Source: Endozoicomonas sp. SCSIO W0465
GTDB lineage: Bacteria; Pseudomonadota; Gammaproteobacteria; Pseudomonadales; Endozoicomonadaceae
DNA: 64,000 nt
Direction: 5' to 3'
Assembly (NCBI RefSeq): GCF_023716865.1
Contig: NZ_CP092417.1
Location: 4,876,862 to 4,940,861 of the forward strand
A program made the translations under genes and the position numbers. Below are positions 1 through 64,000 of this stretch, piece by piece (within the stretch, counting starts at the first letter, position 1; each line of letters opens with the position of its first letter). Below the pieces are notes generated by a model that did not search any database, was not told where the DNA came from, and was given only the letters and a program-made list of their open reading frames with translations.

Positions 1-543
1 ATTTTGTGTAGAATCATCGTGCTCAAGCGACAGAGTATAAACCTTGTTCCGCTGGACAATAATCTGCCGATTAGGTCCTTCCAGAGACCAGGCCACGTTC
101 ATTTGCAACTGCCGTTTCACCACCGCTATCGACTGAACATTAATAAACGCGACCACCTCCGGGCGTTTATCCTGAACCCATGGGCCTGAACTAACCCAAC
201 TACCGGAGTGAACCCTTTGACGCAGATTTTCTATCATAGCTTGTGTCAGCAGCTCGGGTAAGGGCTCCCCCCAGTGATTGTTAACAGAGGACTGTAAACG
301 AACACCACCATCACTCCAGGTAATATTTTTCTTATCCAGCCAACCGGCAACACTCACCGGAAAAACCCCCAGCGTTGGGGGTAGGTCTGAAAGCACGCTC
401 TGCTCTTGAGAAACCGTTGCTGCCACCAGCGTATAATCATGATAAACCGAATTATTGACTGAGCAGCCCGCCATCAGACCCAGCAACAGGATCAGGCAGA
501 ACGCCTGTTTAGCGGCCGCACTCTGACGCCTGACAAGGTTCAA
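1..543 (-). CDS. ABC-transport auxiliary lipoprotein (DUF330 / PqiC-YmbA-like); 3' end cut by the window edge
   Basis: Absent from the ORF track because it runs off the window. Manual minus-strand translation from TTG at 543 gives NLVRRQSAAAKQAFCLILLLGLMAGCSVNNSVYHDYTLVAATVSQ...HWGEPLPELLTQAMIENL. This shows a signal peptide plus lipobox (LMAGC). It lies 17 nt after the MCE gene, the usual fourth gene of mce-type ABC operons. The start codon is uncertain. Confidence 0.55.
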   Translation of the reverse strand, partial: MNLVRRQSAAAKQAFCLILLLGLMAGCSVNNSVYHDYTLVAATVSQEQSVLSDLPPTLGVFPVSVAGWLDKKNITWSDGGVRLQSSVNNHWGEPLPELLTQAMIENLRQRVHSGSWVSSGPWVQDKRPEVVAFINVQSIAVVKRQLQMNVAWSLEGPNRQIIVQRNKVYTLSLEHDDSTQN

Positions 544-560
544 TATATCAAGGTAACTCC

Positions 561-1514
561 TCACCGGGACTCTCCTGACTGTCTACCAAAAATAATCGAA
601 TCGGGTTGACGTTGCAGCAGGTCAGCCAGATCGTCCACCGCCCTGGAAGCACGACTGATGTCTTTTGCACTCTGCGTCAGCTGGTACATCAACGGTGATT
701 CAGGAGCCAGAGTCTCTTCCGCTGTTGACAGGGTCTCCTGCAGTTGAAGCATGGTTTCATTCAGTTGCTGTGTAGCTGCTGGCAGCCGGGTTTTCAACAA
801 TGCGGTCACTTCCCCGGCATCTTGCGACATGGAGGCAAACTCCCGACGAATACCCGCCATACTGGAGCTCATCTCATTGGACATGGTTTCCATACTGACA
901 AATGCCTTACCAACATCATCGATCAGTTTGTCCAGGCGATCATCACCGGTCAGTCTGGCCAGATTATCCAGAACTTCCGTTAAACTACTGGCCATTTCCG
1001 CCATGTTAATGCTCTCAAACCGCTCAATAAACTCTTCCAGATTATTGGGCACTGTAGGAATCTGTGGGTATTCGCTAGCCACCGGCTGCATTTTCGGGAG
1101 AGAGTCAAAGAAGTCCACCTCGATATACAGCAACCCGGTCAATACACTCTGCAATCCAATCTGGGCACTGAGTCCCTGCTTCATCAACTGTCCCAGCACA
1201 TTATGATCACTGCTTTTCCCCTGCTCACTGATGGCATCCGGGTACATATCAATGGTAACCACATTCAAGACCTTCTGGTGATTGTGATACAGTCTGGTCT
1301 TGATACTGATCACTTCACCAATTTTCACACCACGCAGGGTTACCGGTGCGCCAACGTTCAGGCCCTTTATTGAGCTGTCAAACAGTATTTGATAACGCTG
1401 GACATCCTTCCGGGAAAAACCATCCGCATTCAGAAACAACACCAGTACAACCGTCATGGCAAGGATCAGAATGACAAACAGACCGACGGATACCGACAAG
1501 GATTTTCTATTCAT
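561..1514 (-). CDS. MCE/MlaD-family substrate-binding protein of an ABC transporter
   Basis: N-terminal TM anchor, then the MCE core (GLNVGAPVTLRGVKIGEVISI) and a long helical C-terminus. Sits in an operon with MlaE/MlaF-like genes. Confidence 0.85.
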   Translation of the reverse strand: MNRKSLSVSVGLFVILILAMTVVLVLFLNADGFSRKDVQRYQILFDSSIKGLNVGAPVTLRGVKIGEVISIKTRLYHNHQKVLNVVTIDMYPDAISEQGKSSDHNVLGQLMKQGLSAQIGLQSVLTGLLYIEVDFFDSLPKMQPVASEYPQIPTVPNNLEEFIERFESINMAEMASSLTEVLDNLARLTGDDRLDKLIDDVGKAFVSMETMSNEMSSSMAGIRREFASMSQDAGEVTALLKTRLPAATQQLNETMLQLQETLSTAEETLAPESPLMYQLTQSAKDISRASRAVDDLADLLQRQPDSIIFGRQSGESR

Positions 1515-1552
1515 AGACTTCTCTCAGAAAAGCGAGCCTCACTAACCTTAAT

Positions 1553-2362
1553 TTATTGAGTCGCTTTATACATTCCTTCATCTGCACTCTTCTCTCGGAC
1601 ACCTCTGGAAAGAAACTCTCTGACCACGTCGTGTTTACTGTGATTAAGCATATATTCAGGAGACCCGGTATCCAGCTGGGTTTTGGTGTTGGCATCGAGG
1701 AAAACCCCATTGCTGCCAATGGCAAAAATACTGGCCAGCTCATGGGTGACAATAACCACCGTGGCACCGGTTGAGTCCCTTAGCTGCAAAATCAGATCAT
1801 CCAGTCGTCTGGCGCTGAGGGGATCCAGTCCGGCCGAAGGTTCATCAAAAAACAGGATATCCGGATCCAGGGCAATGGCTCTGGCCAGTCCGGCACGCTT
1901 ACACATACCGCCACTGATCTGGGATGGGTAAAAGTCTTCAAAACCGGCCAACCCCACCAGCGCCAGTTTATAACGCACCATATCCAGAACATCGTTATTC
2001 GTCAGTGTCGTGTACTGTTCCAGTGGCAGGGCAACATTTTCTGCTAGTGTTTTATCACTGAACAACGCCCCCCCCTGATACGTCACCCCCCAGCGTTTAC
2101 GCATTGACAGCTGCTGCACAGGGGATGCAGAAAAATAGTTCTGTCCAGCAAACAGGATTTCACCCTCAGCCGGCTGATAGAGCCCAATCATATGCTTCAG
2201 GAGCGTGCTCTTACCGCAACCACTGCCTCCCATAATGACAAACACATCACCCTTGCTGATTTGAAAATGCAGGTTGGACTGAATCAGGTTGCTACCATAC
2301 CTCATGGTCAACCCACGGGCCTCAATCATTACCCCCTGACGCTCCTGTCCCGACTGAATCAT
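1553..2362 (-). CDS. ABC transporter ATP-binding protein (MlaF-like)
   Basis: Walker A GGSGCGKST, signature ISGGMCKRAGLARA, Walker B ILFFDEPSAGLD. The track ORF begins at 2503 but overlaps the upstream gene. The ATG at 2362 lies 2 nt after the permease stop codon; 2329 is an alternative start. Confidence 0.88.
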   Translation of the reverse strand: MIQSGQERQGVMIEARGLTMRYGSNLIQSNLHFQISKGDVFVIMGGSGCGKSTLLKHMIGLYQPAEGEILFAGQNYFSASPVQQLSMRKRWGVTYQGGALFSDKTLAENVALPLEQYTTLTNNDVLDMVRYKLALVGLAGFEDFYPSQISGGMCKRAGLARAIALDPDILFFDEPSAGLDPLSARRLDDLILQLRDSTGATVVIVTHELASIFAIGSNGVFLDANTKTQLDTGSPEYMLNHSKHDVVREFLSRGVREKSADEGMYKATQ

Positions 2363-2364
2363 GC

Positions 2365-3492
2365 TCAGACTCCCAGGTGATAAAAAAGAATATTCAGCCC
2401 GGCGTCTGCCACCACCAGATAGATAATGGCCGTCACTACCGCATTGGTGGTGGCCTGACCGACTGCAGCGGATGAGCGACCACAAGCCAAACCGGCACGA
2501 CATCCAGCCATGGCGATCAATACAGCAAAAACAAAGCTTTTGAAAACGCCAGTCATGATATCACCAATGGAGATCGCGTCCCTGAGCTGGTAAAGGTACA
2601 TCAGCCAGGTAACCTCCATACTGGTAGCCACCAGCCCCCCGCCAAACATGCCCAGGATATTACTGTACAGGCAGAGCAGAGGAATGGTCAGGATCAGCGC
2701 CAGCGTTCTGGGTAACACCAGATAATCCATGGGTTTTATGCCCAGTGTCGTCAAGGCATCAATCTCTTCATTCACCTGCATGGTACCCAGCTGAGCGGCA
2801 TAGGCGGCACCGGTTCGACCCGACATAATCACCGCCGTCATCAATGCCCCCATTTCACGAACCATGCCAACCCCTACCAGATTGGAAACATACACCTCGG
2901 CTCCAAACTGCCGGAGTTGAACCATGCCCAGATAGGCAAGAATCATCCCGATCAGGACACTTTGTAGTGTAATAATCGGCAAAGCTGAAGGTCCGGATTG
3001 ATAACAAAAGTTAATGATATCTGACCAGCGTGCCGAGCCTTTTCGTGAAAACCAGCGGAACAGGGTAAGTGCCAGCTCGCCGGTAAAAACCAGCAGTTCC
3101 ATTGCCTCATCACCCAGACGGGCAACCCGATTGACCAGGTGATGATACAGGGATGGATGTCTTGCCGGTAGCGCCTTGTTGGGGGGGACGGTATTAGCAA
3201 GCCTGAACAAATCGCCGACATCCTCAGGCAGACCACTGAGGTCAAACTGACAATGGGAAGACTCAAGCATTCGCTGGCAGGCCAATAGCCACGCCAGCAA
3301 TCTGGAGTCCCATGAAAAATCATCACCGGTTACAAAGGCAACTGTCTTTAATTGACCAAAATCGAGCAAAGCGGCAACCTGATCCAGAGCTGGTAAAACA
3401 CCACTGGCTGCCCAGCTTCCCTGCAAGGTTATCACAACATTCGCAACATTTGGTTCAGACACCTTATCAACGGTCAGTGTCGCCTGGTTCAT
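2365..3492 (-). CDS. MlaE-family ABC permease with an N-terminal STAS-like extension
   Basis: The C-terminal ~250 aa have typical MlaE TM topology and motifs (SGRTGAAYAAQLGTMQVNEEIDAL). The N-terminal ~110 aa resemble an anti-sigma-antagonist/STAS fold; that part is inference. Confidence 0.8.
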   Translation of the reverse strand: MNQATLTVDKVSEPNVANVVITLQGSWAASGVLPALDQVAALLDFGQLKTVAFVTGDDFSWDSRLLAWLLACQRMLESSHCQFDLSGLPEDVGDLFRLANTVPPNKALPARHPSLYHHLVNRVARLGDEAMELLVFTGELALTLFRWFSRKGSARWSDIINFCYQSGPSALPIITLQSVLIGMILAYLGMVQLRQFGAEVYVSNLVGVGMVREMGALMTAVIMSGRTGAAYAAQLGTMQVNEEIDALTTLGIKPMDYLVLPRTLALILTIPLLCLYSNILGMFGGGLVATSMEVTWLMYLYQLRDAISIGDIMTGVFKSFVFAVLIAMAGCRAGLACGRSSAAVGQATTNAVVTAIIYLVVADAGLNILFYHLGV

Positions 3493-3690
3493 GCTTTTTT
3501 AATGCCTTGAAAAAGGCCCAATAATAACAGGAAGAAGCGATTAGTAGGCAAGCCTGCCAATCACTCCCTGCACAGTTCTTGTTTTACTCTATGGCATCAT
3601 CTCGTACTGTCTCTTATCGAACGGGAACTATTTGCTGCCTATGTTTTCTTAATTAGTTCATACAATATCCAAATAAGCTTCGATCAGGTA

Positions 3691-5046
3691 ATGCTCGCAA
3701 TTATGGATCAAACATTAAGAGTGATTCACTCATGCAGCCCGCCATGTTTTAAGTCAATCCCCCAGGCGGAACGCCCGATATGGCTGGGACGGGAGACAGA
3801 GAGTGTCAATCCAATCAAAACCAGAGAATGTCCTGTTACCACTGTATCTAAGCCCACGCGCACTTCATCCGTATGGACCCCTACCTCATCAGAGCTGGAA
3901 AAAATGGGCACTGCTGCCTTGTACAACACGCTGATTGCCACCAACCACAACCCCGGGCCCAAGCCCAGGTTTGAAGAAAACCCACTATGTGAGGCTGTAC
4001 TCCAAATTGTGACAGGCAAAAAATATCTTGCACAACCAGATACAGTGGAACCACTTGCTCCAAGTACTTTGGGGGGAATACCCATCTTTGAAAATCCCAT
4101 CATCAACGACAACAGCGAGCCTGACAAACCAGACAGTTCACCGATGGAAACCGATTCCTCTGATCAAGAGGAGTACTTGAGATCTGATATTACCGTTCTT
4201 GAACAGGCAACTGTTGATCAGGCAAATAAAGCCAAAACATCTTCAGCAACACCTGATATATCCTTTGTCAACCACTCTGCCATTATAAGCACGCTAAGAG
4301 CACTGAGGGGACAAGAGGTAACCGCCAACTTTGACTTTATCCATGGAAACCTTAGCGCAGGTTTTGCCAGTTTTGCTCCCAAGGGGAGTAAACTGTGCAT
4401 CCAGATATCATTCAAAAAAGATTTAACCCCTCAGGGAATACCGGCACAAATGCTTCAACAACAGTACGAAATATCAGGTAATTTATCATTTGATGATGAT
4501 GCTATGGTAAAGAGGGTTACCTCGATACCTGCCTGGTGCTTTGTGAAAGAGTCCTGGCAACCTGCTTCTGTCAACCCGATTCATCTTGCACGAGGCAGTA
4601 TAAAAATTTCGAAAAAAGAACCAATGAGACATCATTTAATAAACCACCCTCCCTTAACTAAAGGGCAGCAGGAAATTTATGATACAATGACGTCGCTTTT
4701 TAACAGACAACTCAATACCGACATTGTCAGCCTGAAAAATAAACCAAAACCGAAAACCCCTTTAAAGGGGCAGACCTGTTTTTATCTCAGAACGGGCCAA
4801 TTGCTGTTTATCAGTTTCAAAATCCATCCTGCACAAATACCCTTGGGAATAGATTCATCCGTCTACCTGAAATACGGTAAAATTCTTGGCAATTTGAAAT
4901 ACGACCCAAAATGGTTATTCTCTCAAATAGTAAATAATTCAACTTTACTTCATCCATCACGTCCCGGAACGCTTCCATATGCAAACAAAATTTTTTTTCC
5001 TTCCAGTAGCATATCGTTGTATTTTCAAGACAGGAGAGCCCGTTGA
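3691..5046 (+). CDS. hypothetical protein (orphan, no recognisable domain)
   Basis: Long uninterrupted ORF of 451 aa in an otherwise gene-free 1.6-kb gap. No Shine-Dalgarno (SD) sequence is visible and the start is uncertain (3691 or 3703). It has an acidic, S/P-rich central region. Confidence 0.4.
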   Translation: MLAIMDQTLRVIHSCSPPCFKSIPQAERPIWLGRETESVNPIKTRECPVTTVSKPTRTSSVWTPTSSELEKMGTAALYNTLIATNHNPGPKPRFEENPLCEAVLQIVTGKKYLAQPDTVEPLAPSTLGGIPIFENPIINDNSEPDKPDSSPMETDSSDQEEYLRSDITVLEQATVDQANKAKTSSATPDISFVNHSAIISTLRALRGQEVTANFDFIHGNLSAGFASFAPKGSKLCIQISFKKDLTPQGIPAQMLQQQYEISGNLSFDDDAMVKRVTSIPAWCFVKESWQPASVNPIHLARGSIKISKKEPMRHHLINHPPLTKGQQEIYDTMTSLFNRQLNTDIVSLKNKPKPKTPLKGQTCFYLRTGQLLFISFKIHPAQIPLGIDSSVYLKYGKILGNLKYDPKWLFSQIVNNSTLLHPSRPGTLPYANKIFFPSSSISLYFQDRRAR

Positions 5047-5092
5047 CGAATCCGCTCACGGTATACAGGCCAAGATCATCCCAATACAGAGG

Positions 5093-5560
5093 TCAGTTGA
5101 ACATCTCTGAAATACTTAAGGTAATTGTTTCAATCTCCTGAACACTGACCGGTACTACCAGAATCGTATCATCCCCTGCCACACACCCCATAACCCCAGC
5201 TTTAACACCAATGGAATCCAGCAGTCTGGCGATCATCTGGGCAGCGCCCGGGCTGGTCTTGATCACAATCATGGACTCATTATGAGCAACTTCTTCCACC
5301 AGGTCTTTTACCGCAATACTGGAATCCATCTTGCCCAATTCAGGAGGCAGGCAGTAGACCAGCTCATTCAGTGCATTGCGCGCCCGGACCGCACCAAAAC
5401 GGCTGAGCATGCGGGACACTTTGGACTGGCTGATATTATCAAATCCCTGCGCCTGCAGAAGGGTAACAATATGGCTCTGGGACCCGCAGCGTTCCTCTTT
5501 TAGTAGCTGGCGGAAAGAGCGAACCAGGGCATCCTGTTTTTGGCTAGTCATCGTCGTCAA
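5093..5560 (-). CDS. argR: arginine repressor ArgR
   Basis: 155 aa. Winged-helix N-domain ([12 protein letters not shown]) and C-terminal hexamerisation/arginine-binding domain ([12 protein letters not shown]), collinear with enterobacterial ArgR. Confidence 0.9.
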
Positions 5561-5652
5561 ATAACCTTTGATAAAAATGCAGTCTACTGATTATTCAATA
5601 GGCTAAAAGCCTTCAGTGATAAAACATTTTCTTATAAACAGTTCTGAAATAT

Positions 5653-5699
5653 GTGACAATTATAGAGTACGATCATATAAAAATGAATTTTTATTCACT
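5653..5699 (+). promoter_or_regulatory. putative sigma70 promoter followed by an ARG box (ArgR operator)
   Basis: The -35 element is GTGACA (5653-5658), followed by a 17-nt spacer and a -10 element TATAAA (5676-5681). Directly after it, aaTGAATttttATTCAct (5682-5699) matches every specified position of the 18-bp ARG-box consensus wnTGAATwwwwATTCAnw. It lies 73 nt upstream of the transporter ATPase start. I found no convincing second tandem box. Confidence 0.5.
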
Positions 5700-6501
5700 T
5701 TTTTGTTGATTTTATCCAGTTCATACCAGACAATCCAGCCTAAATCTCAACAGGCAAAAAAGATTCAGGCAATGGGTATCGCAGTACAAAGCCTAAGCAA
5801 GTCCTTTGGTGACCACCAGGTACTGAGGGATATCAGCTTCAGCATCAACAAAGGTGAAACAACCGTATTACTGGGCTCCAGTGGTGCGGGCAAAAGTACG
5901 CTGTTACGCATGCTAAACCTTCTTGAGAGCCCGGATCAAGGCACTCTTAACATAGCTGACATGGCGTTCAGCTTCCCACAGGAGACACCTTCTACAAAGC
6001 GATCTGCAAATGCCTGTCAGCTGAGACGCAAAGTCGGCATGGTCTTCCAGCAATATCACCTTTGGCCACATATGACGGTTCTGGCGAACCTCATGGAAGC
6101 GCCCATACAACAGGGTATGTCCAAAACAGAGGCCAGAGAAAAGGCGATAGGACTACTGGCAAGAATGGGACTGCCGGATAAAGCCAATGCATGGCCCTCT
6201 TCCCTTTCCGGTGGCCAGCAGCAGCGGGTAGCCATTGCCCGGGCGTTAATGCTCTCTCCGGAAGTGTTGCTATTTGACGAACCAACCGCTGCGCTGGACC
6301 CGGCGATTACCAACCAGGTGGTGGAAATCATCAACGAATTGCAGGCCTCTGGCATTACCATGGTCGTGGTAACCCACGAAGTCGAGTTTGCCCGGAAAAT
6401 CGCCAGCCGCGTTGTCTATCCGTCATTCAGCACCCGTATCAGGAATAAATTTCCTGATACGGTCGCCCAAGAATTGAAATAATAGTCAACTGCCTTTCTT
6501 G

Positions 6502-8427
6502 GTACGCCCGGCATGGGCATGAACTGATGGGGTGAAAGTCCCCTGTGGGAGAACCTACATCTGACTGGCGGTAAAGACGCCTGCTGATGACAACCACTAG
6601 CTTAAGGCAAGTGCAGTCCCGCGAGGGGCTGTGCGGAGGCAGTCTGAGTGCAAAGGTGCGAGCCGACGTACAGAAATCGCATATAAGGCTGAGTCTCTGG
6701 GCGAGTGAGCCAAGGATCACAAAGCCCTATGGTTCGTGAGACACGGTAAATGCGGCGGTTGTGCACTGAAAGTTCATGTCCTTATCCGGGGAGATCTGTT
6801 CAACATGCGATTGGTAATTCCCAGTTCTCAGCCACTGGTTACAACAGGCTCGGCGAACAGGTCTCATCATCCTGTTCGAGCAAACCCGATGGCAACCAAT
6901 AGCGCCAGCAGAGGTAACTCCGCGTGGTGATTGGACAGAAGTCAGCAGAGGCCATAGTAGCTGTACGACAGAAGCCATTAACGGATGGGAAGTCGTTAGC
7001 GAAGGGCCGAACATCGACGACAAAGAGGAGACTGATTCCCTCAAGGCGATGCAGCCGTCCGGCGACTCACCGTACTTGGCGACAGAATCTTTAACCAGCT
7101 TTGAACCATGATCTACTAAATTGCGTACTTGAACCGGCTAATCTGGCAAGTGCATGGAAACAGGTCAAAAGCAACAAGGGTGCTCCGGGTATTGATGGAG
7201 TCACTATTGAAGCTTATCCAGACTTTGCCAAACAGCATTGGCCTTCAGTGCGTCAAGCCTTATTGGACGGAACCTACCAGCCATCACCCGTGCGCCGACA
7301 TGTTATAGAAAAGCCGGACGGCGGTGAGCGTTTGCTGGGAATCCCTACCGTGATGGATAGGGTCATACAGCAGGCCATTGTGCAGGTGCTGACCCCTGTC
7401 TTTGATCCGGGTTTCTCTCCAAACAGCTTCGGCTACCGACCGGGACGGTCAGCACACGACGGAGTCCGTCAGGTTAAGCAGTTGATCAACCGGGGGCTTC
7501 ATTACGCTGTTGACGTTGATCTGAGTAAATTCTTTGATACGGTTAATCACGACGTTTTGATGTCGAGGGTCTCCCGTAAGGTCCGCGACAAACGCCTTCT
7601 GAAACTGATTGGTAGCTACCTGCGCTCCGGTGTCATGATTGAGGGCAATGTCTACCCGACCAGGGTTGGCATGCCACAGGGTGGGCCTTTATCACCCTTG
7701 CTGTCTAATGTGGTCCTCGACGAACTCGACAAGGAGCTTGAATATCGGGGTCATTGCTTTGCAAGATACTGTGATGATTTTGTGATTCTCGTCAAAAGTC
7801 AGCGTGCAGGGGATCGGGTGATGCACAGCATTACCCAATTCATTGAACGCAAATTGAAACTGAAGATTAACTCCCGGAAAAGTAAAGTTGTGAAAGCAAC
7901 AGAAAGCGAATTCCTGAGTTTCACCTTCACAGGGAAGAAAGTTCGCTGGGCCCAGAAGTGTCTGGACCGATTCAAATACCGGATACTCAAGTTGACCAGT
8001 CGTCGCTGGGGTGTCTCAATGCAACATCGGTTACGCAAATTGGCACAATATATCCGGGGTTGGATGGGGTATTTCCGGTTATCGGAATATCACCGACCAA
8101 TTCCCCTGCTGGATCAATGGATACGTCGGCGAATCCGTTGCTGCTTTCTGAAGCAATGGCGCAAGCCGAAAACCCGTTTTAAGAATCTGGTCAGGTTAGG
8201 CGTTGATAAAATTAACGCCGCCAAGATCGCAGCCAGCAGCAAAGGGTATTACCGTCTGAGTAAAACCTATGCGGTACAACAGGCACTGAATAACAGTTAC
8301 CTCGCGAAAATTGGGCTTGTTTCATTGAAAGACTTATGGATCAGGTTTCACCATCATCGTTGAACCGCCCGGTGCGGACCCGCATGCCGGGTGCTGTGGG
8401 GAGGGCTGGAGAAAGACCGGCCCTTAC
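6502..8427 (+). mobile_element. bacterial group II intron (ribozyme plus RT/maturase ORF, no En domain)
   Basis: The 5' end GTACGCCCGG... resembles the GUGYG consensus (compare GUGCGCCCAG of Ll.LtrB). The ORF sits where domain IV is expected. After the ORF comes a domain-V-like hairpin (CCCGGTGCG-GACC-CGCATGCCGGG), then a domain-VI-like helix ending ...CTTAC. Boundaries are inferred to within a few nt. Confidence 0.75.
7101..8363 (+). CDS. group II intron reverse transcriptase/maturase
   Basis: RT motifs GAPGIDG, RRHVIEKPDGGERLLGIPTVMDRVIQQA, PQGGPLSPLLSN and YCDDFVIL (YxDD), followed by the maturase X domain (LAQYIRGWMGYF). TTG start. No HNH/En domain at the C-terminus. Confidence 0.9.
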   Translation: MNHDLLNCVLEPANLASAWKQVKSNKGAPGIDGVTIEAYPDFAKQHWPSVRQALLDGTYQPSPVRRHVIEKPDGGERLLGIPTVMDRVIQQAIVQVLTPVFDPGFSPNSFGYRPGRSAHDGVRQVKQLINRGLHYAVDVDLSKFFDTVNHDVLMSRVSRKVRDKRLLKLIGSYLRSGVMIEGNVYPTRVGMPQGGPLSPLLSNVVLDELDKELEYRGHCFARYCDDFVILVKSQRAGDRVMHSITQFIERKLKLKINSRKSKVVKATESEFLSFTFTGKKVRWAQKCLDRFKYRILKLTSRRWGVSMQHRLRKLAQYIRGWMGYFRLSEYHRPIPLLDQWIRRRIRCCFLKQWRKPKTRFKNLVRLGVDKINAAKIAASSKGYYRLSKTYAVQQALNNSYLAKIGLVSLKDLWIRFHHHR

Positions 8428-10007
8428 CCGATTAATCCAACCACATGCTTTTCATGTCCATCGACCAATAGCACGTTGATACCCTGAAAGCAGAAAAACA
8501 CCCAACGCGCTGTCGGGTTTTGGCAGGGTTTCCGCTTCATGTCCGGGAAAAACCGACTCTGTCGTTTTAGCTCATGCCTAATTCGATGCTGAATCGCCGC
8601 ATACACTAACAGACACAGCGTCATCACCATCAGCAAGGCTTCTATTCGTTCCGGTTTCTTTAAAAACAGCGAAGAAACCAGAAACTCCGGGCTCTTCAAA
8701 AACCGAAAGCCACGCTCTACTGACTGTTGTGATTTGTAAGTACTTAGCACTTCTGCTGTACTCAGCCGACTGTCGTCCAGATCATTCGTCGCCAGCACAA
8801 AGCAACCCAGAGAACACTCTGCATCTTTGCGACAGTCAACGGATACCCAAGGATATCCGCTCACATAATATTCAATACTGTCCGGTTTAGAGCCTTTCTC
8901 CGGACGACCTACCTTGGTATAGCAGGGTTTCTCAGTAATGACAGGTTCCGCCTGACAATAAATAGTTTTTGACTGCCATTCATCGAACGCACGCAATGCG
9001 TCGGTTTCACACTTGAAGGCTTTTTTGGCCAGTTTACTGGTCAGCGCTTCTGCTTCTTTCTCAGACTTCTTTAGCATTTTTTTCAGCAGTGTTTTTTGTT
9101 CGCTCTTTCGAGCCTGCTCGCTGCGGACCAGAATCCAGCGCTGGGAGACACCCGCATGATCTGACAGCATTTCATGACTCTCATAGCCCTCAGCACCCTC
9201 CACTGGTGTCATTTCACAAGAAGCGACACTGTCAATCAGTTCTCTGGCTTCTTTGATTTTTGACGGAACCCGGGTGATAAATTGCTGGCCCTGCTGATGA
9301 AGTATCTGTACGTTATCTGTTGTATAAAGTGCTGCATCACCAATCAGGTAGCGATTATTCAGGGCTTCCCGGTAGGATTTCAAATGGCTGCTGATGACTT
9401 TTTTAAAGTTTTTATTGTCGTTTACGTTGCCACTGGACGCTTTCATAAAAACGGGAATACCGGCCTGATTTTCCGTCATCATCAGCAGTATTGCCTGGTT
9501 GAGCTCGGGTCGATGATCCCTGCTGTATCCACGACAGAGTTTGATACAGTGCATATCTTCTTCGTCGACGTCAGATTCGCTGTTATAAACGCCGTCCACA
9601 TGCAAGCTTGTTGAGTCAAGGTTCAGAGCCTTGCACGGCAGTTTTAAGACATTCACTGCCTTGACAGCCAGCGATAAATAGACCTCACTTACATCCAGTT
9701 CAAAAAGCTGATCCAGGGCTCTGCCGAGTACACTGTCGTTAATGTGTTCGGGTTTAATACCGGGCCTGATGAGTTTATCCAGCGGTTTATCAGCATGAAA
9801 CTCCGGGAACATATGAAGCGTGCGGGCAGTGAACCCAAGGCCGTTAAGCAGCATTGATACTACGGTTTCGCCAAAGGAAATATTCCGGTGTTCAGATTGG
9901 TTAGGAACCAGGGAATCCAGATGATTAGAGATACCGAGTTCTTTGCACATACCGGCAACCAAACCCATATGATCGATACGTTGAATGTGGAACTGATGAG
10001 GATGCAT
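8424..10007 (-). CDS. IS1634-family DDE transposase
   Basis: 527 aa. The N-terminus IQRIDHMGLVAGMCKELGI (DUF4277-like) is typical of IS1634-type transposases, and an IS4-superfamily DDE core follows. Its stop codon lies within the last bases of the inferred group II intron 3' end. Confidence 0.85.
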   Translation of the reverse strand: MHPHQFHIQRIDHMGLVAGMCKELGISNHLDSLVPNQSEHRNISFGETVVSMLLNGLGFTARTLHMFPEFHADKPLDKLIRPGIKPEHINDSVLGRALDQLFELDVSEVYLSLAVKAVNVLKLPCKALNLDSTSLHVDGVYNSESDVDEEDMHCIKLCRGYSRDHRPELNQAILLMMTENQAGIPVFMKASSGNVNDNKNFKKVISSHLKSYREALNNRYLIGDAALYTTDNVQILHQQGQQFITRVPSKIKEARELIDSVASCEMTPVEGAEGYESHEMLSDHAGVSQRWILVRSEQARKSEQKTLLKKMLKKSEKEAEALTSKLAKKAFKCETDALRAFDEWQSKTIYCQAEPVITEKPCYTKVGRPEKGSKPDSIEYYVSGYPWVSVDCRKDAECSLGCFVLATNDLDDSRLSTAEVLSTYKSQQSVERGFRFLKSPEFLVSSLFLKKPERIEALLMVMTLCLLVYAAIQHRIRHELKRQSRFFPDMKRKPCQNPTARWVFFCFQGINVLLVDGHEKHVVGLIG

Positions 10008-10221
10008 TGGACATGTTCATTCTGAGAATTTTTTACATTTTAGCCGGTGTAGGGAAATTCTCAGATTGAGTGCTGAATGACGGGTCTATCTGGAAAACGG
10101 GGAAATTGTCGAGGAAGGGACTGCCGAACGATTTACCGCTCCAAGAACCCATGCTTTTCAACGTTACCTTCAACATTAATTCAACCACAAGCAAAAACCA
10201 GCTGTCAGTAAGGAAAGCCCG

Positions 10222-10998
10222 ATGAAAAAACTAGTTGCCGCTGTTGCCCTGGCCGGTGCTGCCATCACCTCCCTATCGTTTTCCGCGCCAGGCCAGGCTC
10301 AGGACACCATTCGCTTTGGCATGGAAGCGACCTACCCGCCTTTCGAGTTCTTTAATGAAAAGAATGAGCTGACGGGCTTTGACGTTGAACTGGCCACCGC
10401 CATCTGTGCTGAACTGGATACCACCTGTGAGTTCAGCAACCAACCGTTTGACAGCCTGATCCCCGGGCTTAAGTTCCGCCGGTTTGACGCGGTCATTTCC
10501 GGTATGGATATCACACCAAAACGGATGGAACAGGTCGCCTTTACCCAGCCCTACTATGAAAACTCAGCCATTTTTGTTGCTGCCAGCAAAAATGACTTTA
10601 AAGAAGCCAAGGATCTGATTGGTAAAACTGTCGGCGTACAAAATGGCAGTACCCACCAGGCCTACCTGATCGACAAACTGGAAAAGCAAGGCGTAAAAAC
10701 CCGTCCATACGACAGTTATCAGAATGCCCTGCTGGATATGACCAATGGCCGGGTTGACGCAGTTTTTGCCGATACGGCGGTTGCCCGTGAGTGGCTGGTT
10801 CAGCAGAGCAAAGGGCAATACCAGACAGTTGGTGAAGAAGTAAAGGATGCCAACTACTTCGGTATTGGTATGGGTATCGCTGCCCGTAAGGGTGACCTTC
10901 TGGTCGAAAAACTCAATACCGCACTGGCCGGGGTAAAAGAGAGTGGTCTTTACCAGCAGCTGCATGCCAAGTATTTCAACTCTGCAGAAGTGAGGTAA
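10222..10998 (+). CDS. periplasmic Lys/Arg/Orn- or His-binding protein (ArtJ/ArgT/HisJ family)
   Basis: Signal peptide, then the type-II PBP signature ([14 protein letters not shown]...[14 protein letters not shown]...[13 protein letters not shown]). Confidence 0.9.
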
Positions 10999-11000
10999 CT

Positions 11001-11720
11001 GTGAGCCTGACCGCTCTCTTCGCCCAAGCGACCGTGATGACCCTGGGGCTGGCCCTGTCATCACTGGCCCTTGGCCTGTTAATGGCCATGGCGTTTTCGC
11101 TTGCAGAACTCAGCCGTTACAAACCCCTTGCGCTGGCTGCCAGCACTGTGGTTGCGGTAATGCGCGGGCTTCCGGAAATTCTGGTGGTCTTTTTCATCTA
11201 TTTTGGCTCAACTCATGCGCTATTTCTGGTGACCGATGAGTTTGTTGAGATCAGCCCATTTGTTGCGGGTACTATTGCCCTGTCGTTAATTTATTCGGCC
11301 TACGCCTCACAAACGCTTCGTGGCGCTTTTATGGCTATCCCCAAAGGGCAAACCGAAGCGGCAGTGGCACTGGGGATCAGTCGCAGCCACTGTTTTTTCC
11401 GCATCATCCTGCCGCAGACCTGGCGTCATGCTCTGCCCGGTTTGGGTAACCAATGGCTGGTTCTTCTGAAAGATACTGCGCTGGTCGCCCTGATTGGTGT
11501 CCATGACCTATTGCTCCAGGCCAGGATGACCGCTGCCAGCACCTATGAGCCATTTACCTGGTATGGTGTTGCTGCCTTGATTTACCTGGCAATTACCCTG
11601 ATCAGCCAAAGCGTACTGGAGCGGATGAAATCACGCGCTAATCGACACCTGACTTCCAGTCACAACACTGCTGAAATATCGGTTGAAAAAGCAGTAAGCC
11701 CCAGTGAGGCTACCCCATGA
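11001..11720 (+). CDS. polar amino-acid ABC permease (HisQ/ArtQ-like)
   Basis: GTG start 2 nt after the binding-protein stop. EAA-loop region ([22 protein letters not shown]). Has an unusual ~28-aa C-terminal tail. Confidence 0.85.
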
Positions 11721-11920
11721 ATATGGACTATTTACCGGAGCTGCTGAAAGGTCTTGGAACCACAATGGAACTCACGCTGGCCAGCCTGTTTACCGGGCTC
11801 GTGCTGGCTATCCTGTTCACCACTGTACTTTCCCTGAAAGTAAGGGCTCTGACCTGGCTGGTCAAACTTCAGATTTTACTCTTTACCGGCACGCCACTGC
11901 TGATCCAGATATTTCTGATT

Positions 11921-13032
11921 TAGGACTTACGCATTGACAACAGGCTCTAAAATTTGATAATGCCAAAAAACAGATGTCTTCAGGGATGAAAGTGAGAACT
12001 ACCACTCGACCGACCACTGCACGATGCACTCTTGCAAAATACATTGGCTTTTTGATTAGTGAGCCAAAATCATCAACATGCACAAGACTGGCCGAGGTTA
12101 CCGACTTTTCTCACGATAGCGCAAACCGCTTTCTTAAGCGTGAAAACTATCAGCCCAAAGATATGTACGATGAAGCAGTCAAAAGTTTAAACCCTATTGG
12201 CGGCACCCTGAGCGTTGATGACAGCGTGCTCGACAAACCTTATAGCTACTCCGTGGCACTGGTTGGCCACTTTTGGTCGGGTAAACATCACCGAGTGGTT
12301 AAGGGAGTTAACCTCATCACCCTTTATTACACCGACGTATCCGGGCGCCATATGCCGGTGAATTACAGGATATACGACAAATCGGAAGACAAGACAAAAA
12401 ACGACTACTTCCGTGAAATGTTGATTGAAGTGCTGGTATGGGGGCTGAAGCCAGCGTTCGTTACCGGTGACTCCTGGTACAGCTGCACGACTAACCTGAA
12501 GACGATTAAAAACCATCAGACTGGGTTTATGTTTGCCGTTGAGAAAAACAGGACAGTATCACTGGAAAAAGGTAAATGGCAGCAGGTTCAACACCTCGAC
12601 ATCCCCGACAATGGTCTGGATGTATGGCTCAAAGACTTCGGTAAGATCCGGTTGTTCAGGACGATGCTAAAAGACCAGCGTCGCCACTACGTGGTTTACT
12701 TGCCAGAGGAAGTCCCTTTTGAACGCAATGACTTCAAGCAGATCCATGACCAGCACTGGCAGATCGAACAGTTTCACAGGGCGATCAAGCAGGTTTGCCA
12801 TATTGAGCACTTTCAGGTTCGCAGCGAACGACCCGTCAGAAACCATATATTTGCTGCAATTTTAGCTTTTGTTTATCTCCAGAAAATGCAGATAGAGCAG
12901 GAGTTTACGAATATTTATCAGCACCAACGGGGGCTGTTTAAAGAGACAATAGGCGCTTTCATTGAGAGTTTTGCAAAGGGGAAGGATCACCTCCTACCAA
13001 AATTTATCGGTGTCATCAATGCGTAAGTCCTA
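11921..13032 (+). mobile_element. IS701-family-like insertion sequence (IS4 superfamily)
   Basis: 17-bp perfect IRs TAGGACTTACGCATTGA (11921-11937; reverse complement at 13016-13032). 5-bp TSD TGATT (11916-11920 and 13033-13037). Confidence 0.75.
11974..13026 (+). CDS. DDE transposase (IS701-like)
   Basis: 350 aa filling the IS. C-terminal signature HWQIEQFHRAIKQ. The N-terminal region (RLAEVTDFSHDSANRFL) resembles IS701/DDE_5 transposases. The family assignment is from memory. Confidence 0.75.
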   Translation: MSSGMKVRTTTRPTTARCTLAKYIGFLISEPKSSTCTRLAEVTDFSHDSANRFLKRENYQPKDMYDEAVKSLNPIGGTLSVDDSVLDKPYSYSVALVGHFWSGKHHRVVKGVNLITLYYTDVSGRHMPVNYRIYDKSEDKTKNDYFREMLIEVLVWGLKPAFVTGDSWYSCTTNLKTIKNHQTGFMFAVEKNRTVSLEKGKWQQVQHLDIPDNGLDVWLKDFGKIRLFRTMLKDQRRHYVVYLPEEVPFERNDFKQIHDQHWQIEQFHRAIKQVCHIEHFQVRSERPVRNHIFAAILAFVYLQKMQIEQEFTNIYQHQRGLFKETIGAFIESFAKGKDHLLPKFIGVINA

Positions 13033-13772
13033 TGATTTATTACGGCCCGGCTCAATTTGCTGTCATCAAAAACAGCGTTCTGTGGCCCTGGTTAAGCCAA
13101 CCCTGGTTCTGCGCCATGCTGGCCCTCGCCCTGAACTCAGCCGCCTATTCCACCTTGCTGTTCAAGGGAGCCATTGATGCCGTGCCAAAAAGCGACTGGG
13201 AAGCCTGTATGGCACTGGGCATGACACACAGACAGGCACTGCTGCGGGTTATCCTGCCCCATGCCGCGCGCCGGGCACTCCCAGCCTATGGCAACGAAAT
13301 TATCCTGGTTATGAAAGGTTCATCACTGGCCAGTACCATTACGTTGATGGATTTGATGGGCTATGCAGCCAGACTGAATGCACAAACTTACGACACATTA
13401 ACTGTGTTCACCATGGCCGGCCTGATTTACCTGGCCATGACGGGTGTTATGACAGTATTGATCCGCTTTATGGAACACAAAGTTCTGGCATTCAACCGTT
13501 GACCTGTATTGGCGACTGATGAGAATGCGGCTTTTTCCAGTTCCCCGGGAGCCTGTATCTTTGCATCGCAATGAACCGCTCATTCCGATCCTGGCTATCT
13601 GGATCACAGACCGGTTTTTTACAGATACCTGACTGCTGACTACAATTGTCGGTGGTCATCCGGGTCATTGTTTTCTGGAAACCCATAGAACAACATCATG
13701 GAAACGTCGAAAAGCCTGGCTGACACCTTCCACGGATAAAACAGTCAGGCACATCGGGTACATATTTCAGCA

Positions 13773-14948
13773 ATGATCAAACTAGTGAGTTGTGTGGTAC
13801 CATTTTTCGTTATCATCAGCTATGAGCTGTTGGCCGACAAAAGTCATGCTGACACTGGGGGGGACATTGAAAGTGCTATAGAAAGCGCTATTGAAAGCGT
13901 CGATACGTTTTACGGGACAATATCGCTTGCGGCAATGGAACATGATCAATCACAGCTGCTTTCATCCCTTCTGGTCAACCCGGCGTTCAACAGGCTGAAA
14001 CATATTAACCAGTATGGCCCCATCCAGATGGTGGATTCACAGAACAATAACAATGAACCCTACTCCCGTTATGACCACTCCCTGGGCGTCTTCTATTTGC
14101 TTAACCGTTTCGGTGCATCATTCCCTGAACAGGTCAGTGGCCTGCTCCATGACCTGCCCCACAGCACCTTCAGTCATGTTTCAGACTACCTGTTTTCCGA
14201 CAGTTCAGCAGGCAACCCGGATTATCACGATTCACAGTTCATCCAATTTGTGAATAGCTACAACATTGCCCCCATTCTGAACAGATACCGCCTGTCACCT
14301 GAAATGATAGACCCGAAAAATAATCCCTCGTTTACCCGGCTGGAACGGCCACTGCCAGACCTTGCCGCTGACCGGCTTGATTATATTGTGCAGGGGGCAG
14401 CCAGACGAAAAAAGCTTACCGATCAACAGGTAGGCACTATTCTGGCCGATCTTTTCTTTGACCCGCTATCGAAACACTGGTATTTCAGAAGTCAGGAATC
14501 CGCACGGCTAACTGCCGATGCCAGCATTGAGCTGAACAGGCATATTTTTGTTACCGCCTGGGGACGGGTTCTCTATCTCTGGACAGCCGAGGCCCTGAAA
14601 CAGCTGGTTATGACAGGAGAACTGCAGCCCGATGATCTTTTTTTTACCATGGGTGACGATCAGGTCTGGCAAAAAATACACCAAAGCACCTTGCCCGCTG
14701 TGCGGATATTAGCTGCGCAGATGCTGACAGCCTGGCATAAGGTACATGAGGTCACCCAACCGGGGGCAAATACCATCACCTTTGAAAATGTCCGCTGTCG
14801 TATTGTTGACCCAAGAGTGGTAACCACCCGTTGTGGCAACCGGGTGACTGGCTGGCTGCGTGTTTCAGATATCGACCCGGCATTCAGGGACCGTTATCTT
14901 ACCGAACTGAAACGATGCCAGCTTTTCTATGCGGAGATTGAGCCATGA
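13773..14948 (+). CDS. HD-domain metal-dependent phosphohydrolase with an N-terminal hydrophobic leader
   Basis: Motifs YSRYDHSLGV ... GLLHDLPHSTFSH ... ADRLDY (the H...HD...D arrangement of the HD superfamily). N-terminus MIKLVSCVVPFFVIISYELLA. Contains an IESA x3 tandem repeat. Confidence 0.7.
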   Translation: MIKLVSCVVPFFVIISYELLADKSHADTGGDIESAIESAIESVDTFYGTISLAAMEHDQSQLLSSLLVNPAFNRLKHINQYGPIQMVDSQNNNNEPYSRYDHSLGVFYLLNRFGASFPEQVSGLLHDLPHSTFSHVSDYLFSDSSAGNPDYHDSQFIQFVNSYNIAPILNRYRLSPEMIDPKNNPSFTRLERPLPDLAADRLDYIVQGAARRKKLTDQQVGTILADLFFDPLSKHWYFRSQESARLTADASIELNRHIFVTAWGRVLYLWTAEALKQLVMTGELQPDDLFFTMGDDQVWQKIHQSTLPAVRILAAQMLTAWHKVHEVTQPGANTITFENVRCRIVDPRVVTTRCGNRVTGWLRVSDIDPAFRDRYLTELKRCQLFYAEIEP

Positions 14949-14959
14949 TTGAGCCATCA

Positions 14960-16348
14960 TCAAAAGGCAGCAAAATCATAGTCAAGCCAGATACGCAAGT
15001 CATTCTCCTCTTTATTAATGGCCTGACGTAAGGCCGGGTCATTATGGTACAGTCCGAATTTCAGTTTGAAGGTTAACCCTTTCGGCAGAGGCTCCGGTAA
15101 ATACCAGACCATAAAGACATCATGTTCATACTCTGAAACTCTTACCTGTCGCTGCTCACTTGTGGTTACTCTCATGCCGCTACCATAATGGAAAGCATAC
15201 CCTGCGTTCAGGCCCTTGATTCCGAAAGATGAAAAGTCATAAGTGATCCCCGCTTTCATAACTGTTTCACCGTCGTACATCATATCTTCTGCTATACCAT
15301 TGGTGTGGATATTCCAGAAACCATGGGTATTGGCTCCCAGATCGTAATAGTACGAACCCGGCGGGGCATAACCGCTTATACCGTACTTTAAAACAGAAGA
15401 ACGGGCATTATAGTGACTGATGGCAGCGTCAAAAGACCAGCCTGAGGGCATACTCAGACGACCATGTACATTGATCACACTGGCATAATCATCGAACAGA
15501 GGACTGCCTCCCCAGCCGGTCCCCTGCCATAAGTCACCGTCTTTTTCAGTGTGGAAATAACGGACACCGAGGGAAAGATCCCGGCCAGAATCCAAAAATG
15601 TCGTCAGCAGAACATCCAGATTGTGGGCCTGAAGATAGTCTTTGGCAAAGCCATTTCGATATGCCAGAAATAATTCACTGTCTGCCAGCACGGGCATCCG
15701 ATAAAAAACTTCGCCACCGATAATATAATCGATTACCTGATTCTGTTCCGGATTCTGTTCCGGGAAATTGGTCAGCCGGTGAAAACCCGCCTGATTCCGC
15801 AACGACATGCGATTCACCAGAGCGAGCCCAAGCTGCAGATTGCCCGCTGCCATTTTCAGGTTATAGCCCTGCCAGCTACTGGGTACACTTCTTGAACTGG
15901 AGCCGGAAATCAATCCCGTTTTCAAAATTTGCCGGCCAATCGTCAAACTGACAAGGTCCTTGTCACTCTCGGATAAAGGCACCTGCAACCGGACATAAGC
16001 CTGCCCCAGCTTGGCAAAACCTTCATTGGCATCGTTCAGCAACTGGTAAGAGCATCGGCTGGAACAGCCATCTGAATCAGCCAATTCCAACCGGGCAACG
16101 CTAAAAAAACCGGCTCCCAGGACAAGATCGTCAGTTAATGGAGTGATCTGGCCATCGAGCCAAAGCGCTGTCGTCCATGCTCCGGTACGCTTATTAGTCT
16201 CCAGATTGTCCACATTGTAGAAAACCGTTCGCAGCTTTCCGTCAAGCTCCAGTAGCTGCGCATCAGTCGCTGCGGCATCCCCATGGGCAGAAAAATTGAA
16301 CAGGGAGAGGGATAAAAACCAGGCCACAACGCATGGATAGAGTCTCAT
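14960..16348 (-). CDS. outer-membrane porin, OprD-family-like
   Basis: Signal peptide, 462 aa, alternating beta-strand pattern rich in Y/G/D/N, C-terminal ...DYDFAAF. Size and composition fit OprD-type porins. Confidence 0.65.
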   Translation of the reverse strand: MRLYPCVVAWFLSLSLFNFSAHGDAAATDAQLLELDGKLRTVFYNVDNLETNKRTGAWTTALWLDGQITPLTDDLVLGAGFFSVARLELADSDGCSSRCSYQLLNDANEGFAKLGQAYVRLQVPLSESDKDLVSLTIGRQILKTGLISGSSSRSVPSSWQGYNLKMAAGNLQLGLALVNRMSLRNQAGFHRLTNFPEQNPEQNQVIDYIIGGEVFYRMPVLADSELFLAYRNGFAKDYLQAHNLDVLLTTFLDSGRDLSLGVRYFHTEKDGDLWQGTGWGGSPLFDDYASVINVHGRLSMPSGWSFDAAISHYNARSSVLKYGISGYAPPGSYYYDLGANTHGFWNIHTNGIAEDMMYDGETVMKAGITYDFSSFGIKGLNAGYAFHYGSGMRVTTSEQRQVRVSEYEHDVFMVWYLPEPLPKGLTFKLKFGLYHNDPALRQAINKEENDLRIWLDYDFAAF

Positions 16349-16535
16349 ACAAAGCTACCGACACTGCCAGAAGAATCAGGTTAAAAGTCGTCAGGAGTCG
16401 TGTGGGCAATACACAGATCTGCATGAAAACCCCACTCCCCGATGTCGTTACCTGCCCGTTACCCGGGAAACGGAACCGGCATGTTCATGCAGCCGGCGCG
16501 GGGAGCGGGCAGGGTTTATTGCAGAACAGCGCTGC

Positions 16536-18044
16536 TCATTCCATATGCTTCTTATCTGTGATTTCCGAAAATCGCCTGCCCAACGACCGGGCAGATGCAA
16601 TCCAGACCGCGAAGAAGCAGAGGACAATCACCGCAACGTAGGGTGCAATGGCAGACAGTGACCCCAACATCACCATCAATACCTGCTGTATCAGTGAGCC
16701 CGTTGATTTCCCGGTGGGATTACCAATAATATCCACGGCAGCCTTACCCTTTACCTTTTGTTCCGGCGTCAGGGGGATATAACTCATCTCCTTGGTGGGA
16801 TCGAACAACGCGTATTTGGTCGATTTACTCAAAATATTTTGTATTGCCCCCAAAATAACTGTCAGCATTAGTGGTGCCACCCCCAGGGTAAGCATCAGGC
16901 TTTCAGGCAACCAGTCCCGGAACAGGACAAAACAGAAAAACAGAGACCCGGTGATCAATAATATTACCGGTGTACACAGTGCCGCGAATGTCCAGCCAAA
17001 ATAGCGGATCACATTGTTTGTAAGAAACAGCATCATCAAGATCGTCACCAACCCGGTGCAGGTTGAAAACAGTCCCATAAACTGATTGTAATTGTTCGGG
17101 TCAGGAAACTGCATGCGGAGCTGATTTTTCCAGGTAACCTCCACCATGTTGATGCACACCCCATAACTGATCACCAGCAGGGCAATGCACAAGAGATATC
17201 TGGAATGAATAATCATTTTGAAGCTGTCACGCAGGGACAGGCTCAGTTTTTCATTGGCTGGCTCATGGCTGCCCAGCTGATGGTATAAGCCGGGGTCACT
17301 CAGGACGTAACGATTCATCCACCAGTAAATCAAAATAATCAAAACCCCACCCAACGTCAGCACACCGGTCATCAGATTAAGGGAATAACCCCAGCAATCC
17401 ACCCCTTCGGGCAGGTTCTCCCTGACTCCGGAGGCCACGTAGACAAAATAGCCTGCGGTGGGAAGCGCCAGATTCCCCATCATGCCAAACAAGGCATAAA
17501 ACCGTTTTGACTCGGCAATGGTGTTGATATGATTGGCAAATCCCCAGAACAGCATGGACAGGCAGACACTGCCCCATAACTCCGACATAACATAAAACAG
17601 GGAGAAGGTCCAGTTACGCATCACCGCAATCAGGCCCTTGAACCCCGGTGGTAAAACACTTTGCAGGTAATCCGATGAGGCATGAAAATGAAGACTATCC
17701 CGGTTGGGGTAGAGCCAGAGGGCAAAAAAAACAAAGAAAAGGATAAATGTGGCTATAACCAGGTAAAAAAGGGTATTCCTCCTGACCAGGTTACTCATTC
17801 GCGAATAAATCAGGGTAAACCCGATGGCAAAAGGAACATTAACCCAGAGTTTCAGAAATGGAATAATTTCGGCACCGGAACCGGCACCGGTGACGACCAG
17901 GGTATCTTTAGTATCCCTGAGAATCGTATAATTAAAAAGAATCAGGTAAAACATCAAAATCATCGGAATAAGCTTTTTCAACTCATGACTGTGAACCGGC
18001 CAGAACCGCTCCCGCCATTTGCCAAACTCAGGATCAGAACTCAT
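16536..18044 (-). CDS. nucleotide transporter (NTT family; ATP/ADP translocase Tlc/Npt-like)
   Basis: 502 aa with about 12 TM segments. The N-terminus WPVHSHELKKLIPMILMFYLILFNYTILRDTKDTLVVTGAGSGAEIIPFLKLW is closely collinear with my recollection of chlamydial Npt1 and rickettsial Tlc N-termini. Confidence 0.85.
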   Translation of the reverse strand: MSSDPEFGKWRERFWPVHSHELKKLIPMILMFYLILFNYTILRDTKDTLVVTGAGSGAEIIPFLKLWVNVPFAIGFTLIYSRMSNLVRRNTLFYLVIATFILFFVFFALWLYPNRDSLHFHASSDYLQSVLPPGFKGLIAVMRNWTFSLFYVMSELWGSVCLSMLFWGFANHINTIAESKRFYALFGMMGNLALPTAGYFVYVASGVRENLPEGVDCWGYSLNLMTGVLTLGGVLIILIYWWMNRYVLSDPGLYHQLGSHEPANEKLSLSLRDSFKMIIHSRYLLCIALLVISYGVCINMVEVTWKNQLRMQFPDPNNYNQFMGLFSTCTGLVTILMMLFLTNNVIRYFGWTFAALCTPVILLITGSLFFCFVLFRDWLPESLMLTLGVAPLMLTVILGAIQNILSKSTKYALFDPTKEMSYIPLTPEQKVKGKAAVDIIGNPTGKSTGSLIQQVLMVMLGSLSAIAPYVAVIVLCFFAVWIASARSLGRRFSEITDKKHME

Positions 18045-18473
18045 TCAGAAACCTCCAAAACAAATAACGTCTCCCCTTTAACGGTCAAAAAGAGACCGCA
18101 GATAAACAAACCCGGAAGTCCACTATCAATTTGGAAACCTGTTGATGAGCCATGTTCAGCCCATCACCGGAGGAGGTTACCGGAGAAAAACACTCCCTGA
18201 CCCCTCTATTCAACCTTGAAAGAACAGTTAAAATAATGGTTATTCCAATCAATTACCAGCGGCAAAAAAAAAACAAAATAAAAAACTTTATACGCTGTTT
18301 CATTCGGACAAACAAATCATCAAAGCATTAAATTCAGGTAAAAAAACTCCAAATAAATCATCATTCATTTTCATAAGAAAACTAAAAATATAAAGAATAA
18401 ATATTTATCACCAACATGCTCATTACAGCCTACTTTGAATGGTTAGACATTTATCACTCCGGTTTTTATCTCA

Positions 18474-21400
18474 ATGAAAACAAGTTATTGTTGTATTCGT
18501 ATTATTCTGTTTTTATGCATCTCAATTACTGGCTCGCTTCTGTATTCAGTTTCAGGGGTCGCGGCAACAGCCCATCGGGCTGAAGCTGAATGGCCAATGC
18601 AAGCGCAGCCTGATAGAAACGAAGGGATCAGTCGTCTGGTGAACACGCTGAAAACAGCGGTTGCCTGGGGCCTGGTTCCATTAAGTTCGGAAATCGCCCT
18701 GAACATCAGCAAGGATTATTTAAAACGGAATCGTTATGCCTTTCTATTAAGCTTACTCGCCATCCACGGCAGTAATATCCGGCGATCAACCAGCCAGCAT
18801 CTGACCGATAATCTCAGCGCCCGGCTGGAAAGCTTCAGTTACAAAACGCTTTCGGACGAACACCTGAAAAAGCAGACCGATGATCTGCAAACCGACCTTC
18901 TGTTCCGTTCCCTGTTTACTTTTTCCATTCTTAGCATGAATGCCCAGAAAGCGAGAAAAACCTATTTCCGCCTGCAGGACATTCTTGACAATATCGCCTC
19001 CACCGCCAGACTCGCCCTGATTGATGGTGATCATGACCAGGCCAGTGCAATGCTTGCCCTTGCCGCACAGACCATGGTTTACATTCATCCCGAAGCCAGG
19101 GCCAGTGACGGGGCTGACAGTATCAAAACCCACTTCAATTATCGTATTGACTGGTCCGGGATGCCGGAATTTCGAACCGATCTCCAGCGCCATCTGCAAA
19201 GCATGGACCCACTGGTCAGACGTTCAACATTGATTAACCTGCGTTACTGCGATCTCCTGAATCAGTGGCAGATCAGTTATCAGGACTGCAGCCCCTATGA
19301 AAAGGGTGCCATAGCGGAGCTGGAGGGCATGGCCATCATGGCCGAAAAGGAGACAGAACCAGGGATCATCCAGTCCGCCCTCAAAGGTATTCCTGAGCAA
19401 CATATCAGAAATTCCATTTTCATTATGGGGGTTTCGGTCCCGGCAGTAATTCTCTATTTCCTGAACAAAAAGGAGTCGCCGGTTATCTACACGGTAGTTG
19501 ACCATTTTGCCAAGGTAACCGGCATGGCAACCACCAAATCAACCATTGAACGGCTCTCCTCCAATACCCGCCGAAGTCTTGAAAACTGGGGTGCCATTGA
19601 TACCGGCAAAGGGAGTTCATCATCTCCGACCGGGGAATTTGCCAACCATTATTTTAATACCCTGCAAAAAAATGCCACCGCCATTCTCGCCGAACAGCCC
19701 AACTTTGCCCGCTCCAATGCCCAGCGTGCCCTGGAGGCCCTGGTCGTTAATCTGGCAGAAGCCTTCAGCCTGCAGCGGGTCAATGATAATCCGGCCAGCG
19801 CTGATCTTCTGGCCGCAGCGCTGGTGCAGAATTACCGGGAAAACGTTGAAGTCACCCATGATGACAGTCTGATCCGTTCAACCCTGCTGGCCTATCGGCC
19901 ACTGCATAATCAGGAATTGATCCCTGAGGTCATTGAGGCCCTGAAAATTCTCGAACCTGAATACAAAACCAAACAAAAGGTGAGGCAGTGGTATCAGCAA
20001 CAACTGGCAGCCTGGCACAGACTTTCGTCACCGGATAGCCCGGAACAGGATCTGCCTGATTTCCCCGATATACCCTGGATCAGTCAGGTTCCTCTGCTGC
20101 CTCCCGGGAACCAAAACCCGGCCAGCTCTGCCAGCTGGTATCAGAGCTACCTTCCGGACAAGGAAACCATATCCACGATGACCATCCACGGTACTGCCCT
20201 GAGCTATTCAATACTGGTCGCCATCCTTGAACCCCTGACTATCGAGCGGCTAATGGCTGGCCAGCCATCATACTGGCATCTGGCGTCCTACTACCTGTTA
20301 GCCTCCATGTTCGATTTTGGCCTGCGCTCCCTGGGTGAACCGGCAATTGTGCACCTGCAAACGGTGATCAAAAACGGGATTGGCAGCACCACGGGTATTC
20401 TGTCACCAGAGGACAAACAAATTCAGGACGAACTGGCCAATAAAGTCAATGTTCTCAACCGGAAGCTCAGTATTGAAGCCCAGACCAGCCGATCATACCG
20501 TGCGACACTGGAAGCCCTGCTAACCCGCTACTGGAGCCTGTCCAGTCATCTGTTGGCTCACGTTGAACAGTACCCGCAGTCCCAGGCTGCTGCCATGTTG
20601 GCCCTGGCTGCCTACACCCAGCGTTATTTTCACGCCGAATTTACTGAAGACAACCTGGTAATGAAAACCCTGGCAGTGGCAAGACTGAAGTCAGGCTTTG
20701 ACCTACTCAGGGAGCAGGGTGAAATTCAGAACTTCACCCGGCAGGTTTTTGCAGCCCTGAAAGCTCTGGATCCCTCGTTAGCCAAACAGGACATCAGAAA
20801 TATTTACCTGAAAATACTGAAAAGCTGGGGCCTTAACCTTGAAATACAGACGTTGGCCGAATCACAGGACGTACTGGATACCTGGGCCTCCTATGGTGAT
20901 TACCTGCTGGGAGCAGTAGGATTTTCCACCCAGGCCATGGTAAAAGCACTCGTCCATGGCAATGAAGTGATCAGCCGGTCAATGGCCAATTTCTTTGTCA
21001 ATATTTTTGAATACGGAACTACTGATTCACTAAGGAAGAAGATTTACGCCTGGTCCCGGTTGAAAATGCTCAATGTCGTCTCCTTCTACCCGGAGGAAGA
21101 AATGATCGGTGTCAATTTTGCCAATACGGAAATGACCGACTCATTTCGCCGCCAGAAATTCTATTTTGGCAAACCGGAACTGGATATGCGGACACAATTG
21201 ATCCAGATTATCACTGCTATTGCCAACGGTTATTATCAGGCAATCATCCAGATTGATGCTGACCGCCAGAGCGATGATGTGATCGATCGGGGAACGCTGA
21301 ATAATGTGGAAAACTTGCTGGCTCTCACCGTTCTCCGGCTGGTTCTGTTTGCACCGGATCTGGCCGCCGATGACCTGTATATCCTGCAATCGATCAGCAT

Positions 21401-21596
21401 ACTGTCACTGCCCATCAGGGATGAGCTGCCTCCCATGCGTGAGCCCATCATCGCCAAAATAAAAACAGCCCTTGACTCTCTGGCAGTTGACGACAAGAGT
21501 CTGATAGAAGATTGTATGAATAAGGCAATGTTGATTATCGATAACTGGCTTCAGTCGCCTCAAGAGAGTACCTTCTCGGATACTGTCCCTGAATAA
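18474..21596 (+). CDS. large hypothetical secreted/membrane protein (orphan)
   Basis: 1040 aa. N-terminal signal-like segment (IRIILFLCISITGSLLYSVSGVAA) and several internal hydrophobic segments. Recurring helical module (ASAMLALAAQT / ADLLAAALVQN / AAAMLALAAYT). Preceded by a strongly AT-rich 270-bp region. Confidence 0.5.
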   Translation: MKTSYCCIRIILFLCISITGSLLYSVSGVAATAHRAEAEWPMQAQPDRNEGISRLVNTLKTAVAWGLVPLSSEIALNISKDYLKRNRYAFLLSLLAIHGSNIRRSTSQHLTDNLSARLESFSYKTLSDEHLKKQTDDLQTDLLFRSLFTFSILSMNAQKARKTYFRLQDILDNIASTARLALIDGDHDQASAMLALAAQTMVYIHPEARASDGADSIKTHFNYRIDWSGMPEFRTDLQRHLQSMDPLVRRSTLINLRYCDLLNQWQISYQDCSPYEKGAIAELEGMAIMAEKETEPGIIQSALKGIPEQHIRNSIFIMGVSVPAVILYFLNKKESPVIYTVVDHFAKVTGMATTKSTIERLSSNTRRSLENWGAIDTGKGSSSSPTGEFANHYFNTLQKNATAILAEQPNFARSNAQRALEALVVNLAEAFSLQRVNDNPASADLLAAALVQNYRENVEVTHDDSLIRSTLLAYRPLHNQELIPEVIEALKILEPEYKTKQKVRQWYQQQLAAWHRLSSPDSPEQDLPDFPDIPWISQVPLLPPGNQNPASSASWYQSYLPDKETISTMTIHGTALSYSILVAILEPLTIERLMAGQPSYWHLASYYLLASMFDFGLRSLGEPAIVHLQTVIKNGIGSTTGILSPEDKQIQDELANKVNVLNRKLSIEAQTSRSYRATLEALLTRYWSLSSHLLAHVEQYPQSQAAAMLALAAYTQRYFHAEFTEDNLVMKTLAVARLKSGFDLLREQGEIQNFTRQVFAALKALDPSLAKQDIRNIYLKILKSWGLNLEIQTLAESQDVLDTWASYGDYLLGAVGFSTQAMVKALVHGNEVISRSMANFFVNIFEYGTTDSLRKKIYAWSRLKMLNVVSFYPEEEMIGVNFANTEMTDSFRRQKFYFGKPELDMRTQLIQIITAIANGYYQAIIQIDADRQSDDVIDRGTLNNVENLLALTVLRLVLFAPDLAADDLYILQSISILSLPIRDELPPMREPIIAKIKTALDSLAVDDKSLIEDCMNKAMLIIDNWLQSPQESTFSDTVPE

Positions 21597-21599
21597 CGC

Positions 21600-21629
21600 C
21601 TTTTCTGCACTTTTCTGCACTTTTCTGCA
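21600..21629. repeat. 10-bp tandem repeat CTTTTCTGCA x3
   Basis: Read directly from the sequence, immediately after the stop codon of the 1040-aa gene. Confidence 0.9.
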
Positions 21630-21716
21630 AAAGCCCCTGCGAACAGGCACTTGTCTTTTCTATGAGCCCCGTTTTTTTCCCCCTGAGGGCTCGCCATATT
21701 CGGTACGTTTACTCAA

Positions 21717-22625
21717 ATGATGGTTCACCCAATGTTCACCAGTCACCTGTCTTTCGAAGCAACCCTGAGCCCTTCCATTAGCAGACACAGCCTGAATGGC
21801 CTGACCATTGTGAAAATTCAGAGCCCAACATGCGACGCGGCAATATCCCTTCACGGTGGCCAGCTGATTCAGTTCAAACCGGCTGGGCATCAGGATGTTA
21901 TCTGGCTCAGCAACAAAGCCATCTTCTCAGCAGAAAAAGCCATACGTGGTGGCGTCCCGGTCTGCTGGCCCTGGTTTGGGCCAGTTAGCAGCCCTTCACA
22001 CGGTTTTGCACGAATCAGTCAATGGCAGTTGCTGGACCTTACCGACAATGAACAGCTAGTTACCATTCGTCTGAAACTCAGTGCCAGTAAACAGACGCAG
22101 ACTCTCTGGCCCCATGATTTCAGTGCAGTTCTCACCTTTACCATGGGAGAAACGCTGCGCATCAATCTGGAAATGACCAACACTGGCGAGAGCTCCTGGC
22201 AATGGAGTGGTGCTCTGCACACCTACTTCAATATTGCTGAAGCAACCGAAACCTGGATTACCGGTGCAGGTACTACCTACATCGACAACCGACAAAATAA
22301 TTTGTTCTGCGAAACATCCGAAGCCCTGATCATCAATCAGCCTATTGACCGGGTTTATACTGCCCCGGATGAAACCATCGACATCCATGATCAGGGTAAT
22401 CAGCGCATTATCCATGTCCGAAATGAAGGGCATAACACAGCCGTTATCTGGAACCCATGGAAAGAGCTGAGCAGAAGCATGGGCGATATGAGTGACGACG
22501 GTTACGAGACAATGGTTTGCGTTGAAGCCAACCAATATGCAAAAGACCTTGCATCAGGTGCGCTGTTGATGCCTGGTGAAAACAATGCATTAAGCACGGA
22601 AATCAGCGTTACTTCTTTAGCATAA
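21717..22625 (+). CDS. D-hexose-6-phosphate mutarotase (aldose 1-epimerase family, YeaD-like)
   Basis: Motifs AIRGGVPVCWPWFGP and HGFAR...W, plus the later VIWNPW, are typical of glucose-6-phosphate 1-epimerases. Confidence 0.8.
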   Translation: MMVHPMFTSHLSFEATLSPSISRHSLNGLTIVKIQSPTCDAAISLHGGQLIQFKPAGHQDVIWLSNKAIFSAEKAIRGGVPVCWPWFGPVSSPSHGFARISQWQLLDLTDNEQLVTIRLKLSASKQTQTLWPHDFSAVLTFTMGETLRINLEMTNTGESSWQWSGALHTYFNIAEATETWITGAGTTYIDNRQNNLFCETSEALIINQPIDRVYTAPDETIDIHDQGNQRIIHVRNEGHNTAVIWNPWKELSRSMGDMSDDGYETMVCVEANQYAKDLASGALLMPGENNALSTEISVTSLA

Positions 22626-22670
22626 CCTACCCTGAATACACTCCCCGGGACCCATGGGAGTGTACTCTTA

Positions 22671-23294
22671 TCATCGGGTTGCTGCGGCCAGAATCATTTC
22701 CACGGCGCTGTCGGACATCGCATCAATGGCGTTTCTATCCAGGTAGATCCCATCATTTAATAAACGACTCATTCCATGCAGCATGCTCCAACTCACCTGG
22801 GCAAGGCGCAGACAATCAACATCTTTTAACTTACCCCTGTCCTGCCCTCCTTCCAATGCTTGTCTTAACCGCCGGATAAGGTTGACATAGTCCTGAAAAC
22901 AGGCAAAAGAGGCTTCTTTCAAACTCTCTGTTGGCGCACCATTTTTCCAGACCGGACGACCAAACATCAGGTCATACTCCTCCGGATACTGCCAGGAAAG
23001 ATCCAGATAGGAACGGACAAAGGCCTTTAACCAGCCGTTCATATCCCCGGACTGTTCACGCATCAGTTGCGCAAAATGTCTCTGCCACTTCTCAAAGCCC
23101 TGCTCGGCGATGGCACAGAGCAATGCGTTTTTATCTTTAAAGTGGTGATAGGCTGCCGTTCTGGAAACCCCTACCCGCTCGGCCAGGCTGCGCATGGAAA
23201 TACCGTCCACCCCCTGTTCGCCAATCATCCGGGTTGCCTCTTCAAGCAGCTTCTGTTGAAGGTTGCCATGATGGTACGGTTTTCTGACCGTCAT
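22671..23294 (-). CDS. TetR/AcrR-family transcriptional regulator
   Basis: N-terminal HTH (ISMRSLAERVGVSRTAAYHHFKDKNALL), 207 aa. Divergent from fadH. Confidence 0.85.
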   Translation of the reverse strand: MTVRKPYHHGNLQQKLLEEATRMIGEQGVDGISMRSLAERVGVSRTAAYHHFKDKNALLCAIAEQGFEKWQRHFAQLMREQSGDMNGWLKAFVRSYLDLSWQYPEEYDLMFGRPVWKNGAPTESLKEASFACFQDYVNLIRRLRQALEGGQDRGKLKDVDCLRLAQVSWSMLHGMSRLLNDGIYLDRNAIDAMSDSAVEMILAAATR

Positions 23295-23360
23295 AAGTCG
23301 TTTAAAGCCCTCTGCTATCTATTATCTGCTGCAACAAAACGGTGAAGTCGAAGACCAATG

Positions 23361-25461
<2,101 letters not shown>

Positions 25462-25508
25462 CACACATGTTCATGACCGCTGTCACGGTCACCCCACACC
25501 ATAACAAT

Positions 25509-25542
25509 CATGCTCTGCCACCATCAACCGGGGCAGAGCATG
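25509..25542 (+). terminator. stem-loop downstream of fadH (possible terminator)
   Basis: 11-bp perfect stem CATGCTCTGCC / GGCAGAGCATG with a 12-nt loop. The T-run starts only ~14 nt further on, so the call is weak. Confidence 0.3.
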
Positions 25543-25651
25543 AAAGTGAGTGGGTCTTTTTCAGTACCGATGATCAGGCAAAAATTTTGACATATTGCCA
25601 TTTTCATCTTTATTGAAAGATGGTCACCAAACGTAAAGTAGTTCCTGCATA

Positions 25652-26713
25652 ATGAACACGAATACCTTACTGCCCATGGCAACGTACAATTACGGAACTA
25701 ATTTAGCTACGCCGGGCAGTGCTGAAAATCTTTCTCATCCCGCCCTCTGGCAGGGTTGGCCGGTAAATGCCACCAGCCACGTGAGCCAAATGGTGCCATA
25801 TCCCTCTTCTGCTTCAGAGGAAACCCTTAACGCACATCCACAATCACACCCTCAACTACAACCAGGACCACAACCAGAACCACAACCACTCTCTATCTAC
25901 AATACAACAGCATTACCTGCTACGCAGCCAAACTTGATGTTGAATCAATCTCTCAATTACCCCGGTAATCCGCTTGCACCTCACTCCGGAATTAAAGACC
26001 CAACCGACACTTCGCCGGAGCTTTACCCCCAACGGTCTGACTGTTCGACCCGGGAACTCTCAGAGGCTGAACTGTATGATTTATGTTATCCGAACCGGGA
26101 GGACACCAGCAGACCCTTCTACCCTCCGGTTCGCAGAAGACAGAACGATATACCAAAGAACAGCTCAGCAACCAGCCATCAACCAGTCCGATACTCTCCC
26201 TACGCAAGGCCGGTTCGCAGTGAGCCCGACAATAGCAATAGCGCCACAACACATTTACACGGAACCAGCATGGCAATGCCCTTTGGCGCTATCACGATCG
26301 GAGAGGGAATGTCCGATAAAAACAGGGTTCTGGAAATTCTGGAATTACTGCAAGGGAATACCACTGAAGCCAGAATCATCTATGTTTGCAGAGATTTCAA
26401 AAGGGGTGTCGCTGTGTTAAATGATTCCGGGCTATTCATCAAGTCCCGATTTTCGGCAGGTAGAAGTACTATTAACAAAGCGTTTCAAAAAACAGGCAGC
26501 TTGAGTTTCATGGAAATGGGAAAACAGGTTAGAGGAAAGCTTCAGATTAACGGAAAGAAACTCAGACAGTACATTGACTGCCAGCCCAACAATGCGTTTA
26601 GAAACCACCAGTTTCAGGCTAACCATGTAGAAAAAATACCCATTCACATAAAAGTTTATGAGTTCCCAGAAGAGCAAATACCGGGTACAAGGAGTTCAAT
26701 TACCGGAGTGTAA
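25652..26713 (+). CDS. hypothetical protein, Pro/Gln-rich N-terminal half (orphan)
   Basis: 353 aa. Low-complexity region HPQSHPQLQPGPQPEPQP. The C-terminal ~140 aa look globular. No SD sequence. Confidence 0.4.
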   Translation: MNTNTLLPMATYNYGTNLATPGSAENLSHPALWQGWPVNATSHVSQMVPYPSSASEETLNAHPQSHPQLQPGPQPEPQPLSIYNTTALPATQPNLMLNQSLNYPGNPLAPHSGIKDPTDTSPELYPQRSDCSTRELSEAELYDLCYPNREDTSRPFYPPVRRRQNDIPKNSSATSHQPVRYSPYARPVRSEPDNSNSATTHLHGTSMAMPFGAITIGEGMSDKNRVLEILELLQGNTTEARIIYVCRDFKRGVAVLNDSGLFIKSRFSAGRSTINKAFQKTGSLSFMEMGKQVRGKLQINGKKLRQYIDCQPNNAFRNHQFQANHVEKIPIHIKVYEFPEEQIPGTRSSITGV

Positions 26714-26943
26714 AACACCAAATTTAAATGTTAATTCGAATTACTTACGTCATCATTCCGTTATTAAACACAAACCATCAACAAATCCCGACTGTAAAGC
26801 TCTCAAAGCAAGGAATTAACCATTTAAGAGGGCCCCTTTCCTGTTCTTTCCCAATTAGCCCTGGATGATTGAAGCGTCTTAAAACAATGCCACCCATGGG
26901 AACTTTTTGAAAAAACAACAATCTCAAAGTAAGGGTCTGGGAA

Positions 26944-28052
26944 GGCTAAGTTACCGTTAATGGTTGAATCAGCTAAACTCCCATAAAATCTACGTTGTAG
27001 GGGAGTGATATGCAATCTGAACTCTTCAAGAATTTTATTGATTCCATTTCAACATTAACCAGTGAACAGCGAGACATTCTTAACAACTCGCTCCTTAGTA
27101 CTCAAATAGAGGTTACCGAGGTAGTAGAAACCACTGACTCTGAACCTGTTTACAGTGAATCTATACCCAATAACGATAATGCAACACCTGACGTAGAAAA
27201 GAGCATACTTGCCCAATTTGCCGAAAACCCCAGGTGCCCCAAATGCAAAAGCCATAGCGTTGGTCGCTGGGGCATACGAAATGGCCGACAGCGCTACCAC
27301 TGCAAGACTTGCGACTCAACGTTTAACGCCTTTAGTGGAACGCCTTTGGCAAGGCTCAGGCACCCTGAAAAATGGAACAAGTACCTCGCAGGTATGACTC
27401 ACTCTATGGTCTTGCGACCAGCTGCTGCTGAGAATGCCATTGACTTGAAAACTGCGTTCCGCTGGCGTCACCGCTTTCTTGAAGTGATTAATAATGATCA
27501 AGCAGAAGAGCTTTGTGGCATTACTGAGCTTGATGAAACATTTTTCCGTGAATCCTTCAAAGGGCAAAGAGAAGGCCTTCCACGGCCAACCCGAAAGCGG
27601 GGTAATGATCCCAACAAAGCCCGAAAAGTCCCGGTAATGGTGGCTCGGGACCGTAATCGAAATACCGTTGACGGTGTATTAGAAAACGAAAGTGCTAATG
27701 AATTGTGCAGGCATTTAAATGGCCGCATATCGATACAGGCCACGGTCTGTGCGGATGCACACCTCGCTCACGAAAAACTTGCTGACAAGCTTGGATTTGT
27801 CTTCAAGGAGCTGGTGACATCAGCAGGTCAACATGTTGTTGAAGGCATCTACCACATCCAGACTGTAAATTCTTATCACAGTCATTTAAAACGCTGGATT
27901 GGCGGCGTATTCCAAGGGGTTGCAACTCGTTACCTTCCCCATTATCTGGCCTGGAGGCGAGAACTGACGGCAGCAAAAAAATTAACTGTTGGCCGGTTGA
28001 TCAGCAGAATTACTGAACATTGGTGCTTCCAACCATTAACGGTAACTTAGCC
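26944..28052 (+). mobile_element. IS1595-family insertion sequence, copy 1
   Basis: 23-bp perfect IRs GGCTAAGTTACCGTTAATGGTTG. 9-bp TSD GTCTGGGAA (26935-26943 and 28053-28061). 1109 bp. Confidence 0.85.
27010..28050 (+). CDS. IS1595-family (ISXO2-like) transposase
   Basis: N-terminal zinc ribbon CPKCKSHSVGRWG...RYHCKTCDSTF, followed by a DDE domain. 346 aa. Confidence 0.85.
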   Translation: MQSELFKNFIDSISTLTSEQRDILNNSLLSTQIEVTEVVETTDSEPVYSESIPNNDNATPDVEKSILAQFAENPRCPKCKSHSVGRWGIRNGRQRYHCKTCDSTFNAFSGTPLARLRHPEKWNKYLAGMTHSMVLRPAAAENAIDLKTAFRWRHRFLEVINNDQAEELCGITELDETFFRESFKGQREGLPRPTRKRGNDPNKARKVPVMVARDRNRNTVDGVLENESANELCRHLNGRISIQATVCADAHLAHEKLADKLGFVFKELVTSAGQHVVEGIYHIQTVNSYHSHLKRWIGGVFQGVATRYLPHYLAWRRELTAAKKLTVGRLISRITEHWCFQPLTVT

Positions 28053-28061
28053 GTCTGGGAA

Positions 28062-28260
28062 GCTGACCGAGAATAGCGCCCGTCCAGGCGACCCCGTAGC
28101 GAGGATGGCAGAAAATTGAGGATAAAAATTCGGTTTTGTGAGGAGAATAACGTGCTATCTGACGAATAAAAGTGGGTTTTTATTTCTATCACCGCATGGA
28201 TGCAAGAGCTAGAGCAACGCAGGAGCAGTTGCCGTGCAGGGCAGACTATTCTCGGTCAGC
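28062..28260. repeat. inverted repeat pair (MITE-like or structured element)
   Basis: GCTGACCGAGAATAG at 28062-28076 and its exact reverse complement at 28246-28260. Weaker complementarity extends inward. The element abuts the TSD of IS1595 copy 1. Confidence 0.4.
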
Positions 28261-28302
28261 CTCTTAGTGCAGAAAAGCGCTAATACCCATACAGCCAGTC
28301 CC

Positions 28303-28448
28303 CTCGTACCCATGCTCTGCGTGGGAATGCATACGGATCTGGCAGCATGAGAAAGAACCACTGCTTGGTAGGGTTTTCGGGGGCTCCATGCGAGTATGGT
28401 ATTTGTGGCGGGATCGGTATGCATTCCCACGCAGAGCGTGGGAACGAG
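28303..28448. repeat. REP-like palindromic element pair
   Basis: 37-bp arms CTCGTACCCATGCTCTGCGTGGGAATGCATACGGATC (28303-28339) and the inverted copy (28412-28448) match at 34 of 37 positions. Each arm contains its own small hairpin (CCCA..TGGG). Translations of the region give the AWEC/ERGNE-type strings typical of REP elements. Confidence 0.55.
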
Positions 28449-28601
28449 ATGTCCGGAGTGTCCGCAGGGTTTTGCGACAACCGTGGGACCGTAAGAACGA
28501 GGTGCTTGTGTATTATAACAACGCTTGGCCGCACTAGTTGTTGGTACGACCATTACAACATCCCCCACTACTGACTCTCAAAAAAACAAAGGATACAACC
28601 A

Positions 28602-29216
28602 ATGACCTTGCGCCCATTACTACTTCCCTTGCTGCTTTCTAATGCAGTAATAGCTTTCGCAGGTAATGATTATAACTATACATTTATTAATACCGGCGTT
28701 GGCTATAACAACCAGAATCAAAGTACACAAAATATTGATGGAACCACCTGGTTTGTAAACGGTGCCTATAAAATTCCTTCAATACCGGTCATCCTTAACG
28801 CAGGATTCGCCTACGGACGTATTGATAAAGACGAAGTGGCCAGCAATGTCGAGATTGGTAGCAACGCTTACTTTGCCGGTGCCAGCCTGTTGTTGAAGCC
28901 AACGGACAGGTTACATGTTATTCCATCGGTCACCAGTGGCCGACTTAGCAATGGCTTCCGTGTAGATGACGATACAGCGAAGGATAAAGTGACTGCCTAC
29001 TCAGCATCAATGGCTGCCCGTTATCACCTGGAGCGAGGCCTCTGGCTGAATACTGGTTATATGCTGCAATACTACGACCGGAGTGAAGATGACCATAACG
29101 GCTTTTTCACTGCCGGGGCAGAATATCAAGTCGACAAGGAGTGGGGTTTTGGCCTGAACTATCGTGGCAATTCTGACCAATACACGACCCAGCTTTTTGT
29201 AAAGCTGTTCTTCTGA
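28602..29216 (+). CDS. small outer-membrane beta-barrel protein (family uncertain)
   Basis: Signal peptide (LLLPLLLSNAVIAFA), alternating beta pattern with G/Y/N-rich turns, C-terminal ...LFVKLFF. Confidence 0.55.
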   Translation: MTLRPLLLPLLLSNAVIAFAGNDYNYTFINTGVGYNNQNQSTQNIDGTTWFVNGAYKIPSIPVILNAGFAYGRIDKDEVASNVEIGSNAYFAGASLLLKPTDRLHVIPSVTSGRLSNGFRVDDDTAKDKVTAYSASMAARYHLERGLWLNTGYMLQYYDRSEDDHNGFFTAGAEYQVDKEWGFGLNYRGNSDQYTTQLFVKLFF

Positions 29217-29338
29217 GTATGACGTTTGAAGCACATTAACGAAAAAAGAAACATCTATATTTACAGAGAGCTTTGATTCATTGGCTCTTTTTTGTAACTC
29301 AGTGTCTTTGTGGTTTAAATCGAACCCCGGACAGGGGT

Positions 29339-38980: not shown

Positions 38981-39827
38981 ACCAGGATGTACGTTTAGGA
39001 TTTCCTCCCTTGATGGTGCTCAACCACTGGGCACCTTCGCTCTCAAAGTATTTTCTGCAGGAGTTATAACCCATTTCATAAATAGACTTCAGCTGATCCG
39101 GCTTCACCATAAAAGCGCTGCAGTCCTCGATACCTTCTGGCGCCAATGACACCTCAGGCAAGTTGATATTGGCAAACTGCCGGGCAGAGCTGTAGATTTG
39201 GAATACTCTATCGAGCACATCAAATGTATTCGCGAAATGTTCACTGGGCCTGGACATGATCGGGGCAAGGTACATGCCGATATGGTGACGGCACAGGTCA
39301 TGAATCAGGTCTGAAGGGTAGTTATTAATAATCCCGCCATCCGCATAGACGGTTCCCTGCCACTTAACCGGTGTGAACATTGCCGGGTATGCGGACGACG
39401 CCGTCAATGCATTAATCAATGAACCGCTATTAAATACCGTCTGTTGCGCTTTGTTCAAGTCCGTGGCCACCACATAAAGCGGCTTTTTCAATGACTCAAA
39501 GCTATCCTCAGGAAAATAGGGCTGAAAATTTTTCGCTATTTTGGCCGAATCAATCAATCCAAGGGCATTGAAAGACAGGTTTTTTAAACTGAACATTTTG
39601 GTAGAAACGAAGAAATCGAGAATCTCTTCCGGTGCATATCCGGCACTGTGCAGCGCACCCACCATCGCACCACCACTGGCACCGGAAATAATATCCGGCT
39701 CAACTCCCTGCTCTTTCAGATATTGCAGCAACCCAATATGAGCCATGCATTTTGCTCCACCTCCGGACAGGGTGAGACCTAAACGGTACGGTTTGCTCTT
39801 AAACAGCTCTGACGTAAAGATGCTCAT
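38949..39827 (-). CDS. patatin-like phospholipase
   Basis: Oxyanion motif GLTLSGGGAKC, nucleophile motif GASGG (GxSxG) and catalytic Asp motif YADGG. Its 3' end overlaps the dgt 3' end by 32 nt (convergent genes). Confidence 0.85.
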   Translation of the reverse strand: MSIFTSELFKSKPYRLGLTLSGGGAKCMAHIGLLQYLKEQGVEPDIISGASGGAMVGALHSAGYAPEEILDFFVSTKMFSLKNLSFNALGLIDSAKIAKNFQPYFPEDSFESLKKPLYVVATDLNKAQQTVFNSGSLINALTASSAYPAMFTPVKWQGTVYADGGIINNYPSDLIHDLCRHHIGMYLAPIMSRPSEHFANTFDVLDRVFQIYSSARQFANINLPEVSLAPEGIEDCSAFMVKPDQLKSIYEMGYNSCRKYFESEGAQWLSTIKGGNPKRTSWFKLPIGSDTQ

Positions 39828-40023
39828 TGATCAAAAACACTATCTTTGGAAAACAACATTTATTGAAAAAACCTAAAGCCGGAATGCCTTCGGAAAGTCT
39901 TTGCCAATGCCGACATTATGTCATGAGCCCGGCTCTGCACTAAAGTAAATCTCAATAGCGCCCGACCTGATCATAACGTCTTTACTATTACCACGCTCAA
40001 TAATATCAAATGGAGGTAAGGAG

Positions 40024-40884
40024 ATGACCGAAGTGCCTGAAACAGATCCATTCTATCTTCACGATACCAGGGTTCCCCGCTTTATCTACGGTACCGCCTG
40101 GAAAGAACAGGCTACCTCTGAGCTGACACTGAAAGCCCTGAATAACGGCTTTACGGCAATAGACACCGCCAACCAGCGCAAACATTATTTTGAAGAAGGG
40201 GTTGGGGAAGCATTGCAAAACTTTTATCAGACCAGCGGAAAAACCCGTGATGACTTGTTTTTACAGACTAAATTCACCTACCTCGAAGGACAGGACAACC
40301 GTCTACCTTATAGCCCCGGGGCTGAGACCAAAACCCAGGTAGAGCAATCCTTTCTTTCGTCTCTGGAGCATTTAAAAACGGACTACCTGGATGCTTACCT
40401 GCTGCATGGCCCCTCACAGATTCATGGACTCAGTGACCGGGACTTTGCCGTCTGGGAAGCCATGGAAAACTTCTACCGATCTGGCCAGGTCAAACTTCTG
40501 GGTGTCAGCAATGTCAATCACGACCAGCTGGAGTACCTGAGTCACCATGCAGCCATCAAACCCATGCTGGTGCAGAACCGTTGTTTTGCCAGCACCGGAT
40601 GGGACGCCACTATACGGGAGCTATGCCATCGACATAACATTCATTACCAGGGGTTCTCTTTACTGACTGCCAACAGTCCGTTGTTCGAAAAGCCTGAATT
40701 TCAGGCCATTATGGCCAGAACCGGATTGACCGGACCACAGGTCATTTTTCAGGCCGCATTAAAAATGGGAATGATCGTATTAACAGGGACCAGCGATGCG
40801 CAACACATGCAACAAGACCTGAATTGTCTGCAGACGCCACTGACGGATGATGAAGTTGCTTTAATAGAGCAATTGATGGCTTGA
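40024..40884 (+). CDS. aldo/keto reductase
   Basis: 286 aa. AKR motifs (GTAWK, AIDTANQRKHY, LLHGP, LGVSN). Strong SD sequence GGAGGTAAGGAG upstream. Confidence 0.85.
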   Translation: MTEVPETDPFYLHDTRVPRFIYGTAWKEQATSELTLKALNNGFTAIDTANQRKHYFEEGVGEALQNFYQTSGKTRDDLFLQTKFTYLEGQDNRLPYSPGAETKTQVEQSFLSSLEHLKTDYLDAYLLHGPSQIHGLSDRDFAVWEAMENFYRSGQVKLLGVSNVNHDQLEYLSHHAAIKPMLVQNRCFASTGWDATIRELCHRHNIHYQGFSLLTANSPLFEKPEFQAIMARTGLTGPQVIFQAALKMGMIVLTGTSDAQHMQQDLNCLQTPLTDDEVALIEQLMA

Positions 40885-40960
40885 AATACTATTTCCAGAG
40901 TTAAGCTACAGCTCTGACAACGACCTCTGCATTGCCAGCATACCGTACATCCATGCACAC

Positions 40961-40987
40961 AAAAAAAAAGCCAGCATAATGCTGGCT
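40961..40987 (-). terminator. rho-independent terminator of tRNA-Pro
   Basis: On the minus strand, hairpin AGCCAGCA-TTAT... (AGCCAGC/GCTGGCT, 40969-40987) is followed by T8-9 (the A-run at 40961-40968 on the plus strand), 13 nt after the tRNA 3' end. Confidence 0.7.
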
Positions 40988-41000
40988 AATAAAAAAAATC

Positions 41001-41077
41001 TGGTCGGGGTAGAGAGATTCGAACTCCCGACATCCTGCTCCCAAAGCAGGCGCGCTACCAGACTGCGCTATACCCCG
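41001..41077 (-). tRNA. tRNA-Pro (anticodon UGG)
   Basis: The reverse complement CGGGGTATAGCGCAGTCTGGTAGCGCGCCTGCTTTGGGAGCAGGATGTCGGGAGTTCGAATCTCTCTACCCCGACCA folds as a cloverleaf. The acceptor stem is CGGGGTA/TACCCCG and the anticodon loop is TT-TGG-GA. The T-loop is TTCGAAT and CCA is encoded. Confidence 0.92.
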
Positions 41078-41132
41078 TTAACTCACTGGAACAAACACTG
41101 CAAATATATGTTGTGCCGAACCAGTGATGGCG

Positions 41133-41161
41133 TATTATGCTCATTTTTCTAACGCCGTCAA
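41133..41161 (-). promoter_or_regulatory. putative sigma70 promoter of tRNA-Pro
   Basis: Minus strand: TTGACG (41161-41156), 16-nt spacer, CATAAT (41139-41134), then a GC-rich discriminator CGCC. It lies ~55 nt upstream of the mature tRNA 5' end. Confidence 0.5.
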
Positions 41162-41215
41162 CAGCCAATTAAACGTTAGCGCAACAAACTTGCCCCGAAC
41201 ATGAGACATGGGTAT

Positions 41216-41653
41216 CTATGGCTGCCAGCCATATTTATCGATGCTATTGAGTGCCAGGCCACCATCAACCTTGCCCTCCAGGCTGGCGTTCATGGAAAAA
41301 TTAACCAGACGTCCCTGCACACCACCGGTCAGGAGCAACGACTGGTCCAGAAAGTCATAACCACCACCCAGCTCAGCCTGCCAGTCAATTTCCCCTCTGA
41401 CACCTTTTAACAGCAACTTATCAAAACCGTCAGTGAAGTGGTAAGAAAGGGAAAGATCAACGCCGGTTACATCGCTGACGCTATCCACATCAACATTGCG
41501 AACGCCAATGATCGCCGAGGGTATCCACCCCTGTTTCACCGTCCAGCCCAGCCCGGCATAAACATGGTTATCATTTTGGGCTGCAGCAGCAGTACCGCTC
41601 AGCGATACTGTTGCCATCATTGCTGACATCAAGCCTTTTATTGTCCGGGACAT
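41216..41653 (-). CDS. small secreted beta-rich protein (possible outer-membrane protein)
   Basis: The likely start is MSRTIKGLMSAMMATVSLSGTAAA (signal peptide). Composition is G/D/V/L-rich and beta-like. No family was recognised. Confidence 0.4.
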   Translation of the reverse strand: MSRTIKGLMSAMMATVSLSGTAAAAQNDNHVYAGLGWTVKQGWIPSAIIGVRNVDVDSVSDVTGVDLSLSYHFTDGFDKLLLKGVRGEIDWQAELGGGYDFLDQSLLLTGGVQGRLVNFSMNASLEGKVDGGLALNSIDKYGWQP

Positions 41654-41807
41654 TTGGCAACCCCCTTTATTTTCAGGCAATGTGTATTTGCTTATCCTCA
41701 GTTACCACTCTATCCAAATGGCAAAAATAAGCAATGCACCTTACTGAACGGCAAACAACAGGGTGCCTCCTTAGCAAAAGAAAACGCCCCACCTGAAAAA
41801 ACAAAAC

Positions 41808-42083
41808 TCAGTGATTATCGCTCATGGCCATCACCGGGCATTGGCCATCAGTGTCATTTGCAGCGGGCTGATAGTACTGACTCTCAAGCCAGTCCAATGC
41901 TTTCTGAAATGCAAGGTCGCCATAGTCTGAATAACTGAAACGACGAGTCTCGTGTATTCTGGAGCAATCAGGTTTTACCAGATGCGCCTGCCAGCCTGCC
42001 TGCCCATCTCTGAGTGAATATTTCTCAATTTTCAACATTGCGGATGATAGTTTCCGTTCTTTATTCTGACTGTACACGATCAC
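41808..42083 (-). CDS. hypothetical small protein (weak AP2-like DNA-binding pattern)
   Basis: 91 aa. The pattern GWQAHL...RRFSYSDYGDLAFQKALDWL loosely recalls AP2/integrase-type DNA-binding domains. Coding status itself is not certain. Confidence 0.3.
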   Translation of the reverse strand: MIVYSQNKERKLSSAMLKIEKYSLRDGQAGWQAHLVKPDCSRIHETRRFSYSDYGDLAFQKALDWLESQYYQPAANDTDGQCPVMAMSDNH

Positions 42084-42341
42084 TTTTGTTCGTATTGTTA
42101 AGGCTATCTACTTGGACAACCTAACGGTTAAGGGATGACATATTCATGACCGTCAATGGCCAATCAACCGCATAATTATTAAATAAATCATCAACATGCA
42201 CATTGATACGTATCAATACTTAGCACCCTGTTTATCAATACCGTGTCGACCGCAATATGCACAAGCCTGACAAGGAACCTCTCTCCACCCTCTCTCTACC
42301 CCTCTCCACCCCTCTCCACCCCATCTCCCGAAAAAATTTTC

Positions 42342-43196
42342 CTACCCCTTCCTTAACATCATCATCGTGAACAGCGATGCGGTGACAAACATCAGGAGAC
42401 TATAAACACTGGGACCAATGGACATGGTGGTACTGTCCAGAATGGTAACGGTCACCAGCAGAGCCAGTGTTCCATTCTGCAACCCCACCTCCAGACAGAT
42501 GGTTCTGGCCTGCTGTTCATTATCCACCAGCCATTTGCCCACCAGATAGCCCATTAACATGGTCAGTACATTCAGAGCCAAGGCAGCAAAGCCTGTCTGC
42601 AGCAGATAAGTCAATACTTTCCCACCCAGTTCCAGAGCAATACTGATAATCATCAATGTCAGTATGCCAATGGACAGTTTGCTGACGTAGGGCTCTGCTT
42701 TTCCGGCAAAGCCCTGCCATTGCATGCGGATTCCCATACCGATCAATGTCGGAATAACGGTAATGGCCATCAACTTGACCCAGGTTATCAGCACCGGTAA
42801 TTCAAACCGGGCGCTTTCGCCCGCGTAGTGGTCAATAGCCCAGTTACCCAGCAGAGGTATCGTAAAGGTGGTGATGAACCCGGCAATGGTCGTTAATGAA
42901 ATGGACAGTCCGACATCAGCCTTAGCCAAAAGGCTGTAAAGATTGGACGTGGTTCCCCCGGGGCAAAGTGCCAGTATGAAAAGACCAATGGCCAGCTCGC
43001 CACTCAGTCCGGTCAGATCAATAATCAATATTGCGATAATAGGCAACAGCAGCATCTGACAGGTGATGCCCACCAGAAAAGCTCTGGGCTGCATAAACAC
43101 CTGGGTAAAATCGTTAACGGTAAGGCTTAGTCCAACACCGATCATGATGAGAATGAGCGCAACAGGAAGGCCTATCCCGACGAGAGCCTGATACAT
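42342..43196 (-). CDS. bile acid:sodium symporter (BASS) family transporter
   Basis: 284 aa, multi-TM. Motifs GLSLTVNDF and LALCPGGTTSNLYS are typical of BASS/ACR3-like transporters. Confidence 0.85.
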   Translation of the reverse strand: MYQALVGIGLPVALILIMIGVGLSLTVNDFTQVFMQPRAFLVGITCQMLLLPIIAILIIDLTGLSGELAIGLFILALCPGGTTSNLYSLLAKADVGLSISLTTIAGFITTFTIPLLGNWAIDHYAGESARFELPVLITWVKLMAITVIPTLIGMGIRMQWQGFAGKAEPYVSKLSIGILTLMIISIALELGGKVLTYLLQTGFAALALNVLTMLMGYLVGKWLVDNEQQARTICLEVGLQNGTLALLVTVTILDSTTMSIGPSVYSLLMFVTASLFTMMMLRKG

Positions 43197-43261
43197 GGAT
43201 GAAATCCTTGTGCTTGTTTATTGTTATTTTTGTCCGATGATTTTGCAGAATTTACACCAAC

Positions 43262-43309
43262 AACACAATCCAATAACACAATCCGATAACACAATCCGAT
43301 AACACAATG
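43262..43309. repeat. 13-bp tandem repeat AACACAATCCGAT, about 3.7 copies
   Basis: Read directly from the sequence, in the BASS/GNAT intergenic region. Confidence 0.9.
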
Positions 43310-43469
43310 TTGAGTTCACCTGACCAAGGGTTGATGACGTTTCACATAGGTATTGAAATCAGTCCGCAAGCACTATGATAGTTACTACGCTGCGATAATT
43401 CGTCAGTACGGAACCATTTCAACTTTTCTGATTCTAACGCGATGTCTGATCCGATAGAGATTTGCGTGC

Positions 43470-44228
43470 ATGTTACCCATAACAAACTTTCCTGTTGGCA
43501 AGGCCTATGACGGACCGATTGAAATAAGCATTGAACAAGCCTCAGAGGATCAAGCCTGTAGCAGTGGAACAAATGGAATTATTGTCCACATGTACACTGA
43601 AGATCTTTACCTGCGATCTGTGCAAGCCTGTGATATCGATAACTATTGTGCCCTAATGGGTGATGAGGAGACGGTTAAAAATTACGCTTCAGGTAAACCA
43701 ACCGAGAGGGCAGAGGTGGAAAAACGAGTAAACGACTGGGTAGCCAGATGGCAGTCAGGTAACCCCTTCAGTGCTTTGGCTGTTTTTAAAAAAACGCCAG
43801 ATTCAACCTGTCAGGATGAACCTTTTATAGGGCACATTATTGCTGGTTCAGGGGAGTGTATGTGGTATGGAGAGCCGGGAAAATATGAGGGATATTCTGA
43901 AATGGCCGGGCTTGAGCATAAGCGTTATCGCAATGCAGGTTATGCCAGACAGGCTGCTGCTGCACTCATCAGCAAAGCTATACCAGAGTATCAACAAAAA
44001 GGCTATAGAGTGAACACCATTTTTTCTGAAGAAAGGATCTGTAAATTATTTCCTGCAAAAAAGACCTTTAAATTATTGCCCCTGAATTGGGTTACAGCCA
44101 CAGCTGCTCCTGACAACAGTGCCTCTGTCAGACTATTAACCGGGCTGGGTTTCGAATGTAAAAATGTCATGGAAAATCTTAACAATCGTACTGGTGGCGT
44201 GCGGGCATTCTTTGCTTTGAAAGTATAA
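43470..44228 (+). CDS. GNAT-family N-acetyltransferase (RimJ/RimL-like), N-terminally extended
   Basis: LYLRSVQACDIDNYCALMGDEETVKNY...WVARWQSGNPFSALAVF...RYRNAGYARQAAAALI fits the Acetyltransf_3 pattern. Confidence is moderate. Confidence 0.5.
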   Translation: MLPITNFPVGKAYDGPIEISIEQASEDQACSSGTNGIIVHMYTEDLYLRSVQACDIDNYCALMGDEETVKNYASGKPTERAEVEKRVNDWVARWQSGNPFSALAVFKKTPDSTCQDEPFIGHIIAGSGECMWYGEPGKYEGYSEMAGLEHKRYRNAGYARQAAAALISKAIPEYQQKGYRVNTIFSEERICKLFPAKKTFKLLPLNWVTATAAPDNSASVRLLTGLGFECKNVMENLNNRTGGVRAFFALKV

Positions 44229-44407
44229 ATAATAAAAAATTAGGCTCTTGTAGGATTTCAGACTGCTACTGGGTTGAACATTGCTGAAGCCCTTTATCTA
44301 CAAAGGTTGTCAGCATATTGTCCGGTAATGTTGCTCAATCCTTGTTTTTCGTGACCTACAGTCAGTTTTCACTGTAGAGCAGTTCGTAATCAAAATAGAG
44401 CCAAAAA

Positions 44408-45970
44408 TTAATGCTTCGGATACCCGGTAATGTCCCGAATGGATTTATAGAGCGGCTGCATACGTTTGTAGATTTTTTTATATACCTCGTTGTACAAACG
44501 GTCATACAGCTGCATGGTTGGCAAGTCCGACTCAAACACATCGCCAACCCGGGTCATTTTAGCACTGGCTTCGCTGTAGTCGTTGTGAATGCCAAGGCCA
44601 ACACAGCAGTTGATGGCGGCTCCAAGGCCGGATGCTTCGGAGGTGTGTGGTCGCTCTGCCGCCATACCAAAAATATTTGCCGTCAATTGCATCGCAGCAT
44701 CGCTTTGGGAGCCGCCGCCAGAGACTCGTAACCGGGTAATTGGTGTGCCACTGCGTTTTTCGATCAGCTCTTTACCGGAACGCAATTCATAAGCCAGCCC
44801 TTCCAGAATCGCCCGATAAATATGTGCCCGCTTATGCACATCACCAAAGCCGATAAAAGCGCCTTTGCCTTCCGGCCCGGGTTGACGTACGCCGGGTGAC
44901 CAGTAAGGCTGCATCATCAAACCCATGGAGCCCGGTGGCACCTGATTGAGCAGGGTATCGAACAATTGTTCCGGTTCTATACCCAGCTCCTTCGCCTTCC
45001 GCTGCTCAACCTGGGCCAGTTCATTTTTAAACCAGCTCACCATCCAGAAACCACGATAAATCATCACTTCGGTGTTGTAACGTTTTGGCATCGCTGCTGT
45101 GTAGGGTGGAATAAAAGGTATGGTTTCAAGGTAGCGGGATGTTGTGGTACTGATGGTGGCGGTGGTGCCAAAACTCAAGCAGCCAATATGGGGGGCAATG
45201 CCGCCAGCACCCAGTACTTCACAGGCTTTGTCCGATGAGGCTGCAATCATCGGTAAACCCGGAGGCAGACCGGTATGCTCTGCAGCTTCAGCGGTAATAT
45301 GGCCTAACAACGCTCCGGGTTGTACCAGTTCCGGCAACATAGGTCGTCTGACGGCCAACAGCTGCCATTTCAGGTCATGCTGGCCAGCCCATTGCTGGCG
45401 GCGATAGTCATAGGGCAGGTAACCAGCCACTGCACCGCAGGCGTCTCTCATTTCGCCAGTCAGTTGATAGGTCAGGTAACCGGATAAATTGACGTAATAA
45501 CGCGTTTTCTGCCAGATATCCGGTTGATGCTGCATAATCCAGTTATCACGGGCTTTGGCCCGCAGATTGTCGATAAGACTGGCCAGGCCTATGGTCTTGA
45601 TCAACAGCCCCCGGACGCCACCAACCGGCTTTTCTGGCTCGGCTTTACGCTGATCCATCCAGACAATGGCCGGTCTCAACGGCTTTTTATCTTCATCCAG
45701 GTTAATCATGGTGTAGCGCTGCGTCGTCAGTGCCACGCCTTTGATCTGTCCGGGCGTTACCATGCCCCGGGTCCATAACGCTTTGCAGGCTTGCCCAAGC
45801 TGCTGCCAATAGTAGTCAGGATGTTGTTCTGCCCAGCCGGGGTGTTGTGAAAAATAGGCCTCCAGCTCAACTTTGCTTTTGGCGATCTCATTACCGGCGC
45901 TGTCAAACACTAAGGCACGAATGCTCTGTGTGCCATTGTCGATGGCCAGCACATAGTCTGAATTACTCAC
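44408..45970 (-). CDS. FGGY-family carbohydrate kinase
   Basis: N-terminus YVLAIDNGTQSIRALVFD, and the C-terminal FGGY domain motif RVSGGGSQSDAAMQ. Confidence 0.85.
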   Translation of the reverse strand: MSNSDYVLAIDNGTQSIRALVFDSAGNEIAKSKVELEAYFSQHPGWAEQHPDYYWQQLGQACKALWTRGMVTPGQIKGVALTTQRYTMINLDEDKKPLRPAIVWMDQRKAEPEKPVGGVRGLLIKTIGLASLIDNLRAKARDNWIMQHQPDIWQKTRYYVNLSGYLTYQLTGEMRDACGAVAGYLPYDYRRQQWAGQHDLKWQLLAVRRPMLPELVQPGALLGHITAEAAEHTGLPPGLPMIAASSDKACEVLGAGGIAPHIGCLSFGTTATISTTTSRYLETIPFIPPYTAAMPKRYNTEVMIYRGFWMVSWFKNELAQVEQRKAKELGIEPEQLFDTLLNQVPPGSMGLMMQPYWSPGVRQPGPEGKGAFIGFGDVHKRAHIYRAILEGLAYELRSGKELIEKRSGTPITRLRVSGGGSQSDAAMQLTANIFGMAAERPHTSEASGLGAAINCCVGLGIHNDYSEASAKMTRVGDVFESDLPTMQLYDRLYNEVYKKIYKRMQPLYKSIRDITGYPKH

Positions 45971-46018
45971 TAGGCACTCACTTCTTGATTCTTATTGTCG
46001 AGTATCCGCGTTATTGCA

Positions 46019-47641
46019 TTATTTCGGGATGCTGTAAAAGGTATTCCAGATGGACTGATAACGGGCAACTTCCTGTTGCCACTTCTGCTCGCTCCAACCC
46101 AGTTCTTCACGGCAGATGGCCTCGATTCTGTCGGCAAAAATCAGGCCGCCCTGCTCCAGCAGTAACCCCAGCCGGGTCCGACGCAGCAGGAGGTCATCCA
46201 GATGTACAACGGCTTCATTTCCGGCCGACCAGCGCAACTCTGCCCACAGGGCCCGGGCACCGGGAATCACATCCTGTTCTCCGGGCCGGATCTGTGCCAG
46301 CAAATGATCAGCGTCCATACCGTAATGGCCCCGGATGCGTTTCTGTAAATAGTCCGGCAGCTTTTTAAACAGCCCACTGGCAGGCTCATATTGAGTAAAC
46401 ATATCTGCGCCGGTATCACTGAAATCAACGCCGGGCAGATACGCTTCAGCAGCCTTTAATACATCCAGGGCAATTAACCGGAAGGTGGTCAGCTTGCCGC
46501 CACTGACGGTCACCAGTCCGTTATCGTTCCAGATGCTGTGGTCACGTTTTTCTTTCGACGGGTTCAGTGCCCCTGAGCTGACCAGCGGGCGTACACCTGC
46601 CCAGGAAGCAATAATATCCTGTTCGGTTAACCCGGCTTTCGGGAACTGGAAGCAAACGGCTTTCATCAGGTATTCCAGTTCTTCACGGGTCATGGCCACT
46701 TCATGATTACCGATAGTGCCGTTGTCCAGATCGGTTGTTCCGACAACGGTTCGGCCTTCCCAGGGGAAAATAAAAACGGGTCGTTGATCATCCGGGTGCA
46801 TTACGGTGTATGCCTGGGCCACAGGCAGTCGCCAACCGGGCACGACAATATGGCTGCCACGGGCAGGGCGAATACGCTGCTCTGAGGTCATCTCACCCCG
46901 AAGTTCATCCCCCCAGGCGCCTGTGGCATTAATCACTACTTTTGCTTTAACCGGGATCACCTGGCCGGTTTCTGCATCCTTCAGTTCAGCACCTGTCACT
47001 CGACCATGGTTTTTAATCAGAGCATCGACACCGACATAATTCATTACCGTAGCACCCTCTTTCCGGGCCTCCCGCAACACCCGGATAACCAGACGTGAGT
47101 CATCGGTAATGGCGTCGGCAAACTGGGTGGCACCGAGCAGGTTGTGATCATTAATGAGAGGGCTCAGGTTTGCAATGTCGTGTGATTGATGAACCTTGCG
47201 GTAACGCTTACCGGCAAAAAAATCATAAATACGCAGCAGAAGATTAAAGACCAGCGGCCCGGGAAATGCCCCCTTGTAATGAGCCATCAGATACCCCATC
47301 GGATCAACCAGCCCGGGAGCTTCTCGCATCAGGCGTTCCCGTTCGGAGACTGAGTGCATCGTGGTTTTGATATCGCCGGAAGCGATATAGCGAAGACCGC
47401 CATGAACCATTTTTGATGACCGGCTGGACGTTCCCCAGGCAAAATCCTGACGCTCGACCAGCAGCACCTTCAAGCCCCGGCGTGCTGCTTCGCGGGCAAT
47501 ACCCGCACCGGTGATGCCGCCGCCGGCCACAACGACATCCCATTCCACGTCCGGATTGTTTGTTAATGCTTGCAGTAACGGTTTCCGGTTGCCTGCCTGC
47601 CAGGATTGTTGCCACATAGGTTGGATGCCTGATTGATTCAA
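46019..47641 (-). CDS. FAD-dependent glycerol-3-phosphate dehydrogenase/oxidase (GlpD-like)
   Basis: Dinucleotide fold DVVVAGGGITGAGIAREAARRG, followed by GTSSRSSKMVHGGLRY. Confidence 0.85.
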   Translation of the reverse strand: MNQSGIQPMWQQSWQAGNRKPLLQALTNNPDVEWDVVVAGGGITGAGIAREAARRGLKVLLVERQDFAWGTSSRSSKMVHGGLRYIASGDIKTTMHSVSERERLMREAPGLVDPMGYLMAHYKGAFPGPLVFNLLLRIYDFFAGKRYRKVHQSHDIANLSPLINDHNLLGATQFADAITDDSRLVIRVLREARKEGATVMNYVGVDALIKNHGRVTGAELKDAETGQVIPVKAKVVINATGAWGDELRGEMTSEQRIRPARGSHIVVPGWRLPVAQAYTVMHPDDQRPVFIFPWEGRTVVGTTDLDNGTIGNHEVAMTREELEYLMKAVCFQFPKAGLTEQDIIASWAGVRPLVSSGALNPSKEKRDHSIWNDNGLVTVSGGKLTTFRLIALDVLKAAEAYLPGVDFSDTGADMFTQYEPASGLFKKLPDYLQKRIRGHYGMDADHLLAQIRPGEQDVIPGARALWAELRWSAGNEAVVHLDDLLLRRTRLGLLLEQGGLIFADRIEAICREELGWSEQKWQQEVARYQSIWNTFYSIPK

Positions 47642-47653
47642 TGGAGTGACCAG

Positions 47654-64000: not shown

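Follow-up and report, generated by a model that had tools for sequence, protein, structure and literature searches.

Background

The group II intron RmInt1 of Sinorhizobium meliloti resides in the insertion sequence (IS) ISRm2011-2; it is a class D (IIB-like) intron, and the target of its homing is a long, specific site within that IS. More generally, bacterial group II introns are commonly located in mobile DNA (PMC7923331). In class C (IIC) introns, exons have been reported to be recognized through a short EBS1-IBS1 pairing of 3-4 bp (PMC1702495, PMC7923331), and the domain V triad is CGC in place of AGC (PMC7923331). A stem-loop has been reported 3-11 nt upstream of the insertion site of B.h.I1, and deletion of its terminator stem-loop abolished exon ligation in vitro (PMC1702495). 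The IIC-attC introns form a sub-lineage of class C that targets the bottom strand of integron attC sites, antisense to the cassettes. They have been described at TTGT/T, approximately 10-11 nt past a GC-rich imperfect hairpin (PMC7923331).

The genomes of Endozoicomonas contain hundreds of transposase genes (PMC4781883, PMC9296628), and IS-driven pseudogenisation has been reported for host-associated members of the genus (PMC4781883). In the present work we examined a nested locus of Endozoicomonas sp. SCSIO W0465, contained in a stretch of 64,000 nucleotides to which we refer as the window. A preliminary description had recognized an ArtP-like ATPase gene enclosing an IS1634-type element that in turn encloses a group II intron, and both the nesting and the three family calls proved correct. 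Our analyses make it very probable that the locus arose through three successive mobile-DNA events, in which an IS entered artP, a class C intron then entered the IS, and the transposase was thereby truncated.

Results

An artP-like gene interrupted by an IS1634-family element

The features of the locus are listed in Table 1. The artP-like reading frame opens with ATG, breaks off after ...VVY and resumes in frame beyond the insert, ending at the stop codon 10177-10179. Once joined, the two halves encode a 245-aa protein that covered positions 1-242 of the 242 of the ArtP model. The interruption at 6419 and the restart at 10090 are as originally proposed. The top match of the rebuilt protein was the ArtP equivalog NF008338, with 358 bits against a curated cut-off of 369, followed by the GlnQ family with 255 bits. 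The neighbourhood fits an art operon, with argR upstream and a binding protein and two permease genes downstream, and the ARG box-like site between argR and artP is the only match to WNTGAATWWWWATTCANW with zero mismatches in the whole window. In its present state the artP-like gene is a pseudogene. As an observation apart, insertion sequences have struck the art operon twice.

Table 1. Features of the nested locus and the evidence for each (coordinates are those of the window).
Feature	Coordinates	Strand	Evidence or remark
argR (arginine repressor), divergent from artP	5093..5560	-	Pfam Arg_repressor and Arg_repressor_C
ARG box-like site AATGAATTTTTATTCACT, argR-artP intergenic region	5682..5699	+	zero-mismatch match to WNTGAATWWWWATTCANW; predicted
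artP-like ABC ATPase gene, 5' fragment, 216 codons	5772..6419	+	Pfam ABC_tran; best NCBIfam match ArtP, 313 bits
Target-site duplication GTCTAT, 6 bp	left 6414..6419, right 10084..10089	.	read in sequence
IS1634-family insertion sequence	6420..10083	- (transposase strand)	NF033559 match; aligned intron-free copies
Left terminal inverted repeat CCGTCATTCAGCAC	6420..6433	+	sequence search
Perfect 12-bp-stem hairpin in left IS end	6434..6462	.	DNA fold of 6420-6510: -18.7 kcal/mol, z -5.65
Displaced last 20 codons and stop of transposase gene	6439..6501	-	reconstruction, alignment to 545-aa homologues
IBS1 CTTG, final 4 nt of 5' exon	6498..6501	+	complementary to EBS1; covariation, 32 homologues
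Class C (IIC) group II intron, 1931 nt, 5' GUACG ... ACCCGAU 3'	6502..8432	+	Rfam, homologous introns, intron-free IS copies
EBS1 CAAG, domain I hairpin loop	6711..6714	+	best covariation with IBS1 among windows of 3 and 4 nt
Intron-encoded reverse transcriptase/maturase, 420 aa, TTG start	7101..8363	+	TIGR04416, 399 bits; Pfam RVT_1, GIIM
Domain V; CGC triad 8366-8368, AU bulge 8384-8385, C-C mismatch 8365/8394	8364..8395	+	RNAalifold, 27 homologues
Domain VI; bulged branch-point A at 8426	8397..8430	+	Rfam alignment; RNAalifold, 27 homologues
Transposase ORF as it stands, 527 aa	8424..10007	-	residues 1-525 native; last two (I, G) and stop from intron
IBS3 (T), first nt of 3' exon	8433..8433	+	T at almost all homologous sites
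Right terminal inverted repeat	10070..10083	-	sequence search
artP-like gene, 3' fragment, 29 codons and stop	10090..10179	+	read in sequence; rebuilt gene
art operon downstream: periplasmic binding protein; artQ-like permease	10222-10998; 11001-11720	+	Pfam SBP_bac_3; BPD_transp_1

The bounds first given for the insert, with their perfect 14-bp inverted repeats and the GTCTAT direct repeat, were recovered in the sequence, and the minus-strand IS1634-type transposase was confirmed by NF033559, which scored 342 bits on the protein as found and 351 bits on the rebuilt one (cut-off 100). When the window was searched for CCGTCATTCAGCAC at up to 2 mismatches, the two IS ends alone were returned; the left repeat is unchanged in all nine related IS copies, and 6-bp target duplications also occur in four of the five copies for which both flanks were available. 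Removal of 6502-8432 shortens the IS from 3664 to 1733 bp, and in this intron-less form it aligned over 1-1733 to nine intron-free copies, recovered from five samples, at 82-88% nucleotide identity. These nine are all the related copies recovered, and each is contiguous across 6501|8433.

Their existence, the check suggested in the preliminary description, identifies the 6502-8427 segment as an insertion. Were 6502-8432 instead an integral passenger module of the IS, carrying a reverse transcriptase as a cargo gene, its position inside the element would be accounted for, and nothing else. That reading is refuted by the nine copies without the segment, by the interruption of a conserved transposase ORF and by sites at which the element is found without the IS; none of the ribozyme domains expected of a group II intron is missing from the segment, and we consider the chance of its being a native IS module negligible.

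A class C intron antisense within the transposase gene

The intron begins at 6502 on the plus strand, 82 bp from the left IS end, as had been described, while its 3' end, formerly placed at 8427, lies 5 nt further, at 8432. We assign this end because the Rfam domain V/VI alignment, the ends of about 40 homologous introns and the contiguity of the intron-free IS copies all point to it: the homologues start with GTACG or GTGCG at the position of 6502, and all of them end with ACCCGAT at the position of 8432. Domains I-IV were recognized by Rfam RF02001 (128 bits, gathering cut-off 32) and RF01998 (59 bits, cut-off 35). Domains V and VI, for which a covariance-model check had been advised, are both present; RF00029 scored 36 bits (E = 1.6e-4), under its gathering cut-off of 40, and the helices are backed by covariation in 27 homologues, with compensatory changes at four domain V pairs and six domain VI pairs (10 of 26 pairs together).

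RVT_1 and GIIM are the only Pfam domains of the intron-encoded protein, which has no endonuclease domain. It aligned over residues 5-419 to the GsI-IIC reverse transcriptase (6AR1) with 460 bits and to other IIC maturases with 358 and 256 bits, whereas LtrA, of class IIA, and a IIB maturase scored 141 and 128 bits, and it is 98% identical to an E. acroporae protein of equal length. On its sequence features, the intron is a group II intron of class C.

The preliminary description rightly placed the intron within the IS, and missed that it interrupts the transposase ORF itself, lying antisense 20 codons ahead of the stop. The protein is consequently cut from 545 to 527 aa, with loss of conserved C-terminal residues: in the displaced tail, E527, I532, G537, Y540, Y544 and S545 are invariant in the alignment to 545-aa homologues. 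From end to end, the rebuilt 545-aa transposase is 82-93% identical to these homologues; the final 24 residues are the same as, or one substitution from, those of P0001-P0004, and the rebuilt protein covers positions 3-482 of the 483 of the NF033559 profile, compared with 3-462 for the present ORF. Since the intron is antisense to the transposase gene, splicing could never remove it from the transposase mRNA. The C-terminal truncation suggests that transposase activity was lost, and the window IS can probably no longer move by itself.

The orientation of the intron is the same as that of the artP-like gene. Read-through of transcripts from the artP promoter, which the preliminary description took to be ArgR-controlled, into the intron is plausible, given that argR adjoins, that one perfect ARG box is present and that no terminator-like site was found on the plus strand between 5772 and 6502. 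Such transcription would supply RNA and protein for splicing and further mobility; splicing of the intron would not restore artP.

Exon recognition and the insertion site

The EBS1 window pairs with IBS1 in 25 of 31 homologues over 3 nt and in 19 of 31 over 4 nt, with covarying combinations such as ACAA/TTGT, ACCA/TGGT, CAAT/ATTG and TAAC/GTTA, and the pairing in the window intron is a perfect 4 bp (CAAG/CTTG). The base at the IBS3 position is C in the intron-free IS copies; in the window IS a synonymous Leu codon, TTA where relatives have TTG, provides the T.

No stable stem-loop was found 3-11 nt upstream of the window insertion site, the empty site folding at -3.6 kcal/mol (z -0.9), compared with -8.8 and -11.2 kcal/mol at two related sites and a third, that of L154, indistinguishable from shuffles. 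The related copies L008 and L007 do have a stem-loop (z -3.4 and -4.2), and inspection by eye showed one at most homologous sites. The only strong hairpin near the window insertion site is that of the left IS end, which ends 39 nt upstream. Neither does any attC-like palindrome span the window junction, the intron being located at CTTG/T within the IS.

The lack of a proximal stem-loop speaks for the alternative that the intron is an immobile relic at a non-canonical site, with a weakened domain V and unable to splice or move, and the effect of terminator stem-loop loss on B.h.I1 exon ligation in vitro (PMC1702495) points in the same direction, as does the C-C mismatch of domain V. This mismatch, beside the catalytic triad, is however common to four related copies at two other sites, and its occurrence at three different sites makes it compatible with mobility. 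The 420-aa ORF is also intact, with the YxDD motif present as YCDD, and differs from that of L154 by 24 synonymous and 10 nonsynonymous codons, an excess of synonymous changes that, along with the perfect EBS1-IBS1 pairing, weighs against such a relic. We therefore regard an immobile relic as doubtful.

In E. acroporae-type genomes, copies 93-97% identical to the window intron were found at two further kinds of site, which shows that the lineage is mobile. The copies nearest to the window intron, L154-L156, are inserted in an attC-like palindrome (GCTAAC ... G|TTAGC) next to a fic gene, and the related copy L008 lies behind a terminator-like hairpin, so that three distinct sites are represented with that of the window. 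The recent activity claimed in the preliminary description is supported indirectly, by the clean junctions, the intact ORFs and the copies at other sites in related genomes, and the intron may be active at present.

Order of events

Under the history that we favour, the 1733-bp IS would have transposed into codon 216/217 of the artP-like arginine ABC-transporter ATPase gene, duplicating GTCTAT and inactivating the gene. A IIC intron, from a lineage normally inserting behind attC-like or terminator hairpins, would then have reverse-spliced into the IS at CTTG^T, a site picked through the 4-bp EBS1-IBS1 pairing and a T at IBS3; as the intron protein has no endonuclease domain, cDNA priming would depend on host replication. 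The antisense entry would have left an IS copy with a truncated transposase, probably non-autonomous.

The nesting does not by itself document this order, as had been claimed, since an intron-bearing IS could have moved into artP when mobilised in trans. The intron would in that case have invaded an IS copy elsewhere, and the 3664-bp composite would have reached artP by means of the intact transposase of a sister copy. The nested layout alone is compatible with such a sequence of events, both terminal inverted repeats are intact and the same as in active-looking relatives, and sister copies are likely in view of the hundreds of transposase genes in Endozoicomonas genomes. Against it, none of the nine related IS copies carries the intron, the collections searched (among which the source genome was not included) yielded no further copy of the composite, and the truncation of its own transposase makes self-mobilisation after intron entry less likely. 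We judge the transfer of a preformed composite unlikely. The transposase truncation favours entry of the IS first and of the intron second, which from the sequence is the likely order.

Discussion

The locus is a clean example of ordinary nested mobile DNA, and Endozoicomonas is known for its abundance of such elements. Its main value lies in annotation and in the understanding of genome erosion, and it leaves current understanding unchanged. Regarding annotation, the ORF called here as the transposase encodes a truncated protein, the tail of which comes from the intron; the two IS hits on the art operon fit the IS-driven pseudogenisation of host-associated Endozoicomonas (PMC4781883). For intron biology, it contributes one clear natural case of a class C intron whose site lacks the hairpin usually present upstream, together with a clean series of covarying changes in the EBS1-IBS1 pairing of 4 bp.

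Like other members of the IS1634 family, the window IS encodes one DDE transposase, which carries a DUF4277 domain at its N terminus, and it has short terminal inverted repeats and a target duplication of 6 bp. Its nearest named relative, ISVa17 of Vibrio anguillarum, has only 51% amino-acid identity in the transposase, whereas identities of 82-93% are reached by its closest relatives, elements without a name in Endozoicomonas-type assemblies. As in RmInt1, a group II intron without an endonuclease domain lies within an IS transposase gene; unlike RmInt1, the window intron is of class C and antisense to that gene, its site match extends to only about 5 nt, and the IS copies related to its host are all empty.

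Most of the homologues recovered resemble the IIC-attC introns (e.g. S.ma.I2) in that they occupy TTGT|T sites some 10-11 nt beyond an imperfect, GC-rich hairpin, while the window copy is outside any attC site. In the Endozoicomonas sub-lineage EBS1 is CAAR and pairs with YTTG, compared with ACAA/TTGT in the others, which moves the cut by one base with respect to the GTT core. It is conceivable, and in our estimation rather improbable, that this shifted register enables the Endozoicomonas branch to invade sites with a 5-nt YTTG/T match alone, without a nearby stem-loop, and so to land in transposase genes; if true, the invading intron would disable insertion sequences, one selfish element restraining another.

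With the class C introns B.h.I1 of Bacillus halodurans and GsI-IIC of Geobacillus stearothermophilus, the window intron shares the size of about 1.9 kb, the CGC triad of domain V and recognition through a 3-4 bp EBS1-IBS1 pairing plus IBS3, and with GsI-IIC also the type of 420-aa reverse transcriptase/maturase, matched over its full length and devoid of an endonuclease domain. It differs from them in its 5' end, GUACG where GUGCG is commoner, and in residing inside a coding sequence, that of a transposase gene to which it is antisense.

Intron boundaries and the interrupted transposase gene

ArtP was the top NCBIfam model for the first 216 residues of the artP-like reading frame (313 bits), in which ATPase homology stops at ...ASRVVY (6419) and resumes in frame at 10090 with LENGEIVEEG...QH and a stop codon at 10177-10179. 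Once joined, the two parts encode 245 aa covering positions 1-242 of the 242 in the ArtP model with 358 bits, slightly below the curated 369, the next family lying ~100 bits lower; apart from the insert, the frame is undamaged. This joined match and direct reading confirm the cut after VVY and the in-frame restart proposed in a preliminary description made from the sequence alone. The IS limits proposed there, with perfect 14-bp repeats, were likewise verified by sequence and a repeat search: the hexamer GTCTAT stands directly outside both ends (6414-6419 and 10084-10089), and besides these ends the window holds no further match to the terminal repeat with up to two mismatches.

Features of the nested insertion and its surroundings (window positions)
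Feature	Position	Strand	Remarks
argR	upstream of artP, divergent	-	domain search
artP-like ORF, 5' part	5772 (ATG)-6419	+	Pfam ABC_tran; best NCBIfam match ArtP
IS insert between the artP parts	6420-10083	transposase on -	ends are perfect 14-bp inverted repeats CCGTCATTCAGCAC
Intron ORF	7101-8363	+	TTG start, 420 aa; group II RT/maturase, TIGR04416 399 bits
Domain V	8364-8395	+	CGC triad 8366-8368, AU bulge; consensus fold
Domain VI	8397-8430	+	bulged A 8426; consensus fold
Transposase ORF as present	8424-10007	-	527 aa; DUF4277 and DDE_Tnp_1

The suspected IS1634-type transposase was borne out by the family model (342 bits, cut-off 100), which the present ORF matches over profile positions 3-462 of 483 only; this missing tail gave the first hint of an incomplete gene. 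Boundary candidates for the intron were compared by deletion and minus-strand translation, and the only pair yielding a long ORF was 6502-8432, whose removal restores a 545-aa minus-strand transposase spanning positions 3-482 of the 483. A protein search recovered many IS1634 transposases of 544-545 aa, mainly from Endozoicomonas, the best 82-93% identical at 100% query coverage; in an alignment, the C-terminal 24 residues of the rebuilt protein matched those of homologues P0001-P0004 exactly or with one substitution, and in sequences as distant as 51% identity E527, I532, G537, Y540, Y544 and S545 never change.

In nucleotide sequence, four IS copies lacking the intron, all taken from a single metagenome assembly, run uninterrupted from 6501 to 8433. 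Nine intron-free copies, recovered in five samples, align with the rebuilt 1733-bp IS along its whole length (1-1733; 82-88% identity) and share its terminal repeats; five of them have both flanks, and four of these carry 6-bp duplications. As independent evidence, some 40 homologous introns, drawn from unrelated genomes, start with GTACG or GTGCG at the equivalent of 6502 and end with ACCCGAT at that of 8432. On the plus strand, Rfam models matched domains I-IV (RF02001, 128 bits, 6615-6780; RF01998, 59 bits, 6903-7007), and RF00029, for domains V/VI, aligned at 8363-8432 with 36 bits, under its gathering score of 40, placing the 3' end at ...CCCUUACCCGAU (8432). From the rebuilt ORF, the intron-free copies and the homologous intron ends we conclude that the intron is 6502-8432 (1931 nt) and was inserted into the IS, of which it is not a component. 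The start first proposed therefore stands, and the end moves from 8427 to 8432; with an end at 8427 the rebuilt transposase would have 531 aa and a terminus, ...GLIGKKGS, that no homologue shares.

What the preliminary description overlooked, in correctly placing the intron inside the IS, is that it interrupts the transposase gene in antisense orientation, 20 codons ahead of the stop, as the rebuilt ORF and the homologue alignment reveal. The last two residues (I, G) and the stop codon of the present ORF come from intron sequence, and the conserved C-terminal segment is absent from the transposase encoded by this IS copy. Given the conservation of this segment, transposase activity has probably been lost. 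The intron, being antisense, cannot be removed from the transposase mRNA.

Classification of the intron

The best solved-structure match of the intron protein was the GsI-IIC RT (6AR1; 460 bits, full length), followed by other IIC maturases, as against 141 bits for the IIA protein LtrA and 128 bits for a IIB maturase; a domain search found no endonuclease domain in it. The consensus fold of domains V and VI, obtained from the 3'-terminal 78 nt of 27 homologues, shows compensatory double changes at 10 of its 26 pairs, and CGC is the class C state of the domain V triad (PMC7923331). IIC exon recognition is defined by an EBS1-IBS1 pairing of 3-4 bp (PMC1702495, PMC7923331). When domain I of 32 homologues was aligned and searched for columns pairing with each intron's own upstream exon, one stretch stood out as EBS1, in a hairpin loop at 6711-6714 (CAAG), pairing ACAA with TTGT, ACCA with TGGT, CAAT with ATTG, TAAC with GTTA, and CAAG or CAAA with YTTG. 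The window intron has a perfect 4-bp pairing (CAAG with CTTG), and the first base of its 3' exon is the T found in nearly all homologues. Class D (RmInt1-like), first suggested by an endonuclease-free protein of 420 aa in an IS, was rejected: the protein matches GsI-IIC, domain V carries a CGC triad and EBS1 spans 4 bp.

Target site and relatives

Target rules for IIC introns were taken from PMC1702495, PMC4424553 and PMC7923331; the stem-loop that such introns use precedes the splice site by 3-11 nt (PMC1702495). Most homologues occupy TTGT/T (slash, insertion point) ~10-11 nt past a GC-rich imperfect hairpin, the reported signature of the IIC-attC lineage (PMC7923331). The empty site in the window showed no stable fold beyond shuffled sequence (-3.6 kcal/mol, z -0.9); those of two loci with homologous introns, L008 and L007, gave -8.8 kcal/mol (z -3.4) and -11.2 kcal/mol (z -4.2). 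Within the left IS end there is only one strong hairpin, of 12 perfect pairs (6434-6462), and it stops 39 nt before the insertion site; a weak one overlapping IBS1 (6467-6501), considered as recognition stem-loop, was no better than shuffled sequence. Intron-free IS relatives carry CTTG/C or CCTG/C at this position and the window IS CTTG/T, owing to a synonymous Leu codon (TTA vs TTG in relatives). We read the insertion as probably opportunistic and led mainly by the 5-nt match; the distal hairpin may also have played a part.

The nearest relatives of the intron, from Endozoicomonas acroporae and TARA coral metagenomes, share 93-97% nucleotide and 97-98% protein identity. At loci L154-L156 the site is an attC-like palindrome adjoining a fic gene, and at L008 it lies six bases past a terminator-like hairpin; three distinct sites, the window included, in one young lineage argue for mobility. 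The protein genes of L154 and the window intron differ by 24 synonymous and 10 nonsynonymous codons, an excess that fits purifying selection. In all five copies the second pair of domain V is a C-C mismatch, which has thus been compatible with movement. Among the window intron and its nearest copies EBS1 occurs both as CAAG and as CAAA, so there is no need to invoke later adaptation for the perfect match to the IS site.

In E. acroporae-type genomes the palindrome (L154, 2340-2401 and 4333-4345, with equivalents in L155 and L156) reads GCTAAC ... hairpin ... G/TTAGC directly beside the fic-domain gene, and may reflect an integron-like cassette array, or an integrase-less attC cluster (CALIN), in Endozoicomonas. 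Separately, the introns at L007 (3387-6651) and L053 measure ~3.3 kb against the usual 1.9-2.0 kb, suggesting a further insertion inside, e.g. a twintron or IS.

The art operon and other features of the window

The sole perfect match in the window to the 18-bp ARG box consensus lies in the argR-artP intergenic region (5682-5699), and no plus-strand terminator-like site was predicted between 5772 and the intron. Together with the divergent argR, this makes transcription from the artP side into the intron plausible, and such read-through would be the natural route to its expression; the IS would stay in artP even after splicing.

The last gene of the operon, artM (11717-13502), is also interrupted, after ...LLIQIFLI, by an IS701-family element (11921-13032, 1112 bp) with 17-bp perfect inverted repeats TAGGACTTACGCATTGA, a 5-bp duplication TGATT and a transposase at 11974-13026, whose removal yields an intact 223-aa permease; with the artP insertion, the operon has been hit by two independent IS. 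An IS1595-family element (346-aa transposase, NF033547 172 bits) occurs twice in direct orientation, 7523 bp apart (26944-28050 and 34467-35573), near-identical over at least 300 bp with the first mismatch at 27028/34551. A 1145-aa minus-strand ORF (59506-62943) contains ~16 tandem 144-nt (48-aa) repeats at 59898-62213, 69-92% identical; a related unit and flanks recur ~4 kb downstream (63165-64000; minus strand, 63158-63994), with no convincing Pfam domain. There was no Pfam match for the 451-aa plus-strand ORF adjoining argR (3691-5046), and the minus-strand ORF 31380-32636 holds at least six 12-nt tandem units like TGTCCTGACTAC (31442-31537). Plus-strand GC skew is negative in 14 of 16 4-kb bins (1-64000), which would make the intron sense strand the C-rich strand if the skew reflects replication; because IS-rich genomes are often rearranged, it was left out of replication-strand inference.

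Order of events

The IS would have entered artP first and the intron the IS second. The layout alone is also compatible with an intron that entered the IS elsewhere, after which trans-mobilisation would have carried the composite into artP. Two observations favour the IS-first order over such composite transposition: the transposase is truncated, and all nine recovered IS relatives are without the intron. A metagenome scan with the transposase gave distant relatives only (up to 58% identity) and no composite element. Composite transposition thus stays compatible and the IS-first order likely, not documented by the nesting as had been claimed. As for the recent activity also claimed, clean junctions, intact ORFs and the undamaged artP frame fit recent events but supply no date.

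Comparison with known cases

Group II introns within other mobile elements are common (PMC7923331), and dozens of such introns and hundreds of transposase genes have been reported from Endozoicomonas genomes (PMC4781883, PMC9296628). Every layer of the nest belongs to a known family; what is unusual, namely that the intron lies antisense in a transposase gene, that its site has no proximal stem-loop and that EBS1 is shifted in register in this sub-lineage, amounts to variation within known behaviour.

What the first reader, a model, noticed from the sequence alone, without database searches (positions are those of the whole stretch)
16536..18044. Chlamydia/Rickettsia-type nucleotide transporter (ATP/ADP translocase) in a gammaproteobacterial context
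The 502-aa, ~12-TM product begins ...WPVHSHELKKLIPMILMFYLILFNYTILRDTKDTLVVTGAGSGAEIIPFLKLW. This is almost motif-for-motif the N-terminus I recall for chlamydial Npt1 and related NTTs.

NTTs import host ATP or other nucleotides and are hallmarks of obligate or facultative intracellular bacteria and plastids. They are uncommon in free-living Gammaproteobacteria.

The gene's presence next to a porin gene, in a genome fragment full of eukaryote-like genes, suggests energy or nucleotide parasitism and an intracellular phase.
Basis: partly seen in the sequence, partly recalled or inferred. Interest (0 to 1): 0.65.

Follow-up and report, generated by a model that had tools for sequence, protein, structure and literature searches.

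The report
Chlamydia-type ATP/ADP transporter in Endozoicomonas
The gene is a genuine, already-annotated chlamydia-type ATP/ADP transporter in the coral-associated bacterium Endozoicomonas sp. SCSIO W0465, kept under strong selection across the family, and in this lineage it sits beside an outer-membrane porin and an exported phosphohydrolase that also look nucleotide-related.

Summary
Window 16536..18044 (-) encodes a 502-aa full-length TLC/NTT transporter: Pfam PF03219 670 bits, TIGR00769 634 bits, and a predicted fold with TM 0.85-0.93 to solved ATP/ADP translocators. The four essential transmembrane charges are intact.

The window is Endozoicomonas sp. SCSIO W0465. The exact protein is deposited as USE34761.1, "NTP/NDP exchange transporter", so its identity is not new.

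Orthologs form one Endozoicomonadaceae clade (bootstrap 97.5-100%). dN/dS is 0.03-0.07 and composition is native, so this is an old, maintained acquisition. The protein is closest to characterised chlamydial Npt1-type ATP/ADP exchangers (53-56% identity; clade HMM 765 bits versus 623 or less). The deep branching order, and hence the donor, is unresolved.

I found no paper discussing an NTT in Endozoicomonas.

New here: the adjacent OprD-like porin belongs to an Endozoicomonas-only subfamily. Its other members lie beside 5'-nucleotidase, deo, nupC and tsx genes. Its NTT-linked clade (94% bootstrap) sits directly downstream of the NTT in all six loci checked. The next conserved gene is an exported SAMHD1-like HD phosphohydrolase.

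Most likely function: import of host ATP in exchange for ADP+Pi. This is inferred, not shown.

The parts
16536..18044 (-). NTT/TLC nucleotide transporter CDS (502 aa). It equals USE34761.1 / WP_252018748.1, 'NTP/NDP exchange transporter', Endozoicomonas sp. SCSIO W0465.
   Evidence: ORF. PF03219 669.8 bits and TIGR00769 633.8 bits. PDB 9j3n 584 bits and 9j3j 501 bits. AF2 model with TM 0.85-0.93 to solved NTT structures. K65/E155/E302/K446 conserved. Exact sequence on record.
18052..18056 (-). Shine-Dalgarno site GGAGG, 7 nt upstream of the NTT start codon.
   Evidence: Read directly from the sequence. It is the only leader element conserved in all eight aligned orthologous leaders.
18069..18096 (-). 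10-bp hairpin followed by a T-rich run in the NTT 5' leader. Its function is unknown.
   Evidence: Terminator-like consensus hit. No Rfam family matches the leader. It is conserved only in the closest relatives.
14960..16348 (-). OprD-family outer-membrane porin (462 aa, USE34760.1), 187 bp downstream of the NTT on the same strand. Candidate outer-membrane nucleotide channel.
   Evidence: PF03573 57.8 bits. Endozoicomonas-only subfamily of 39 proteins. The NTT-linked clade has 94% bootstrap. TLC followed by OprD on the same strand in the window, L008, L009, L010, L090 and L091. Paralogous members lie next to 5'-nucleotidase, deo, nupC and tsx genes. No terminator-like site in the NTT-porin gap.
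13773..14948 (+). Exported HD-domain phosphohydrolase (391 aa), SAMHD1/dNTPase-like, convergent with the NTT-porin pair and syntenic with the NTT in many orthologous loci.
   Evidence: PF01966 in 9 of 9 orthologs. The profile hits only dNTP-triphosphohydrolase-type HD proteins: 2hek 9.4e-9, SAMHD1 6e-8, 2o6i 2e-6. H102, H126-D127 and D200/D203 are invariant. A hydrophobic signal-peptide-like N-terminus is conserved in all orthologs. Synteny.
18474..21596 (+). 1040-aa orphan protein, transcribed divergently from the NTT. It belongs to an Endozoicomonas-restricted family with no recognisable domain.
   Evidence: No Pfam or NCBIfam hit. 29 homologs, all from Endozoicomonas and all 'hypothetical'. 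Adjacent to the NTT in L001-L005, L007-L010, L019, L090 and L091.

Best explanation
The gene encodes an inner-membrane nucleotide transporter of the NTT/TLC family (TC 2.A.12). Its type is that of chlamydial Npt1 and plastid NTT1. Its most likely activity is electroneutral counter-exchange of external ATP for internal ADP plus phosphate. This would let Endozoicomonas draw on host-cell ATP while it lives inside animal tissue. An ancestor of the Endozoicomonadaceae acquired the gene long ago from a Chlamydiae-like source, and it has since been inherited vertically under strong purifying selection. In the lineage that includes this window, the NTT forms a conserved two-gene unit with a specialised OprD-type outer-membrane porin, which probably lets nucleotides reach the periplasm. 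Shown here: family membership, fold, essential residues, class-level similarity, clade monophyly, selection and gene linkage. Inferred: substrate, exchange mode, physiological direction, and the role of the porin.
For: Full-length TLC and TIGR00769 matches far above the curated cutoffs. 53% identity to C. pneumoniae NTT1 and 49% to AtNTT1, both solved as ATP/ADP translocators. The AF2 model (pTM 0.82) superposes at TM 0.85/0.87 on ATP-bound CpNTT1 and at 0.89/0.93 on ADP/Pi-bound AtNTT1, while generic MFS proteins reach 0.71 or less at 9-14% identity. The four transmembrane charges essential in AtNTT1 (K155, E245, E385, K527; Trentmann et al. 2000, recalled from memory, with numbering validated by a consistent +1 offset) are K65, E155, E302 and K446 here. 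The best characterised relatives are all ATP/ADP exchangers: SnNTT1 56%, CtNpt1 55%, PamNTT1 53%. H+-coupled importers score lower: PamNTT3 47%, CtNpt2 37%. Clade HMM scores are 765 bits for the Npt1 type, 623 for plastid NTT1 and 592 or less for all other clades. 84% of the columns invariant in five class-I exchangers are retained, against 57-74% in other classes. The Endozoicomonadaceae clade is monophyletic at 97.5-100% bootstrap over 22 loci. dN/dS is 0.03-0.07 against about 0.2 for neighbouring genes, and GC/GC3 are native. Synteny is conserved. For the porin: the NTT-linked clade, adjacency in 6 of 6 checked loci with gaps of 44-190 bp, and paralogs embedded in nucleotide and nucleoside salvage clusters.
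Against: No transport assay exists for any Endozoicomonadaceae NTT. NTT substrate range and coupling mode are not reliably predictable from phylogeny; from my own knowledge, diatom NTT1 groups with plastid exchangers yet is H+-coupled, and CtNpt1 also carries NAD. My NJ trees do not resolve the deep position of the clade: the class-I versus rest split gets only 3-25% support, and the clade is not nested in the sampled chlamydial Npt1 clade, which is itself monophyletic at 70%. PamNTT2, RpTlc1, RpTlc4 and RpTlc5 were not available as references. The organism is a large-genome (7.2 Mb) bacterium with its own metabolism, and whether its cells ever contact host cytosolic ATP is not established here. 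The porin is absent from the closest relatives (E. acroporae group, L001-L005, L007) and from the E. elysicola group, so it is not obligatory for NTT function.
Confidence: 0.65

Rival explanations
1. It is an NTT, but its physiological role is nucleotide or cofactor acquisition rather than energy parasitism. Examples would be broad NTP/NDP exchange, dNTP or NAD transport, or H+-driven net import. In this reading it feeds a nucleotide-salvage economy together with the porin and the exported HD hydrolase.
For: The neighbours are salvage-flavoured. The porin subfamily is otherwise linked to 5'-nucleotidase, deo, nupC and tsx genes, and the HD neighbour resembles dNTP triphosphohydrolases. NCBI's own name is the generic 'NTP/NDP exchange transporter'. 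The clade is a distinct deep branch outside the sampled chlamydial Npt1 clade. From my own knowledge, specificity shifts are common among NTT paralogs.
Against: Sequence, clade-HMM and invariant-column comparisons all favour the Npt1/NTT1 ATP/ADP exchanger type by a wide margin. An exchanger gives no net nucleotide gain.
Confidence: 0.2
2. The NTT works as proposed, but the porin and HD genes are merely neighbours with unrelated functions, for example an OprD/ChiP-like sugar or amino-acid channel. There is then no envelope-spanning module.
For: The porin is missing from the closest relatives and from the E. elysicola group, which carries a discoidin/GATase gene there instead. One subfamily clade sits beside LacI, PTS and amylase genes. 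There is a weak NCBIfam hit to chitoporin ChiP. Only about 14 neighbourhoods were sampled. Members of the NTT-linked clade may share adjacency simply by descent.
Against: NTT-porin adjacency persists in 6 of 6 checked loci while the genes further downstream differ completely (SMC-like, histone deacetylase, HD), with gaps as short as 44 bp. A 5'-nucleotidase lies directly next to the porin in three differently flanked loci. None of 58 non-Endozoicomonadaceae NTT loci carries such a porin, so the pairing is lineage-specific rather than generic.
Confidence: 0.45
3. The transporter runs in the opposite physiological direction or in another setting. It might export bacterial ATP to the host, as a mutualist provisioning like an organelle, or scavenge extracellular ATP released in mucus or damaged tissue while the bacterium is extracellular.
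For: From my own knowledge, exchangers are reversible and direction follows the gradients. Endozoicomonas is usually regarded as beneficial and can grow without a host. Major et al. 2017 note that NTTs occur in free-living organisms.
Against: From my own knowledge, all characterised bacterial Npt1-type proteins import ATP in vivo, and extracellular ATP in seawater is orders of magnitude below typical NTT affinities. No data here favour export.
Confidence: 0.08
4. It is a decaying or non-functional relic of an old horizontal transfer.
For: Ca. Endonucleobacter, a relative, is reported to lack TLC genes (PMC11521996). One ortholog has G at the E245-equivalent position.
Against: The ORF is intact, has a good Shine-Dalgarno site and keeps all essential residues. 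dN/dS is 0.03-0.07, lower than for the neighbouring genes. The gene is conserved in 22 loci across the family.
Confidence: 0.02

Closest known systems
Chlamydial Npt1 / NTT1 ATP/ADP translocases (C. trachomatis Npt1, C. pneumoniae NTT1 [PDB 9j3n/9j3o], Protochlamydia PamNTT1, Simkania SnNTT1)
   Same: Same family and same length. 53-56% identity over the whole protein. Same predicted 12-helix fold (TM 0.85-0.87). All essential charges conserved. Highest clade-HMM score.
   Different: The host is a large-genome (7.2 Mb) gammaproteobacterium, not an obligate intracellular bacterium with a reduced genome. It forms its own deep clade rather than nesting in the sampled chlamydial clade. It is paired with an OprD-type porin, which none of the 58 non-Endozoicomonadaceae NTT loci has. 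It has not been characterised experimentally.
Plastid NTT1 (Arabidopsis AtNTT1, PDB 9j3j/9j3l/9j3m)
   Same: 49% identity, TM 0.89-0.93 to the ATP- and ADP/Pi-bound states, and the K155/E245/E385/K527 equivalents are conserved. The first NJ tree weakly groups the two clades (24%).
   Different: Eukaryotic, plastid envelope, with a transit peptide. Lower clade-HMM score (623 against 765). The grouping is unsupported (11-24%).
NTTs of other facultative or obligate intracellular Proteobacteria (Lawsonia NTT1, Caedibacter NTT1, Rickettsia Tlc proteins; Legionella shakespearei, Ca. Berkiella and Francisellaceae homologs)
   Same: Same family, acquired horizontally by host-associated Proteobacteria.
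   Different: Only 32-47% identical, and they fall in other clades. The Endozoicomonadaceae gene is therefore an independent acquisition, not shared gammaproteobacterial ancestry.
OprD/Occ specific porins and the Tsx nucleoside channel (for the neighbouring porin)
   Same: The porin passes the Pfam OprD cutoff. Like Tsx, its subfamily is genomically tied to deo and nup genes.
   Different: To my knowledge, no OprD-family channel has been shown to carry nucleotides or nucleosides. This subfamily is restricted to Endozoicomonas, and one clade of it is coupled to an NTT.

Membership tests
NTT / TLC nucleotide transporter family (PF03219, TIGR00769, TC 2.A.12) | Full-length match to the family profiles above the curated cutoffs | tested here: met
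   PF03219 669.8 bits (cutoff 21), covering residues 3-492 on profile 4-491/491. TIGR00769 633.8 bits (cutoff 387.2).
NTT / TLC nucleotide transporter family (PF03219, TIGR00769, TC 2.A.12) | MFS-like all-helical membrane fold matching the solved NTT structures | tested here: met
   AF2 model with pLDDT 78 and pTM 0.82. Foldseek TM 0.85-0.93 to 9j3n, 9j3m and 9j3l; the next-best MFS proteins score 0.71 or less. The crude hydropathy count was not precise.
NTT / TLC nucleotide transporter family (PF03219, TIGR00769, TC 2.A.12) | Four transmembrane charged residues essential for transport in AtNTT1 (K155, E245, E385, K527) | tested here: met
   These map to K65, E155, E302 and K446 in the window protein. 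They are conserved in 21-22 of 22 Endozoicomonadaceae sequences and in 103 of 104 sequences overall. The residue list is from memory of Trentmann et al. 2000; the numbering offset was checked.
NTT / TLC nucleotide transporter family (PF03219, TIGR00769, TC 2.A.12) | Demonstrated nucleotide transport | not testable with these tools
   Requires radiolabelled uptake assays in E. coli or proteoliposomes.
Class-I ATP/ADP(+Pi) counter-exchangers (Npt1 / NTT1 type) | Closest similarity to characterised exchangers rather than to H+-coupled or other-specificity paralogs | tested here: met
   Identity: SnNTT1 56%, CtNpt1 55%, PamNTT1 53%, against PamNTT3 47%, CtNpt2 37% and RpTlc2/3 32-37%. Clade HMMs: 765 bits against 623 or less. 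84% of class-I invariant columns are kept.
Class-I ATP/ADP(+Pi) counter-exchangers (Npt1 / NTT1 type) | Supported phylogenetic placement inside the exchanger clade | tested here: inconclusive
   In the first NJ tree the clade attaches next to the plastid and chlamydial class-I sequences, but the class-I versus rest split has only 25% support there. In the second analysis it has 3% support and is absent from the point tree. No ML software was available. PamNTT2 and RpTlc1/4/5 were not included.
Class-I ATP/ADP(+Pi) counter-exchangers (Npt1 / NTT1 type) | Obligatory counter-exchange, ATP/ADP specificity, phosphate as co-substrate | not testable with these tools
   Biochemical property. The paper on the solved structures was not in the searchable library, so binding-site residues could not be compared.
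OprD family porin (PF03573), neighbouring gene 14960..16348 | Profile match above the cutoff over the whole barrel | tested here: met
   57.8 bits (cutoff 25), residues 35-460 on profile 9-393/394. PGAP name 'OprD family outer membrane porin'.
OprD family porin (PF03573), neighbouring gene 14960..16348 | Substrate specificity (here hypothesised to be nucleotides) | not testable with these tools
   Only genomic association is available.
dNTP triphosphohydrolase-type HD proteins (SAMHD1 / EF1143 / Dgt), neighbouring gene 13773..14948 | HD metal-binding motif H...HD...D | tested here: met
   H102, H126-D127 and D200/D203 are invariant in 9 orthologs. PF01966 is found in 9 of 9.
dNTP triphosphohydrolase-type HD proteins (SAMHD1 / EF1143 / Dgt), neighbouring gene 13773..14948 | Homology beyond the HD core (full catalytic domain, allosteric sites) | tested here: inconclusive
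   Profile hits (2hek 9.4e-9, SAMHD1 6e-8) cover only about 120 residues of the HD core. No HD_assoc domain was detected. I therefore call it 'dNTPase-like' and do not file it as a member.

The most novel reading that the evidence does not exclude
In one Endozoicomonas lineage the NTT is the inner-membrane part of an envelope-spanning system for harvesting host nucleotides. A dedicated OprD-derived outer-membrane channel was recruited from a porin subfamily that otherwise serves 5'-nucleotidase and deo nucleoside salvage. It admits ATP and other nucleotides to the periplasm, where the NTT exchanges them across the inner membrane. An exported SAMHD1-like HD phosphohydrolase acts on nucleotides outside the cytoplasm. 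If true, this would be the first OprD-type nucleotide channel and the first NTT-porin operon. It would also mean that the flagship 'beneficial' coral symbiont genus practises facultative energy parasitism.
Probability: 0.3. Interest if true: 0.72.

Novelty: new member of a known kind. Interest (0 to 1): 0.5.

Why it matters
Endozoicomonas is the most widely reported bacterial associate of corals and many other marine invertebrates, and it is usually described as a nutritional mutualist. A chlamydia-type ATP/ADP exchanger that is conserved and strongly selected across the family implies that these bacteria can tap host-cell ATP. That bears on whether they live intracellularly and on the cost they impose on the host.

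I found no paper in the searchable open-access literature that discusses this. One study of coral cell-associated aggregates mentions ATP/ADP translocases only for the co-resident Simkania, although the Endozoicomonas MAG Pac_F2a from that work carries an ortholog (88% identity; L006).

Some Endozoicomonas species are culturable, so the genus may offer a tractable system for studying what an NTT does in a bacterium that is not metabolically dependent on its host. The NTT-porin linkage also suggests an answer to a neglected question: how charged nucleotides cross the outer membrane to reach an NTT.

Tried and rejected
1. Riboswitch or conserved leader RNA upstream of the NTT. There were no Rfam hits even at E<=1. 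The alignment of eight orthologous leaders shows conservation only among near relatives, plus the Shine-Dalgarno site. Dropped. The hairpin at 18069-18096 remains unexplained.

2. Promoter and terminator scans. Counts did not exceed the shuffled controls. The only usable result is the absence of a terminator-like site between the NTT and the porin.

3. Donor inference. NJ with Kimura-corrected distances and 200 bootstraps, run twice with different alignments and with rogue taxa removed. This gives robust clade monophyly, but the deep nodes have 3-25% support. I do not claim a specific donor, nor a sister relationship with plastid NTTs.

4. Comparison of ligand-binding residues with the 2025 cryo-EM structures. 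The paper is not in the searchable library, so only the older mutagenesis residues were mapped.

5. Literature on an Endozoicomonas NTT. I ran seven phrase combinations and read three candidate papers. None attributes an NTT to Endozoicomonas. The E. elysicola sequence appears only in the supplementary FASTA of Major et al. 2017.

6. The exact-protein look-up in the gene-position index returned nothing, although the sequence is in the protein collection. That was an index gap, not an absence.

7. The idea that the 501-aa gene downstream of the NTT in the E. elysicola group is a diverged porin. Rejected: it is an F5/8-type-C plus GATase protein.

8. Hydropathy counting of transmembrane segments was too crude (13 overlapping peaks). 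The structure model replaced it.
Full report
OBSERVATION. A GGAGG Shine-Dalgarno site lies 7 nt upstream of the start codon. It matches Pfam TLC (PF03219) end to end at 669.8 bits (cutoff 21) and NCBIfam TIGR00769 'NTP/NDP exchange transporter' at 633.8 bits (cutoff 387.2). The only solved structures it hits by sequence are the two ATP/ADP translocators released in 2025: C. pneumoniae NTT1 (9j3n, 584 bits) and Arabidopsis NTT1 (9j3j, 501 bits). The downstream gene on the same strand, 14960..16348, is an OprD-family porin.

ORGANISM AND PRIOR ANNOTATION. Homologs at 71-96% identity all come from Endozoicomonas or Kistimonas. Identity then steps down to about 55-58%, where the named records are mostly Chlamydiae. 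The neighbouring 1040-aa protein is 100% identical to a protein of Endozoicomonas sp. SCSIO W0465 on a 7.22-Mb contig. An exact-sequence look-up shows the NTT itself is USE34761.1 / WP_252018748.1, 'NTP/NDP exchange transporter', and the porin is USE34760.1, 'OprD family outer membrane porin', from the same genome. So the identity of the gene is already in the public record. The E. elysicola ortholog (WP_033402749.1) is in the supplementary FASTA of Major et al. 2017 (PMC5381601) but is not mentioned in their text.

Seven full-text searches combining 'Endozoicomonas' with the usual names for this transporter found no paper that attributes an NTT to the genus. The Ca. Endonucleobacter study states that this relative lacks TLC importers (PMC11521996). 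The coral-aggregate study mentions ATP/ADP translocases only for the co-resident Simkania, although the Endozoicomonas MAG Pac_F2a from that work has an ortholog at 88% identity (L006). A Bugula metagenome paper assigns its ATP carrier to a Rickettsiales bin.

WHAT KIND OF NTT. I took characterised reference sequences from the Major et al. supplement and the two PDB chains.

- By identity, the window protein is closest to proven ATP/ADP exchangers: SnNTT1 56%, CtNpt1 55%, PamNTT1 53%, CpNTT1 53%, AtNTT1 49%. It is more distant from H+-coupled importers (PamNTT3 47%, CtNpt2 37%) and from rickettsial Tlc2/3 (32-37%).
- HMMs built from each clade, with the Endozoicomonadaceae sequences left out, give 765 bits for the chlamydial Npt1 type, 623 for plastid NTT1 and 592 or less for every other clade. 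Seven other family members give the same ranking.
- Of 193 alignment columns invariant in five characterised class-I exchangers, the window protein keeps 84%. Other classes keep 57-74%.
- Mutagenesis showed four transmembrane charges to be essential in AtNTT1: K155, E245, E385 and K527 (recalled from Trentmann et al. 2000). Every recalled position fell exactly one residue before a K, E, E and K in Q39002.2, which validates both the recollection and a +1 numbering offset. These map to K65, E155, E302 and K446 here and are conserved throughout.
- An AlphaFold2 model (pLDDT 78, pTM 0.82) superposes on ATP-bound CpNTT1 at TM 0.85/0.87 and on ADP/Pi-bound AtNTT1 at 0.89/0.93. Generic MFS transporters follow at 0.71 or less and 9-14% identity.

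PHYLOGENY AND EVOLUTION. In NJ trees of 101-104 NTTs, the 22 Endozoicomonadaceae sequences form one clade with 97.5-100% bootstrap. These include E. acroporae, E. elysicola, E. atrinae, Ca. E. cretensis, Kistimonas and several MAGs. In the first tree the clade attaches among the class-I sequences, next to plastid NTT1 and the chlamydial Npt1 type. The deep nodes are unsupported (3-25%). The sampled chlamydial Npt1 clade is itself monophyletic at 70% with the Endozoicomonadaceae outside it. I therefore conclude an ancient, single acquisition from a Chlamydiae-like gene pool and do not name a donor.

The gammaproteobacterial NTTs of Legionella shakespearei, Ca. Berkiella and Francisellaceae are only 45-47% identical and fall elsewhere in the tree. 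So the gene does not reflect shared gammaproteobacterial ancestry.

The gene is strongly constrained. dN/dS is 0.03-0.07 against five orthologs, compared with 0.19-0.21 for the two flanking genes over the same species pair. Its GC (0.477) and GC3 (0.596) are within the range of housekeeping genes in the window. It is a long-resident, maintained gene, not a recent island. The surrounding window is nevertheless rich in IS elements and carries a group II intron.

NEIGHBOURHOOD. Two conserved contexts exist.

- In the lineage of the window, the order is: 1040-aa orphan (divergent), NTT, OprD-like porin, HD-domain gene (convergent). The orphan and the NTT are adjacent in L001-L005, L007-L010, L019, L090 and L091. 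The porin is present in the window, L008, L009, L010, L017 (there split by a frameshift), L090 and L091. It has been cleanly lost in the closest relatives, L001-L005 and L007.
- In the E. elysicola/atrinae/cretensis group, the NTT instead lies between a MerR regulator and a discoidin/GATase gene.

THE PORIN. This is the part I did not expect. The porin belongs to a subfamily of 39 proteins found only in Endozoicomonas. I sampled eight neighbourhoods of members that are not NTT-linked:

- Five contain nucleoside or nucleotide genes next to the porin. These are nupC-deoC-deoA-deoD followed by two porins (L081); deoA-deoC upstream with a UshA-type 5'-nucleotidase immediately downstream (L082/L083); tsx with deoD-deoB-deoA (L085); a 5'-nucleotidase with an ABC transporter and a phosphodiesterase (L087); and a 5'-nucleotidase (L088).
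- One is sugar-related (L086).
- Two are uninformative (L084, L089).

In a tree of the subfamily rooted on its most distant member, the nucleotidase-, tsx- and deo-linked members are basal. The NTT-linked porins form a derived clade with 94% bootstrap. All six members of that clade whose context I could read lie directly downstream of a TLC gene on the same strand, with gaps of 44-190 bp, while the genes beyond them differ. No terminator-like site lies in the 187-bp gap in the window. An HMM of the subfamily finds no such porin beside any of the 58 non-Endozoicomonadaceae NTT loci.

The simplest reading is that this subfamily passes nucleosides or nucleotides across the outer membrane, and that one branch was recruited to serve the NTT. 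This rests on genomic association only. The sample is small, and adjacency within the NTT-linked clade could partly reflect common descent.

THE HD NEIGHBOUR. The gene at 13773..14948 (+) has an HD domain. A profile of nine orthologs hits only dNTP-triphosphohydrolase-type HD proteins in the PDB: Aquifex 2hek at 9.4e-9, SAMHD1 at about 6e-8 and E. faecalis EF1143 at 2e-6. These matches cover only the roughly 120-residue HD core. The H...HD...D motif is invariant. All orthologs carry a hydrophobic, signal-peptide-like N-terminus whose sequence is not conserved, as expected of an export signal. An exported dNTPase-like hydrolase beside an NTT and a nucleotide-associated porin is suggestive, but I do not file it as a dNTPase.

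MECHANISM. Most likely (confidence 0.65), the protein is an inner-membrane ATP/ADP(+Pi) antiporter that imports host ATP when the bacterium is inside animal tissue, with the porin, where present, providing outer-membrane access.

- Shown: family, fold, catalytic charges, class-level similarity, monophyly, selection and linkage.
- Inferred: substrate, coupling mode, direction, localisation and the function of the porin.

The main rival (0.2) is that the transporter handles other nucleotides or NAD, or is H+-coupled, and serves salvage rather than energy. The salvage-type neighbours give this some weight, and NTT specificity is known to shift between close relatives. Export or extracellular scavenging (0.08) and a non-functional relic (0.02) are unlikely. 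Whether the porin and HD genes are functional partners at all is roughly even odds.

VERDICT. The identity is not new: the gene is correctly annotated in GenBank and its ortholog appears in a 2017 dataset. This analysis adds four things.

- The NTT is a family-wide, strongly selected trait of Endozoicomonadaceae, forming its own deep clade nearest the Npt1 type.
- I found no discussion of it in the open-access literature on this much-studied symbiont genus.
- In one lineage it is coupled to an Endozoicomonas-specific OprD-type porin whose relatives sit in nucleotide-salvage clusters.
- It also lies beside an exported SAMHD1-like HD protein.

I rate it a new member of a known kind, interest 0.5. 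The module hypothesis would deserve about 0.7 if confirmed (probability about 0.3).

Noticed in passing
window 6615-8363 (+): A group II intron. Rfam matches D1-D4 RNA domains at 6615-6780 and 6903-7007, followed by a reverse-transcriptase/maturase ORF at 7101-8363 (RVT_1 + GIIM). It sits directly after an ABC ATPase gene (5616-6482).
   Followed up: partly
window 11001-13502 (+): An amino-acid ABC permease gene appears to be split by an IS insertion. The BPD_transp_1 N-terminal part is at 11001-11720, a DDE_Tnp_1 transposase at 11974-13026, and the BPD_transp_1 C-terminal part at 13032-13502. The operon next to the NTT cluster is probably inactivated.
   Followed up: partly
window 27010-28050 (+) and 34533-35573 (+): Two IS1595-family (ISXO2-like) transposase ORFs of identical length (346 aa) and identical Pfam scores, 7.5 kb apart. 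They are probably two copies of one IS, flanking topoisomerase III, an SPFH/Band-7 gene and another DDE transposase. More transposases lie at 8424-10007 and 33020-34297.
   Followed up: no
window 63158-63994 (-), 49352-51040 (-), 38949-39827 (-): Eukaryote-like or effector-like genes: a SET-domain protein (26.8 bits, cutoff 22.4), a 562-aa protein with a weak RING-finger hit (below cutoff) and a patatin-like phospholipase. Related loci carry a clear RING-finger gene (L019:11683-12144) and a HopA1-type effector (L018:3999-4997) right beside their NTT.
   Followed up: partly
window 18474-21596 (+), 55437-58937 (+), 59506-62943 (-): Three very large ORFs (1040, 1166 and 1145 aa) with no credible domain. 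The first belongs to a family found only in Endozoicomonas (29 proteins, all 'hypothetical') and is conserved divergently next to the NTT. The third gives only scattered sub-threshold hits that look like low-complexity noise.
   Followed up: partly
L001 (NZ_JAGHQW010000049.1) and protein P0157: Assemblies labelled 'Salinisphaera sp. G21_0' and 'Thalassotalea sp. G20_0' carry an NTT in the same 90%-identity cluster as the window's (L001 is 96% identical). L001 also has the same orphan-NTT-HD synteny as E. acroporae. These records are probably mislabelled or contaminated Endozoicomonas assemblies.
   Followed up: partly
L008 and L016 (both MAG 'Endozoicomonas sp. MAGCC1'); protein P0152 (Endozoicomonas sp. 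GU-1): One MAG carries two NTT loci in the two different genomic contexts (85% and 72% identity to the window). This means either two strains binned together or two paralogs. Strain GU-1 has two protein accessions for one identical NTT sequence, which suggests a duplicated locus.
   Followed up: no
L017:2886-4230 (+): The NTT-linked porin of the uncultured gammaproteobacterium LS06H_Bin2 is split into two overlapping ORFs (2886-3818 and 3718-4230). This is either a frameshift pseudogene or an assembly error.
   Followed up: no
L065, L068, L069, L070, L073, L079 (Parachlamydiaceae); L072 (Ca. Berkiella); L074 (an alphaproteobacterium): Each of these loci holds two NTT paralogs within 10 kb. In the Parachlamydiaceae loci one copy groups with PamNTT3 and the other falls in a separate, 100%-supported clade. 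This is a conserved pair of NTT genes.
   Followed up: no
window 18069-18096 (-): A 10-bp hairpin followed by a T-rich run lies 25-52 nt upstream of the NTT start codon, inside the leader. It matches no Rfam family and is conserved only in the nearest relatives. It could be an attenuator or could be chance.
   Followed up: partly
window 37511-38980 (+): A second, cytoplasmic-type HD protein with an HD_assoc domain (dGTPase/dNTP triphosphohydrolase architecture). It overlaps the 3' end of the convergent patatin gene by about 30 nt. It is unrelated in position to the NTT cluster.
   Followed up: no
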